Of a stretch of DNA of 64,000 nucleotides, positions 1 through 64,000 are shown piece after piece (position 1 is the first letter of the stretch; every line of letters begins with the position of its first letter). The stretch is from Catajapyx aquilonaris. Its lineage: Eukaryota. The notes beneath the pieces were generated by a model. That model had not been told where the DNA came from and searched no databases. It saw only the letters and a list, made by a program, of their open reading frames with translations. The DNA is taken from NCBI GenBank assembly GCA_000934665.2, contig KZ538102.1, positions 62,001 through 126,000 on the forward strand. Reading direction: 5' to 3'. Position numbers and translations under genes: made by a program.

Positions 1-618
1 AAATACGCCACGCTGATTGCAATTCATACTTGATGGCCTCCCCCCTCTCAGCAATGCGGTGTAATTGGCTAGAAGATTTCCTCCTCTTCCCCCCCACGCC
101 CACAAACATGGCCGACCCCGCCTATATACCTCTCATCAAACATCAAACCACTGCATTGCATGTCACACACGGTCTATATGCTATGTACTACGTGGTTCCT
201 ATATTTTGCAGGGTAAGAAAATCCCTGGCTCCCAGCACCTCCAAGACAACGTGGATGTAGCCGGGGTAGAAGAATCCATTCCGAATTGTAAATAAAGAGA
301 GTGGTTTGCCTAGAACAGCTCCTTTCTTCTACCTGTCAAGTACTCTTCGGAGACCCGAGTCCCTCAACAGTGCCGGCCTTTTGGCCTTAGCATATTATCA
401 ATATCAATGTCGTTGTTGATGTTGTCTAAAGAGCTGACTCCTTAATTGTTACAATCTTCGGCATCGACATTGTGGTACATCTTTCTTGTGGCAAGCCTGT
501 GTGCTAGCGATATGTATGTTGTTCTTGTTCCCCCCAATTTCCTCCCCCGCCATGGTCCCCCCCCCCCACTCCACCCTTAGCTCCCCCTGTTCCTCCGAGG
601 TCCCGTCCCATCCGCGGC

Positions 619-767
619 TGTGACGTCACACTACCGGCTTCCCTAGGGACTTCCGGTTGCGCCAATGGCCTGCTGCCTAGCCTTACTAGTCCCCCCATCC
701 CTTCCCATCTCCCCACCCCCTCCCCCGATCCTTCCTCCCGCTTCCCCACCTCCCTCCGATTATAAAA
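619..767 (+). promoter_or_regulatory. Putative core/proximal promoter of the BTB-ZF gene
   Basis: Palindromic CRE TGTGACGTCACA 619-630, ETS ACTTCCGG 649-656, CCAAT 662-666 and TATAAAA 761-767, in order, about 370 nt upstream of the ATG in CpG-rich DNA. Confidence 0.55.
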
Positions 768-1138
768 CATAGGGTGCAAGGCAGAATTTATGATGGTCTG
801 CTTCCCAAATCGGGCAGGTGAAGCACGGTGATTTCCCGGTGGCCGTCACCCGCAGATACGGTACCGTCAATTAGTCCCTCCCCACGTGCGGCCGTCGGGG
901 GGCGTGGGAGTTGGGGGAAGGGTGGGGAGTGTCGAAAAGCCCCGCGAAACACGCATAGAACCCGTGTCCAGGCGACGATGGCCCACCAAGTGTGATTGGT
1001 GGACTTTTTTCTTCGACCACATATGTGAAGTGCGTGACCACCACCAGTAGTCCTCCTCACTCAGCTCGCTACCTGCCTGCCTGCCCCCTTTATTCGCCCA
1101 TCTGTCTGGCTGGCCCCGAGGTCACTTCCCGGCCAGCC

Positions 1139-2956
1139 ATGAACCCTCTCTACACCAGCGAGCTCCTCAAGGCCTGGCTGCGTGACCTGACCCCGACTGC
1201 TTTTGCGGCCTCCCCGTCCCCTTCTTCGTCCGGAACGCCTTGGTCACCCCCGACCGCCCCCGACGTTTTGGTCACCGTGGGCGACAGGGCCTTCCCAGCG
1301 CACAGGTGCGTCCTCAGGGCCCACAGCGGCTTCTTCAAGGCAGCCCTCAGCAATTCAAGCGACCACCACCACGGTGAGTTACCAGTTCTGCCCAATTATG
1401 CACACGGACCACCTTGGTTCACATGTTTCTGTCACCTGGCAGGTGTAAGCAGCTACACCCAGGTTGGCGGCCGTTCATCCCCGTCATCCCCGCCGTCCAA
1501 CGGACAGTCCCCTCCTCCCAACCCATCCAGTCCGCCCCCGGGCCGACCCACCAGCGTGGGGGTACCGCACGTGACCCCCGAGGCATTCTCGCCGCTGCTG
1601 GTCTTCATGTACTCAGGCTGGCTGGAAATCAACGCTGCCTCCGTGTACGGTGTCCTCCTGGCAGCTCAGCTCCTGCACATGCCCCACGCCCTGGAGCTGT
1701 GCCGGGCCTTCCTCCAGGGCGGCCCCAGGGCTCCCTCCCCGCCGCAGCCCCCGCCTCGGCTGGTCAAACCAATCCCCAGTCGCCGGATGCCTCCCCTGCT
1801 GGGCCTCCCCTGGGCCGCCCCTCTGGCTCCCTGGACCCCGTGGCTGGACCCCCCTTCGTATCCCCCTCCTCCTCCGGCACCGTCCTTGTGGACTCCGTTC
1901 CTTCCTCCGAGGCCACCGACACCGTCCCCGCCCTTGCTTCCCCCTCCGCTGCCCCCGCCTCCGCCCCCGCAGCAATCCACCTCGGCGCCCACCCCACCGC
2001 TGACCCAATCATCCGCATCGCCCAGGCCACTGCCGTACTCCTCACCCGGGAGGTCATCTCCTGGAAGCATTCCCAGCACCAGGCCGATTCGTGACCCGCA
2101 GCCGTCCGACACGGGCGGAGTCATCATCGACGTGGCCAACTGCGACGGGCCCGTCCGATTTCAACGTGTCCTCAACCCCAACTACGGCCTGGGACTGAAC
2201 CTGGGGGCGCTGCTGGGGGACAAGGAGACCGCAGAGGCGGATGTTCCCAGCGCGGCCGCCCTCAACGACGATTCCAACACCGGATCCCTGCCTTCGTCAC
2301 GCGGTGACGTCGCAGATAAAGGTATTGGTTCCGATCCACGTAATGAGGCATGCTCTGGCTTCTGAACCGCGACATGTGTCATTATGTGGCTTTCATCTAA
2401 CTCGTATGGTACTCTAATGGAACTGGCTCCAGTGCCAGTGCAGACAGCATAATACCAGAAACTAACAATCAGCCTTTCAGAACCGTCGTCGGCATCCCCA
2501 GCACCGGTACCCCCACCATACCGCTGCCTGTTCTGCAACCACACCTTCAAGAGCCACTACTGCTACCAGAAGCACAAAAGGCGACATATAAACCCCATTC
2601 CCTTGGACCTGGAGCGACTGGGTGCCCAGATTGCTGCTGCTGCCACTGCCGAATCATCAGAGATACCAGGTGCTCCAGAGGGAGCAGGGGAGAGCACAGA
2701 GGGCAAGAGGGATGTGGCACAAGATGATGTACAAAGTGAGATGGGCAACAGCAGCAGGGATAGTGGCAGACAGTCATCAGTCACCCAGCCACTAAGCACC
2801 AAGAGGCAGCTGGAGCTCAACGTGCAGTATTTCCCATGCAAGACGTGTGGATCCAAGTTCCCCAGCTATTACTTTGTGCACAAACATCGCCGAATCTGCC
2901 ATGGGATTGACAGCGAAGGGGACGACCCTCGTGGGGACAGTTCTACTACTTCATAA
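1139..2956 (+). CDS. BTB/POZ + two C2H2 zinc-finger protein (ZBTB-like), 3 exons: 1139-1373, 1443-2321, 2481-2956; about 529 aa
   Basis: ATG in gccATG context. BTB signature: DVLVTVGDRAFPAHRCVLRAHSGFF...VPHVTPEAFSPLLVFMYSGWLEINAASVYGVLLAAQLLHMPHALELCRAFL. Intron 1 is 1374-1442 (GTGAGT..TGGCAG). Intron 2 is 2322-2480 (GTATTG..ACTAAC branch point..TTTCAG). Both are phase 1 and keep the frame. Exon 3 encodes YRCLFCNHTFKSHYCYQKHKRRH and FPCKTCGSKFPSYYFVHKHRRICH, then TAA at 2954-2956. Confidence 0.9.
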
Positions 2957-3000
2957 ACGATACATTCATGTGCACGTGTGAGGTTCTAATCTTATAGAGA

Positions 3001-3006
3001 AATAAA
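3001..3006 (+). terminator. Candidate polyadenylation signal of the BTB-ZF gene
   Basis: AATAAA about 45 nt after the stop codon, with T/GT-rich sequence downstream. Confidence 0.5.
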
Positions 3007-4226
3007 TTGTGCCCATTTCCCCATCCCCATCACTTTGTTAGGTTATTTAAGCCAGACCTGTGCATGTTTATATCCTAGTGGTGACACATGACAGCATATG
3101 CCTGCTAACTGCCACTTCCCAGACTCTCCCAACTGGCCTCCCAAAAAGGTGTCCATTGTCAGATAGTGACATTCATGTCACATTTAGACATTCAGATGAT
3201 TCAGTATCATTGACTATTTTGGAATATGTATACCTTGGCCACTGTTAATCAGATAGTTATCTGTTAGTATACCTATGCGTCTAAAAGTCGCATGCAGTAG
3301 TGTGCAGATGAAAATATGATCAAGCTATGCTGTAACTGTTTGCAACAATACCATGCCACTTCAACTAAGGATTCCAAACTACCAGCCACATTTTTGTAAT
3401 CACCCCAAAGGCAGTTCTGAGTAATTACTCTATCATGAATTAATCTCTCCTGTACGGCACTAACACACACTCCAACTCTTTGACAATGGGAGTACTATTC
3501 ATCACATACACGAGTTTAAATCATGTTCATCGTGTTTTTATTTGGCTATGTTCAGACAGGATAAACTTAATTTTTATTGCAGATAATCAGAATGAACAAG
3601 TAAACTCAGATGTGTCATTGCAACAAGAGTAATGAGAAGCAATGGGAGTAGTCCTTACACTTATTTTCACTCATTAAAATTATCTTCCAGCAACATTGTA
3701 TCCTATATTTGCGGAATTCAGGTATTCATCCCTATGTGAACTCAAGAACCATGCACACAAGTGGGTGGGTAAGTCGTGTTTCGTCAGAAAGCTGTGAAGT
3801 GATTTACAAGAGCCTGTAGCCTCACAAATTGCCACTTACTGAGGGAGGTGGGGAGGGGGGAGGAGAGAGAAGGGCAACGATTTATTACCCCCACTCACCA
3901 AATTCTCAGAATTAGTTTCCATTTGATTCTTCACAAGCAAAATGAACAATAAAAAAAACTCTACACCAGTGTGCCAGTCAATGCATGGAAATAAAGCATA
4001 ATTATGTTCAAAGAAAGTACAGTGTGAGATGTCAGTAAGAATGATCAATTTCACATTTAATTACTCTGTAGGAAGTGGGCAACTCAGTTTGGTGTTTGCA
4101 AATTGTGTATCAAGACGTTACAATTTGTGTTAAAGTAGCTTAAACTTTTAATTCAAATCTGTACATAACTGAAGAGTTCTAACGAACTTTCCATCTAACC
4201 TCCCATGACCCTCTGTACATCAACAT

Positions 4227-4266
4227 TTATTATTATTATTATTAATTATTATTATTATTATTATTA
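4227..4266. repeat. (TAT)n microsatellite, imperfect
   Basis: Direct reading of tattattatt... with one interruption. Confidence 0.85.
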
Positions 4267-4802
4267 CAGCAATGCTGACATGACTGCCAGTTATATCACA
4301 GGTTGTTAAATTGAATTTTGGCCACATTATTATTCATGAAGGGAAGAGAAATGCGCTGGTGTGGCTGCACTTGGGAGGTGAAAGCCAACTGTTGGCGTGT
4401 TTCATTGTCGTTCTCACAAGGCCAACGGTTGGCCAGCCAACCTTTGCTATCTGCGCTTGCCTTGGCAGTACTCAGTAGCCTTGAATTTTGGCTGTTAGTG
4501 TCTCCCGTTAGTTTCAGGAGAAACACAACACCCACCTGGCCTCGGCTCCCTCCCCCACTTCCACAAGCTTTCTGCCAAATGCCAAGCATTGGGCACCCTC
4601 ATTCCACTCGAGTGCAGCTAGTTCTATAATCACAACAGGGCAGTAGCCCAAGCATGCTCAACTGTCGCCTAACAGTTATGTTTCACCTTGTCCATAAGAC
4701 AAGGTAAAGCCATGTCCCATCCAAGGTCTCTTGATCATTGGGGTTAAGGCAAACGGGCACTGCCTTCTTTAAATGGATACCTCGGCCACCAAATGCCCTT
4801 AC

Positions 4803-4909
4803 CTTTGCTATCGGTGATTTCCTCTTCGCTGCTGTCCAACTCCTCGCCTTTCTTCCTATCACCTTCTCTCCGCCGCTCCTTCTTGTTCTTTGACTCCGTT
4901 CTCACATCA
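4803..4909 (-). CDS. NCOR: NCoR exon 11 (SDVRTESKNKKERRREGDRKKGEELDSSEEEITDSK)
   Basis: Acceptor GGTTTCAG is phase 2, matching exon 10. Donor AAAG|GTAAGG. Encodes a charged linker as expected after SANT1. Confidence 0.85.
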
Positions 4910-7900
4910 CTGAAACCACACGAAACCATCATCAGTTTCTGTTGCAAAAATATACGCTGCAGTAGTAAGCCTCAAAGGCATTCCAATAGTCACAAGCCAT
5001 AATAGTCTGACATAGTTTCATCTAATTCATCAGCACACTCACTGCCGCAACCACTGCACAAAATCCCAAAGTGCCCTAGGCACGCTTCACCTACAGCGTG
5101 TACTGCATGGATGGGCACCAACGACGTCTTGCCGGCAGCACTACTACTCCCATCCAGACTTCACAAGTGCATCATTCCCACCGAGTGCACATAGCACAGT
5201 GCAAGTCTCTTGGCATGACACCCCTTTCTCCCAAGCCACCTCACCTCCCCTCCTGCCATCCCCTAACCCAGACACTCCCATCTCTTTCTCTCGCTCTCTC
5301 TCCTCTCTGTAGTCAGCTTGCACATGGTGCCAAGGGCACAGGTGACTCGCAACTGAGAAGGTAGGTGGACGAATGCAAAAAAAAAACCCGAGGGGCAATA
5401 AAAAAAACGGCAAACTAAAGAAGGGGAGGGGAACGACGCGGAAGGAGGTGGGAGGGGGCAAGGCCATGCTCTGCCAATCTACCAGCAGTAACTTTTACGC
5501 TTGCTTTCTGCAGGGTCACTCTTTTTAGTTTTTTCTTTCTTTTTTTGCCTCCTTCAAGAAACGCTTGGCTTCTCTCCCAGGTTGCCAAGTAGTGGTCTGC
5601 TGCCTAGTTCTCGTGCTCTAAATCACTCGATTGAAAACGTGGGGCCTCCCGTTGGCCTTCTATCACTGTGTCATCAGTGCATAAGATACAAAATCATACA
5701 CTGTAACAATATTTGCTATAGCCAATCTCACCTACTTTTAGGAACTAGTGTGGGCACAATGCGCTGTCCTAAAAGCAGGGGGGCTATTCACGTCTCCAAT
5801 TCCACAACCCTTCCCAGTTAAGTGCTGCCAAGAGTGAACTAACTTTAGTCCTGTCAACATCAACCTGAACGTCACATTTAACTCTTACGGTCAGAGTATT
5901 GGAGGAAGACAAAGAAGCAAGCCTGTGTGTCTCTGCAATTGACTGCTCTTGGCCGACATCCAGTCGAGGTGTTGCCAAAATAGACCATCCCAGTTCAGGG
6001 GCCTTCCCAACCTCTTTGGCACAGATCCATCCTTTCACATTACACCCAACCCCCAGATTCTCAGTGATCAAAAGCATGAGTCAGTAGATACTCAATGCTA
6101 AATGCAAATCACTTATCGTATCTGCTCCTACTAGGTCAATCTCCTTTAATTTCATTCATACAATAAGGGAATGTGGTGGAGGCTCTGGATGAGCAGTTGT
6201 GATAGTGCTGCACTTTCTTGGTTACAACCCCTCCCCCAACCCCGGCAACAACCAGGTGCCGGACTAAATATATTCGTCAAGGAATATTGCTGATTCAGAC
6301 CCAGTGGAGATCAGTGTCCCTGCCCGCCTACTAACCATTGCACAACTAGCAGGCACACAAAAATCTAAACAGTCGCCAGGTCTAAATTTGGGTTTGGCTC
6401 GCAGGTACAAACAGGATGTGCAATTTGGCTTATTTAAGCTGCTTCCAGCATTTGCCTTGCAGGGATTCAAACTGGCTACCTGCCCCATTCCTTGTCCCCC
6501 ACCCCTCCCCCCTCACAGCAGAGAAATTTAAGGCATGTGATGCATAAGGGGCAATGCCTGAGACACTCCTCCCTTACACAGTAGTCCCTAATATCTACTT
6601 CTGATACAACAAAAACTAATATAAATTCCACTTTTCAAAACTTGAAATATTAAATCTGCACTGCTGTAACATTATGAGATGGAAATGAAACAATTTCGGG
6701 GCATGGCAAGGGAGATTGATGCCATGCATTTAGACCCACCTGGTGGAGTTCACAAAATTGTGTCAATAACCAACAGTATTCACGAACTTCAACAACATAC
6801 CCACATTGTTGATGCCTTCTATATCAAATTTCAATGTGTGCTGTCATGAGTAAAAACCTACCAAGTCCAGGAGCTTCACAAATTGCACTGTATAAACATT
6901 ATTGTTTGTGTCAACACCATCATAAAATAAAGAATAGTGATATCAGCTACTGTATACTCATCTTTCAGATGAGACTCCCGCGTTACACAGTGAACTCATC
7001 AGAGCTTCTGACCCCAGTCCCTGCCCCTATTTTTGCTCAAGGCTGTACACTGCACCGTGGTATGTTGCTTGGAATATACTGTCAGCACAGTAAGTGAAGC
7101 AGTTTCATGGTGATATTCTCCCTCTCTAATCCTGTTCCCCTTCTAGTACAAGTGTCATTAGCAACATTTCTAGTGAATAAACTCTAAAGTAACACAAAAG
7201 AAAATTTCGCCATTTAAATGTCCATCAAAGTTCTCCCTGACTCGTAACAGGAAAACTTCCTAAATAAAATTCTAACATGTCATCAGGTAAAAAACATTGC
7301 TTAGAAGCTGTGTTAATAAAACTGGCTGCTGCACAATGACAGTAGTACATCCCACCAGCATATGTTGCCGCTTCCTTAAGCTGCTATTTTGAAGGTGAAG
7401 TTAGGAGACATTCCTACCACTGCACAGCAATGTTGCAGCATGCAAGCATTAGCAAACAAGAGAAACCTCAAACAATCACTGGTGGAACAGTCTAAACTTC
7501 CTACACACATCCATGCATAAATGGGCCTTGGGAATCTATTCCCATCTCATTGTCAGTCCAATTGAGCTTATACACTTTGGCAGCAATTGCACTCACACCA
7601 GAAGAGATAAAATTCTAATCACTTGGATTGTCCGTATGTGGAGACACATCCACAAAAATGGGATTGCCCCATCCATTTTTGAACATGTGAGGAAGCCAGA
7701 TAAGCTAAACCATCGCCTGGCCTGTTGATTGGATACTATGCTCACCTGTGACTACTGTTCTCCTTCTCAGCGTCCTTGTCGTCTGGGTGGTCCTTCCCTG
7801 CAGTAGGGGGTGGCAAGGTGGAATCACACGAGGGTCCACTTCCAACCACCCCACTCCCTGCTACACCCGCTCCCCCACTCCCCGCCCCGCTGCCACCGGA

Positions 7901-10900
7901 ACTATCACTTGCCGCACTAGCACATGTCACAGGCGCCGCAGCCGTCGTCACACCCTCCCCACTGCCTGGTGCCACCACTCCACCTCCACTGCTACCTCCT
8001 GCTCCTGTTCCACTCCCTCCTCCATTCCCACTGTTCCCACCATTCCCTCTCCCTCCCCCACTTGCACTCCCTCCTCCATTTCCACTATGTCCTCCTCCAC
8101 CATGGCCACCATGATGTCCTTCCCCATTCCCATTGCCCTCCTGCTTCTGTTGCTGCTCCCTCTGAAGTGCCGCCACAGTCTGCCTGGTGGTTACGCCCGG
8201 TGTGTTGGCTATCATCTCCGCCACAGGGTTCTGGGGCTTGGTGAGGCCACCCCCTCTCGTGGCCCGGTTGCGCACCCGGCTCTTCTTGATCAGCAGCTTG
8301 TAGTTTTCAGTCTTCTTGCTGAGGTAATAATACTGGACGCAATCGCTGATGCTCTTGCGCTCCATGTAGCTGCGGATTATGCTGAAGTTCTTGGGGTGCT
8401 GCAGGAACTTCTCTTTGAACAGATCCTTCTCCTGGTCTGTCCACACGTTCAGCAGCTGGCGATCCTTGTACTCTGCCATCGGGTCCTCAATCAACCCATT
8501 CTTGTTGTCAAAGCGGAGCTCACGCTGGTGGTTGTCCAGGAGAATCGGAGGGATCACAGCGTATGACCGCATCTTCTTGTCCTCCAGCTGCTCACCACAC
8601 AAGCACTTGTTAGAATTCCTCGTTACTTAGGACCTATCCCCCACCCCCCCACTCATGGATGCTAAGAGGAAGCCCTCTAGCAGTCCTTGAGTCAACACCT
8701 ACAACTATCCTTCCACAAAACTCACATCAGGACAGGATTGTGATATACCCAAAGCTTTAACACAGGCACTCAAAATGCGTGCAGATAATAAAACCTTTGA
8801 GCTACAGGAGGCAGCTTTAGCCTATTTCATATCATTCAAAAAACTTAAATTTTTACCATATAAAGCAGAGAACAATCATGAGGGCAATCCTCCCATGTTA
8901 TTTTTACTGTTTAATCTTGAACTTATCCAACAAATTTGATGGGTCAATATGTCCAGTTATCTAAAGTGTATCCTGAAGTGCACTAGTGTGAACTGGTAAT
9001 TTTGTTCTTGCATGTCATCATTGCCACAAAAATAGTTTATGAACCACATGCGCAAGTCCAACGTGAATTTCTGGTTGCCTGCTATTACTAGATAGCCTCT
9101 AAGGCATTTGTCAATCCTGTCTTGAGTTAGATCATCTGATCTGCATAAAAACTGCTTAAATTGCAGTGTAATTGCTTATCATTGATGCATCTGCATGACA
9201 CTTGTAGGTGCATGATGGGGGCTTAGGATGCTAAGAACTAGCTTTAATTTGCTGTGACAGCACAATTTGGTTGCAAAAGGCCATTCTTTGTCCACACAAA
9301 TGGAGCAAAATTATATTGAGTGTATAGGGAATTAACAAACCCCTCTCGTCCTGTACCACCCACCAGCACTAAAGGTTCCCGTCACCCTGAATGGTGTGTT
9401 ATTTCATGCTAATTCATTACAGCTGATGGATCGCAAGTTACACTTCAAGAGTTACATTCAGCATCCATGAAATTCCAAGGCACAAGTTCAAGTGAATTGC
9501 ACCAACACCACCCAAAGAAAAGGGTATGTAGTCAGGCAGCCATGGTCAGTAGAACATTTCATGAAGATAATTGCAGCTACCTTTCATGTTTCAAATTACA
9601 CCCTGTTCATAATTAGCTGGAGTGAAAAGGGCTATTAAAATTGCATTATAAAGCATTCATAGTGCCCTGAAATCTTGAAGTTCATTTTTAGCAAACCTTA
9701 GGTATGGAGTTCAGTCGGTTTTCACCTACATTAATATCCATGGGACAAATATTAATGCAGAAAATGAGTAACTCAAATACTTGCACAAATGTCACACTGG
9801 GCCCCTGAAATGGCATGATCACAAGAGTAATCAACGAATGCAACTCACACATATGCAATAATAATAATAATGGGCATAATTGCACTTGCTTTGGTCATCA
9901 AAATATCCTAACTTGCAGCTGCACACGTGTTTTTCATGGCAGGGAATTCCTTCCAAGATCTGACTATTGGGAAATTATGATGGTATAACCCCTTCATTAG
10001 CTGATTCTTTGTGGCAATTGTTTTTCACGCATAGCTTGCCTAACCTTGTACCTTTGCATCATTTCATTCACCACAACTTTTTCACATGATTATCCTTGCA
10101 ATTTTACTGTGCGTATTGCAATAAGAAAGTCAATCCATTTGAATTACTTATTTTGTAACACATAGGCCACCATTCTACCCAGTTTACCACACTGGATGTG
10201 ACAAAACAAATATAAATATGTTACAGAAAAAATAAAATACTGCAAACCTTTCAATATTACTGTGAGCAAAAGGAATTATGAATTCTGAGAGTACATTACA
10301 ATACTGATCTCAACTTAGTTGCAGGAACTAATCTCATTCTTATAGTCAGTGTTATGAGAGAAATAAAAATAAATATTGCCATTTCAGATGGTGGCCAAGA
10401 TCAAAAGTTAGGTACAAGTCAGGAATTCTTATTTTGCAATTAACATGCCAAGTTATCACATAGACCAAATACTGCATGATGATCAGGTCAGGAGCAATTG
10501 GAAAGAGGAGCTTGCATGCACAGAAACCTTGCCCACACTATTGCCTCATCACGTCACTTTCCCCTGTAAATGCTTCCCGAAACCTGCCACCTTTCCCTGC
10601 TTCCTTCTCCTTCCGTCTCCTGAAGTCAGGAATTGAATCATATCATTCTAAGTGAAGCTTAACTTATGCAGTGCCTCCGTCTGACCTGACAGAATTTGTA
10701 GTGCCAATAATCAATGCGACAAACAGCACTGGTGCACTGCACATAAAAGAATTATTATATTATTATATTATTATATATATCATGGGATACAGATGTTGGG
10801 TGATATGCAGCATATCACCCAACATCTGTATCCCATGACTTATCCACACCATTCAGACACCTTCAAGTTAAAATAATCCTCCACCTGGCATTCTCTAACC

Positions 10901-13900
10901 TGGAGAGAAGTGTAGCAAACTCTACTTTGCAAACTCAAAAATTACCTGCTCCAAATGCATACACCACGTTTTCCTCTATATTGCTCTTGTAAACTCAAAG
11001 CTTATATGCAGCATATTACTCTACCTAGTGTTCTACTGGGTCATGGCTGCCTGTGCACCCCTCACACAGTTTTTGCATCCACTAACAGCTAGCAAACAAA
11101 CAGTTAGGGGATCTGATAACTCCCTTGGACTGAAACTCAGAACTGATGGAACAAGTAACGCAAATACCAATAGGAACTGAAAAGAGGCCATGTTTCTGTT
11201 CTGGGTCACTTCCGACTTCACCACTGAACGCAGTAGAGCGGATTTGAGGAAGCGCACCTCTTGCTCCTGCAGACCATCCATGATTTCCTCCAGGTCTGCA
11301 TCGCTTTTGATCCTGGCCCCAACACGGTTGAACCTCTCCCGGTCCTCCCGTTGCTTCCTCAGCTCAGGAAACACCTTCTCGAAGAATTCCCGGTTCTTTG
11401 CCTCCTTGGCCTTCCGCTTCTGCGAGCCCTCCACCTTCTCCACCTTGCGAGTCCAGTCCTGCATCAGACGCGAGTAGGTCTTGGTCAAGAAGCGCTCCCA
11501 CGCCTCGCGCTGTTGGTGTTGCTGCTTGAAATGCTGGATCAGCTGCTTCTTTATTAACAGGTACCTGTCACAGTGAACAAAAATTAGCCCATGCCTCACA
11601 AAAGCAATGCTTCTACACAGTACCTTCTCTTGTTCTCATGGTACACAGCCATGTCAGATGGTTGATTGTACAGGGGCTGTAGGGAAAAAAATTTCACTGT
11701 TAGTAAGAGGTCATTCATCCAAGGTGGCTAACTTACAGACCCTTACGAAATAGCTCTGCAGCTGAAAGCCACAGTTGTCTGTGACAACTCGAGAATAATA
11801 AAGGGAAATAGCTATGTCCTGGAGGCTGAGAGATAACCTGGGGACTTGCATTTCCACTGAATTGAGCAACTAGAAGTATCTCAGTGTTCTCTCCCATCCC
11901 AGCTAATTAGAGAGGAAGAAGTTGAAAAACTTGTTCCTGGTATGTAACGGCTCAAATACATTCAAAATGAAAATAGCCATGTGGTGTAAAACCATAAAGA
12001 TCAAAAGTACACACATTATACTTCATATCAGTTAACCCTTAACTATGTAGGTGGAGCCTGAGAGGCTCCAAGCACTATTAAACGCATGTAACTTTTTCAT
12101 TAAATTTTATTATCCCCTGTCCTTCCGTTACTTTGTCAGAAAAACCTTCCTAAGCATGGAAAGGAAAGAAAAAAATTTTTAGTCCCTATTCTTTGGGTTT
12201 AAAAAATTCGTAACGAGGAACAGGTCCCTCCTGAAACCGCTCAGGCTCTATATCTCAGGTGAAGCCTGAGCGGCTCAAACACATGATGTAACCTTTTAAT
12301 AAAAAAATTTTCCCTGTCGGAATATGCTGACTCAGCGTGTGATTTTTACGTTTTCGGAAGCCTAATGATCTGAACTGCACTTTCTGTATGTGAAAAGTCC
12401 AATATAATAATTTAGTTGATAAGCAGAAATTTAAATATACCGTTGAAGCCTCTCAGGCTCCACCTACGTAGTTAAAGGTGTTTCACCCACCTACGTAGTT
12501 AAGGGTTAAAATTATATTTCTAAAGTTGCAATTCATTCAATTGAAAATGCTGCTTTCCCATATCCTAAGTTCTTTGGACTGTGTCTAATGCCAATGAATC
12601 TACATGACTTGTAGCAAGGCCTATCCAATATTTTGAATTCTAAGCATACCATTGCCTTGCATAGTAACCCATGTGGCTCAACATTTTCATAATGTTTCTA
12701 CACCCTGTGCACAAAAATGCTTGTAGTAGGGAATAAATCCTTACCAACTCCACCTTGGGACCTAACTTCTCCAGCAAATCATGAGCCTCCTGAGCTTTTT
12801 TCTGAAACAATGCAAACAATCTCATCATACAGGCTCTGCTCACACCCAAATCCTCAGATCACTCACCCTATTTTCTGCATAGATCTTTTGTGCTAGACTC
12901 TGATGCTTTGGTTGTGAGCACTCCTCCTCCTCCTTATCATGGGCAGGCTTGTTGGCAGTCTCCTCCAACTCTTGCTGCAACGTCACCAATATTGTTAATA
13001 TTATTTTCTGGTCCCCCGTTATTTTTTTAAAATGTTTCCATGCAGAAAAGCACATTTTACGAGCACAGAGCAAGTATTAGCAGCTCCACCCACCTGCTTC
13101 TTCTTCAGCTTTGCAATCTGTGACTCAGCCTTGGCAATTTCCCTGTCCACCTTGGCAATTTGCTGCAGGAGATCGTCCTTTGTGGATCTTAGCGGAGACT
13201 CATCTCGAAGAGGCTCTGAGGGTAGGGTTGGGGAAATGGCTTCCACCTGAGGGTTGTATGCTGGGCCCTGAAGAAAGAAAATTTATAATGCAGGGATTTA
13301 CAAGTATTACAGAGCATATCAATGGCAATGTCTTCAGTTGCACCACCTCACTTGTCAATTAAAGTACTCCCACAAGAATTAAACAGCCCAATAGAACGAG
13401 GCCCAGCAAGGTTGTTGGGTGTGCTGCATATATTTTGAGAACCACACTAAACATAAGCCAGCTGATTCGAAATTTATGATACAGATTCAAGAACTGATTG
13501 TTCCACAGCATCATTCTATTACCATCTTGTCTATGACAGCAGCCTCTCCATGATTTTACACAACAAGACGAATTAGAACACCTCAAGTCAATCAGACATG
13601 ACCTGTCCTCTAGCATTCCACTTGACTGTCAGTGTCAAAGAAGTGCACCTGCACATCTTAGAATCTACACTTTCGAATTAAAACCACAACACTGCACTTG
13701 CAATTGGAGATAAATTCCCACACATGAGCACTGGTTGAAAACAATCAAACTCCCCTCCACCCCCTCCCAGTCCCACCCACCCCCTTTTTCCATGGAAGGA
13801 GGCCATTGTTCCGGGGGAGGGGAGGGGGGGGGGGGCGCCTGGGTCACACAAGACGCACAATGGAATGAAAACCACCCCCATACTCCCCCACACAAAAAAG

Positions 13901-16900
13901 AATATACGGGCATCCCCCCCTTCCTCCTCCCTTCTTTTCTCTTGGTGATTACCGCCAGCTCTCTAACGATCCGTGCGGCCATCTTGCAGGTACAAAGGTC
14001 ACACATGAAGGGAAAAAAAGGGGGTTGCCCAGGCAGCAGCAGGGTCGCGTGGGTAGACAGAGAAAGGTCTCTGAAGGAGGGACACCAAGGCGCATGGGTG
14101 AAGGATAGGATGCAGGAATCAGTCACGAAACTTTTCCCTGACCTTCCTCGAGGGCAGCACCCATCCCGAGCCTACAAGACTCTCGCATCCAACCAGCATC
14201 CGAACAAGTACCACAACATCTGTGGAACACACAACTTGGAAGTAACCCCCCCAGTCGATACTATCAGTCGCAATGCTGCCAATTCACCTGATGGCTACCA
14301 TGCACCAAAGTTTGTTTCTCCGCGCCAAGAGTGCTAACTATATCCCCAGGATACGTTTTTAAACATTTTCCAGCCGTAAAACATCCAGCCCTAAAAATAC
14401 CACCGCACCCATCCTGCCATAGAATGCACTTGCCCATCTTCACTTTGCACTTCGTCCTCCACAAGGTCGACAAAAATCACCACTACAAAAAAAAAAAATC
14501 CGTCCTTTTTTTCCCCCCCCATCCAACTGCATGATCGATGGCGGTTCATCGCACCACAGCCTTGCATTAGGATCCCCCTCCCCCTCCCCCCATGCACCTC
14601 CGCATCAGTTTGTCAAAAAAAAAAAAAAAATGCATATAAAGAAACCCAGACTCTCTGTTCCTTGGCCATCAGCCATACTTCCTAAACCATAGGATATCCT
14701 CTCTTCCTTATTATGGGCAGGAAGGCGCGGGGTACCACTCGTGCTGGTGGCCTTGCACTCCCACCAACTACATTTCCTAGGGTCCACCTATCTCTTTTCA
14801 CTCTCTCAATAAAAAAGAAGGGAAAGGGGGGCAATCCCTCAGTAACACCCGAATGTCCTACCTAACACTAGGTAACAAGTTACATTCAATTAACGTGAAC
14901 TGCAAAAAAATAAAGTTCACAGGCTATTCATGTTACTGTGGCCCTGAAGGTGTCCAGTTCATATTTGCTCCTCCACTTCTCCAGGTCCTATCCAGTGTCC
15001 TAAGACAGTAGTGTTAATTGATCCTCCACTTCTCTGATGGAAGGTGTCACATCCCCCACCCCTTCTGGAGTCAATTGGATGCGCCTCGTCAGCTCCTTTC
15101 CTAACCCATCTGCCAGACACAATCGAACTGTATCTCGATTCATTCCCAGAAAACCCACTTTTCGGCCCCCAAATTGGATCAAGCCTAGGCCTCTAGGGAA
15201 CCAGTGGCGGCATCTCGCTCAGCATGGACCGGGAGGAACCAGATTTTTGTTCCACTCCCCATTCTCATTAGGACAGAAACCAAAACATATAGAGAGGAAC
15301 CAGTCATTTATACACCTGCATGACGGTGCCCCCATCCATCCTCCCTCCACACATGCACACAATGGGCAATCGATGCAAATGTTTCTAATGGCGGCTGCCT
15401 GGCCTTGGCAACTTCATAACGTGCCCTCGGGGATGGATACAGTAACACTATCGCCAAGGCCGCTCGTGTGCGTTTGGGTGTAGTTGTTCCACACACAGGA
15501 TGTTGACGCGCAGATAACAGCAGCCGCATTCATGGATGTGTGTCCACAACCAAATGGTTTGAACCACAGCAGCCCCCACCCCCCTATGCTGCTACAGGAT
15601 GGTTGTAAAACCACATGAACCCTCTTGCACAAGACTAAACCGAACTCTGCATCTCACTTATGGGCTAAAGAGTACATTAACATAAAATTTCTGAAATGCC
15701 CTTTAAATCCACCTCTCCCAACATCTCAGATTAATTTGATTATATCTTAGCATTCTAATTAAGAGATAGGAAAGGCAGGGTCTATATACGTTACGGGCGC
15801 AGAAGTATAAGCACTGCAGCAACCCCACCCTGGTGGTGCCATATTCCCAAGATGACTATAAAACAGTAGTATGTAGTTCACACACACACACCCTTCAAGA
15901 ATACTAACTGTTGATCAATGTCCACATCATTCTACTAAAAATAGGCACACCATACAACTATAAAACTGGAACCCTGATCCTTATCATCCACTTGGAGTGG
16001 AACCACACCTCCCTTGTAGTTAATACTACATATAATTATTATATATCACTTTTGTGATTGATGGCATTATCAAATTCCCTCCCAATACGCAGAATATTTG
16101 CAACATACTGTATGTGAAGATCTTGGTATGAGGCTCACAGTTGGGAAGAGACGTACCCTGGTCCTCTCGGTGTCGATGCGCAGCGGCTGCAACAACTCCG
16201 GCCTGGATTCGCCAAGTCGAAGTCTCTTAAAAGGCGGGTTGCCAGAGTCCGTCGAGGGCATGAGTGGTTCCCTTGGGTCCCGAAATGCATCAGTCCTATA
16301 TGGAAAAAGACATTCGTATCAGATGTGTAAAAATACAGTGAAAGCCACCCAAAATACACTTAAAATATCAGTTTGTCAATTGCACCTTGTGACATCTAAT
16401 CCTCTTTTCTTTCCAAAATTATGAGGAATATTACCAAACAACTGATGTCATATTGACCACATGAGTTACACATGCTATATGCCTTATCACCTTCTGGTAT
16501 TGGTCAACGTGGCTCTTACATATGGCAGTCTCCACTAGATTACATAATGAGTGGTTCCACAAATCCACTTAATACAACATTGCAGCTGCAAAAATCTCAA
16601 TCAGCTGATGAGAGACATCCTGCAATAGCAGGCCTAGAGATAATGCCAAACACGTTGACAATTTTTATTTACAAAGTGTACAGTCAGCTGTCATTATCTT
16701 TAGGATTATCCTATTCGTAATACTACCTACGATCTGCATTTGCATGTCTCGTGGTGCACTATCAACTCCCCAATGTCACTGATTTCACACGCCACTGAAA
16801 TCCAAATGTCACTCTTGCAAGGACTGGATATGTAATTACGCTCTCAGCAGGGGGGTGTATAATTTATGTAAATCAATAGCACGGTATTGCATGATTCCAA

Positions 16901-19900
16901 TTACTACTGTATTAAAAATTAAAACTTGCTCAGTTATGAAATTGACTATGCATTCAGCCTTCTTTCTGCAAATGTCTTCCAGCATATTGTTTGTGACCTT
17001 CCTACATGAATAATCATAATACTTCTGTCAAATCACTCTGTACTAAGAAAGCTTCACCCACCCATAAGGACACGCTCTTCCCTGAGGGTACTCAGGGTGC
17101 AGAGGTGGCGGTTGCTGCTGCGGTGGTGGTTGCTGCTGCTGCGGCGGTTGCTGCTGCGAAGGAGGCTGTTGTTGTTGCTGCTGTTGCTGCTGCGGCGAGG
17201 GTGCATGACTTGGAGGCATGCTCTGGGGCATGGATGGGGGCATGGAGAGGGGCAGGATGGGAAGGGGCAAGGGCATGTGAAGGGGCAGGGACATGGATGG
17301 CTGCTGCTGCTGCTGGGGCTGTTGCTGCTGTTGTTGCTGCGACGATTGGGACCCGGCTCCACTAGAGGCGCTCTGCGAAGGTGGAGGTGGCGGCTGAGGC
17401 GGAGGCGGAGGTGGTGGCGGCCCTGGGGCGAGCAGGGTGAGCCGGGCGGGGGGCGCAGAGGAGGAGGATGGGGCCGTGGACCCCGGGGCGGGCGCACCCA
17501 GGGGCGGCCCGGGGGGAGGCGGCGGAGGGCCACCCGCTGCCGGGCCAGGCCCTCCCGATCCGTCGCGCTCCCCGTGCCTCTCGGGCTGAAGGCGAAACAC
17601 GGATCTCATCACTTCCTCTCCCACACTCCACTGCAAACGTTATTGCATTCCGACTTGGCCACTAGTCTACACAGATATGCGATTCACATGCTGCAGACTG
17701 GCCTGGGTCAACAGGGTCAAGCACTGCCTCATGCTGCCACAGGACTCAAATGGAACTTGACACCTACCACTATCATACACAACCAGACATATGGTCAACC
17801 CTAGTAAAAATTCGAAACAAATTCGTCCAGATTTAAATAGTTAAAAACTTGTGTTAAGTCACATGACAGGATATGCATACTCATCCCAAAAATTACAACC
17901 CGAGGCATATGATTTGGGAATAAAAATTCTCCCACCACTCTAAACTGGACATCCAATCTGTGGCTTACACCAGGACTTTCATGACTACATTTTTCCCCTT
18001 CCCACATATACGCACCCCCTCTGGCAAGATGAAAAAATAATTAGAATATTACTTCTGCCCATTACTTTCCATTCGGAATCGAAAGTCATTTGGAAAATAT
18101 CGCGTTCATACAGAATAGGTCACTCCAACATTGCTTCTGAAGCACGATAATAATTCAACTAATGGAAAATCACTACTCCGTAGCGCCGCAGGGCACACAC
18201 TTACAGGCAGCGTAATAACCCTCCCAGCAGCTGATACATCAAACTGCAATAAATCACGGCCCCATTGCATTTACATTCTTAAGAATCCTCCAGTTATTGG
18301 TATCCAATAGGGCGTGTCTAATGGGGACACCCTGGAATTATACCGCCTGCAATGCCACGTGACCTCCAGGGTTGCCGCAGCAATGGGCAAGATATATTTA
18401 GTGTCGTCGTATCCAGACATGATATTCCGTGTGTCAGGCGTGCATCAGGCAGACCAATGGTGCGAACACCTGCCATGCAAGTTTCACAGTGGAACGACCT
18501 TCCTTCCAGCTCAGCAGAGGACAACGTTGCTGAATCAATATGGCCTCCACCAACCAACGACCCAACACTAGTGGGGTCGGCGGGGGGTGGGAGGGTGGTC
18601 TCTCCCACCCACCACCCACCCCTCCCACCCGACGAACCACCCCCCTTGAAAAACCTTCTGTCTGAAGGAGCTTGACTCACGAAAAGCCCCGTACACTGAC
18701 CCACCAATATGGGGCACAAGAGAGTTGCCAGGTACGGGGAAATACTTGGTCATGCCGGGAAACGACATGTCGGTTGACGAATCTGATATTATTAACACAA
18801 TATGCAATGGCCAATTTCGGTAACCAATTGGGCCAAGATGCTCCAGCTGATGCATCGAAATTTATGGCAACACTGTTGCTGGTGGGGGGTCACCGGCAAC
18901 AGCGCAACTCCTCCAGGTTCCCCCATTGTAAAGATCCACCTGGGTGCGCCAGCATGTTGGAAAGGTGGAGTGTGAAACACGGACTTGGAATAAAAGGCAA
19001 GGAGGGATGTTGCAGAAGAGGTAAGGTCAACGACTCCCCTCCTGGGGGCTATGTTGCCAGCACTTTTTTTTTAAATCTATATATTGTTTCTCATGAGGTC
19101 AGTCGGGCAATCCATCCATGACTACCACCGCATACTTCCATCNCCCCCACACTTTCCTATTCCAGGAACATCTTCCGGACGCACTTGGATTACTAATGGA
19201 GCCGGAACACGAACCGATGGGAGCTTCCATCACTTCCCATTTACATGCTAGTAATATTACATTACAAAACCCCCGTTAGACATTACTGTCATCAAAATGT
19301 TACACAATTCGCAAACGAACAGTCACATCACAGCACAATATTTACACCCCCTTCAAAACTTCGAGTTATGCAATGTCACACATGACCATATATCCGAAAA
19401 CTTCCCCCTTCGTCCTCGGCACATATTTCACGGTGTATTGAAGATTTGGGAAGCGTGACACTACGTATCTGTAACCCAAAGTCGAGACCCCCATTCCCAT
19501 GCAATGAGTTGCATGCTTCTTGACTTCTCTTTTCCCCTTCCTTCCACAAAGGAACTACGCATAAAAAAGCATATGTAAAAAAAAATGAAAAGTGTTTCGC
19601 TTGCATGGATGGGAACCAGTCCCACAACGGCAACTCCGCGAATCCTCGCACCATCTACACACCAAAAAAAAAACTAGCAAGACTATTTCCTCCACAATCG
19701 AAGGACAGGGCGGGGTCAACCCTGCATGCTTGACAATACGCGCACCTGTTCTAAAAACAAACGGTCTACCGGTACTCGCACACCTACTTCCTATCCCCCT
19801 ATTTCCTCAGTGACGTTTTGGCTGATAACTGCCAAAGATAACCTGCCAAATATCCCCCCCAAAAAATCGACAACGTCTGATTCTTTGTCTGTGGGAAGGA

Positions 19901-22900
19901 CGATGACACGTTCCGATTAAAAAAAGATGGGGCAGACCCTGGATCGAACCAATCGATGTCCGGGCGGCCATCTTGGTACGACCACCAAGATGGCTGCCAG
20001 ATATTCGGGGGAAATGTCTGGAAATGACCACTTCTGAAGATGGCCGAGGGTTTCATTTCGAGTTGATCCAACTCAATTACAAGCGGTTTCTTTTCGAAAA
20101 TGCCCGTAACGGCTCGGTCTCATTTACATGGTGGAAAACGTACTGGCGGAAAAGCTCAGTCGGCATCGTAACTTTCAAATGGCGGGGGAAGTCAATGCGT
20201 TTTCGTCACGACAACCTCCGAAGAAAATAGTTATGACGCATAAAAGCTTGAAGGAAAAATCACATTCTCATAAACCGGATTTTCATTGGGACGCAATGCA
20301 CCGATAGAAAGCCGTAGCAAGCTTAGCAATTATATGACATTACTATATAAACTTTCCTCGAACAATTCCAGAGTTCAACACACCGCATACCCTGGCACTC
20401 AGGGTATTCGGGATTGCTTGAAGGCAATGTAGCCAACATAAGACGGATGATACCTTGAATCCTGCCAGAGAGAAAGTTGCTCATATTCGGCGGATATAGA
20501 TGGGCTTTTTCCCACATCACTTTTCCAGAATTCCCAATCGAGGGTACTGGGGGGAAAAAATGTTTCGGTTTTCTTGCCGGAATGGAGAAGAAAAGCGCCA
20601 GCTTCCGCTCCAGCTCCCGTTTTGATTGCCCGGGTTTCCGCCAAAAACTGGGCTGAAACCAATTCGGACCAAGATGCCAAACTAGCCCCTGCCAAATATT
20701 TGAGGTTGGCTATATTGCAGATCGTGGCGTAAAATCCGACAAATTGAACCTTCGACCCCCCCCCCCCCCCCCNCTTGGGATGTACGAGGGCTGTGGCTAA
20801 CGACTTCAAAATGTGCAATGCAAAGTTCTTTGCGCAAATGGTGACGCCGCTGTTATTTGATCCGCAAGGACATGTGCAGCACACACGACAAAAAAAAAAA
20901 CATGCGTCGTCTTCCCAATGCGGCTGTTACAGAAATGTCCCTCATGCGCTGTTTTGTGTGTGTGCTAATTTTCCTACCGAACCTGGAGACTTGCGACACG
21001 AGATGCCACAATGCGTGTCATTCTGCGAATCCCAAGAATTAAACCCGCTCAGTACCCGTTTTCCCAAAAACGGGTATTGCAAAATTAAGTCTGTCCGTGC
21101 CCACCCTAAAATGGGCTCGCATGCTACACCGACGTTAAAACCCAAGGTAGAAATCGTAAAACCTAGATATTGTCGCAATCAAAAAACTCGGCCAGCTCTA
21201 CTCGCTACTATTTCCCACCTATACGCTTTTTGTTGACCGTACGTACCACCTTTGCAAAGCACCCGTCTATTTAAGTGTGCGGCCCCAGCAGTGTTCGTGG
21301 CATTGAGCGAAAAATACAATCGCTCCACGGCATCCATTTCATGCGTAATAAAAGTTGTTCATTTTAAGCTTGCAAGTTTAAAGTTCCGCACATAAAATCA
21401 GCAAATAATCTCAAGTATTCTCAGATGGCCGATTCCGCCATAAAAATCTGCTACGATAGCATAAATGCTCCTTCTATCTCCAGGAAGTTGAGCAACTCAT
21501 GAAAATGAAGTACTACACCATCCGGTAGATAACCAACTGAAGGTGTACGGTCCAAATACATAGACCATGGTTTCGCATCACCTAGCTATATCTATCCAGC
21601 ACCCTCCGGTTATCCCATAAACTAGAGTGGAATCGAGGCTCTGGATCCCATCTAATCCTTGGCTGGTCAGGTAACGTGATCCTCAATGCAATTAGTCAGC
21701 CAAAGTCAGGCTGTCCGCCAGCAGCACGTTCGACGGCGTTTGGTCGCTCGTGCTGCGGGCTCACGTGAGCCCCTGCTGGCGCCCTTATCCCCCAGCACCT
21801 TGCCAAACCCACAGGATTTATCTACACGTATTTTTTTTTTAACTAAAAAAATGCACAAAAAATTTTGGGCATGATATCTATGCACGCACTGCACCGTTTT
21901 TTCCTAGTACTGCAACTGGCCTTCACCGGTGGTTTTGGTCATACTTCCGGACTACCAAGATGGCCGCCATCATCTTGATCGAGGGGATTAGCCAGGTCCT
22001 AATCTGACAGCATAAGTCCTGAATCCTGCCCCCCTTGAGAGGGACTTGGCAGTGCAAATGGCGGGGCAACCTTATCTCTTTTTCTCAGTGACGCACCAGA
22101 ATCAGCCGGGCAAGGAGAGGACCCAATTCCCACACCAGTGGTGCATGAGGCAACAGCCCACTGACAACCAGGGGGTACATGGGGAATAAAATTATATTGT
22201 CGCGCTAGGCTTGACCACAAATGTTACCGCTCGCTTGGCTGGTCAGCCGGCTGCTACCGATCACACATCCTGGATCGGGCTGTGTCAGTGTGAAAACCCT
22301 GACGTGGCACCCACCGTACGCTGTCATGTCTCAAAATCCCGATTCGGCCCATAATTTTATGTGCTTGAACATTAAAGTGTAACTCGGGTGTAATCGATGT
22401 ATGTTCATCACACGAAATTGGGTAACATGACCCTTTCCGCATACGCACACTTTCTGATTCCAAATTCGTCATCGTCTGATCATGCAGGGGGTACCCGGAT
22501 GAGAACTACACTGATAAAATCCAAGTCAGTTTGGCAGAATAATATTACTGAACATTAAATTAGTCTGAATGTAATGTTTATCTCCTTCAGCAAATGGCGG
22601 ATCTCAAATATGTTGTAACTGTGCGTCATGACTGTTAGAAGAACATTCTGCAAATCCAATGTTCAAATGCCAATCCTGGTGCGCACATGCCCGACTTGCA
22701 ATAATTACTGTCATTGTATGCTATGTTATGTGCGTGGAATCTATGCTGCTTGCATTGCTTCTACAGTTAGGACTCGAAGAAATTACAGTAAAACTTCTCT
22801 AAGTCGAATCTCCATGGGACCGGGGAAGAAACTTCGAGTTATAGAAGATTCGAGTGAGGGAAGTTTACAATTTTTTAAGCACACAACTCTATAACGAAGC

Positions 22901-25900
22901 CTACGTTTATATATCCAGTGACGAAAGGTCTTAAAAACTTTAAAATAACTCTCACTATCACACTGACAATGTTCCTCATAGTTTTGTTGTAAAATAAACT
23001 CTGTTATGGACATTTGCCTACCTCTTAGATTCAAAGATTCGATTGTCATAATCGAGTCAAACGGAGATCAGAAAATTTAGCCTCTCTCGACCCTTCGGCT
23101 GGGAAATGAGAAAATTTTCCGTACTCGCCAACATGGACTTCGACTTAGGCTGACTGAAAATGCATTGATATCCCATCGAAAGGCCTTGACATCACTTCGA
23201 GTTATGGAGAACTTCGAGTTAAAGAAATTCGAGTTTGGGAAGTTTATTTCCTATTCTTTTACATTGTGACCAACCAAGCTCATCATTTTCTTCGACTTAC
23301 AGATAACTTCGACTTATAGAAATTTTTACTGTAACTCGTCATTTTCATACATACTGTTGCATACTCATGAGGCTAACACTTTTCAACGCCCACAAATTAT
23401 TTGCGTGTGTTATATTATTAAATCTTCACGTCAGTTACTTATATATGCCGCAAACAATTCGCTTTAAAATTCATTTCCTGAACAGCCAAGTTTTTACAAT
23501 GCCAAAAGCTGCGATTAGAAATTAAGCAGTTTCGGAGCTAAGCCTTACGTACTGATAAATGCATGTACCAAGGAAACACGTTAAAGTAACCCAAAACACG
23601 ATGATAAATTATTTTTAAATTGCCAAACTCACTAAAAATGACCCTGTATCGAGAATTATTCTGTCAAGTCCGATATCTACTGTACATAGAAGGTAAAACT
23701 GCCACATCATTACTGAGACCAACTGCACATAAAACGCGAAATAAAAGGTAATATGCCAATTCACATCATTGGCACAAAAACTTTAGAAAGCCTTTCCGAA
23801 AGTCTACGAGATTTGTCAGGAAACATTCAACTCCTTGATGAAACTGTTGTGCATCACTTCACACTTTGGCCTACTCCGCCGTCGCGTGAAAGTCTTGTGC
23901 ATCGGAAACGTCTGAATATAAATTATATAATTTTAGACACAAAAACTAAAATGATGTAGACATCAGCCATCCAAGGTCATTTCCGCAATCACCCTTAAAA
24001 CATCTATACATTTTCTGCAAAAGCAAAATGGCCTTGTTGCCTAGTGCCATTAGCGGCCTAATGGCCTTATAATGATTGAGCAAATAACGACAAAAAGATT
24101 TTCACAAGCGGTGGCTCCAGAGCCTTCTTTAAAGATCCTACGGTGCCCACACTGGTAACTATCACTAGGAATAACAAGTTCCATTTGAATCCTGTATGTG
24201 ACAACGCAACACGGCTGAGACGACTCCGGCGACACCCAAAGACCATGCACCTTGATAGAAATGTACATACCGGCGTGCGGACGGCATAGGGTGCGTGTCC
24301 AGGGCCGGGTCCAGGTCCCGGTCCGTCACGATACGGGCCTGCCCCGGAGTAGGCGGCCTGGAAGTACCGCATCTCCCGGGCGGGCGTGTACAGGGCGTAA
24401 GGGCGGCTTGGAGGCGACAGGGTGCCCGCCGCCTGCCGCTGCTTGAACGGCGAGCCCTCGTGCGACGACTGCGATGACCTAAGGACAACAAAACATTATA
24501 ATAGTGCGATATCATATAATATCTAATATAACAGTGCAAAATTACGGCTAATATCATTCCGTACCCATAGATGACCCCAATCCCATGTCATAAACTACCA
24601 TACAATACATGTGGTTCTTTGACTCCCCCACTAGTGCACTATGTAGTGGTAGCCCAATTGGCGGCATGGATGAAATGCGAATCTGAACCGATCCATGCTG
24701 GGGCAACAGCTAAAAGCTGCGGTTTTCCATTGCATACGTATTCCAATATCAGTGATACAATGCAATTCGGCCTGCTGAGTATTATGGTACGGGTGGTGAT
24801 ACGCAGCGGAACAAACGGGGGATTGTGACAACCAGCCTGCAATCCCCCTTTCACCAACTGCTAGTAATTCTTTACACAGACAATGTCGATTTGGCGGTGA
24901 CAATGATGCCACCCCATCTTATCTGCACCCAGGAATGGTCTGTAATCGCCTCGCCAACAAAAATAACCACGTAGGCAACCATCGGATTACCCGTGTCCGG
25001 CATTATCAACACCCCAAATTGGATCCTGGTATCCTGATTCAAACCTCGACTAGCTTGAACTTGCTAGTTACTACGTGTACTCATATACCAATTAGACAAC
25101 AAAAATCAGGTGAGGAACCCCAGGTACCCATCCTTATTCAGAACTCTCCTTTCCTAACGAGCATAAATCTACGTCCAGATAAGTAAGACTGTAATTCAAG
25201 GCCCGTTTTGAATGCGACCCCCTAACGAGAGCACCGAACTACGGTCATCATTGGCGAATGCACAAAATGGCCGCCATTTTTAAGCCCCTGTCCTCCACAT
25301 GGCGTCGAGGATGTTTTTCCAAACAAGCCTTGTCTATTTTTACCCCACCCTGAGAGGCCCCCCAATACCTTTCTCTGAATAACACCACTGATAATAATGT
25401 AATCCGTGTGTGATTTCCCCAATACTCCACTTTTTTCCTTATAATTTCTTCTAACAAGCTTCATTCATGTAGACGTAATTACATCAACTCGCCAACTCAC
25501 ATAGCCGCCTGGAAAACACCCTTTAAAACCTCCTCCGGTTGAAACCACCTTTTGGGGTTGATCATATGCCGGCAGCACAAACAAGGCGTATCTACCCTCG
25601 ATAAACGGAGTCGATGCCCTGACCAAATCGGATGTTAGTGACTAAATATTTGGATGGTATATACATTCATTTTGTGGGGTTGCCATGGGTAATGATTGAA
25701 TCTGGAAAATGTGACCAAACACTTGGGCCTGTCCAGCATCTGCAAAAACTAGCACAGCATATCGAGGTACACATAAGCCGGGTTAACATTCCTACAGTAC
25801 TCCACCTCCCATTTTCCTTTTTACCTCCAGTTTTACGAGCACCCCAACTGTTTTATGCCAGCTACGCCCTGAACTCGGGCTAGAATTTTCCCTCTACCGT

Positions 25901-28900
25901 TTCTGTCCATCCAAGTCCCTATTGCCCTATAGCACATATTATTTTTCTTCCGAATTGGGTGCATGAGTGACGCAACTCCCAGGCAGTTACCAAGGCAGCC
26001 AGCAAAGGAACATATCAAAACCCTCTTCCTGATTGGTCCGTTCTAGCCATCCTGTCCAATCACACTGTGTTTGGAATGAGTAAATATGAACCCCCCTCTC
26101 AAACCGTCTATTTCGGTCCATTCAAGGAGTGTGTTCCGCCACTGACCGCCAGACTTACTTGTTGATGAGGACAAAGTCAAATAGAACCCCAAGTGCCTGC
26201 TTTTTCATCTCAGAAAAAAAAACTACTATCCTAGAACAAAAGGCTTATTCCATGACACACTCAGATCCTTCGTCTTCATCAGCTTCCAATCCATTCCCTT
26301 TAAATGTGCAACTCCTTCTAGGAAAGTGCGCTCAATCAATAAACCCGGGGAGAGCGAGATGTTCACAAACCCCCCCTTTAAAAACATACTAATATGCTTT
26401 AAAAATATTTTGAAATATATTTGCCATATTTTGGATCCGGCTGAATAATAAAACGGTGTGGTTTTTGATCATATCGAAAAAATTTAGGGTGTGTACCCCA
26501 CAGCATGCAAAATAAAAACCGATTGGCTGAACATTTCTAGGGTAACCTTGCCCACTTTTATATTCCGAGCGCTTCCGCAGAGTAAATTTGGCACGCGGAT
26601 TGAGCCTGAGTTATTGATGGTGACTGCTTGGCATCTCCTGGCAGACCCCGCTTTGCTTCCTACTTGGCCAAAACTGACAGCAAGCGCAGGTGAAGTCTGG
26701 CTATATTATTTTCACTCCTGGATAGGTCATCTCTCATGCCGCATGTGTCAAGGCGATCCAGTTGGTAGGACGGGGGCAGCATGCACCGAAGTAACGGCGA
26801 AAAAAAATTTGTTCAAAACAATAAAACATTCAGGTTGTGAAACCCAAAAGGGGGGGTCCTCCTCTATTCCATCTAAATAGTAGTTGCCTTGAAGGGAAAA
26901 CCCGCTTGGCAGGAACAAGTTTCGTGCACTCGCCCTGAGCACAACCTGACATCGAAGACACTACAAAATGGACGCCCAGACAGTAATCCGCTACAATGCG
27001 CCGCAGAAACGAGGCGCCACCAAAAATAGTCACATCGATGTCCACTTAACCAGTATAGGGAGACTAACTAGTAAAAAAGTTTCGAAAATAAGCTTTTGAA
27101 AAATTAAAGCAATTAGGTATTAGACTGGGGAAGGTACTGCACGGGTGAGCCCCCCTTTGCCGACGACATCGTTATTGAAAAAATAATTACGCTGTTGTGA
27201 TGATGATGGATGGTCAGGAGGGGGGCTTTCTGCAAATGAGCAGTGCTGGAAACTGGGAGGAAAAATTCTGCCAGGGAGAAGCAGACAAAAGAGGAGGAGA
27301 AAATGGGATTGAAAACGTCCCTTCCAATGAAGGCCAGTATTTCTTGTTCCCAAAACTGGATTCATCATCAGACATCACTTGTCACTGGATGAGACTGTTT
27401 CTTCTGGCAGGTCCACACTGACAGCTGTCCCCATTTTCACTGTTTCCAGCACTACATTGTCTACCCCTCCCAAACAACGCCACAAATTTTAACTTTTTCA
27501 ACTTTAAAAAAAAACCTGGCTTCACTAGTGAAAACAAAGCAACATGGATCAGTCGTGTACGTCCCGAGGCCCTACTTCATCACGCAAAGTTTTCTAACAT
27601 TTTCCACTCTAACAAAATGCAATATTTCGTTTCCCCCTCCACCACCTCGACCCCTATGTTCACAAATTAATGATGTCAACTTCGGCAAGCTGGTCCTGAC
27701 GAAGGGGGATCGGAAAAGACCGTAATGGCTTGTTTGCATTGACCCAGACTTTTTGTCACAACCGAAAACATCCTGCATTATTACAAAATATAAGTAACAG
27801 TGTTACAACTGCCTCCCCAAAAAAATTAATGAGCTCTTTCAAGTCCTGCAATCCCAGCCCAAAATCGGCCTTCTATTTCAAGTCATCATCTGGCGCACAA
27901 AGTAGCTGTAAGCCACAAAAATGTTACACTAACTGCACTGCACATTCGCTAATTAAAACTGCGTCCATAAGAGGGCCGGTCCTGCTATTGCACACTGTAA
28001 TAAGGCTAAACGGCCGGTGATGAATGGCAAAAAGGAAAAAAAAAAAATCCGGGTTTTACGGGAAATTTTCGGCCTACCGAGCTTGAGATGCGTCCTATGA
28101 AGAAAACTCCGCATTGCAGAATTTCAGTAATTACATGACCCCAAGTGAACACTGCTAACGATTCCGAAGTGGCCATTTTGCAAATTGCCATTTGTTAAAT
28201 TTCAAACGGGGGGTTTTAAAGTGGCTAGATCTTAGCGCCGTAATTTCGCCAATGGTCAAACTAGCGAAATGGTAGTTTCGGCCATTTTGTAGTTCCAGCA
28301 AATACGGCTACGGCGAAAAGGACTCAAATAATATAGGCCTACTCACTTTGCCATTAGCTAGGCCTAACAGTCATGCATTATTATTGGATACGCGCTATTT
28401 CCAAAGTAACATTGCCAATTCCGCACAGTCCAACGTGCATTGCAGTTTCATATTCTGCAAGTTCGCAAAGTCCACTTCAACCAACTCGAAACATACTGTT
28501 CAGCTCGATTTTGGCAAGAGAAAGCATATTTAAATAGTACCCGTTGCCCAGAAAGGCGGACACTGAAACCATGAACAACATGGCGACTGCAATATTTCAC
28601 TTCCACTGCAGATGCACACACATATGCAAATGGTAGTGCATTGCACACACCACTTTATCGCACTTCATTCTTACAATTTTCATTATGAAATCAAAAAAAA
28701 TTAATCCACAAGTCTAGGATCTGTCCACAACCTTGAATTCTGTCTGGCCCTTTGTTTGCTACGGCGCCAGTTGCCACACCAAAACCGACTGCATAATATA
28801 TTTGAACACCCTGTTGCAATTGTCCATATTTACAAAATAATCGGGGGGCGATTCCGTAAACCCCCCCCCCCCCCATCCGAACACTGCGCCATTCCGCACA

Positions 28901-29092
28901 CAATCTACATCCTCCAGGCCTAGATCACCACCGCACTATTTTCTATACAACGCTGCCAATATTATACGGAGGGCCTGAAACCTACGGATTTCTCTGGGGA
29001 AGATGAATGTGAGGAGGCAGATGTGGCAGGTAGGCTTGGTCCGTGGGCCAGGCCATGATCCCTCCCCGGCCTCCGCCTCCTCCATGGGCCAT
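4803..29092 (-). CDS. NCOR: Nuclear receptor corepressor NCoR/SMRT (SMRTER), 5' part: 11 coding exons, about 875 aa, 3' end outside the window
   Basis: Exons 29092-28986, 24478-24271, 17585-17062, 16295-16157, 13267-13094, 12974-12867, 12801-12745, 11676-11624, 11564-11258, 8587-7746 and 4909-4803. All introns are GT-AG with matching phases (2,0,2,0,0,0,0,2,0,2, then exit 1). The translation follows NCoR1/SMRT motifs: VDREIAKAESQIAKLKKKQQELEE, KIYAENRKKAQEAH..LGPKVELPLYNQPSD, KAKEAKNREFFEKVFPELRKQRE and the SANT1 domain. Confidence 0.93.
7746..8587 (-). CDS. NCOR: NCoR exon 10: deacetylase-activating domain/SANT1 plus a Gly/Ser-rich linker
   Basis: LEDKKMRSYAVIPP...NGLIEDPMAEYKDRQLLNVWTDQEKDLFKEKFLQHPKNFSIIRSYMERKSISDCVQYYYLSKKTENYK. 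Donor AG|GTGAG. Confidence 0.95.
10780..10838. repeat. Perfect inverted repeat, 29-bp arms with a 1-nt spacer
   Basis: TCATGGGATACAGATGTTGGGTGATATGC-A-GCATATCACCCAACATCTGTATCCCATGA, preceded by an (ATATT)-like AT tract at 10751-10780. Confidence 0.95.
11258..11564 (-). CDS. NCOR: NCoR exon 9
   Basis: YLLIKKQLIQHFK...RVGARIKSDADLEEIMDGLQEQE. Follows a 59-nt intron. Donor GAG|GTGCGC. Confidence 0.93.
11624..11676 (-). CDS. NCOR: NCoR exon 8 (not translated in the ORF track)
   Basis: PLYNQPSDMAVYHENKR(R) matches NCoR PLYNQPSDTKVYHEN. Acceptor TTTTTTCCCTACAG, donor AG|GTACTG. Confidence 0.93.
12036..12505. mobile_element. piggyBac-type non-autonomous element (MITE), 470 bp
   Basis: TTAA on both sides (12032-12035 and 12506-12509). 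Ends are CCC..GGG. 19-bp TIR CCCTTAACTA(T/C)GTAGGTGG with one mismatch, plus subterminal inverted repeats. No ORF. Confidence 0.9.
12745..12801 (-). CDS. NCOR: NCoR exon 7
   Basis: KKAQEAHDLLEKLGPKVEL. Acceptor TTTCAG, donor TTG|GTAAGG. Confidence 0.93.
12867..12974 (-). CDS. NCOR: NCoR exon 6
   Basis: QELEETANKPAHDKEEEECSQPKHQSLAQKIYAENR. Donor AGG|GTGAGT. Confidence 0.93.
13094..13267 (-). CDS. NCOR: NCoR exon 5, start of the GPS2-interacting coiled coil
   Basis: GPAYNPQVEAISP...KDDLLQQIAKVDREIAKAESQIAKLKKKQ. Acceptor TTTCTTCAG, donor CAG|GTGGGT. Confidence 0.93.
16157..16295 (-). CDS. NCOR: NCoR coding exon 4 (TDAFRDPREPLMPSTDSGNPPFKRLRLGESRPELLQPLRIDTERTR)
   Basis: Acceptor TTTTTCCATATAG, donor AGG|GTACGT. 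KRLRL resembles KRPRL of NCoR. Confidence 0.88.
17062..17585 (-). CDS. NCOR: NCoR coding exon 3, polyP/polyQ low-complexity region
   Basis: Acceptor TTCGCCTTCAG|CCC, donor GG|GTGGGT, 524 nt, phase 0 in and 2 out. Reads PERHGERDG...LHPEYPQGRACPYG. Confidence 0.8.
22786..23331. mobile_element. Tc1/mariner (pogo/Tigger-like) MITE, about 546 bp
   Basis: TA flanks at 22784-22785 and 23332-23333. Left TIR CAGTAAAACTTCTCTAAGTCGAA, right TIR (reverse complement) CAGTAAAAATTTCTATAAGTCGAA. Repeated internal TTCGAGTT/TTCGACTT motifs. Confidence 0.85.
24271..24478 (-). CDS. NCOR: NCoR coding exon 2 (SSQSSHEGSPFKQR...MRYFQAAYSGAGPYRDGPGPGPGPGHAPYAVRTP)
   Basis: GC-rich island in AT-rich DNA. Acceptor TTGTCCTTAG, donor CCG|GTATGT, 208 nt, phase 2 in and 0 out. 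Confidence 0.75.
28986..29092 (-). CDS. NCOR: NCoR probable first coding exon (MAHGGGGGRGGIMAWPTDQAYLPHLPPHIHLPQRNP)
   Basis: ggaATGg start with an in-frame TGA upstream. Donor CC|GTAGG is phase 2, matching the next exon. Likely acceptor TTTATCCTAG before 29230. Confidence 0.65.
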
Positions 29093-32000
29093 TCCCGACG
29101 TCGGCAGCTTCAGCCTGCTGACCCGTCCTCAAACGGCTCACTTCCAACAACAAGCACAACACTAGCACCAACACTCCCGGGGTCTCAGCCACGCACCAAA
29201 CTCCAGTCATCCCGCACCATCTTGATCACACTAGGATAAAGCCAAATCGTACCTTTTATCAACCCCATTTTTAAAAATTCAAAAAAAAATTACAAATATG
29301 ATCAAAAAAATGGGGTTGCAAAAGGTGACACTCACGGATTTAAAAAAAAAACACACACACGTGTGCACACACGGAGGATAAAACCGCGCTGTATCCCCGC
29401 CAACTATCACGGACCATGTGCTTGCTGAATGCCAGCAGGCCAGCCAACGGTGCACCCGCCCACCAACCCCACTCTCCCCCCTACTTCCCAACCAGTCTCC
29501 CCCCCCCCCTCCCAGCTCTTTCTCTCTCCCCAAGTCCCCAGCCTACAACCCCTTCTCTCTACCTCGTCCTTAGCTGGGTCACGGATCAGGTCTTGGCTGA
29601 CCTTCGGACATTTTCTTCCCACGCGATGTTGCCGTGGTGGGGCTACTTGGCAACGTCGCAGTCACGCGGTGCTGACTCAGCCCCTCAAGGGGGGGAGCCT
29701 TGCCACATCGAACATTGGCAACGCTGGAGTGGGTGGGAGGAAAAAGGGGCTGGTGCATTAGGGGGGTCTCTACGCACAAGAGGCTTTTCCGGGATGCCAA
29801 GGCACCGTTGCCAACACGCACTGTCAACGTGGCAACCAGGCCCCGGTGCCAAAGTGACCCACATTTTAGAGGTGCGATCGCAAAAAGAGCAGGCTTTCAG
29901 GAAGTAGCTAAAGCGTAGCAGCTAGGTTTCGCAATAGTGCAAAACTGTGCAAAAAAATATCCTGTCATGCAGGTTGCGGCCAGAAAAATTTACATGCCCC
30001 CGTTTTTGTTTTTTTTTTGGAGGCGACAGATAGGCCAGGGGGAAATGACCCTTATGACCCCACAGCCTGGCGAGTCAACCACCCCCCTCCCTCTCAACAA
30101 AGCGTAAACAATGGCTGACCTGGATTTGTGACCCTTGAAAGAGAAAACCGCCGATACACATGCACGACCTTCCCCCCTCGCTCCCATACACACGTACACC
30201 AGGCGACATTCTTCAGTCTAAAAATAAATCTAATCGGTGGGCCGTTTTCTTCGAACCTTTATCTTCAGGGAAGAACCGTAACAATTTCAGGGGCACCCAT
30301 TTTTCATGCCTTATCACTGACCTAGTGCAAGTGTTTATTATCTTTTCCACAACCCCATTGCAATGTCAAGGAATTCTTATTTTTATTTTTTCCAACCGTT
30401 GATCCGGAGACTTGCGCATACCGGACCCGGAAATGACGTCAGTGGGGTCAATGACTAGGCATCATTCCCCGTGCGACCTCAAGGATGGAAAGTCCCCCTG
30501 GAGTGTCACGTGTGGAGCAACCTCCACCACACTTTGCCAGCCGCTGAACAATCCATTCAAAAGGCAGTCTCCCTTCCCCACCCCCAACCCCCGCCACCCC
30601 TAAACGCGGAACAAGGTCAAGGCGCTACTACCCCCCACCCCCACCCCCTATCTCCATTTTCCCCTTTTACCACCCCGCACCCTATTTCCCCCCCTATGCC
30701 ACCCACCCACCCACAGACAGCCTCCGGTCAGATCAATAACAACGGCGCCAGTGTTGCCATACTCCACTCGGGAAATCCCATTGGATACACTGTGGAGCAG
30801 CACATGTGTCAACACCGAGTATTTCCGGAAATAATCAGTAGGTCGGTTTTTTTTATATGTGAAATTTTCAAAGGCGGAGTCATGTGACTTGATCGATCTG
30901 GGACCGGGTGTCTGATCGGGTCAGCCTATAATCAGCGGCACTTTACCCGGGTTACCAACCGCAATTTCTGCATTGCAGGCACTCATATAAGCGCCCCGTT
31001 TCCATTTTAAGAGGAAGCTTCTATTCCGACTTTACCCCCCCCCCCCCCCCCCCCCCAAAAGCCCGGATCCTTGGGTGTTATTACATCCACTGGGAGTTTG
31101 CTGCGCAGGCCCCATACACAAGCACTATGGGGGAGGGGCTGATGTGGTAGGGGGGGCAAAGAGCAAGGAACTCCGTAATCACATCTGGTACACTTGCTAG
31201 GGTTCTGACCATAAAATGATTCCTGATCATTATTGTACAGGGAGTAACGCACTGTCGATCCTATATATGACGTCATTGTGCACAGTGCTAATTCTGGAGT
31301 CCCGACCGTTACGCCAATGCGGCTGTCCTGTGCACGCAACACTATACCAAGAACGGCACTTATAAACCTTCCGGTTGGTCACTCTCTCCATATGGGCACC
31401 AGAGGCCTATCATTTCTCAGAAAAAGAAGAGGGGAAAAAAAAACATGGGCGACCGTTGAGTCGGTCGCAAACCACCAGCATGACGTCCTCACACGTGTCG
31501 TAATCAAACTCCTAATGGACTTGAATTGTGAAAAAGTGGGCTTAGCCACGGGACGCCCATCAAGGCCGCTAGCAATGAAAGTTTTTTTTATAGAGTGCAC
31601 AAGAATGGATCTAGCTGCAAATAGTCCCTGGTCCTTCGGGTCAGGGATCGCCATTGATACGGCTCATAGGGTTGATCGCAATTATACATTTTGGGGAGAG
31701 ACCACACTATACTACAAGGCCATCGTATGCACAGATGTGATGACGTCACTGGTAAGAAAGTGCCAGCACTTCCAAGGTTGCCTAACTACCACCTTCCTCA
31801 AGCCCATGTTTATTTACAACCCAAATATGCCAGATGCATTTGAACCTCCAGGGGCTGATAACCTTCGTCGTTCTGTAAGGCCAGAGATTTATCTGGGGGG
31901 ATGCTGACGGTCACTTTCGACCATTAAAAAATATATATCTCCAACCCACCCACCCACCCACAGGTCCCTCTCACTCTTTGGAACATGTTTACCAAATGGG

Positions 32001-35000
32001 TGGCGGAGACTAATGGGCTAATTCATCACCAAGTGCGTGGGCATTGGCAGGTTCCCGTGTCATCTACCGGAAAAAAAAGTGTCGCGTCCAATGACGAATG
32101 AATAGCCAAATCAATAGTGCTGCAAAACACCCCAAGATTATTACGAAACTGTGTAGCCGAATCTAATCGGCCGCTATCTACTTGGCAACCCTGCCAGGTT
32201 AATTGGCAACACTTGTAATCTTCTTCTCTAATATCTCGCAACCTCCCGAAACAAAAAAAAATTGTGCCATTTCGAAACTATCCGTACGGCACAGGTCACT
32301 GACTGAGGACATTTCCGTTGACAAGTCAGATGAAGTCGCAGATCAAGAAACCGGTCAAGAGGTGATTGGCCGTGGATGCCGTTGACAGTAATTAATTGGT
32401 CCCAATTTATAACCCACGTCGGGAATAAATTACCGGCGGGACATGGAATATTTGCGATGTCCAGTCCTCATTTGCAAGGAGGATTGGAAGCTGGTGCTGC
32501 ATCTGATTGTCTTCGGTTACGTCACAGGAACCGGCGCACGTGTGACATGCTAATCTGATCGGGGTCCATCAGACAATGTCTCATGATTTACGTCAGACGA
32601 TTGCAAGACTGCAAAAATGAACATACAGAGTGCTCCTCTAGGTCATTTCAGGGCAATATCGACATAGCATCAACTGGGGACAAAGTGTGTAAACACACCC
32701 CCTCTATACGCATTTCGTGCGTGAGTACCATCCCATTTGTCAACGGTGCAGACACAATAAATATCCCGTTTGAAGCCAATCACCCTTCAGTGTCCTTATC
32801 GCTGCTGATCTTGCTCGATGACATGAACAAGCAGATGTACGGTTGGTAAATATGACTGGGTTGAAACCCGCCTTTATAACGATTATGTAGGTAAAAAGGT
32901 GCAGCATGTGTGAAGCATCTGCGGCAACGTTGCATGGTTGCCACTGTAAGGCCGAATGTACACGTAGCGTTATTAGAGGAACGAAGACTAATGAACCGGT
33001 GATCATAATAGTTCATCACTGCTTATACTGATCATGAGTGTCTCATGGGAACATCTGTAATAGCACAGTGCTCTTCCGGCTGTTTTCACATCCCACCATC
33101 CCGTTATAACGTTGATCACAAATTTTAACACCTCCCCTTCTGGTCGTTGGGTTACGCTGCACTTCATCATGCTCCCAATACACCTGGTAGTAACGATATT
33201 AGTACTGTAAAAACTATTATTATCCCCCCCCCCCCCCCCACTTCCCATGTTCCCTAGGCTCCTAAGCATATTTGAAAATCAACTCCCAATATCGAGCTAG
33301 CGACAATATTGCGTGCCAGTACTGTACCGTCAGCTATGGCATATATCCTTTCGGTAAACAAAAGCGTAATCTGGAATATCAGCCACTAATTACGGATTAG
33401 GATACCGTATCTTGCTGATATAAAACCTCTGCCTGTTGAAAATATCACACCACCTGATCTGTACCTGGTACGCCATAGGCCGATACAACTGGGGGGAAAG
33501 CATGACATCGACATCAACATGGTTCATGGCATTGTTACAAAAAAAACACACACACAGCGACTTTATGTCGTAGTTTCACAAAACCACCATTTTTTTCACA
33601 CAGATGTGACATATTCAACAGTTGCGCATAATTTCTGTATATGCATACAGACACAACCTTTGCCCTTTAAATGTATAGGTACGGATTCATCTTTTCAAAA
33701 CCGAACAAGCTGCAGGCCTATAGTTGAATCCTGCTGCTCTCATTTCAGCACAATATGCTGACCTACGGGTTTAGTCGCACAAGTGCGGATATGAACTGTA
33801 TCTGAAAGTTCTAAAAACGCTTTAACCGCTTTTGGCAAGTTTCACCCAAAAATAGGTTCACGTAGCAGTTTCCTTTCTGATAGCAAAGTTTGGCATAGAT
33901 AGCGGTAGGCTTTGTTCCTAAGAAAAATAACTGTCTGAACTGACTACTTTCAGCGAAATTGGTGGTTGTCTACATTACTGTACAATCATCTGCTAATATT
34001 TTTTGACAAAAATGTCATTGTTTTATTTTTCATCACATTTCACGACTTCCCACCGCAGACAACCGAGGTCCTACGACAAAAATAGTAGTCAATCCCGCAT
34101 CTTCTTTGTCCGCAATGCAAAACTATTCTGACGACGCCATCCCCATGCAATTGACAGGCAAAGAAAACGGCACAAAAAGAAGACGACCATGACCAGACGA
34201 GCCGAATTGTTGGGCAAGCAATAGGCTCTAGCCCGGATAACAACGGCAACACAGCCGGACAATAAGGGCATTCAGACAGGGAACGGGCTATTCAGATTGC
34301 AGTGGGAAAGTGGGTAGGATCTACGAAGCTGCCGTTACCCACTGACACCCCCATGTATCGTCTCCTGGACCTGCGTGTACGTGGAATTATTTTCCCCTTC
34401 TCTTGCAAATGTGGCACAACCAAGGGTAAACAAACTCTATGTGCCCAACTTGGTTATGATACAAGTTGCACTATTGCCATTTTTTTTAAACTATGTAAAT
34501 ATCGCATGGTGTGTGACACGTCTACATAAAATAATCATGTAGGAAGTGTGTCCACCACAAAATGTACCAGATGCAGACTCCGACCCACATTTCGCCTTCC
34601 CTTTCCTTCCACTGCAGATCTCTTTCCCTCTATTTCCTCCCCCTCTCCTCCTCCCCCTGCTTGGCCCTGGTTCACGGTCACCACCTCCCAAAGTCCCTGC
34701 GGCCCACTGCTGCCACATCACCCTACCGCCTTTTGTACATCCCCTTTCCGAAACCCCCAATCTGGCAACCCCGCTGTTCCGCCACAGACCAGTCCTACAC
34801 GTTGCCAAATCTACCCATCTCCTTTGTATGCGTCTGGCATGCTGGATGGAAACCGGCCCCATTTGGCATCACTGTCCCCTCATGCCACAAAAGTTCTCCC
34901 CATCCCTCCTACCCTCCCCCCCCCGGGTGGGGTTTATTTCACATTCCACAAGAGGACGCGAGCAGTGTTGCCATGCACACACTGCCCATTGTTCCATGCA

Positions 35001-38000
35001 CCTGTCGGACCGTCACATTTGTCGCAACGTCGCAATTTTCGCCAATTTTTCTTTCTGATGGTTCAAAAAAAAATGGCAACCTAGCCTTTGTGCTGATGGG
35101 ATAAGTTTGAAACAAAAGGTGTTCTTCAAACGGGCCACATGGTGAAGTCTGTTATTCCCAGTAAAGCCTACCTCTTGTCGTCTCCTAATTACACTTTCAG
35201 CTGCTTCATGACGCCGGTAGGCTTATCTGCTCTACGAACTAGGCATGAATACCTGTCATTTTGATATGCACAAAGCCTAGGTACGTCGGGGATGTTAGCT
35301 TGCAAGTTTGTCTCCTGAAGAAAATTTTGGCCAAAAGCTGCCGGGAGTAATTACAACTCGCGGCTTCAACCCAGGAGATCAGATGCGAGTCAAATTTTCG
35401 GAAAAACCCGGATTAATCCTTCCAAAATTCGGCACTTCACATCTCACCAAGATTGTGTGTTCACACCGGACGTTCCTTTAAAAACGGGTGAAAATCGAAC
35501 TCATTGCTATATATTCTACCGAAGTCGAATAGTAGTTTCACAATAAGGCAGGCCTGATGGGAAAATCTTGGTACGTGCTTTTCATGCATGAAAATGTAGT
35601 ACTGCATAATTGTGCGCCTTGGAGCTGCCTATTTACATGTGATATCGAGTGCCTGTCTCGTTCCATAGACGATCGTACATAATACATTAGCAACACACTG
35701 CAGATTCTGGCGACAACATACGACTCTCGAGGACCTCAGGACCGAACAAAAACAACGGTGTCCAGCTGTCTGGCCACGTTCCGATATGACCCAAAGTCTG
35801 GAATGCAAATAAGCAACTGCAATGGGTAATTGGCATAGTTTTGCGCCGCCTGAAATAGGCCAGACTCTAGGCTAGTTTCTGTTCATGTCAGTGACCCTGG
35901 ACTAATCGATTGCCTTCTTTCAAGTCGTTTTCTGCGCAGGGTACGGAAAGCAACAACAATTATTCATCGGAATGTACGGCTACCCCCCGCTCCCCTTCGT
36001 CCAATGACTAGACTGCAGACCAAAATGCTATTTCAGACGCCGCTGCCAGATTCGGCCGTCCAAATATAATTTCGTGACAGATCGATGTCAGCCGTGGGAA
36101 TTCTTCTTCTCCCGACTGTCGCAGACGCTCATTGTCGTTTTATTTTTGATATCCGTACCCCCCGGTATATCGATTCCTCCCTGCAAAAGGAAATCCTGCG
36201 AATACATCTCCTCCCCCTCCCCAGCTCCGTCGCCAATCCACCATCTCTTTTATTATTACTCTATTATTATTCTGGCTAACTTCCCAGCCCCAGCATGGTA
36301 ATGGAACATGGAAACATTCCCGTCGAACCTGGCAACCGTGTCCAAGGGAGGTTCTTGGTACAAAGGAGTAGGCGGGTCTACTCCGGATGGGCCCGCATGG
36401 TTGCTCGTAGAGACCACGCACCCACCCACTCCGCCATGGCAGTCGCTTCCAACCACGCACGCGCCCATATCTCCAGCCAATCCCATCCAATGACCACGCC
36501 CTCATTTTGCATGGCGCGCACACTCCTCTGCGCAGTATGCGCACACTCTCCACGTACCCTCGTGCGCACTGCGCAGATCCAGGCCACATTTCCATTTTAG
36601 CCGGCGGGAATTGGGGTCTCGTCATTTCGGATCAACTCCGGGCTCTTGTGGGATCTCTCCACACCCCGGGTCCGACTCGGTTGCCTGCCACGCACACACA
36701 CTCAAGGGTAATTACGAATAAACGCTAATCTAGCGGCCGTTACAAATGTTCCACAAAGATAACCGAGATAGAGAAGTGTGCGATTTTCCTACCAAATGGC
36801 CCCCCTTCTAGGATTTTGCACGCACTGCCACGGGTCGTGCCTGCGGTGATCAGGTAAGAGATATGTCCATCTTACAGTGAGGTCTGTGCCGTACCGGTGT
36901 GTAGTTGGCGGGGGAGGGGAGGAGGGGAGGAGGGGAGGTGACGCAGGTACCCAGGCTAGTGGTTCGTGATCGGGGGTGGTTGGGGAGCTTAATAAAAGCG
37001 CATTGCCTTTACGTAACTTTGGATTACTTGGAATGGATCCAAATGGTTCCGGTCCCTGAATTCGGATGCGTGTCACTTCTGACCAAAGGGTAAGATTTTT
37101 GCACCCAATCGCGATTTGCAATATCGGTAAGGTGTGGACTTCACATGTATTTTGGACCTGTCCCGTCACCGCATGCCATCTGAACATACATCCTGTGCAA
37201 TTACAACTCGGTTAGCTCGAACATTAGACCACACACTAAATTACACTGCAGCTGATACAACAATACAGGTTTGGAATGAGAATGGTACTAGTTTCAATCG
37301 AGTTCAAACAATAGCACAAGGCTGACAAATCACAACAATGACACTCTTGAAAGGTTCTATTTTCAACCCGCGCCAATTGCAAAAGGTATCCTGTTTTCTC
37401 AGGCTCCCTAAGAGGGTGGGTGGCGCCATGACTAGAATTTAAGAGGCGGATTAAAGCGCCTTAAAAGGTGTGATGCGCATCCCCGGACCCTGATGGCAAG
37501 AATGCAACGGGAACAGGTTGGGGATTCAAAATGGCCGCACTATTATTGGCACTATTTAGAAAAATGATCTGGTTGGGAGCTGCGTGCGCAACTTATGTGC
37601 AAAGTACCGCCCAAATTCGGGGTTCTGGGAGAGGCCTGTGGAGCATCCGGCGGCCTACAAGATTGGAGACAGCTGTCGTCCTGATGCCAGCGGCTGGACA
37701 TGTACATAAACCGCCCTGTGTCCGTCCACTCGTGGGCCACTGCGCACAATGCAGGCGTGGGAGCCATAGGACCAGGCCTCCCCGCCCTGCAGCCTCTGGG
37801 ACCCCCAAATGCATGCCACCTGAGCCCAACAAAGCTCCCAGCATAATTATTTCCCGCACCCCTCGTCCCCTGCCACCCCTTGCCTCTCTACAGATCAGTC
37901 AGCCCTGTTGGGAAAAGGGAACCATCTTTATTCCAGCCACCGCCGCACTTGTAGTCTCAAATGCCTTTCATGCAGGGAGAGAGGGGGGAGCTTGTCACAA

Positions 38001-41000
38001 AGTGGAAATGGCCAGGACCGGGATGATCAGGGTCCTAGAGGAGGACCGGCTGATGAGGGAATGGTTAGAACTGGCGAGGGAAAATCATCAGGAATTGCTA
38101 AAACTCTAATGAGAAATGTCCATCACTCGTCTGCACTTCAAAGGGAATCATTTGGAAGCTGATGGATGACTGGAGTTCTGGATGGAACTGGTGGTATTGT
38201 CCATAACCAGTGTTCTCAAGTGCAATGATGTGCTGAAGGATCTGAACAGAACCCAACTGGTTTTGTTTACATCCACCAGTTTTGTACACCAGCAATCCTC
38301 AACATGACACGCTTATATTACACCCTTAGAAGACACCCACCCATGTGATACTCTAGGTGCAACATACTTCAAAAAATTGTTCCTCCATAAACTGCAGATT
38401 AGTGGCTACCGAGCTTGGTTCCTGGGTGTTGATCAGTCCTGGTGCAAACCCTTACTTGCGGTTGTTGTTCCACATTTAAAATTGAGCCAACGCAATATCC
38501 TGCGGTGTCATACTTACTCCCAAACAGCGCGTTCCGTCGCAATATCCGGAATAAGGGCTCGAATGTCAATATTGACCACTACCGCCCTGGTGCTAATTCC
38601 CGATTAGACGGAAACCAAGTACCGGCAGCCCCAATATTCTGCAATACCATACGACCAGCTTCTACTGTGGACCAACAAGACAACTATACAATATATTCAT
38701 TCTGACTTGGTAGCCTGCAATTAAAGGCATTCGAAACTTGAAGTTCACACCTGACTCACCCAATTTCTTGCGCCCTTTGAATGCCCTTGCCAGATTCTCT
38801 TTTTTTTCTCCACTCCCAAAAAGTGTCTGACACACGCCCTTTCCTGATTGCAACCATCCTGTGGCGTCATCTCATATAGGTGTGGGCAGCCCACATTACA
38901 AAAATCAGCAATGTGGAATATTTTTGCATTTGGTACGCCTACAGGTACGGTATCATTGGCGCCACGGTATGCAAAGTGAAACAACTACACTTCTGCCCAC
39001 TGGCTATTAGCTAAAACGGGCTCTTTTGTCCGATATGTAACTGTGCCTCCGATATTGCCTCACCCTGTATTCGCCCCTAACTACAAAGAACGGTTGGCAT
39101 GCGGGCCACAGGGGTATATTCCCCGCATTCTACTGCGCGTTGAATATACACCCTTCATCTATGTCGTACGAAAAGGGGAAAAAAAAATCCCGGTCTAACT
39201 CACTGTCATACACTGCTTTTCAATACAATCACAAAATGTGGAGAATGGGGTCTCCAAAACATTCCAAAATGCATGGAAGCGTGTGAGTCGAGCAGGTGGG
39301 TCAGAACTTTAGTCCGAGCGTAGAGTACCCTGCACCTGGCTGGTCACAGGGTGGCTCATGGAATGTGATAAGAAAGTAGTCACGCCCATGAAGAGCTCCG
39401 GGCTTTGGAAGAGCGACGGATGGATGAGAGGGGCCCATATATGAGCAATGTCCTGACCGGGTGGGGTTACGCCGGAGAATAAAAGCTGTGCCCAATCCTG
39501 ATGGACTTGGGAGAATGTACAGGCGACCATGACTTGACAGTAATTAACCCTTACCTCCCCGGGGGGACCGGTTTCAACCAACGCGGTTGTCGTTGCCCCG
39601 AAGAGCTCCTACGACCAAAACTAATCGCAGATGGCGCAACCCAGAAGCTCTTGCACCATTGTAGCTAGATCTATCTTCCTCAGGCAAGGACAACGTGCAA
39701 TTATACCAGCCCAGTTGTAGCTATATTCAATACCTTATAAACTGTCTGTGTACAAGAGCAGTTTGCTGCCTCTGCCGCCTACTTTTTCAAATTCAAATTG
39801 AAAGCAAAAGTGTGTCACGCCCCCCTAAGAAAAAAAAGTTACCCTAGACACGACGGTGTAATACGCTACACCGGTCTGTGTTCTCATCATGCAGGCCAGA
39901 TTAATCGCGAGCCTGATTGGAGCACTGGGAGCCATTACGGCACTACATCTATCCACTCCAATTTTTGGCACGGCACATACGACCATACAGTTAAGACGCA
40001 GAAAACAGCATGCACGGGTGTCTCCAAAATTGACAACTCCACGTGTATCCATACTCAATAAACAGAAGACCCCTATAAACAGAGCGCCACAAATAAAGCA
40101 ATTTGATGCATATGTAAGCTGGGCCACGCATAGGGTCAACAACTATGACTCAGCATGGGGAAGCAACGCATGAAACTGTCCGTTATGACCACTTCATAAT
40201 CACAATTTGCTCCCATAATTCAATGCTGAAGTGCACAAATGCTTCAAATACTTGTTATATAGTATATCGCATACAGATTTTCGCCGATTCATGGAAAGTA
40301 GGGAAGCGAAGTCTGTCAGGTCCTAGCATATTCCATAAGGAGAAGGAACGTGCGGTGCAGCCTGACAGCCTGATAAAATAAGAAAAGGCTGGCAATTTCG
40401 GCCATCGGGCTGGAAACTACCTGAATCCAAATTTTCAATATGTCAGCTTGCAGGGAAAGCCTAAGAAGGTCCGGGGGCCCTCTAAAAAAAAATTCGCACA
40501 TTCCTATAGGACAGGACCTCTTTCATGCCCCGGGTATCACACCGCTGGCCACGTGCACCGCCCAGATAAGCCCTCTTTGTCCTCAAAAATGTGGAATTTG
40601 TCCCCTTTTATCTTGAAGGGTTCCCTCCAAGAGCTAAGGCTAGGCCGGGCACCACTTGGCCAAGAAGTGGTCGGGACATGGCGCCGCCGGTGCTTCTCCC
40701 TCTTCGGCGGGGTCTTCAATCCCCCCTTTGTATCCCACCATTTCATGGTTCCATGTTCCGAATACGCTGCGTTTGGAACCGATCGTGATGGTCGTGACAC
40801 ACACGGGCCACGTCGGATGAGAATCGTGACAAAGCGGGCACGAAACGAGCAAGACCACAACAGTACACCGGAGTATATGTCTGTGTGCACCCCTTTCAAT
40901 TTCAGCTTTGAAGGACGTTACAGTTCGGTACTCAGTACCCACTGCTGGTACATGGAGGCAGGTACGTGGACTTCTCGTGGTAATGTGATCGCGTTTAGCT

Positions 41001-44000
41001 GCAAGGGGCGTAAAAACTATCTTCCCCAATCTACCACAGCCAGCCTGTAAAATATGAATGGCTAAATTATGCGTGCGTTTGATCCGTCGTGCTGTGCTGT
41101 GCTTGTCCGCTACACACACTGCCTAGGAACAAATTACTGGCGCACTGCGTTACATGGCTATCACATGCTCCGAGGCCAGTAAATAAAACTGCCCAACTAA
41201 ATTATGCAGTAATCAAGAGACGCATCCTTCAAACCGCCTGGAATGCACCGGATTGTCTAATCACCAAGCAGGAATTGAAAATTAGATCTACAATATATAT
41301 CTGAGCCAAAAACTTTTTTCCTTTTTTCAAGTAAGTTACGGTGTAAAATTGGAAAGGGCGAAATACCAGAATGGCGCAATCAATGAAGGAATGTGAGGAC
41401 TTCACAACTTGGTATAACAGACGTCGGAATGAAACCTGGTATCAGTACTTTTTAAGCCTCTTGGGCTAAGGGAATCCCGAAGATTTCGTGCCAGCCATAA
41501 TGTAAGGATTTCACCAAACTTTCTGCAGAAATCCTCCCAAGTTTGTTGCACGAATGGGGAAAAGTTGGCGCATAGGGACATGGGGGTGGGGAAGGGGCAA
41601 AAAACGAAAAAAGAAAAAAAAGTCAATCGAAGTGTGAGCCAAAGAATGTTACGATGGAACCACATTATCTGTAGGAGCAAGCGATACGGAATTTACCACC
41701 CATCATTCTTAAGATGTCTTCTTGAATGCAAACAACAAGCCTACCATTCTTGCTGTTGGGGTCAAGGTGAGTTCATGTTCCAGTGCGACCGGTTCCTAAC
41801 CCAATTCCTTACAGATCTACATTGTTTCGTGACACGTTAGCGAAACTCCTCTTTTTTTGTTATTATTTCTCCTTCCTGTCAGAGGTGGTTTACTGGTCCG
41901 GCAATCACCTAGCCTTTAGAGGGCAAAACCTAAAGGTGTGCCAAAATGGAGGCTTGCACTGTTAGTTGGCTACTTTCTAGAGGCTGGATTAGCCAATGCA
42001 ACGGTACTTTTGTGTAGGAGAATCCCGGATCCTTTCCACCTATTAAACACCTCCAAGATATTTCTTGTCTCATCTTTACGTACGGTTGTATTATGCCCAC
42101 ATGTTATTTGGATGCAGCTCCACAGCATAGTTACTAAAGGTCACCCAAAATTTCAGTTCCTGCAATATTGGCAACAGCTGCACAATTCCTGAGTTCGCAA
42201 CTTCTGGCCTACAACCGGCTCCGAAGTTTCACCCCACATTTCCACAATCCTATACCCGGTCTTTTATAGCCGGTCTGACCAAAGGTGCGATCTCATGCAA
42301 TAGGCCAGGTACTTCTTTTCTCTCTCGGTTGGAAGGATCGGAGGAGGGGGAAACGAAAGTGCGACTGTTGCTGTTTATTATGATACTAATGAGGCTATCC
42401 CCCTCTTGCAAGTGAAGGAAAACATTTCAATTCCCAGCAGTAGCCAATGGGAGCTTCCGCCTTCCGTTAGAAAGGCGTGAAAGAAACTGAACCAAAAAAG
42501 CTCAGGAAGGAAACAGGTCCGGAGTCCGTTCCGATGGTTTCCCCAGGTGAAACCCTGGGTGCATCTGGCATCCTCATGAGCGGCCACGAGGAACCGAGTA
42601 AGCAGCCACGGCCAACCAACGCCTTTGCCCAAACGAAAGCAAATCGGATCAGCTTGATTTCAAGTCGTGCCCCAAATCCAGCCTGGTCCCATCAATAAAC
42701 TAGGGTCGCCTCGACCTCCAATTTTTATGTCGCAAGCTAGATCGACAATGGTTATGGAGGATCGTGGAACTGCAAAGCCTCAAGGTCTTACCACAAGTAC
42801 AGTGCTTGGAGTACCCCAACTTTCCAAAAATTTAACAAGGCCTGGGGATCATAAGGGCCTAAGCGTGGTCCGGGCTATAACTCAGCCGATGTGAATGGCT
42901 ACAATTCATAATGCATGGTAGGCTTCAGAATTAGGTGAATGGAAACATCAAGCGTATTAAAATCCCTCTCGGTCTATAATTTATGTTCCAGCATGTCGTG
43001 GCCACTCAGGCCTATAAACAGCTGCAATGCTTACGTTTTATCGTTGGGGAAAATTAAGACCTACCTATCAGATTCGGTCATGTCATAAGAAATCTCATCT
43101 ACATACAGTATATGCAAGATTTCATTTTCTTCTTTTTTTCCCAATAGATATCGGGCCTTTTCGGTATTGAAGCATATTCGTAACAAAGAATTGGTTCCCT
43201 ATCATATTTAATCACAACAAAGCAACAGTGTCGGTCAACCGATGAATGTCCTCTAATGGTTGAATTACTACGAATAAGGCACTTGCTGAAATGAATGCAC
43301 AACCGCAAAAGGCTACCAAACTTCATCTTTCCTTGGGCCATGTAAGACCAGCCATCAACAGCCATGCCCAACCCATTTCATGAAAGTCAGTAAGCCAGAC
43401 TAATTTCTTGAAGCTTGACACACTAAAGGGCACGTTACAAGTTTGTCGAAGTGGTTGGTTCGAGAGAAAATATTTTACAAGCGGTGTGACATGCCTGCTA
43501 GCCCATGAAGTGGGCCATGCAGGCCTACCTCGGCTCCAACAAAACATCTTCCATAGCAAGTGGACTAATCCTGTCTATAAATTATAAAACATAGGCCCGC
43601 TCAACTTGTTTTCAAACCCGGATCATCAGGATGGCTCTTACAATAATGCCACAAAGGGTTCAGAAATTTAGCTATCTCCAGCCTCAACTCAATACGTGTC
43701 AAATGAGTTATCGAGTGAGTGCCGAACCGCATTTTGGGATATCCCCAGCTTCAATAGCACTGCTTAATCCCTACCCTTACCTCCCACCTGAAACTAGCCT
43801 ATTTCTATCCCTCAAATCTAGCCCTGCTAATTTATTCATAACATGGAATATGAATGCCACAGACTACTTCAAAAGACGGGAAGTCAGCGCGATTTTTCTC
43901 CGTGCTCGTTGAACGTCACGAAGTGCAGAGTGTGAAGGTTCTGCTTCAAAAGGGATAAAATATGAGGACATATCCCTTCACACTCATAGGATGGGGGGAT

Positions 44001-47000
44001 TGTGACCTGCGACGTGGAGCCGTGCAGTCTCCCTAATAAATGTAGGCTGCATGCACCAGGCTGCGGACTAACGACGATATATCCTCATCAGGCTAGAAAC
44101 ATGACGTACAAGTATACCAGAAATAAATTTTTTTCAACCCCAGCAAAGTGATGATAGTCTCGGTCCCTGTGTACGCACCCTTTCACGTACTAGCCTACCA
44201 TACTAAAAAAATACGCAAACTTGTTCATATCTGCGGAAGTAAAAGCAGCAGTGCGACATTACGTGCAGAACGCGAGACCAATGATGTGGTGCACTCATAT
44301 TTCACGTGAAAAACGTGCCCCCGCCGGCTCGCAGAATCCGGAGAACGGCCGTTTGTTTCCTGGAACTTCCAGGCTGCTGGAAGCACTTGGTTCTTTTTCC
44401 ACCACCCCCCTACCAGCCCTTTCCAAAACTTCCTCAGTCGCTAGCCACAACAAAGGGAAACTAATATTTTCCACTCCCTTTTCAAACAGTGCGTATTTCC
44501 CGTCAACAAGAGACCCCTCGCAGTGTACATGCAGGATACCTGTAAGTTTACAGGTGCAACTGCAACTTTTTGGAAAATCTCTGCCCCTCCACCTGCCTTT
44601 AAAGGGTAAAAAACGATGGAGGAACCACCCGTGGTGTTCTTTCCTCATCAGTCAGCGGCATGAAATAAGAACTGCATTTTAACGTGAGTGGCCAATGAGA
44701 GCGCGTTAATTTTCATGAACAGTTTGAGATTACAAACTGCTTAACAAAGCTGCGTATATGCCTTTTTTTTTCCTTCGCTCCATTCCCCGAACGAGGTAAC
44801 AGAATCTCCAATAAGAGTTAATGACGTGAATCCGAGAATGAGTTACGTACCTTTAAAAAAAAGTATACGGGAAGAAGATGCTTACAGGAGCCAAGGCATG
44901 AGCAAGATATATGCAAAATGTTTAATAAAAGGCCAATCTTTTCATAGTGCAAACATTCATTTCATCCTTTTTCATAAATCAGACCTCCATAATAAAACCT
45001 TCCCCGGTTTGATCCGGACGTATGAAACTTTTTCCTGAAGGTTCTTCCTTTCACGGCAGCTTCTGGCATACACTAGTACCTCATCTGAAAAAGAGCCTAT
45101 AGCCCAGGCTGTAGATCAGACTAGCGTTGCAGGTTTCATAGTCAGCCCGCCCCTCCCCTCGTCCATCACCATATTCTCTACCTTCATTAACCACCAACAC
45201 AAGCGCTATTAATGGTAATTAGTTTCTTACATGTGGACACGCCATCAGAACCTTACGAATGAATGTTGCCTGCAGCAGTTTCAAAACCCTCCTGCATCAT
45301 GTAACATGCGGCTGTGGCTTTCCTCCCCAGCTGCTGTCCACATAGGAAGCGCCATTTTGGAATGATAAGGGCGCATTCTGGTGGATGTGCCTGAATCGGA
45401 CGCTCATGCCAAAAATTCTTGCAATGTTGTGACAACACAATCCAGGTTTGCAAGTGGGTACTCTGCATGAGTGTAGGTCCCTGTCTATATGACCAAAGAG
45501 GCCTTTCACCCTAGGTGGAAAAAATGGAGGGGGTCTGAGGACGAGATGGATGTTGGGTTCAGGATGGGTTCAGACCGGGTTCAGGCCGGGCCTCTTTCCC
45601 TCTCCAGCGGACATCCATCACCCGCACCTATCGGAACCGTGTTTACTCCCAAAGCCCGAGGATTTTTCTCACCAATGGCTGGCCCTTTCCTATCCTCTCC
45701 ATCACCTCCACTGACACCCACTTTTGTTCCACTCTGTAGGTAACGCAGCTCTAACTCAGCAGTGTAAACAGAGGGCCCTAGATTTTTAAACCCCCCCCAA
45801 CCATCACCCCCGCATGCAACAAAACCGAGCAATATGCAACCTACCCACCGTCCAATCAACGTCACATATCGAACTAAAAAGATCCACGGTCGATGAATTT
45901 TCCTCTGCCTTCCCACTTTTAAAGCCCTCATTAAGGTGGAAATATCTGCACTGAATTATAGCAATTACGCGCAATTTCAGATCGCACTGAAGTATACCAC
46001 CCACCTTGCTCCACCTCCTTCCTTTTATAGGTAAACCTGTCAGCTATTAATAGATTAAATGGCGAACCATTGGTATGGTGGGAAATTGCATCGATTGTTG
46101 TTCGGTAAAATATATAACACTTGGACTCAAACCCAGTCTTGACGTAAGGTCTGGCCTATTCCTGGTCAAACTTGTCTATCTCCACAATATCTGCATTCCA
46201 GTGCACGCGCTTGCTTGCATGGTCCTTGCAATTGATTCAGGCTCTGGCAGAGGATGCCTGCCTGCCACTTTTCACGGAAATAATGCGACCATAGAGGATT
46301 ACCTACGGTTCGTCCTCTGATTGGTTCATCCATACAGAGTCCAAATTGCGTTTCCTCGTCTCGTCTTTTGAACATTTTGCCCAATGGAAAACTGGATTCA
46401 TTAGCGTTTCTACATGAGGGCTCCCTTCTTTCTCCTTCCTTTTGGTCAGAGGAAAAGATCCCTGTGCCTTGCAGTTCTGAGGTTGAGTTCTTCATCGGTC
46501 GTGCTACAAAGTTCGTTTGACTTCCAAAATGAACGTATTCTCGCTCAACGAACGGAGTCAGCATTTTTGATGGAATCGCGCGGCCCATTGGGTTCGTGCC
46601 ATCGGTTTATTTTTTCAACGTAAATAATTAGACGGCGGGGGTATTTTGTGCATTCAAACTTGCGCTGTTTCCAGATCCTGCTGATTGTCAAGAAAATCCG
46701 ATTTGATGTTCGAAACCAACCGCCAGCGTAAAGTTGGTGATAGCTTAGGGCGACTTGTTATTTCTGTGTACGCTTCATTAAAAAAAAAAAATGATTGATC
46801 TGTTATGAACTGCACATCAACGTTGTCAATGTTTCTGGCAGATTTAAATATTTAAATCTTGTGCTAGGTCGTGTTTTACAGGCGGGGGTGGAAAAGTTGT
46901 TTCCCGCAGGAGAGTACCGAAAAAGTCCTCCATACATTTTACAGTGTATCATAAATTATTATTGGTCAGTTCAACCCCTACAGCACAAAATAAACCTTGG

Positions 47001-48976
47001 AGTAAATAATCCAAACAATTTCATCGCATCGATTTTATCGAACATAACAGCTATTTCTAATGTCAGGGCCACGCACCGAGGAAATGGCAGTGTTTCACGT
47101 AATTTACTATAGACAATCGTGCTGATAACTATTTTAATGATGATTTGTACCAGCTTCCAAGGACACATGGCATGACTTTACGTCTAATCTCCAGCTATAT
47201 AAGGAGTCAAAATGCCCCCTTGTATAAAAGAGCAGATAGTGGATGGAGCCTGGAGTAGTTTATTACCCACTCTGCCTAGTATATTTGGGTACTGGAAGCC
47301 AAATGAAAGGCGACAATTCTGACTTGGGCTCCATGCTGGCAACCTTGGCAACGTGTTATAGTAAAGGTTGAGTCCGCATACTACACACCACCTGGACCTT
47401 TCGCTCCCCTATTTTAAGTTTTTTGGAAATGCGCCTAAGCCACGTTGCCACTTGCGCCAGATCGGCTATTCTCAACTTTCAGGGATCTCCCTATTGAAGC
47501 ACCAGCCGTTATATCCCTTCCCAACATTGCGGCCAAAACTCATCGAATTATCTCCACAGGCCTGTCTTCTACTTGGATGCGGATGGGGGTGGGGGGTAAG
47601 GTGATATCAGCTGACACGAGCCAAGGAAAAGTGGGTATTGGCCTGTCCGATCCCTGGAAACGTATTCCAGCTCCCATAGCTCCAATGGCAAAAACCCGGA
47701 CGGTTCTCTCAGAAAATGCAATAACTTCAGACCTATGCATAAGACCGCCATTTTGGATTGATGACGTTGTGCGCAGTGGGGCGACCCATGTTGGCGCAGA
47801 TAGACATCAATCTAAAATGGCTGGCTTCATGCAATAACATTGCATGGTGCAAAAGAGGGTTTTATTCGGATGCCTGGTAGTTTGGTTGACGGAGCACTTA
47901 GAAGCAGGTAATTCGACCAGAGAGACGGGGTAGGAAAAAAAAACTGTGCTTCCAGGATCAAGCCGCGTTCCTAATTTACGGCCGAGCACCTCAGTTTACC
48001 GCTGGCTCACAAAGGGACATCATCAGGGCCGTAAGGGTCAGTCAGGTCGGCCATTCCATCTCCTGGACCTCCAAAAACCTGATGAAATAAGGCTTCCCAT
48101 TTACGGCTGGGAACCTAAAGATTAAATTCATCCAGGAATGAAACGACACATTAGTGAGTTGCTGATTTGGGCAAAGGACCGTCGATTCAAACTCTCCAGG
48201 AATTTCATTTGGAAGCAATATTTACATCCCCCCGAGTGAAAAACCTACATGTTTGCACTAACAAATCGTATAACTCCCTCTTACCAAATTAATCTTATTT
48301 CCTACCATACATTACAAATATCCCCGTCCATCAAAAAAAAAAATATACACCCAGGTACAGCTTTCCCGGTGGGTACCTCCTTTCATCATCCATCAGTGGC
48401 ATTCTTTTCCAGCGGAAGTTGGAAGTTTGCTCCCAAGAATTTATTCCCGCTGTTTCCTCCGCAAGAAACCGCGATTAGGGGCGGGCGCAATCAGGATTTC
48501 ATTCAGCAGTTTCGCAGGACGACCTTGCAAACTCGGTACAATTAATTCGGAATCAAGTGTAAGGCCCCCTCCTCCTCCTCCCCCGAAACTTCTGCCTCCC
48601 TGAATTCACGCAGAGAAGAGCAGGAGAGAAATAGATACCGCGGATACACAATGTCCCTGATTCTAGTTCCAGCCAGTCACTCACTATACACGACCTTTGT
48701 TCGCGATTGTGCCCCAGCCACTCGATGATAAACATTATTTATAACTTGTTTTTTTTTTCATTCTTTCTTAGGTTTTGTTTTCTAGAGATGAACTGCCAAC
48801 GATGCTGATGGGACCTCCCAACACAAGCATCTGCTGATTGCCTGCTGGCGTTCTTGCAAGAACACAGACTTAGGTCGATGGCAAAGTTTGAGAGAGCAAG
48901 CAGGCTCCAACTTAGAAATTCAACAGCAACTGCGGTGTAACCCTGTACAATTTTTTTTCCATAGGATGTGTGTCAG

Positions 48977-48990
48977 NNNNNNNNNNNNNN
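48977..48990. other. Assembly gap (N run) next to poly-C
   Basis: 14 N followed by a C run. A second gap is at 52977-52985. Confidence 0.95.
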
Positions 48991-51900
48991 CCCCCCCCCC
49001 CCCCAAAAAAAAAAGCCTCCACCTATTTACTTTCCGGAGGTCGCATCCTGATGGACAGAATCCAACAAACTATGGTGGGGTTGGTGCATGTTCAATATAC
49101 AACGACTTCCCATTTATTGAAGCCATCAAGCAGTCATGGATGCACGGGGGCCCCTGTTAAAATCCGAAATGCCAGGCCGTATATAAGCTATCCTCCGGTT
49201 TTTTGATGCTATTATGATGCGTCTGTATCGCTACCAGCCTTCGATGCACACATAAACCGGTGTTGTAATAGCCCTCCTTGGTCTCAACTTCGCTACAAAG
49301 TGCACTACTCCTGACATGGAGATACGGTTTTTAAATCACCCCCACCTAATTTCATACGAACAGTTTTAATACACAATTCTACAGATGTATATTGAGCCTT
49401 TTTTTAAAGCCTCCCATAGTGCAGGAGATGAATCTTCCAAGACAAGACAGAATGTTGCTGGTGAAACAAAGTGATGGATGAGACCCACTCTCCTCAAATC
49501 TCTCTTCCTCGTTTTTTTCCCCTCCACATATACATTTTTCCTCCGTCTTTTTGCCAAATGGGTTGCTGATTCCCTACAAAAAAAACGACAGATCTCCTAA
49601 TTGCACCGGCTATCATGTGGCATACAGTACACTGCACAGTATACTGCAGAGATGATTCGCTTGATTGCCAGGATGAGTACAATGACTTTGGGGCCAAGGG
49701 AAGCAACGGCAACCATGCTAATATTAGCCGAAGTCTAGTTTTCAAAGTGCATAGATTTCCCAGTCGGGAGGGGGGTGCCTACATCACCGTACACTCATAC
49801 ACACACTGTAAAGCAAGGCTAAATGCTACGGGCGTAGACAAACCTGCCAAGAAAAACATGGGGGTCGTCGAAACGGGCTCTGCCAAACCACATTTTCGTC
49901 TGCTGGCTAATCGCAAGGGAGCTACACGCGTGCCTTTTCCGCCATTTTTCAAAGCCTAAAAGCAAGGTGAGAGTGTATCACTGTTACATTTTCAACACAA
50001 AGTTTCGGGACTCCGACTAGAGCTAAATAGGTGTAAATCCTGGCAGAGATTTCACGTTAATAATACACGATTACAAAAATGTACCATCAGTGTTATCTCA
50101 ATCGCGATATCCACTCTCTACATATCCTGGAAAATGCAGTGATATCAATCACGTCTAAGAAAAATCAGTTATCATTGCTCGAATTACAGTCTCTCTGACG
50201 TCATTCCGCTAAATCATTGAAGCTTCAAGGCCGGCCTTTTAATGCCTGAAGCCTCCATGCTGAATGATTTTGCCCGCATCCATCCTCCCCTGGAAGTCAA
50301 GTTAACTCTCACAAGAGTGACACAGATCCTATAGCACCCAATGTCACCAAAAAGGTCATTGGACTTGGGTGCACTGCATAGGCCAGATTCCTCAACAAAC
50401 GACCCTGAAGCTTCCTCCAGTCGTCCTTATTATCCAACAGGCTGCTTCCAATTTATCTCTGGCCTCACGCTTCAGGTTGGATGGAAATGGACGCGGACAT
50501 ATCTGGCTTTCTGTCTGCAGAAATGTCAACATGTCATCTGTCGAAGCGAACACGAAAATGCCCTGTTTCCCTTTTGTCGTGTTGTGTAATGAGTCTGTAC
50601 CGCGGCCCGCTCCAAAATGACTTTTTTTTGTGAAAGTCTTCATGCAATTGCATATGTACAGGATGTCTCACAAAATTGTCGTCATCAAATGTCGCATCGT
50701 GAAAGTCACCTTGGCTCCCATTGTCTTGAACCGCAAAGCCTTGCAGTTGCACTTTATTGCCCATCAGCCCTTGACCTCTAGCAAGTCTTGCACAAGGAAC
50801 GGTGACCACAGTGACCTCGATAACAATCCCCTATCATCCCTGGAGTAAATAGAGGTCACCGACATCCAAGGTTTTCAGATGCAATTTGGCGATCCCTGAA
50901 GCGCAGCAGCCGGACAATGTGTCTCACGTGCAAAGGGAAACGCCTCTCGCTAAACACTGTATTTTACGTGGAAAATTGCCGTCAATGTCGCTCAATTCAC
51001 GTGATCTGAGCGACACTAGCCTCATATCGAGCCCGGCCCTACCACCGGGTGATTCGCTCATGTTTTTAAAAAGCTAAGTTCGTATATTAATATCCGAACC
51101 CCCTACGGGCGGCCCAGAAGCATTTCTGAAGGCTTGTTTCCCCAAATGTGCTGTAAGGGCGCCACCATAGCCCAGTGTTGCCAGGTGCATATCAGAAGAC
51201 CAAGATGCGCTAATGGAATATTGGCAAGCATACCTTTTTTTAAGGGGGAAAAAAACTCTATACCGTGCAGACTGGGATGATTTTCCAAACAGGGTTGTGA
51301 GGTGGGGGGGTTCGTGACAGGATTTCATGCGGGGGTCGTGGAGCCCACCGGGAATTTTGCCAACCACCTCCAGCGATCACTGGCATGGCCGCTGCCTAGC
51401 TTCCTAAATTACTTCCATCCTCTATATTTCCACGTGCATCGTCTATTAATCTCCTCATTACTATATATCGGACCCCCAATTTTATGTGCGGCATTATGAT
51501 CACTGATGATCAAGTTCCTCCGCTTGACTGTCATTGGGGGGGGGGGGGGGGGGGGGTGGGNGCTGGTCTGTCCCAGTTCTGATGTTATCTGCTGCACGTG
51601 CGACACGAATGTGTGTGTAATACATTCGACATGTCTTGGTCATCGCTTAACCGGTACGGAGATGGGTCGGCGGACTGCGTAACTCTGTGTCTAAACCCGG
51701 AGTATTATGCATTTATACAAATGTGCCGGTAATTCTTTCCGTAACCTTACGACACCCACTAGTTGGAGTAGGTGAGAGTTGTGAGCCGTATAGGAACAAA
51801 ATTTTGTGTATAGTTGCAGATAGCCAGAATAAACAAATTGCCCACGGCACGAATGGTAAGAGAATATGCCTATTGAAATTATCACATTTTTCCTAATGAG

Positions 51901-53182
51901 TACCATTGCCACCGTATCATGCTTGTAATGTCAACAATGGTGATGTCATTTGGGATTCAAAAATCACAATGTAGTTCCACAGACTCAAAAAAATTAATCT
52001 TAATTCCGAATGACTTACTCAGACTTCCTTTGAGAGCCTCTGTGAATGGCAACACACTGTACAGCATGGGTCCAAAATCTCCGATCATTTCTGCGAAGGT
52101 GATGAGTCACCTCTGGTGACAATGGTTCATGTGAACAACGACTATTGCTCCACGTCCACCCCCCACCCCCACCCCCACCCCCTTGAATGACAGATGATCG
52201 ATGAAAGCCAAAATCGACCTCAATCGGGGTCACAACCGACGCGACGTCTCCTTGGCTTTTCCTGCCTGTGTCCATTCTTATTCTTCTTCCGCCCAACATG
52301 TCATGTACCCGCCGAAGACGCGTGTCACACCACTTCCAATGGACATTCCTTTGCATAGGAAAAAGTGTGTATGTGCAATGTTTTCGTACGCTGTTATTCA
52401 TCAGAAATCAGCAAACATCAGGTGGTTCAGCCAATCTGGTCTCACCTCTTGGGCTTCATCAGCGCAAAATGTAACTGGCCCAACTTCAAAGGACTATCGT
52501 GTGGCGAGCCCTACCGGCACCTGCCTTGCGACTATAGTCCGCTTCTTTCTACCCCCTTCAACAACCCCGAGTGCAGGCAATCGGAATTGTATTTTCCGTC
52601 GGAAACCGGACACTTTATTTGGCTACACGGTTCATTAACGTCCTCGTCCCGGCTTTAATTGCAAACGCGGAGGCGACGAAATATTTCACACCACATGACA
52701 CCTCCTGGCTGAGGTAACTCGATGGGCACTACCCCCGTACCTGCGAGATAGAGCAGGTCGAAATCACCTGAAGCACACACGCACTCTCACACAAAATTGA
52801 ATTCCTAATGCGGAAGTCTAATAAATGTGTTAGTTTGGGCCGACGGAACACGTGTCGAGCGATAAACACTTGTTCCATGCCGGGCAATTGCATATATGGA
52901 GTTGCTCCGATGACAATGTAGCCAATGCTAATAAGAAAACACTGAAACCCCCCAAAAATATATGAAAGTGAAATTGNNNNNNNNNCCCCCCCCCCCCCCC
53001 CCTGGAATTCAGTTCACTAGACCCATTACTGCAGAAGTAGTCAGGACATTACCATGGTAACGAACCATTATAACAAATTGATTGATGGATTGGCTTTTTA
53101 CGGCGTAACAAGCAGCTGGTGACTGTATGCTTCAGAAACTATTTCGCATTGTCAACAAAAATAATTAAATATAACAAATATA

Positions 53183-53498
53183 CAGGGTGTCCCATCTGTT
53201 TTGTCCGAATGTTATCGGAAAATTGCGCGTAGCTGCTACTTTTTAATCGGTGACTTTTTCGGAGGAACGGGGAATATTCCCTGCGAATCGTAGGTTGAAG
53301 TGGCATACGTGCTGCCTGCTGAAAATTGAGCGTCAAGACTGGAAAAAAGAGGGCCACACATGCCATGGTTTGTGTGGCCCTCTTTTTCTCCATTCCCCAT
53401 TTCTCCGACAAATCACCGTTTGCAAGTCACTGCTTAAAAAGTAGCAGCTACGCGCAATTTTCCGATAACTGTTCGGACAAAAAAGATGGGACACCCTG
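53183..53498. mobile_element. Tc1/mariner-type MITE with long TIRs, about 316 bp
   Basis: TA|CAGGGTGTCCCATCT..TTGTCCGAA..GTTATCGGAAAATTGCGCGTAGCTGCTACTTTTTAA is mirrored at the right end (..AGATGGGACACCCTG). The right flank reads TG instead of TA. Confidence 0.88.
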
Positions 53499-53730
53499 TG
53501 TGGTTGTAACCAATTGCAGTAAGTTATCATGGTAACAGTCACACTTTCACTACAATCTGGAAGCATGCAGGACATACCATGTGTTTCGCAAATGTCGCTT
53601 ATTTCGTCGCGTTTTGAAAAGAAATTTCATCGGTTGACTCGCAAACGCAGCATTTAAAATAGCATGATACTGTATCATGTAATCACAAAGGGTCACCTCC
53701 CAGGATCGTTTCCCTCCTGAGTCCCCTTTG

Positions 53731-54272
53731 AGATCCACCATTTTTAGTGGAAGTTTGCCTAATAATGTTAAGATAAAAAAAGGTTGTCCTATCTACTCCG
53801 TTATTGCGGACATCCGCATTAGAAATTCGCAATTTTGAAATTATTCAGATTTAAAACCGCCACAGAGGACGCAATTAACCTAAGATAAATTTATTTGTTT
53901 TCTAGCATAATGCCCGTTTCTTTCAAGTTGCACATTAATCACTAAAGGTCATATTTAATAGAATAAATGAATCTGCAACACCGCCGGTTACATAGCATAA
54001 GGTCCATTCATATGAGTTAATACAATGAGTAACCATGATTTTGGACATTATCTGCAGTTTCAGTATGCAATTGGAAACTAGAAAAATCCGCAATTGCCAT
54101 TAAACTTTTCTAAGGTTTCTGGAGTTTCCTGTGGCGACTTGAAATAGGGCTAAAATAGTAAAACTGCGAATTTCAAACGCAGTTTCCTCAATACCACAAT
54201 AAGCAAGAACAAAACTTCACCTTTTCATTTTAGATAGTTACAGGAACAACTTCCATTCAACATTTGGCGGTC
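53731..54272. mobile_element. Degenerate foldback/MITE relic
   Basis: Three nested inverted blocks symmetric about ~54000: TGGAAGTT 53748 / AACTTCCA 54248; GAAATTCGCAATTTT 53822 / AAAACTGCGAATTTC 54160; CGCCACAG 53858 / CTGTGGCG 54129. Confidence 0.55.
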
Positions 54273-57200
54273 CCAAGAAAACTTAACTTTATAACCATCC
54301 CCAAATTCATATAGGCTGTGTTTAGCACCTAATGTTCAAGCGAATCCACGAATGAGAGCCGGTTATTTGCGTTTAAGTAATATCAAACTATTAAACCCAG
54401 CGTTTTAAGTTAGACAACCTTTCTGAATTCCGCTGGTGCCTGCCCGTGAAGGCATTGTCACGACCATTGTCACTAGCAATCAACACAAAAGTGCAATTCT
54501 TGGGCGTAACCGTGCCAGTGCCTTACGGACCCTAAAAACCGGCCAATCGCAGCCTGGCCGCCATTTTCCACGATAGTTACCGCACCAGAAATGGAAACCG
54601 AACTTGCGTGGCCGTGAAAAATTTCATAATGCATTTACGACTCGACGACGCTTCCAAGTTCCCCCTCGCTTTTATGGTTCCATATTACACTCCAGACACT
54701 TGGCAACCCCGTATTTAGCAAAGAAACGCGCAATAAAAAAAAATACGGACGGTATACATATAGGGAGAAAAACTGCTACACACAGAAATCCTCCATGGAA
54801 AATGACGCAATTGTCCCCTACGTTTGCCATTCTCCGCAATGCAATAATATACGAGGCGTGGCCCCATCCCAAAATTTCTAAGCACTGAAAAGATGGCTCT
54901 AGTAGAAGAAAAGGACAATCATAATAGGGAGATCCTCCATGTTGTTTTGAGCCCCCTTTTGCTTGTCTCTGGGCTGCACTTTTACGGTCGCTCTGTTCTG
55001 CACCCTTGATGGATTACTTGACAACATGGCCATTACGGGAATACCCTCGGCACAATATGTTCTGATTGCAACCTTTTACGGCGTTTCATAAGCTTCCATC
55101 ACGTCGATGCAACGCTGCATCTGTACAACTCGCATTTCATTTCACTAGTGTTGCCCGGTACAAATGCGCGTAATTGCACACAAGGTTCATCAGGCCCCGA
55201 GAATAATAAATAATAGTGAGTGAAAAAAAACGACAGGTATGCGCCAATTTGCAAAGAATATGCTTTCCCGTTGTGGGGTTTCAATAAGGACCGTCCACTG
55301 CCAAGTAACAATGGTGGCAAATCGTGTATTCAATAATTACGGTGGCAATTTTGAACATGTAGCAGGACACAATAGACCTGTGCGGGGCCGGCAAAGGAGT
55401 TGTTTTGCGCTATGAGCATCAAAATAACGTCAGTTGGACGTTGGAACTTTCATGTTTTCCTCACAAAGTCAAAGTTGAAATGCTATATGACCATGCGGTT
55501 GGGCAGTTTTGTGCATTCTCTTTATTTTGCTATTCCATCTTGCTCATCAGCCTGGATCGCTCTGGTACATGCACTATTTTCCATAATTATGACCATGCCA
55601 CACATTTTTACGAATTTTAATAATAGCTGCAATGATGACGATGAAAAATACAGGTACTATGCTTAACCCTGATCGGTTTTAATTTTTTGCACTGGAACCG
55701 TGACTGGAACAATGTGTTCACACTATCACTTGGACAACACTGTTATCATGGCATGGTTGATAAAAGGCATAGGCCTAGCCTATACACTACTGTATGCAAC
55801 TAGAGTGACCATGAAACCAAAATAAATTTCGCCTTTTGTTTAACTCTATTTATAACTACATGGCGAATATCCATCATATCTGTTTAGACTGACTGCATTA
55901 GATGCTGCAAAATACAGCCTGTGATGACTGATATTATGGTGGATGACGATCACGTCATTAATCACTGCATGACCACTCATACAAGAGCTGTGAGAGCGGC
56001 TAAACTTACCGGTCTCGGGCCTGCATCATACCATGTCTATTTCAGGGCAGCAGACAGGATATTGCTCAATATAATGAACATAGAGCACAGTTCTTACGAC
56101 CTCAAAACATAACGCGTTATTTTTAAGTATTTTCAATTCAAATATCTTATTATCCTTAGTTTTCAGTTTGTTATTACTCGTGTGTCGCCTTATTATGACA
56201 CGCTAATTTGCATTTTAAATAAATATGACTACAGGCTGCAGTTAGACCTGCTAACTTGCTCTGGTGTCCCAGTTAGTATACAGTATATCCTGGATGGCAA
56301 AGCTGCATAATAGGCCTAATGCAACATGGGAAAAACCCACATTGACATTTGCTCGAACACACACAAAACGGAACATGAAAAAACAATGCAAAACAACAAA
56401 TCAGCCGTTTCGCAAACTCAAACATCTCGGACGCCACCAGCACAAAACAGCATCCTAACTACCTAACCCGCAAATACTATTCTTCATAATCATATATTAG
56501 CTCTATGGTGTTCCCGTCCGTTCTTCGCCCAAATTTCTTTGGTACATCTGACAGGGTCCATGACGGAACACTCTTTTAGTGAAGCACCTTCAGAAGTTGG
56601 CGGAAGTGATCGTATCCGGACCCCCATATTGAAGCCAACCCAGTCAGTCGTGTATGTTCTTTGTGCAGACCAGGGGCCGTCCATGGCTGGGGAACATGTC
56701 CTCGAGCAGAGCCAGAGTACAGCAAATGCCAACTTCCTCCTTGATTACTCCGCATGGTTTCTCTCCCCGGGTTGGAAAATCCCCTCCACGGCGTTTGGAC
56801 CGTACCCCCTCCGTACCCCCAGGTGCCTAACTCGATTGCTGAAAACGCCGAGTGCTTCAACAAGCTGTCTCCCCCAAACCCCTCCTCCTCCACCTTGATT
56901 TCATTCCCCTGGACAAGGTCCCAGTTTCCGGATTCGACCAGGAGGAAACTGGGGGAAGATCATTCATTACCCGGTGGGGGTGGTAAAGGGTGGCTCAAAA
57001 CGTGCCTCACTATTTTTGTCCTGCAGGCTTGGAAGGGTTGTCTTCAAGAAGAGTGGTCTAGGTGGATGCCTGTCACTCAGGAAACCGATGGGCAATCAAC
57101 TGGTGTACAGGTGTAAGGTAGCAGACCTGAAGCTGAATTGAGCCTCAAAATGACTGGACACCAGTTGCCAGTGGTTGCCACTTGATTGCTCATCGGTTGC

Positions 57201-60200
57201 ATTAATGACAGGCTGAGGACAACTGTACACTTCCTATGAAGTGGCTCACATTCAGTATATTCTAAGGTTGAATTGTTACAACTACTGACCATTATTACCC
57301 GATACGGACAAACGTAATGAGATTCAAATTATGACACGCGACACCTACAAAGAAATGATCTGTTTATATTTGCTGGTGAATGTAGAAACTTGTATTACAA
57401 TTTGAATGGGAGGTGGGAAGGATTAGGAACATCCAAAACCTAATTACGCGTATCAGTAGACATAAGCAGCTTTGCTAAAACCCGGTCCCCAAACTAAGCT
57501 TACCATTGTCTCCGGTATTTCGAGAGAGAAAGAGAAAAAAAGAAGGTCAGGTCTGCGACTCCGCCAAATGTTCGTCAAGTACACTGTATACCCTCCCTTT
57601 TATGCAGCAATCCAATTAGCGACAGACAAGATTAGGATGTCCTCTGGGCAACACAAGCAGAATTTCCGGACTTTCCTAGGATCACGAGTAGTCCGCTGGG
57701 CTATTACCAGCTCAGACGTCATAACTCCTGAATACAAGTAACTTATACTGCCCACCGCACTTAACTCGCAAGTTTACTATCATTAATTCCGAGCACATCG
57801 CAATCATCTCCCGGTTGCAATAATATTAATGTTTACTCATGTTTATGACGCTATCATTGCGAATGCTACGTTGCAACCAAACCCTGCTAGATCCGACTGA
57901 AATCACCATTTGGAGTAGCATAGTTGACGACCACACTGTCTTCCAATACCAAGTTTGTGTGATCCATATATGAACATCTCTGCCCCAGCTTTCTGGTCAA
58001 CTTGGGCAGAGACGCACCTTGCACATATATAATCCTGGCTGCTGGTAATATCGTTAGAAATGGGTATTATTCGCCGGTCGAGGTGTGTCTCCTATATATG
58101 CGACCATTAGGAGTGCCTTCAAGTTCCGAATATAATTGACGCCATGGAGCTTTCCTTTAACGACATCTAGAAGCACTAGAACAACTTCGGACTTGTAGGA
58201 AACAGTCCCAGTGTAATTGGTACGGATTTCTGGCCAACTTCTTTCCTGACAAGAAGTGTGTTTTGATGCAATTATTATTAATGTCATCTCGTCTGAGACC
58301 ATTACGTGTCTATTTCCAGATCCTTTGCGATCTTAATCAGTCAAGCAATAATAAGCAGCCCTTGAGATTTTGGTTATATAAATGGGTATAAAGGAGGCGG
58401 ACTAAATGAAGTTCCGAAATTCGTTAGGCCTGATGTAGTGGGATATTCATAGAAGGCACAATGATTTCATTTCCTCGATGTTTTTGTACGGTGCACTCAG
58501 CATTGTACGGGTGCGTGGAATAGGGGGTGGTGCCAGCCTTCAAATTTTTCCATCTCTTGGCTGGAATATACTCTTGTGGGAATTAATTAGCCCGCAATCT
58601 CTATGCAGTGAGTAAACCTACGTTATCAGAATGGGATATATCGCAAACNTATCCCAAACCCCCCCCCCCCCCCCCCAAAAAAAAAAAAACTCGTTGTCCT
58701 TCCAAAACCTGTGTTGAACTCGATGAGAAGAATCGCTTTTTCGTCCCCTGACAAAACTAATTTCGGAATATATTCAGCGATTTCGTGTCCGATGGTGGCC
58801 GGTCGTGGACTGGCCATTTCTGAACTTCAAAATCACATGATGCAATGTGCATGGATTGAAAGGTGTTCATTTTCTAGTCTGTCCGACAATAGCTGCGAAA
58901 TAATTTCTCTGCTTATCTCTTTCTCATGTCACGAGGTACGTGAGTTTGTTTCTTTGTTATTCTCCTCGGATATTACATTATCTCGTCAATAATATATTGA
59001 TGCACTCCTGAATATTGTTCCTTTTGTAAGGAGTTGACGTCATTCCTGAGGAGAACTATACACGAAAATGGGGGAGTAGATCCATATGCATATGGCCTAG
59101 CTACACGGTTGAGTTGTCAATGTGATAAACTGCTAATAGGCCCTGACAGAAAATGATATCCGTTAATTTTTATGGTATAATTGTAAATAATAGCGTAAAC
59201 AATGCCGTATAAGTACATAGAGCGGACAAAACACCTGGCGAGTCACTGATAAGTTGCTGAACACAAACACCGTAACAATGTTCCGCTGAAGGACATTGAG
59301 TAATATCTTTTTCTCACACGATTTTCAATTACGCCATTATCATGGTGAACAGTTAAATAATAACAGCACTGGACAAATAGTTAAAATCACGCCCCTCTCA
59401 TCCGGAGCGGTAATAAGCTTGCCAACCATACTTGTAAGGTGTCTACATATGGTACTACGAGCAATCATAGCCTTCAGTATCCATGACTATGCACATAACT
59501 GCGCATATTTCCATATTCATTTATTCTAAATATCTTTTTACACAAGTGTTCTACTCATCACAAGGCTGATTGAAAAGGTAAAAGAATTTAATACCTCCAA
59601 AACTGGCACCCTGCCTTTCATATTTCTGGCCACGTCCCTGACGCACTGAACTATAATATAATTCGCCGATGCAAACAACAATCCTGCATCGCATGACTAC
59701 ACCACCCCGACTTTAGGACTCCGAATGCATTTCCATCGCACAAAGGCAAGGCACGATGTTACCACTTTGTAACCTGCGATGCATCTCCTACTGCATGTTC
59801 AAAGGGGAAAGCCTCTGCGTATGAAACAATTCCTAACAGCCTGCAATATTAGCCCCGTAAAATAACATTGTGCTCTAAACCTCAGGCCGGAATACACCGG
59901 CTGAAACACCATACTAAGGTCACCGGCATACATAAACTGCGCCTCTTTACATATTTCCCCCCCCCCCCCCCCCCTCCTTATAGGGAGCAAACAAATTGAA
60001 TTTTCCCTTCTGGAAAAAAAAAAAACTATTCCTCTACTATTGCAGAGGCGGAAGAGATAAGGCGAGTTCTCCGGAGACAAAATTGGCCGCTTTTTCCACG
60101 ATACAATTCACATGTTAACTTGTTTTTCTCTCCCTACCCCTTTCGGTTTTGCATAATCTTCCCGCATGGAAGAGACGAGGACCCCCATTGCCCGCAGGAA

Positions 60201-63200
60201 CAGGCTCGCTCTACCGGGCCTCCGGAATAGACTAGCGCCGCCGTACTTGGCGCCGCTCGACATCCAATCCTCCTTTATGGCACCAAAAAGTAGTTATATT
60301 AGCTAGTCTAAGAAAAGGGTTCGCTGACATCTGTTATTGATGCAGTGAATAGCAGTTACGTCACAATGTGCTGTACCTTCTGAAAGTCAGTTAAGCTGCT
60401 AACTGACGGTTAATCTCCAAAATATAATCAAGGCAACTAAGATTGGTGCACCGTTCAGTTTACCCTTTTACTTTTTCATTGCGGACCATGTTAGCTTGCT
60501 TTTACCGGCTATGTCCAACTGAACCGAGTCAACATCACGGCCTAATGACAGAAACCAACTGCACCATATGCCAAGCACCAAGTTTTTGTACAGTCTGGTT
60601 GGCGGTTAAGTAATGAGTAATTGAACTTAACTACCGGCCTCCGGATATACCTACGCGTTTCGCTCGTCCAAAGTGAATAATAATACGGGGTATAGCACAA
60701 ACTCTTACACGTGGTGTCAGCCTACATCTTGAAACGTGAGATGTAGCAAAACCCTTTGCTCGAGGACATGAGAAAACTAGGGACAGAATTGCAAAGTACA
60801 AGGTCAGACATACCTACGCATACGTAGACCTATGTATACGTGTATATATTTTTTTGTTTTGATGAAGAGCGTGAATTCCCAGCACTGCACTGGGTGTAAA
60901 TATGCTCCAGTTGTTATGGTTGTGTCTGCAAAATGTTAGAACCTTGACATTTCATCGTGGGCATGTAGCCAACGTAGGTGCTTCCCAAACTTGTCGGGAA
61001 ACCAGAGAAATGCATAGATTGCCACTAAAGTTGTTTGCCTCGATTCCATTTCTGACTCAGGTTACATTTAAAAATCATCTACGACACTTCCATCAATAAA
61101 TACTACATGGCTGGATGGCACGAAAATCAATGCACAAGTGGTCCAACTACGAAGAAACACTTACAGAAATCCTACATTACACTACTAGCAGTTGAAAGTA
61201 ACTACTACTCGTCGTGCCCGAGATGACAAAATATGGAAATCCAAAATTCTACTTTTCAATCGTACAAGTATGGTTCTTCCACTTAAAATGTGCACGGTCC
61301 TCAACAACGACACGGTCAAAAAATCGTCCGGAAATGTATGCCCCAAGCCTGTAAATTTCACGCTCTTTGTTTTAGCCCCAAACGAAAGCGTAGCAGGAAT
61401 TTCAATTGCTAACAGTTCCATGTCGAACCATCCTCATTTGCTAAAAACTGCCTGAAAGAACTAATCTGAAATTTTCGTCGAAAGCACTGCCTTTATTTAA
61501 TTGCACATAATCCTGCTTTACTTGAACCTACTGACACACCCTGTACCTAAATTTTTAGTACCCTGTTCCCTAAAGCCCCTGTGCCCCTATGCACAGCAGA
61601 CATGCTCCCTGACAACCCCATGGTCGAACCAGCAGGTGTGGCCACCAGGCCTCCCTGAATTGACATCCCCAGCCTACCACCACCACCAGACTGCACATGA
61701 CGTCATCTGGTGTGACCACACCTCATTTTTCTCAGTTGCGAGATCACAGCGAATTACTTTCAAAAAATGTAGCAACATGAAAGTGTATCCCCCTGTGCAC
61801 AGAAGGGGGGGTCCTACCAAAATTCATATACACCCAGGGAAATCTTCATCAACTGAAACCACATATTACATTTCTCTGCCTGCCAAACCATATAATGTCA
61901 CCAACTCGCAGACCCTAAAAATGAGTAATATTACACTCAGTTATTACGGGCACATCTCGTTAAGGAGATTTCCTTACATTATTACCGCTTCCTATTTTAG
62001 AATACGGGTAACTCTACACCGCACGATACATTACAATATTAGCCGTACTGATCAATAAGTCTTTCCATCCCTCAAAAAAATTACCCGAACATTTCCATAC
62101 AGCCCTTTAAAAAACTGGGCTTCATTCAATTTAAAGTCCCACAGATATTTTTGCAACATTTTGCACAAAATCAAAAGCCGGTTGGTCCGTTGGTCCTTAC
62201 AAAGAAAATAGGCGGGATTCTTCGAGAATCATTTGCAAACTGGCTGCAGGGGAAACGCCCTTGGGTTTTGCCACGTGGAACAAACTGGCAGTACCGGTAC
62301 TGGCCTAGGTTCTTCGTAGCCTCATGCAAATTCCTCGCCGATTTACGAGCATGGCAAGGATCTCTCTATATTTGTCGTCCCGGAGTATGAATGGAACCAA
62401 TCGGCTGGCAAATACTAGGTCCAACTTTAATTCAGTTTTGGGATAAGTCAACATGCATGTGGGTGCAGCCTGACCAAAAATGTAAGCCTATATCACACAA
62501 TGCAGGCACTGGCAACAATATCAACAATGCACTGGTCTGCAACAGAACAGATGTATTGTAATGCAATTGCAAAACTTTTGCTATAAGCACACTTGTGGAT
62601 ATTGTAATAATGATAATCAACCACATTAAATTAATGTAAGCAGCAAGTAAAGCTATTGACAGAATCATGGGAGGTAAAATATATTTTTGCGGGCTGTTTG
62701 GTGGGCTGCCATGAGCCTGTGCTTTAGGGAATTGAAAATAACATGTCAAATTTATTGGAGGGTAGTACCGAAACTGAATTATATCCCAAAAATAAATCGG
62801 ATTCCCTTATTTAGTTGAAAACCAAAAATTACGCATGGTTGAATAGTTACTGGATGATTTTATCACCGGAGCCACTTCCAACCAGGGGTTTAGGCCTGCG
62901 GCACTTTGTGTGTGGTACCGATATTATAAAATTTGTAACAACTCTAACAGTATTTTTAACAATTGCAATTTTTACGCTAGTCCCCATTACACTAAAATGG
63001 TTAATCTCATAATTGATGGAAAATAATTTCATTAATAGGTTTACCACACCATATGTTACCCAATTCATTCCGATAACAAGTCGAGTACACTGCGCATTAC
63101 TGTACAGTAAGTGTATAAAATCCCATTCTCAAGAGTAAGTTGCAAATCTAGTACCAGTGAAATCAATGCACACCCCGCAATAATGCACTTCAGTCTCTCA

Positions 63201-64000
63201 AGACATTAACGAATGTCGCAGGCACATCTTCAAACCAACATGCATCAAACTTCCACTTTTTATTAATCAAGATGCACAGTCAATGTGCAGGTATTCTGGC
63301 ACAAATCCAATTTTCAGTAACCTTGGGCCACAAAGCACTTTGTACTTACATCACTATTGTGTGGCGATCAAGTGGTCTTGTGGAAAATAAGAAATGAGCT
63401 TGCGACATTGAACCCCGCCGTGGTAGTTGCACTCCTAAAATAATGTCTCTTCTAAGATGGGTTTCAAGAATTTCAAAAAAAGAGCAACAACTTTTCCACA
63501 ACTTTGCAGTTTCAATTAAAAATTGGGTAGTGCAGAGAAACTGGGGTGTGCTGTCCAATCTAATGCCACTGTAGCCTCAACTATTGCAGATCAGAAATCA
63601 ACAATGGCATGTCGTTCTTTGTCTGCAGCACTCTGCACAATGTTACTAGACTGGATCACACCCTGCTCAGTCTCCTACACATGTATATCGGCTCTAAGAG
63701 TATGTTGTGGTTTGCAATAATATTAATAGCCCACCCAATTGTTGTCCCAAACTTTAAGGCACAGTTGCACCACTGAAAATTGCACACCTCAACCTGGGTT
63801 TGTCATTGTTATTAATAGCTGGCAACAATCATTTGAATGGTCAAACTCCAGATTGAGGATACATCTTCAGTGAAACAACCAGGCTTTAAACAGAATTTAA
63901 AACTGGCCTGATAGTTCACTGGTTCCATAACATCACCCCCACAAAAGTCAGACATTTCAAGATTGCAGAACCTGATAGCAACAAAGTTTTGTCTTCACCA

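Follow-up and report, generated by a model that had tools for sequence, protein, structure and literature searches.

Gene content of the window

The window, a stretch of 64,000 nt from contig KZ538102.1 of Catajapyx aquilonaris, contained two genes on opposite strands near its left end (Table 1). The plus strand carried a complete BTB-C2H2 gene (hereafter the guest), which runs from an ATG at 1139 to a TAA stop at 2954-2956 and encodes 529 or 552 amino acids (aa). The minus strand carried an NCoR/SMRTER corepressor gene (hereafter the host), which was followed from about 17.6 kb to its last visible exon, 107 nt long, at 4909-4803.

Table 1. Coordinates of guest, host and regulatory features in the window.
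Feature	Position	Strand	Remarks
Visible part of the NCoR host intron	1..4802	-	GTAAGG donor after 4803; continues past the left edge of the window
TGACGTCA palindrome, CRE-like, possible promoter element	621..628	.	Pattern match only; GC-/CpG-rich stretch upstream of guest
TATAAA, candidate TATA box	761..766	+	About 375 nt before guest ATG; pattern match only
Guest CDS part 1	1139..1373	+	Start codon; LLKAWL motif 1163-1180; first BTB half from 1259
Candidate intron inside BTB loop	1374..1442	+	69 nt; if retained, +23 aa; both readings possible
Guest CDS part 2	1443..2321	+	Second BTB half to about 1717; KPIPSRR 1766-1786; proline-rich linker
Conserved block VIIDVANCDGPVRFQRVLNPNYG in guest CDS part 2	2120-2188	+	Family alignments
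Guest intron, 159 nt	2322..2480	+	AAG/GTATTG ... TTTCAG/AA; restores the frame carrying the conserved fingers
Guest last coding exon	2481..2956	+	Finger 1 2519-2587; finger 2 2831-2902; stop 2954-2956
AATAAA, candidate polyadenylation signal	3001..3006	+	45 nt past guest stop codon
NCoR exon (exon 11 of the initial annotation), 107 nt	4803..4909	-	Encodes S-DVRTESKNKKERRREGDRKKGEELDSSEEEITDSK-G; strong donor, no stop
NCoR exon with SANT1 and Gly/Ser-rich tail	7746..8602	-	tblastn E down to 1e-48; donor CAG/GTGAGC at 7746
Five NCoR coding segments	11255..13264	-	tblastn bounds; GPS2-interaction and deacetylase-activation region
Probable N-terminal NCoR coding region	16127..17639	-	Weak tblastn match 16405-16127 (E 7e-05 to 1e-03)

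The guest begins within a stop-to-stop frame (959-2365) whose first in-frame ATG is at 1139, and this start aligned with the MYSLYRAWL start of the orthologs. Splicing from 2321 to 2481 keeps the frame into 2481-2956 and gives 552 aa. When the in-frame candidate intron at 1374-1442 (G/GTGAGT ... GGCAG/G) was also taken out, the frame gave 529 aa without a stop; the aligned orthologs had no residues at the position of this candidate intron. The model at 1139-2956 bears out the complete plus-strand BTB zinc-finger gene of 529 aa described in the initial annotation, with 552 aa as the other reading. Upstream of the guest (501-1000) the GC content was 0.61 and the CpG observed/expected ratio (o/e) was 0.71, and the guest region itself was proline-rich with a GC content of 60-72%. 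An Rfam search of 1-20000 returned no match.

The host gene

Searches with 10 arthropod NCoR proteins (tblastn) placed host coding segments at 16405-16127, 13264-13094, 12998-12867, 12825-12745, 11676-11614, 11566-11255 and 8602-8138 (SANT1), with a further weak match at 4899-4792 (E = 0.008). The probable N-terminal region also held a Gln/Pro-rich open frame on the minus strand (17043-17639). The 5' limit of the SANT1 exon is a tblastn bound, and its open frame extends to 8626; within 7742-8626 the SANT1 domain matched Pfam Myb_DNA-binding (E = 3.4e-06). The GPS2-interaction coiled coil followed by SANT1 is the order found in arthropod NCoR (tblastn). This order is shared with NCoR, SMRT and SMRTER, and identity to arthropod NCoR was 52-68% over about 400 aa.

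The donor of the SANT1 exon at 7746 joins in phase to exon 4909-4803. The 35 aa of this exon aligned with the KKKERRK..SDEE..GK segment of other NCoRs, and in other arthropods the '...KKERR..SDEE..GK' segment directly precedes the Cys-rich/SANT2 exons. As the initial annotation had stated, the frame leaves this exon without a stop through a strong donor (AAG/GTAAGG, last exon base 4803). That annotation had also seen no NCoR domain exon in 1-4800, and the searches extended this result: later NCoR domain exons were not found anywhere in 1-8100 (58 queries at E<=10, best E 0.34). The known NCoR, SMRT and SMRTER proteins continue into a Cys-rich domain, SANT2 and receptor-interaction (CoRNR) motifs; none of these was found in the window, which holds only the first half of NCoR. 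The late domains are expected beyond the left end, and assignment to the NCoR family is unaffected.

There was no N in 1-19142, so no assembly gap lies between guest and host. About 1.8 kb separate the end of the guest from the host exon, and the mature guest and host mRNAs would therefore share no exon sequence. The host body is typically CpG-depleted (o/e 0.15-0.5 over 3-16 kb), and this depletion ended near 3 kb.

The guest protein and its family

The guest protein has a BTB domain at its N-terminus, two candidate C2H2 fingers standing apart from each other, and long disordered linkers that carry two short invariant motifs. The BTB domain matched Pfam PF00651 (E = 5.6e-18, cut-off 20.5 bits). 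Both fingers (2519-2587 and 2831-2902) had a C-x2-C-x12-H-x3/4-H pattern, with canonical C/H spacing that hardly varies across the family, and scored below the Pfam zf-C2H2 cut-off (E 0.28-0.32). In an AlphaFold model of the weevil ortholog the fingers were modelled as beta-beta-alpha (pLDDT 80-92), and the BTB domain had a pLDDT of about 95. The FxLRWN Tramtrack motif, as defined in PMC11426971, was absent from the guest N-terminus, which reads MNPLYTSELLKAWLRD (MYSLYRAWL in orthologs).

Five ordered family blocks were all present in the guest and aligned: the YRAWL start, the BTB domain, KPIPSRK, IDVACCDGPVRF.RVLN.NYG, and the two fingers with LDMNVQYYPCKTCGSKFPSYYFVHKH. The C.GPV[RK]F block occurred in 30/30 guest homologue matches and the finger-1 pattern in 28/30. 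Both KPIPSRK and IDVACCDGPVRF.RVLN.NYG are invariant family motifs for which a Pfam search returned no family. A family profile search recovered 144 representatives at E<=1e-30, and the named members included Ephemera, Anopheles, Teleopsis, Agrilus, Bemisia, Cimex and Limulus; the dipteran members were Teleopsis, Anopheles and Wyeomyia. In the family tree the guest fell as one more arthropod ortholog, and ESM Atlas matches came only from the arthropod cluster of the family itself and from generic chordate ZBTB clusters. On these sequence comparisons the guest is probably a classical (non-Tramtrack) ZBTB-type protein, and it belongs to an uncharacterised family that spans arthropods and reaches Limulus. 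The organism of the window is placed in the pancrustaceans, probably outside the winged insects. By family type, it is predicted to dimerise through its BTB domain and to act as a sequence-specific repressor-type factor.

The best single-protein match of the family profile against PDB was the BCL6 BTB domain (E about 5e-17). Foldseek with the weevil ortholog model gave the same best match (TM about 0.7 on the target, rmsd 1.5-1.9 A, 32-33% identity), and the guest BTB is accordingly placed closest to BCL6 by sequence and by predicted model. Several of the Foldseek-matched entries are, by their titles, complexes of BCL6 BTB with SMRT or NCoR peptides. Of 47 family members, 45 retained the Asp in the 'PDV' stretch and 33 had Arg or Lys directly after 'AH'; we take both positions to match residues of the charged pocket in PLZF and BCL6. 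Corepressors bind BCL6 through a motif of the ..GRSIHEIPR type. A regular-expression search for a motif of this type (S[IVL]H[ED][IVL]P) found it in 0/188 arthropod NCoR sequences and fragments.

Linkage and intron position in other arthropods

Many public annotations broke NCoR at the position of the junction in the window. Twelve of 19 N-terminal NCoR fragments ended directly past the SDEE-type motif, and 14 of 18 C-terminal fragments began <=35 residues from the C(I/V)VC motif. The initial annotation had proposed comparing the host intron across arthropods; by these fragment ends and the exon alignment it is at the same protein position in the window, in beetles and in many other arthropods.

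The NCoR of the same species was available for six of the 22 named guest-bearing species. Adjacency in these species was judged by the order of accessions and locus tags and by matching contig sizes, rather than by coordinates, and these records give no strand. In the weevil Rhynchophorus, the guest ortholog (KAF7273077/GWI33_014187) was annotated between two smrter halves on one 134-kb contig: GWI33_014184 corresponded to NCoR aa 792-1762 and GWI33_014188 to aa 1-788, with the break at the junction seen in the window. The RefSeq numbers of guest and NCoR in this weevil were near-consecutive too. Guest and host were also neighbours in Cylas (guest XP_060534175, NCoR XP_060534178-80, by accession order) and in the cockroach Blattella (PSN49366 and PSN49365, tags 12218 and 12219). 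Scaffolds of equal size carried the two genes in Cimex (2.6 Mb), as did contigs of equal size in Aromia (2.9 Mb), where the guest and the C-terminal NCoR piece were 15 tags apart. In total, by annotation order rather than coordinates, guest and host were neighbours in three of the six checkable species and on equal-size scaffolds in two more. The counter-case was Diploptera, with the guest (L9F63_026375) on a contig of 105 kb and both NCoR pieces on one of 2.9 Mb.

In all seven species with both NCoR halves numbered (Rhynchophorus, Cryptolaemus, Apolygus, Culex quinquefasciatus, C. pipiens, Cyphomyrmex and Diploptera), one to four other annotated genes lay between the halves; for Cryptolaemus, Apolygus, Culex and Cyphomyrmex this count includes any annotated gene, whatever its identity. 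The gene between the halves was EDS36388 in Culex and KYM98299 in Cyphomyrmex. Guest orthologs that adjoin NCoR pieces, or lie between them, in Rhynchophorus, Cylas and Blattella agree with the old host-guest unit proposed in the initial annotation, and from this order the arrangement looks ancient.

Interpretation of the arrangement

The guest sits antisense next to, and probably inside, a long NCoR intron, the inside position being indicated by comparison with other species. Within the window, the placement of the guest inside an intron is inferred, since the host exon that should follow falls to the left of base 1. The nesting claimed in the initial annotation is supported by the upstream exon, the conserved junction and the Rhynchophorus gene order; the downstream host exon falls outside the window. 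We infer that the unseen Cys-rich/SANT2 exons lie to the left of the window and that the guest is truly nested.

Given the two gene structures, their orthology, the homologous intron position and the linkage seen in other species, the best reading, which we consider probable, is a conserved host-guest pair in which the guest has been nested antisense in an NCoR/SMRTER intron since early pancrustaceans. The host, on the minus strand, would be the one NCoR/SMRTER corepressor gene that arthropods have. The intron past exon 4909-4803 would split its SANT1 half from its Cys-rich/SANT2 half, and the opposite strand of this intron would carry an independent guest gene of two or three exons, with its own GC-/CpG-rich 5' region and its own AATAAA. 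The persistence of the pair would reflect mainly entrapment, because a gene inside the intron of an essential host is hard to move without harm to either gene. Lasting nesting need not mean that the guest and NCoR proteins are partners.

The guest frame could instead be a copy in decay or an open frame that arose by chance in GC-rich DNA, and the GC-rich, proline-rich composition of the region does lengthen open frames; however, all five conserved blocks are intact and in order, the Cys and His residues are kept in both fingers, the intron sites restore the frame, and the protein branches as another arthropod ortholog, making this extremely improbable. It is quite unlikely that the two genes are neighbours without nesting; in that case NCoR would stop near 4800 as a truncated gene or copy, or the contig would contain a misjoin somewhere from 3000 to 4800. 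Such an arrangement would fit a window that holds only the N-terminal half of NCoR, host-type CpG depletion that stops near 3 kb, and TTTATT (the minus-strand polyadenylation hexamer) at 3537, 3573, 3881 and 4226. These hexamers are, however, expected by chance in AT-rich intron sequence, and the homology search gave no support for a terminal NCoR exon in 3000-4800. The open frame ends in a consensus donor exactly at the conserved intron position, 1-19142 is free of N, and full-length RefSeq models cross the junction in Rhynchophorus (1762-1777 aa) and Cylas (1807 aa), with the guest numbered adjacent.

A functional circuit would go beyond nesting: the guest would recruit NCoR via its BCL6-like BTB domain, antisense transcription would tune full-length against post-SANT1-truncated NCoR, and selection would keep the pair. 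The BTB likeness to BCL6, the SMRT/NCoR peptides held in several matched structures, the conserved 'PDV' Asp and post-'AH' Arg/Lys with their presumed charged-pocket equivalence, and the age of the pair are in its favour. So is read-through past the donor at 4803, which reaches a stop after 19 codons, so that an unspliced transcript would encode a protein ending after SANT1. We nevertheless regard the circuit as unlikely: the binding-type motif occurred in none of the 188 arthropod NCoR sequences and fragments, BCL6 accounts for a large share of solved BTB structures and its top rank is partly a sampling effect, and long-conserved nesting is expected without any function too. The suggestions of the initial annotation that the guest uses NCoR as its corepressor, that the two genes are co-regulated, or that transcriptional interference promotes truncated isoforms are unsupported so far, and a functional link between the two proteins is speculation. 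Very unlikely, in our view, is the fullest version, a self-contained circuit kept for about half a billion years in which a BCL6-like repressor lies antisense inside the gene of its corepressor, its transcription sets the ratio of SANT1-only to full-length NCoR, and IDVACCDGPVRF.RVLN.NYG is perhaps a new NCoR/HDAC3 docking site.

Comparison with known systems and significance

The pair is a new case, and in evolutionary terms an old one, of a known type of host-guest arrangement. To our knowledge, few nested gene pairs have survived hundreds of millions of years, and Synapsin/TIMP (Syn/TIMP) is the usual example. There, a small reverse-oriented guest lies within one intron of a larger host, at a location relative to the host protein that has been kept very long (PMC2825198), as appears to be the case here. 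The genes and the host differ, and Synapsin/TIMP was reported across metazoans from coordinates (PMC2825198), whereas the guest/NCoR pair covers arthropods only, from one window and annotation order in insects.

The guest resembles the vertebrate ZBTB repressors (BCL6, PLZF, ZBTB7A and others) in its N-terminal classical BTB domain and C-terminal candidate C2H2 fingers; the BCL6 BTB domain binds SMRT and NCoR (PMC3942486). Unlike these proteins, it has only two fingers, about 80 residues apart and in no tandem array, and it has the extra invariant KPIPSRK and IDVACCDGPVRF.RVLN.NYG; the likeness is drawn at the level of class. Drosophila has only four BTB-C2H2 factors that lack the Tramtrack motif, CG15725 among them (PMC11426971). 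The guest family likewise lacks FxLRWN and has dipteran members, and our guess, by elimination rather than by comparison with the CG15725 sequence, is that it is the CG15725 group. As the initial annotation proposed, CG15725 may lie inside Drosophila Smr. Literature searches found no statement of the gene position of CG15725, nothing on Smrter with a nested gene in an intron and, by title or abstract, nothing relevant linking SMRTER, BTB, Drosophila and corepressor. The supplements of PMC2330155 held no CG15725, CG4013 or Smr, and in the accessible supplements of PMC11426971 (files 13 and 14 aside) CG15725 was named only in a yeast two-hybrid table. An RNAi off-target table listing both CG15725 and Smr was rejected as evidence of linkage, such predictions resting on short shared transcript words.

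The pair combines a BCL6-like BTB guest with a host corepressor used by such factors in vertebrates, and is a concrete, testable case of whether long-lived nesting stems from function or only from entrapment. It also draws attention to an uncharacterised arthropod-wide family with two invariant motifs outside Pfam. At least 12 public arthropod annotations split NCoR at the position of this intron, and knowledge of the guest helps to mend these gene models.

A BTB-zinc finger gene probably nested in an intron of the NCoR gene

The window carries two genes on opposite strands: a + strand BTB/two-C2H2-finger gene (the guest; ATG at 1139, stop codon at 2954-2956) and a - strand NCoR/SMRTER corepressor gene (the host). 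The mapped guest frames, host exons, splice sites and domain matches bear out the coordinates and description in the initial annotation. Using ten arthropod NCoR proteins as tblastn queries, seven NCoR coding segments were found from 16405 to 8138, including SANT1 (Myb/SANT, Pfam E = 3.4e-06). The last host exon in the window encodes 35 residues, DVRTESKNKKERRREGDRKKGEELDSSEEEITDSK; its termite counterpart is ENKKKERRKEEKKKKEEVETSDEECVDTQGK, and beetles, louse and dragonfly aligned as well. In full-length NCoR, the stretch matching this exon immediately precedes a Cys-rich exon starting ..GG.HPC(I/V)VC... When 58 NCoR proteins and C-terminal pieces were used as queries (E <= 10), positions 1-8100 returned 23 hits (best E 0.34), none of which credibly matched the Cys-rich domain, SANT2 or later parts of NCoR; the host gene therefore exits the window via the donor at 4803. 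We infer that the guest is nested antisense within this NCoR intron, as the initial annotation proposed, with the next host exon beyond the window. Positions 1-19142 contain zero N, so no assembly gap separates guest and host.

Coordinates of guest and host features in the window
Feature	Position	Strand	Details
TGACGTCA palindrome	621		Upstream of guest; pattern match only
TATAAA	761		Upstream of guest; pattern match only
Guest stop-to-stop frame	959-2365	+	First in-frame ATG at 1139
Candidate in-frame intron, 69 nt	1374-1442	+	Donor G/GTGAGT; 529 aa without it, stop-free
Guest intron	Donor 2321, acceptor before 2481	+	AAG/GTATTG and TTTCAG/AA; splices onto 2481-2956, yielding 552 aa
Two C2H2 patterns	2519-2587 and 2831-2902	+	Canonical Cys/His spacing
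AATAAA	45 nt past stop codon	+	Candidate guest polyadenylation signal; pattern
Host exon, 107 nt	4909-4803	-	In phase with SANT1 exon; GTAAGG right after last base
SANT1 exon end	7746	-	CAG/GTGAGC

Elsewhere in the window, a 198-aa open frame rich in Gln and Pro on the - strand (17043-17639) probably represents the NCoR N-terminal coding exon. A (TTA)13 microsatellite occupies 4227-4266 of the host intron, between the guest 3' end and the last host exon. N runs occur at 48977-48990 (14) and 52977-52985 (9) and single Ns at 19143, 20773, 51561 and 58649, all remote from the gene pair.

The guest BTB domain was recognized by Pfam at E = 5.6e-18. The initial annotation gave the guest product as 529 aa, and this length was recovered, with no stop, once the 69-nt candidate intron was removed. 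The guest 5' region and body (1-2500) had 59-72% GC and a CpG observed/expected ratio of 0.64-0.96, whereas the ratio was depleted in the NCoR coding body (0.15-0.5 at 3000-16000) and was 0.65-0.97 past 18 kb. This contrast fits germline methylation of the host body with the guest unmethylated. The GC and CpG contrast, a candidate polyadenylation signal of its own and a separate 3' end suggest that the guest is transcribed independently of the host. The guest 3' end falls about 1.8 kb short of the host exon, so the two mature RNAs have no exon sequence in common. An upstream open frame of five codons (978-995, ATG at 978) lies in another frame than the guest ATG.

The guest protein family and its predicted structure

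The first guest exon as query recovered 30 insect proteins; the C.GPV[RK]F block was present in every one of them, the finger-1 pattern in 28. When 1.84 billion representatives were searched with a profile, 144 proteins matched at E <= 1e-30. Named members came from mayfly, mosquitoes, stalk-eyed fly, jewel beetle, whitefly, bed bug, psyllid and the horseshoe crab Limulus, the last with a BTB domain, a CDGPIKF block and both fingers; the family thus spans arthropods. Five blocks occurred in fixed order in the alignment and the wider set, all of them present in the window protein: a (M)YSLYRAWL start, the BTB domain, KPIPSRK, IDVACCDGPVRF.RVLN.NYG, and two fingers with LDMNVQYYPCKTCGSKFPSYYFVHKH ahead of the second. 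The block encoded at 2120-2188, IDVA(C/N)CDGPVRF.RVLN.NYG, was nearly invariant from insects to Limulus, corresponded to no Pfam family, and looks like a candidate short docking motif.

AlphaFold modelled the weevil ortholog with a BTB domain at pLDDT of about 95 and with both fingers folded at pLDDT 80-92; the window fingers fell below Pfam thresholds with canonical Cys/His spacing. The remainder of the model was predicted disorder, including the invariant CDGPVRF block (pLDDT < 50). The top solved-structure match of the family profile was the BCL6 BTB domain (E about 5e-17), a rank inflated by the over-representation of BCL6 in the PDB. Foldseek likewise matched the BCL6 BTB domain (TM about 0.7 on target, rmsd 1.5-1.9 A, 32-33% identity).

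Linkage of guest and NCoR in other arthropods

Neighborhood was judged by accession numbers, locus tags and contig sizes rather than by coordinates, and a same-species NCoR was on hand for 6 of the 22 named guest-bearing species. On one 134-kb Rhynchophorus contig, GWI33_014184 (NCoR 792-1762), GWI33_014187 (guest) and GWI33_014188 (NCoR 1-788) occurred together, with NCoR broken at SDEEAASIQ / ..QGVCIVC, a junction identical to that in the window. Neighboring accessions were also seen in RefSeq for Rhynchophorus (smrter isoforms XP_076255291-96, guest XP_076255300-01) and in Cylas (NCoR XP_060534175, guest XP_060534178-80), and consecutive Blattella entries PSN49366 and PSN49365 were an N-terminal NCoR piece and the guest. 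Guest and NCoR scaffolds were equal in size in Cimex (2.6 Mb), as were the contigs in Aromia (2.9 Mb, the genes being 15 tags apart). Diploptera speaks against linkage, with the guest assigned to a contig of 105 kb and the two NCoR pieces to one of 2.9 Mb.

Public annotations add indirect evidence. Of the N-terminal NCoR fragments, 12 of 19 ended just past the SDEE-type motif; of the C-terminal ones, 14 of 18 began no more than 35 residues from the C(I/V)VC motif. This clustering indicates that gene predictors fail at this intron across many orders, a decapod among them. The host intron position recurs in Rhynchophorus and at many fragment ends.

In all seven species with both NCoR halves (the SANT1 part and the Cys-rich/SANT2 part) numbered, other annotated genes lay between them. 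Cryptolaemus, Apolygus, Culex quinquefasciatus and Cyphomyrmex each had a single such gene, whereas Culex pipiens had two, Rhynchophorus three and Diploptera four. Among these seven, an intervening gene was recognized as the guest in Rhynchophorus only. In Drosophila, CG15725 may likewise lie within Smr. In many arthropod annotations NCoR is broken into two gene models at the guest-holding intron; in Cyphomyrmex the halves are called 'corepressor 1' and 'corepressor 2'.

Phylogenetic placement

The window NCoR fell inside Pancrustacea (support 99/97) in a maximum-likelihood tree built on about 380 NCoR columns. There it shared an unresolved fork with Artemia, a group of Petrolisthes and Folsomia, and winged insects, whose own clade left it out (82/99). 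In a quick tree with long branches, the window guest protein fell outside Neoptera, beside Limulus and other sequences. If the pancrustacean placement holds, the gene pair would go back to early pancrustaceans.

Conservation of the arrangement and known systems

As is typical of its family, the guest protein would dimerize via its BTB domain, contact nucleic acid through its two fingers and act with corepressors. The long conservation of the pair most likely reflects entrapment within the intron of an essential host. A functional circuit, in which the guest uses NCoR and antisense transcription tunes NCoR forms, seems improbable. In its favor, the BTB domain is BCL6-like: of 47 family members, 45 retain the Asp of 'PDV' and 33 have a basic residue following 'AH' (the charged-pocket positions of PLZF and BCL6). 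Read-through past the 4803 donor would also meet a stop after 19 codons. Against it, a BCL6-binding-type motif was present in 0 of 188 arthropod NCoR sequences.

No paper on NCoR/guest nesting was found in the openly accessible literature searched. Because it is readable in public annotation, the arrangement appears undescribed rather than unseen. Four BTB-C2H2 factors of Drosophila lack a Tramtrack motif, and CG15725 is among them (PMC11426971). By elimination, CG15725 may represent the guest family in the fly. The nearest known likeness to the NCoR/guest pair is synapsin/TIMP, in which a reverse-oriented guest has held a constant position within its host throughout the animals (PMC2825198).
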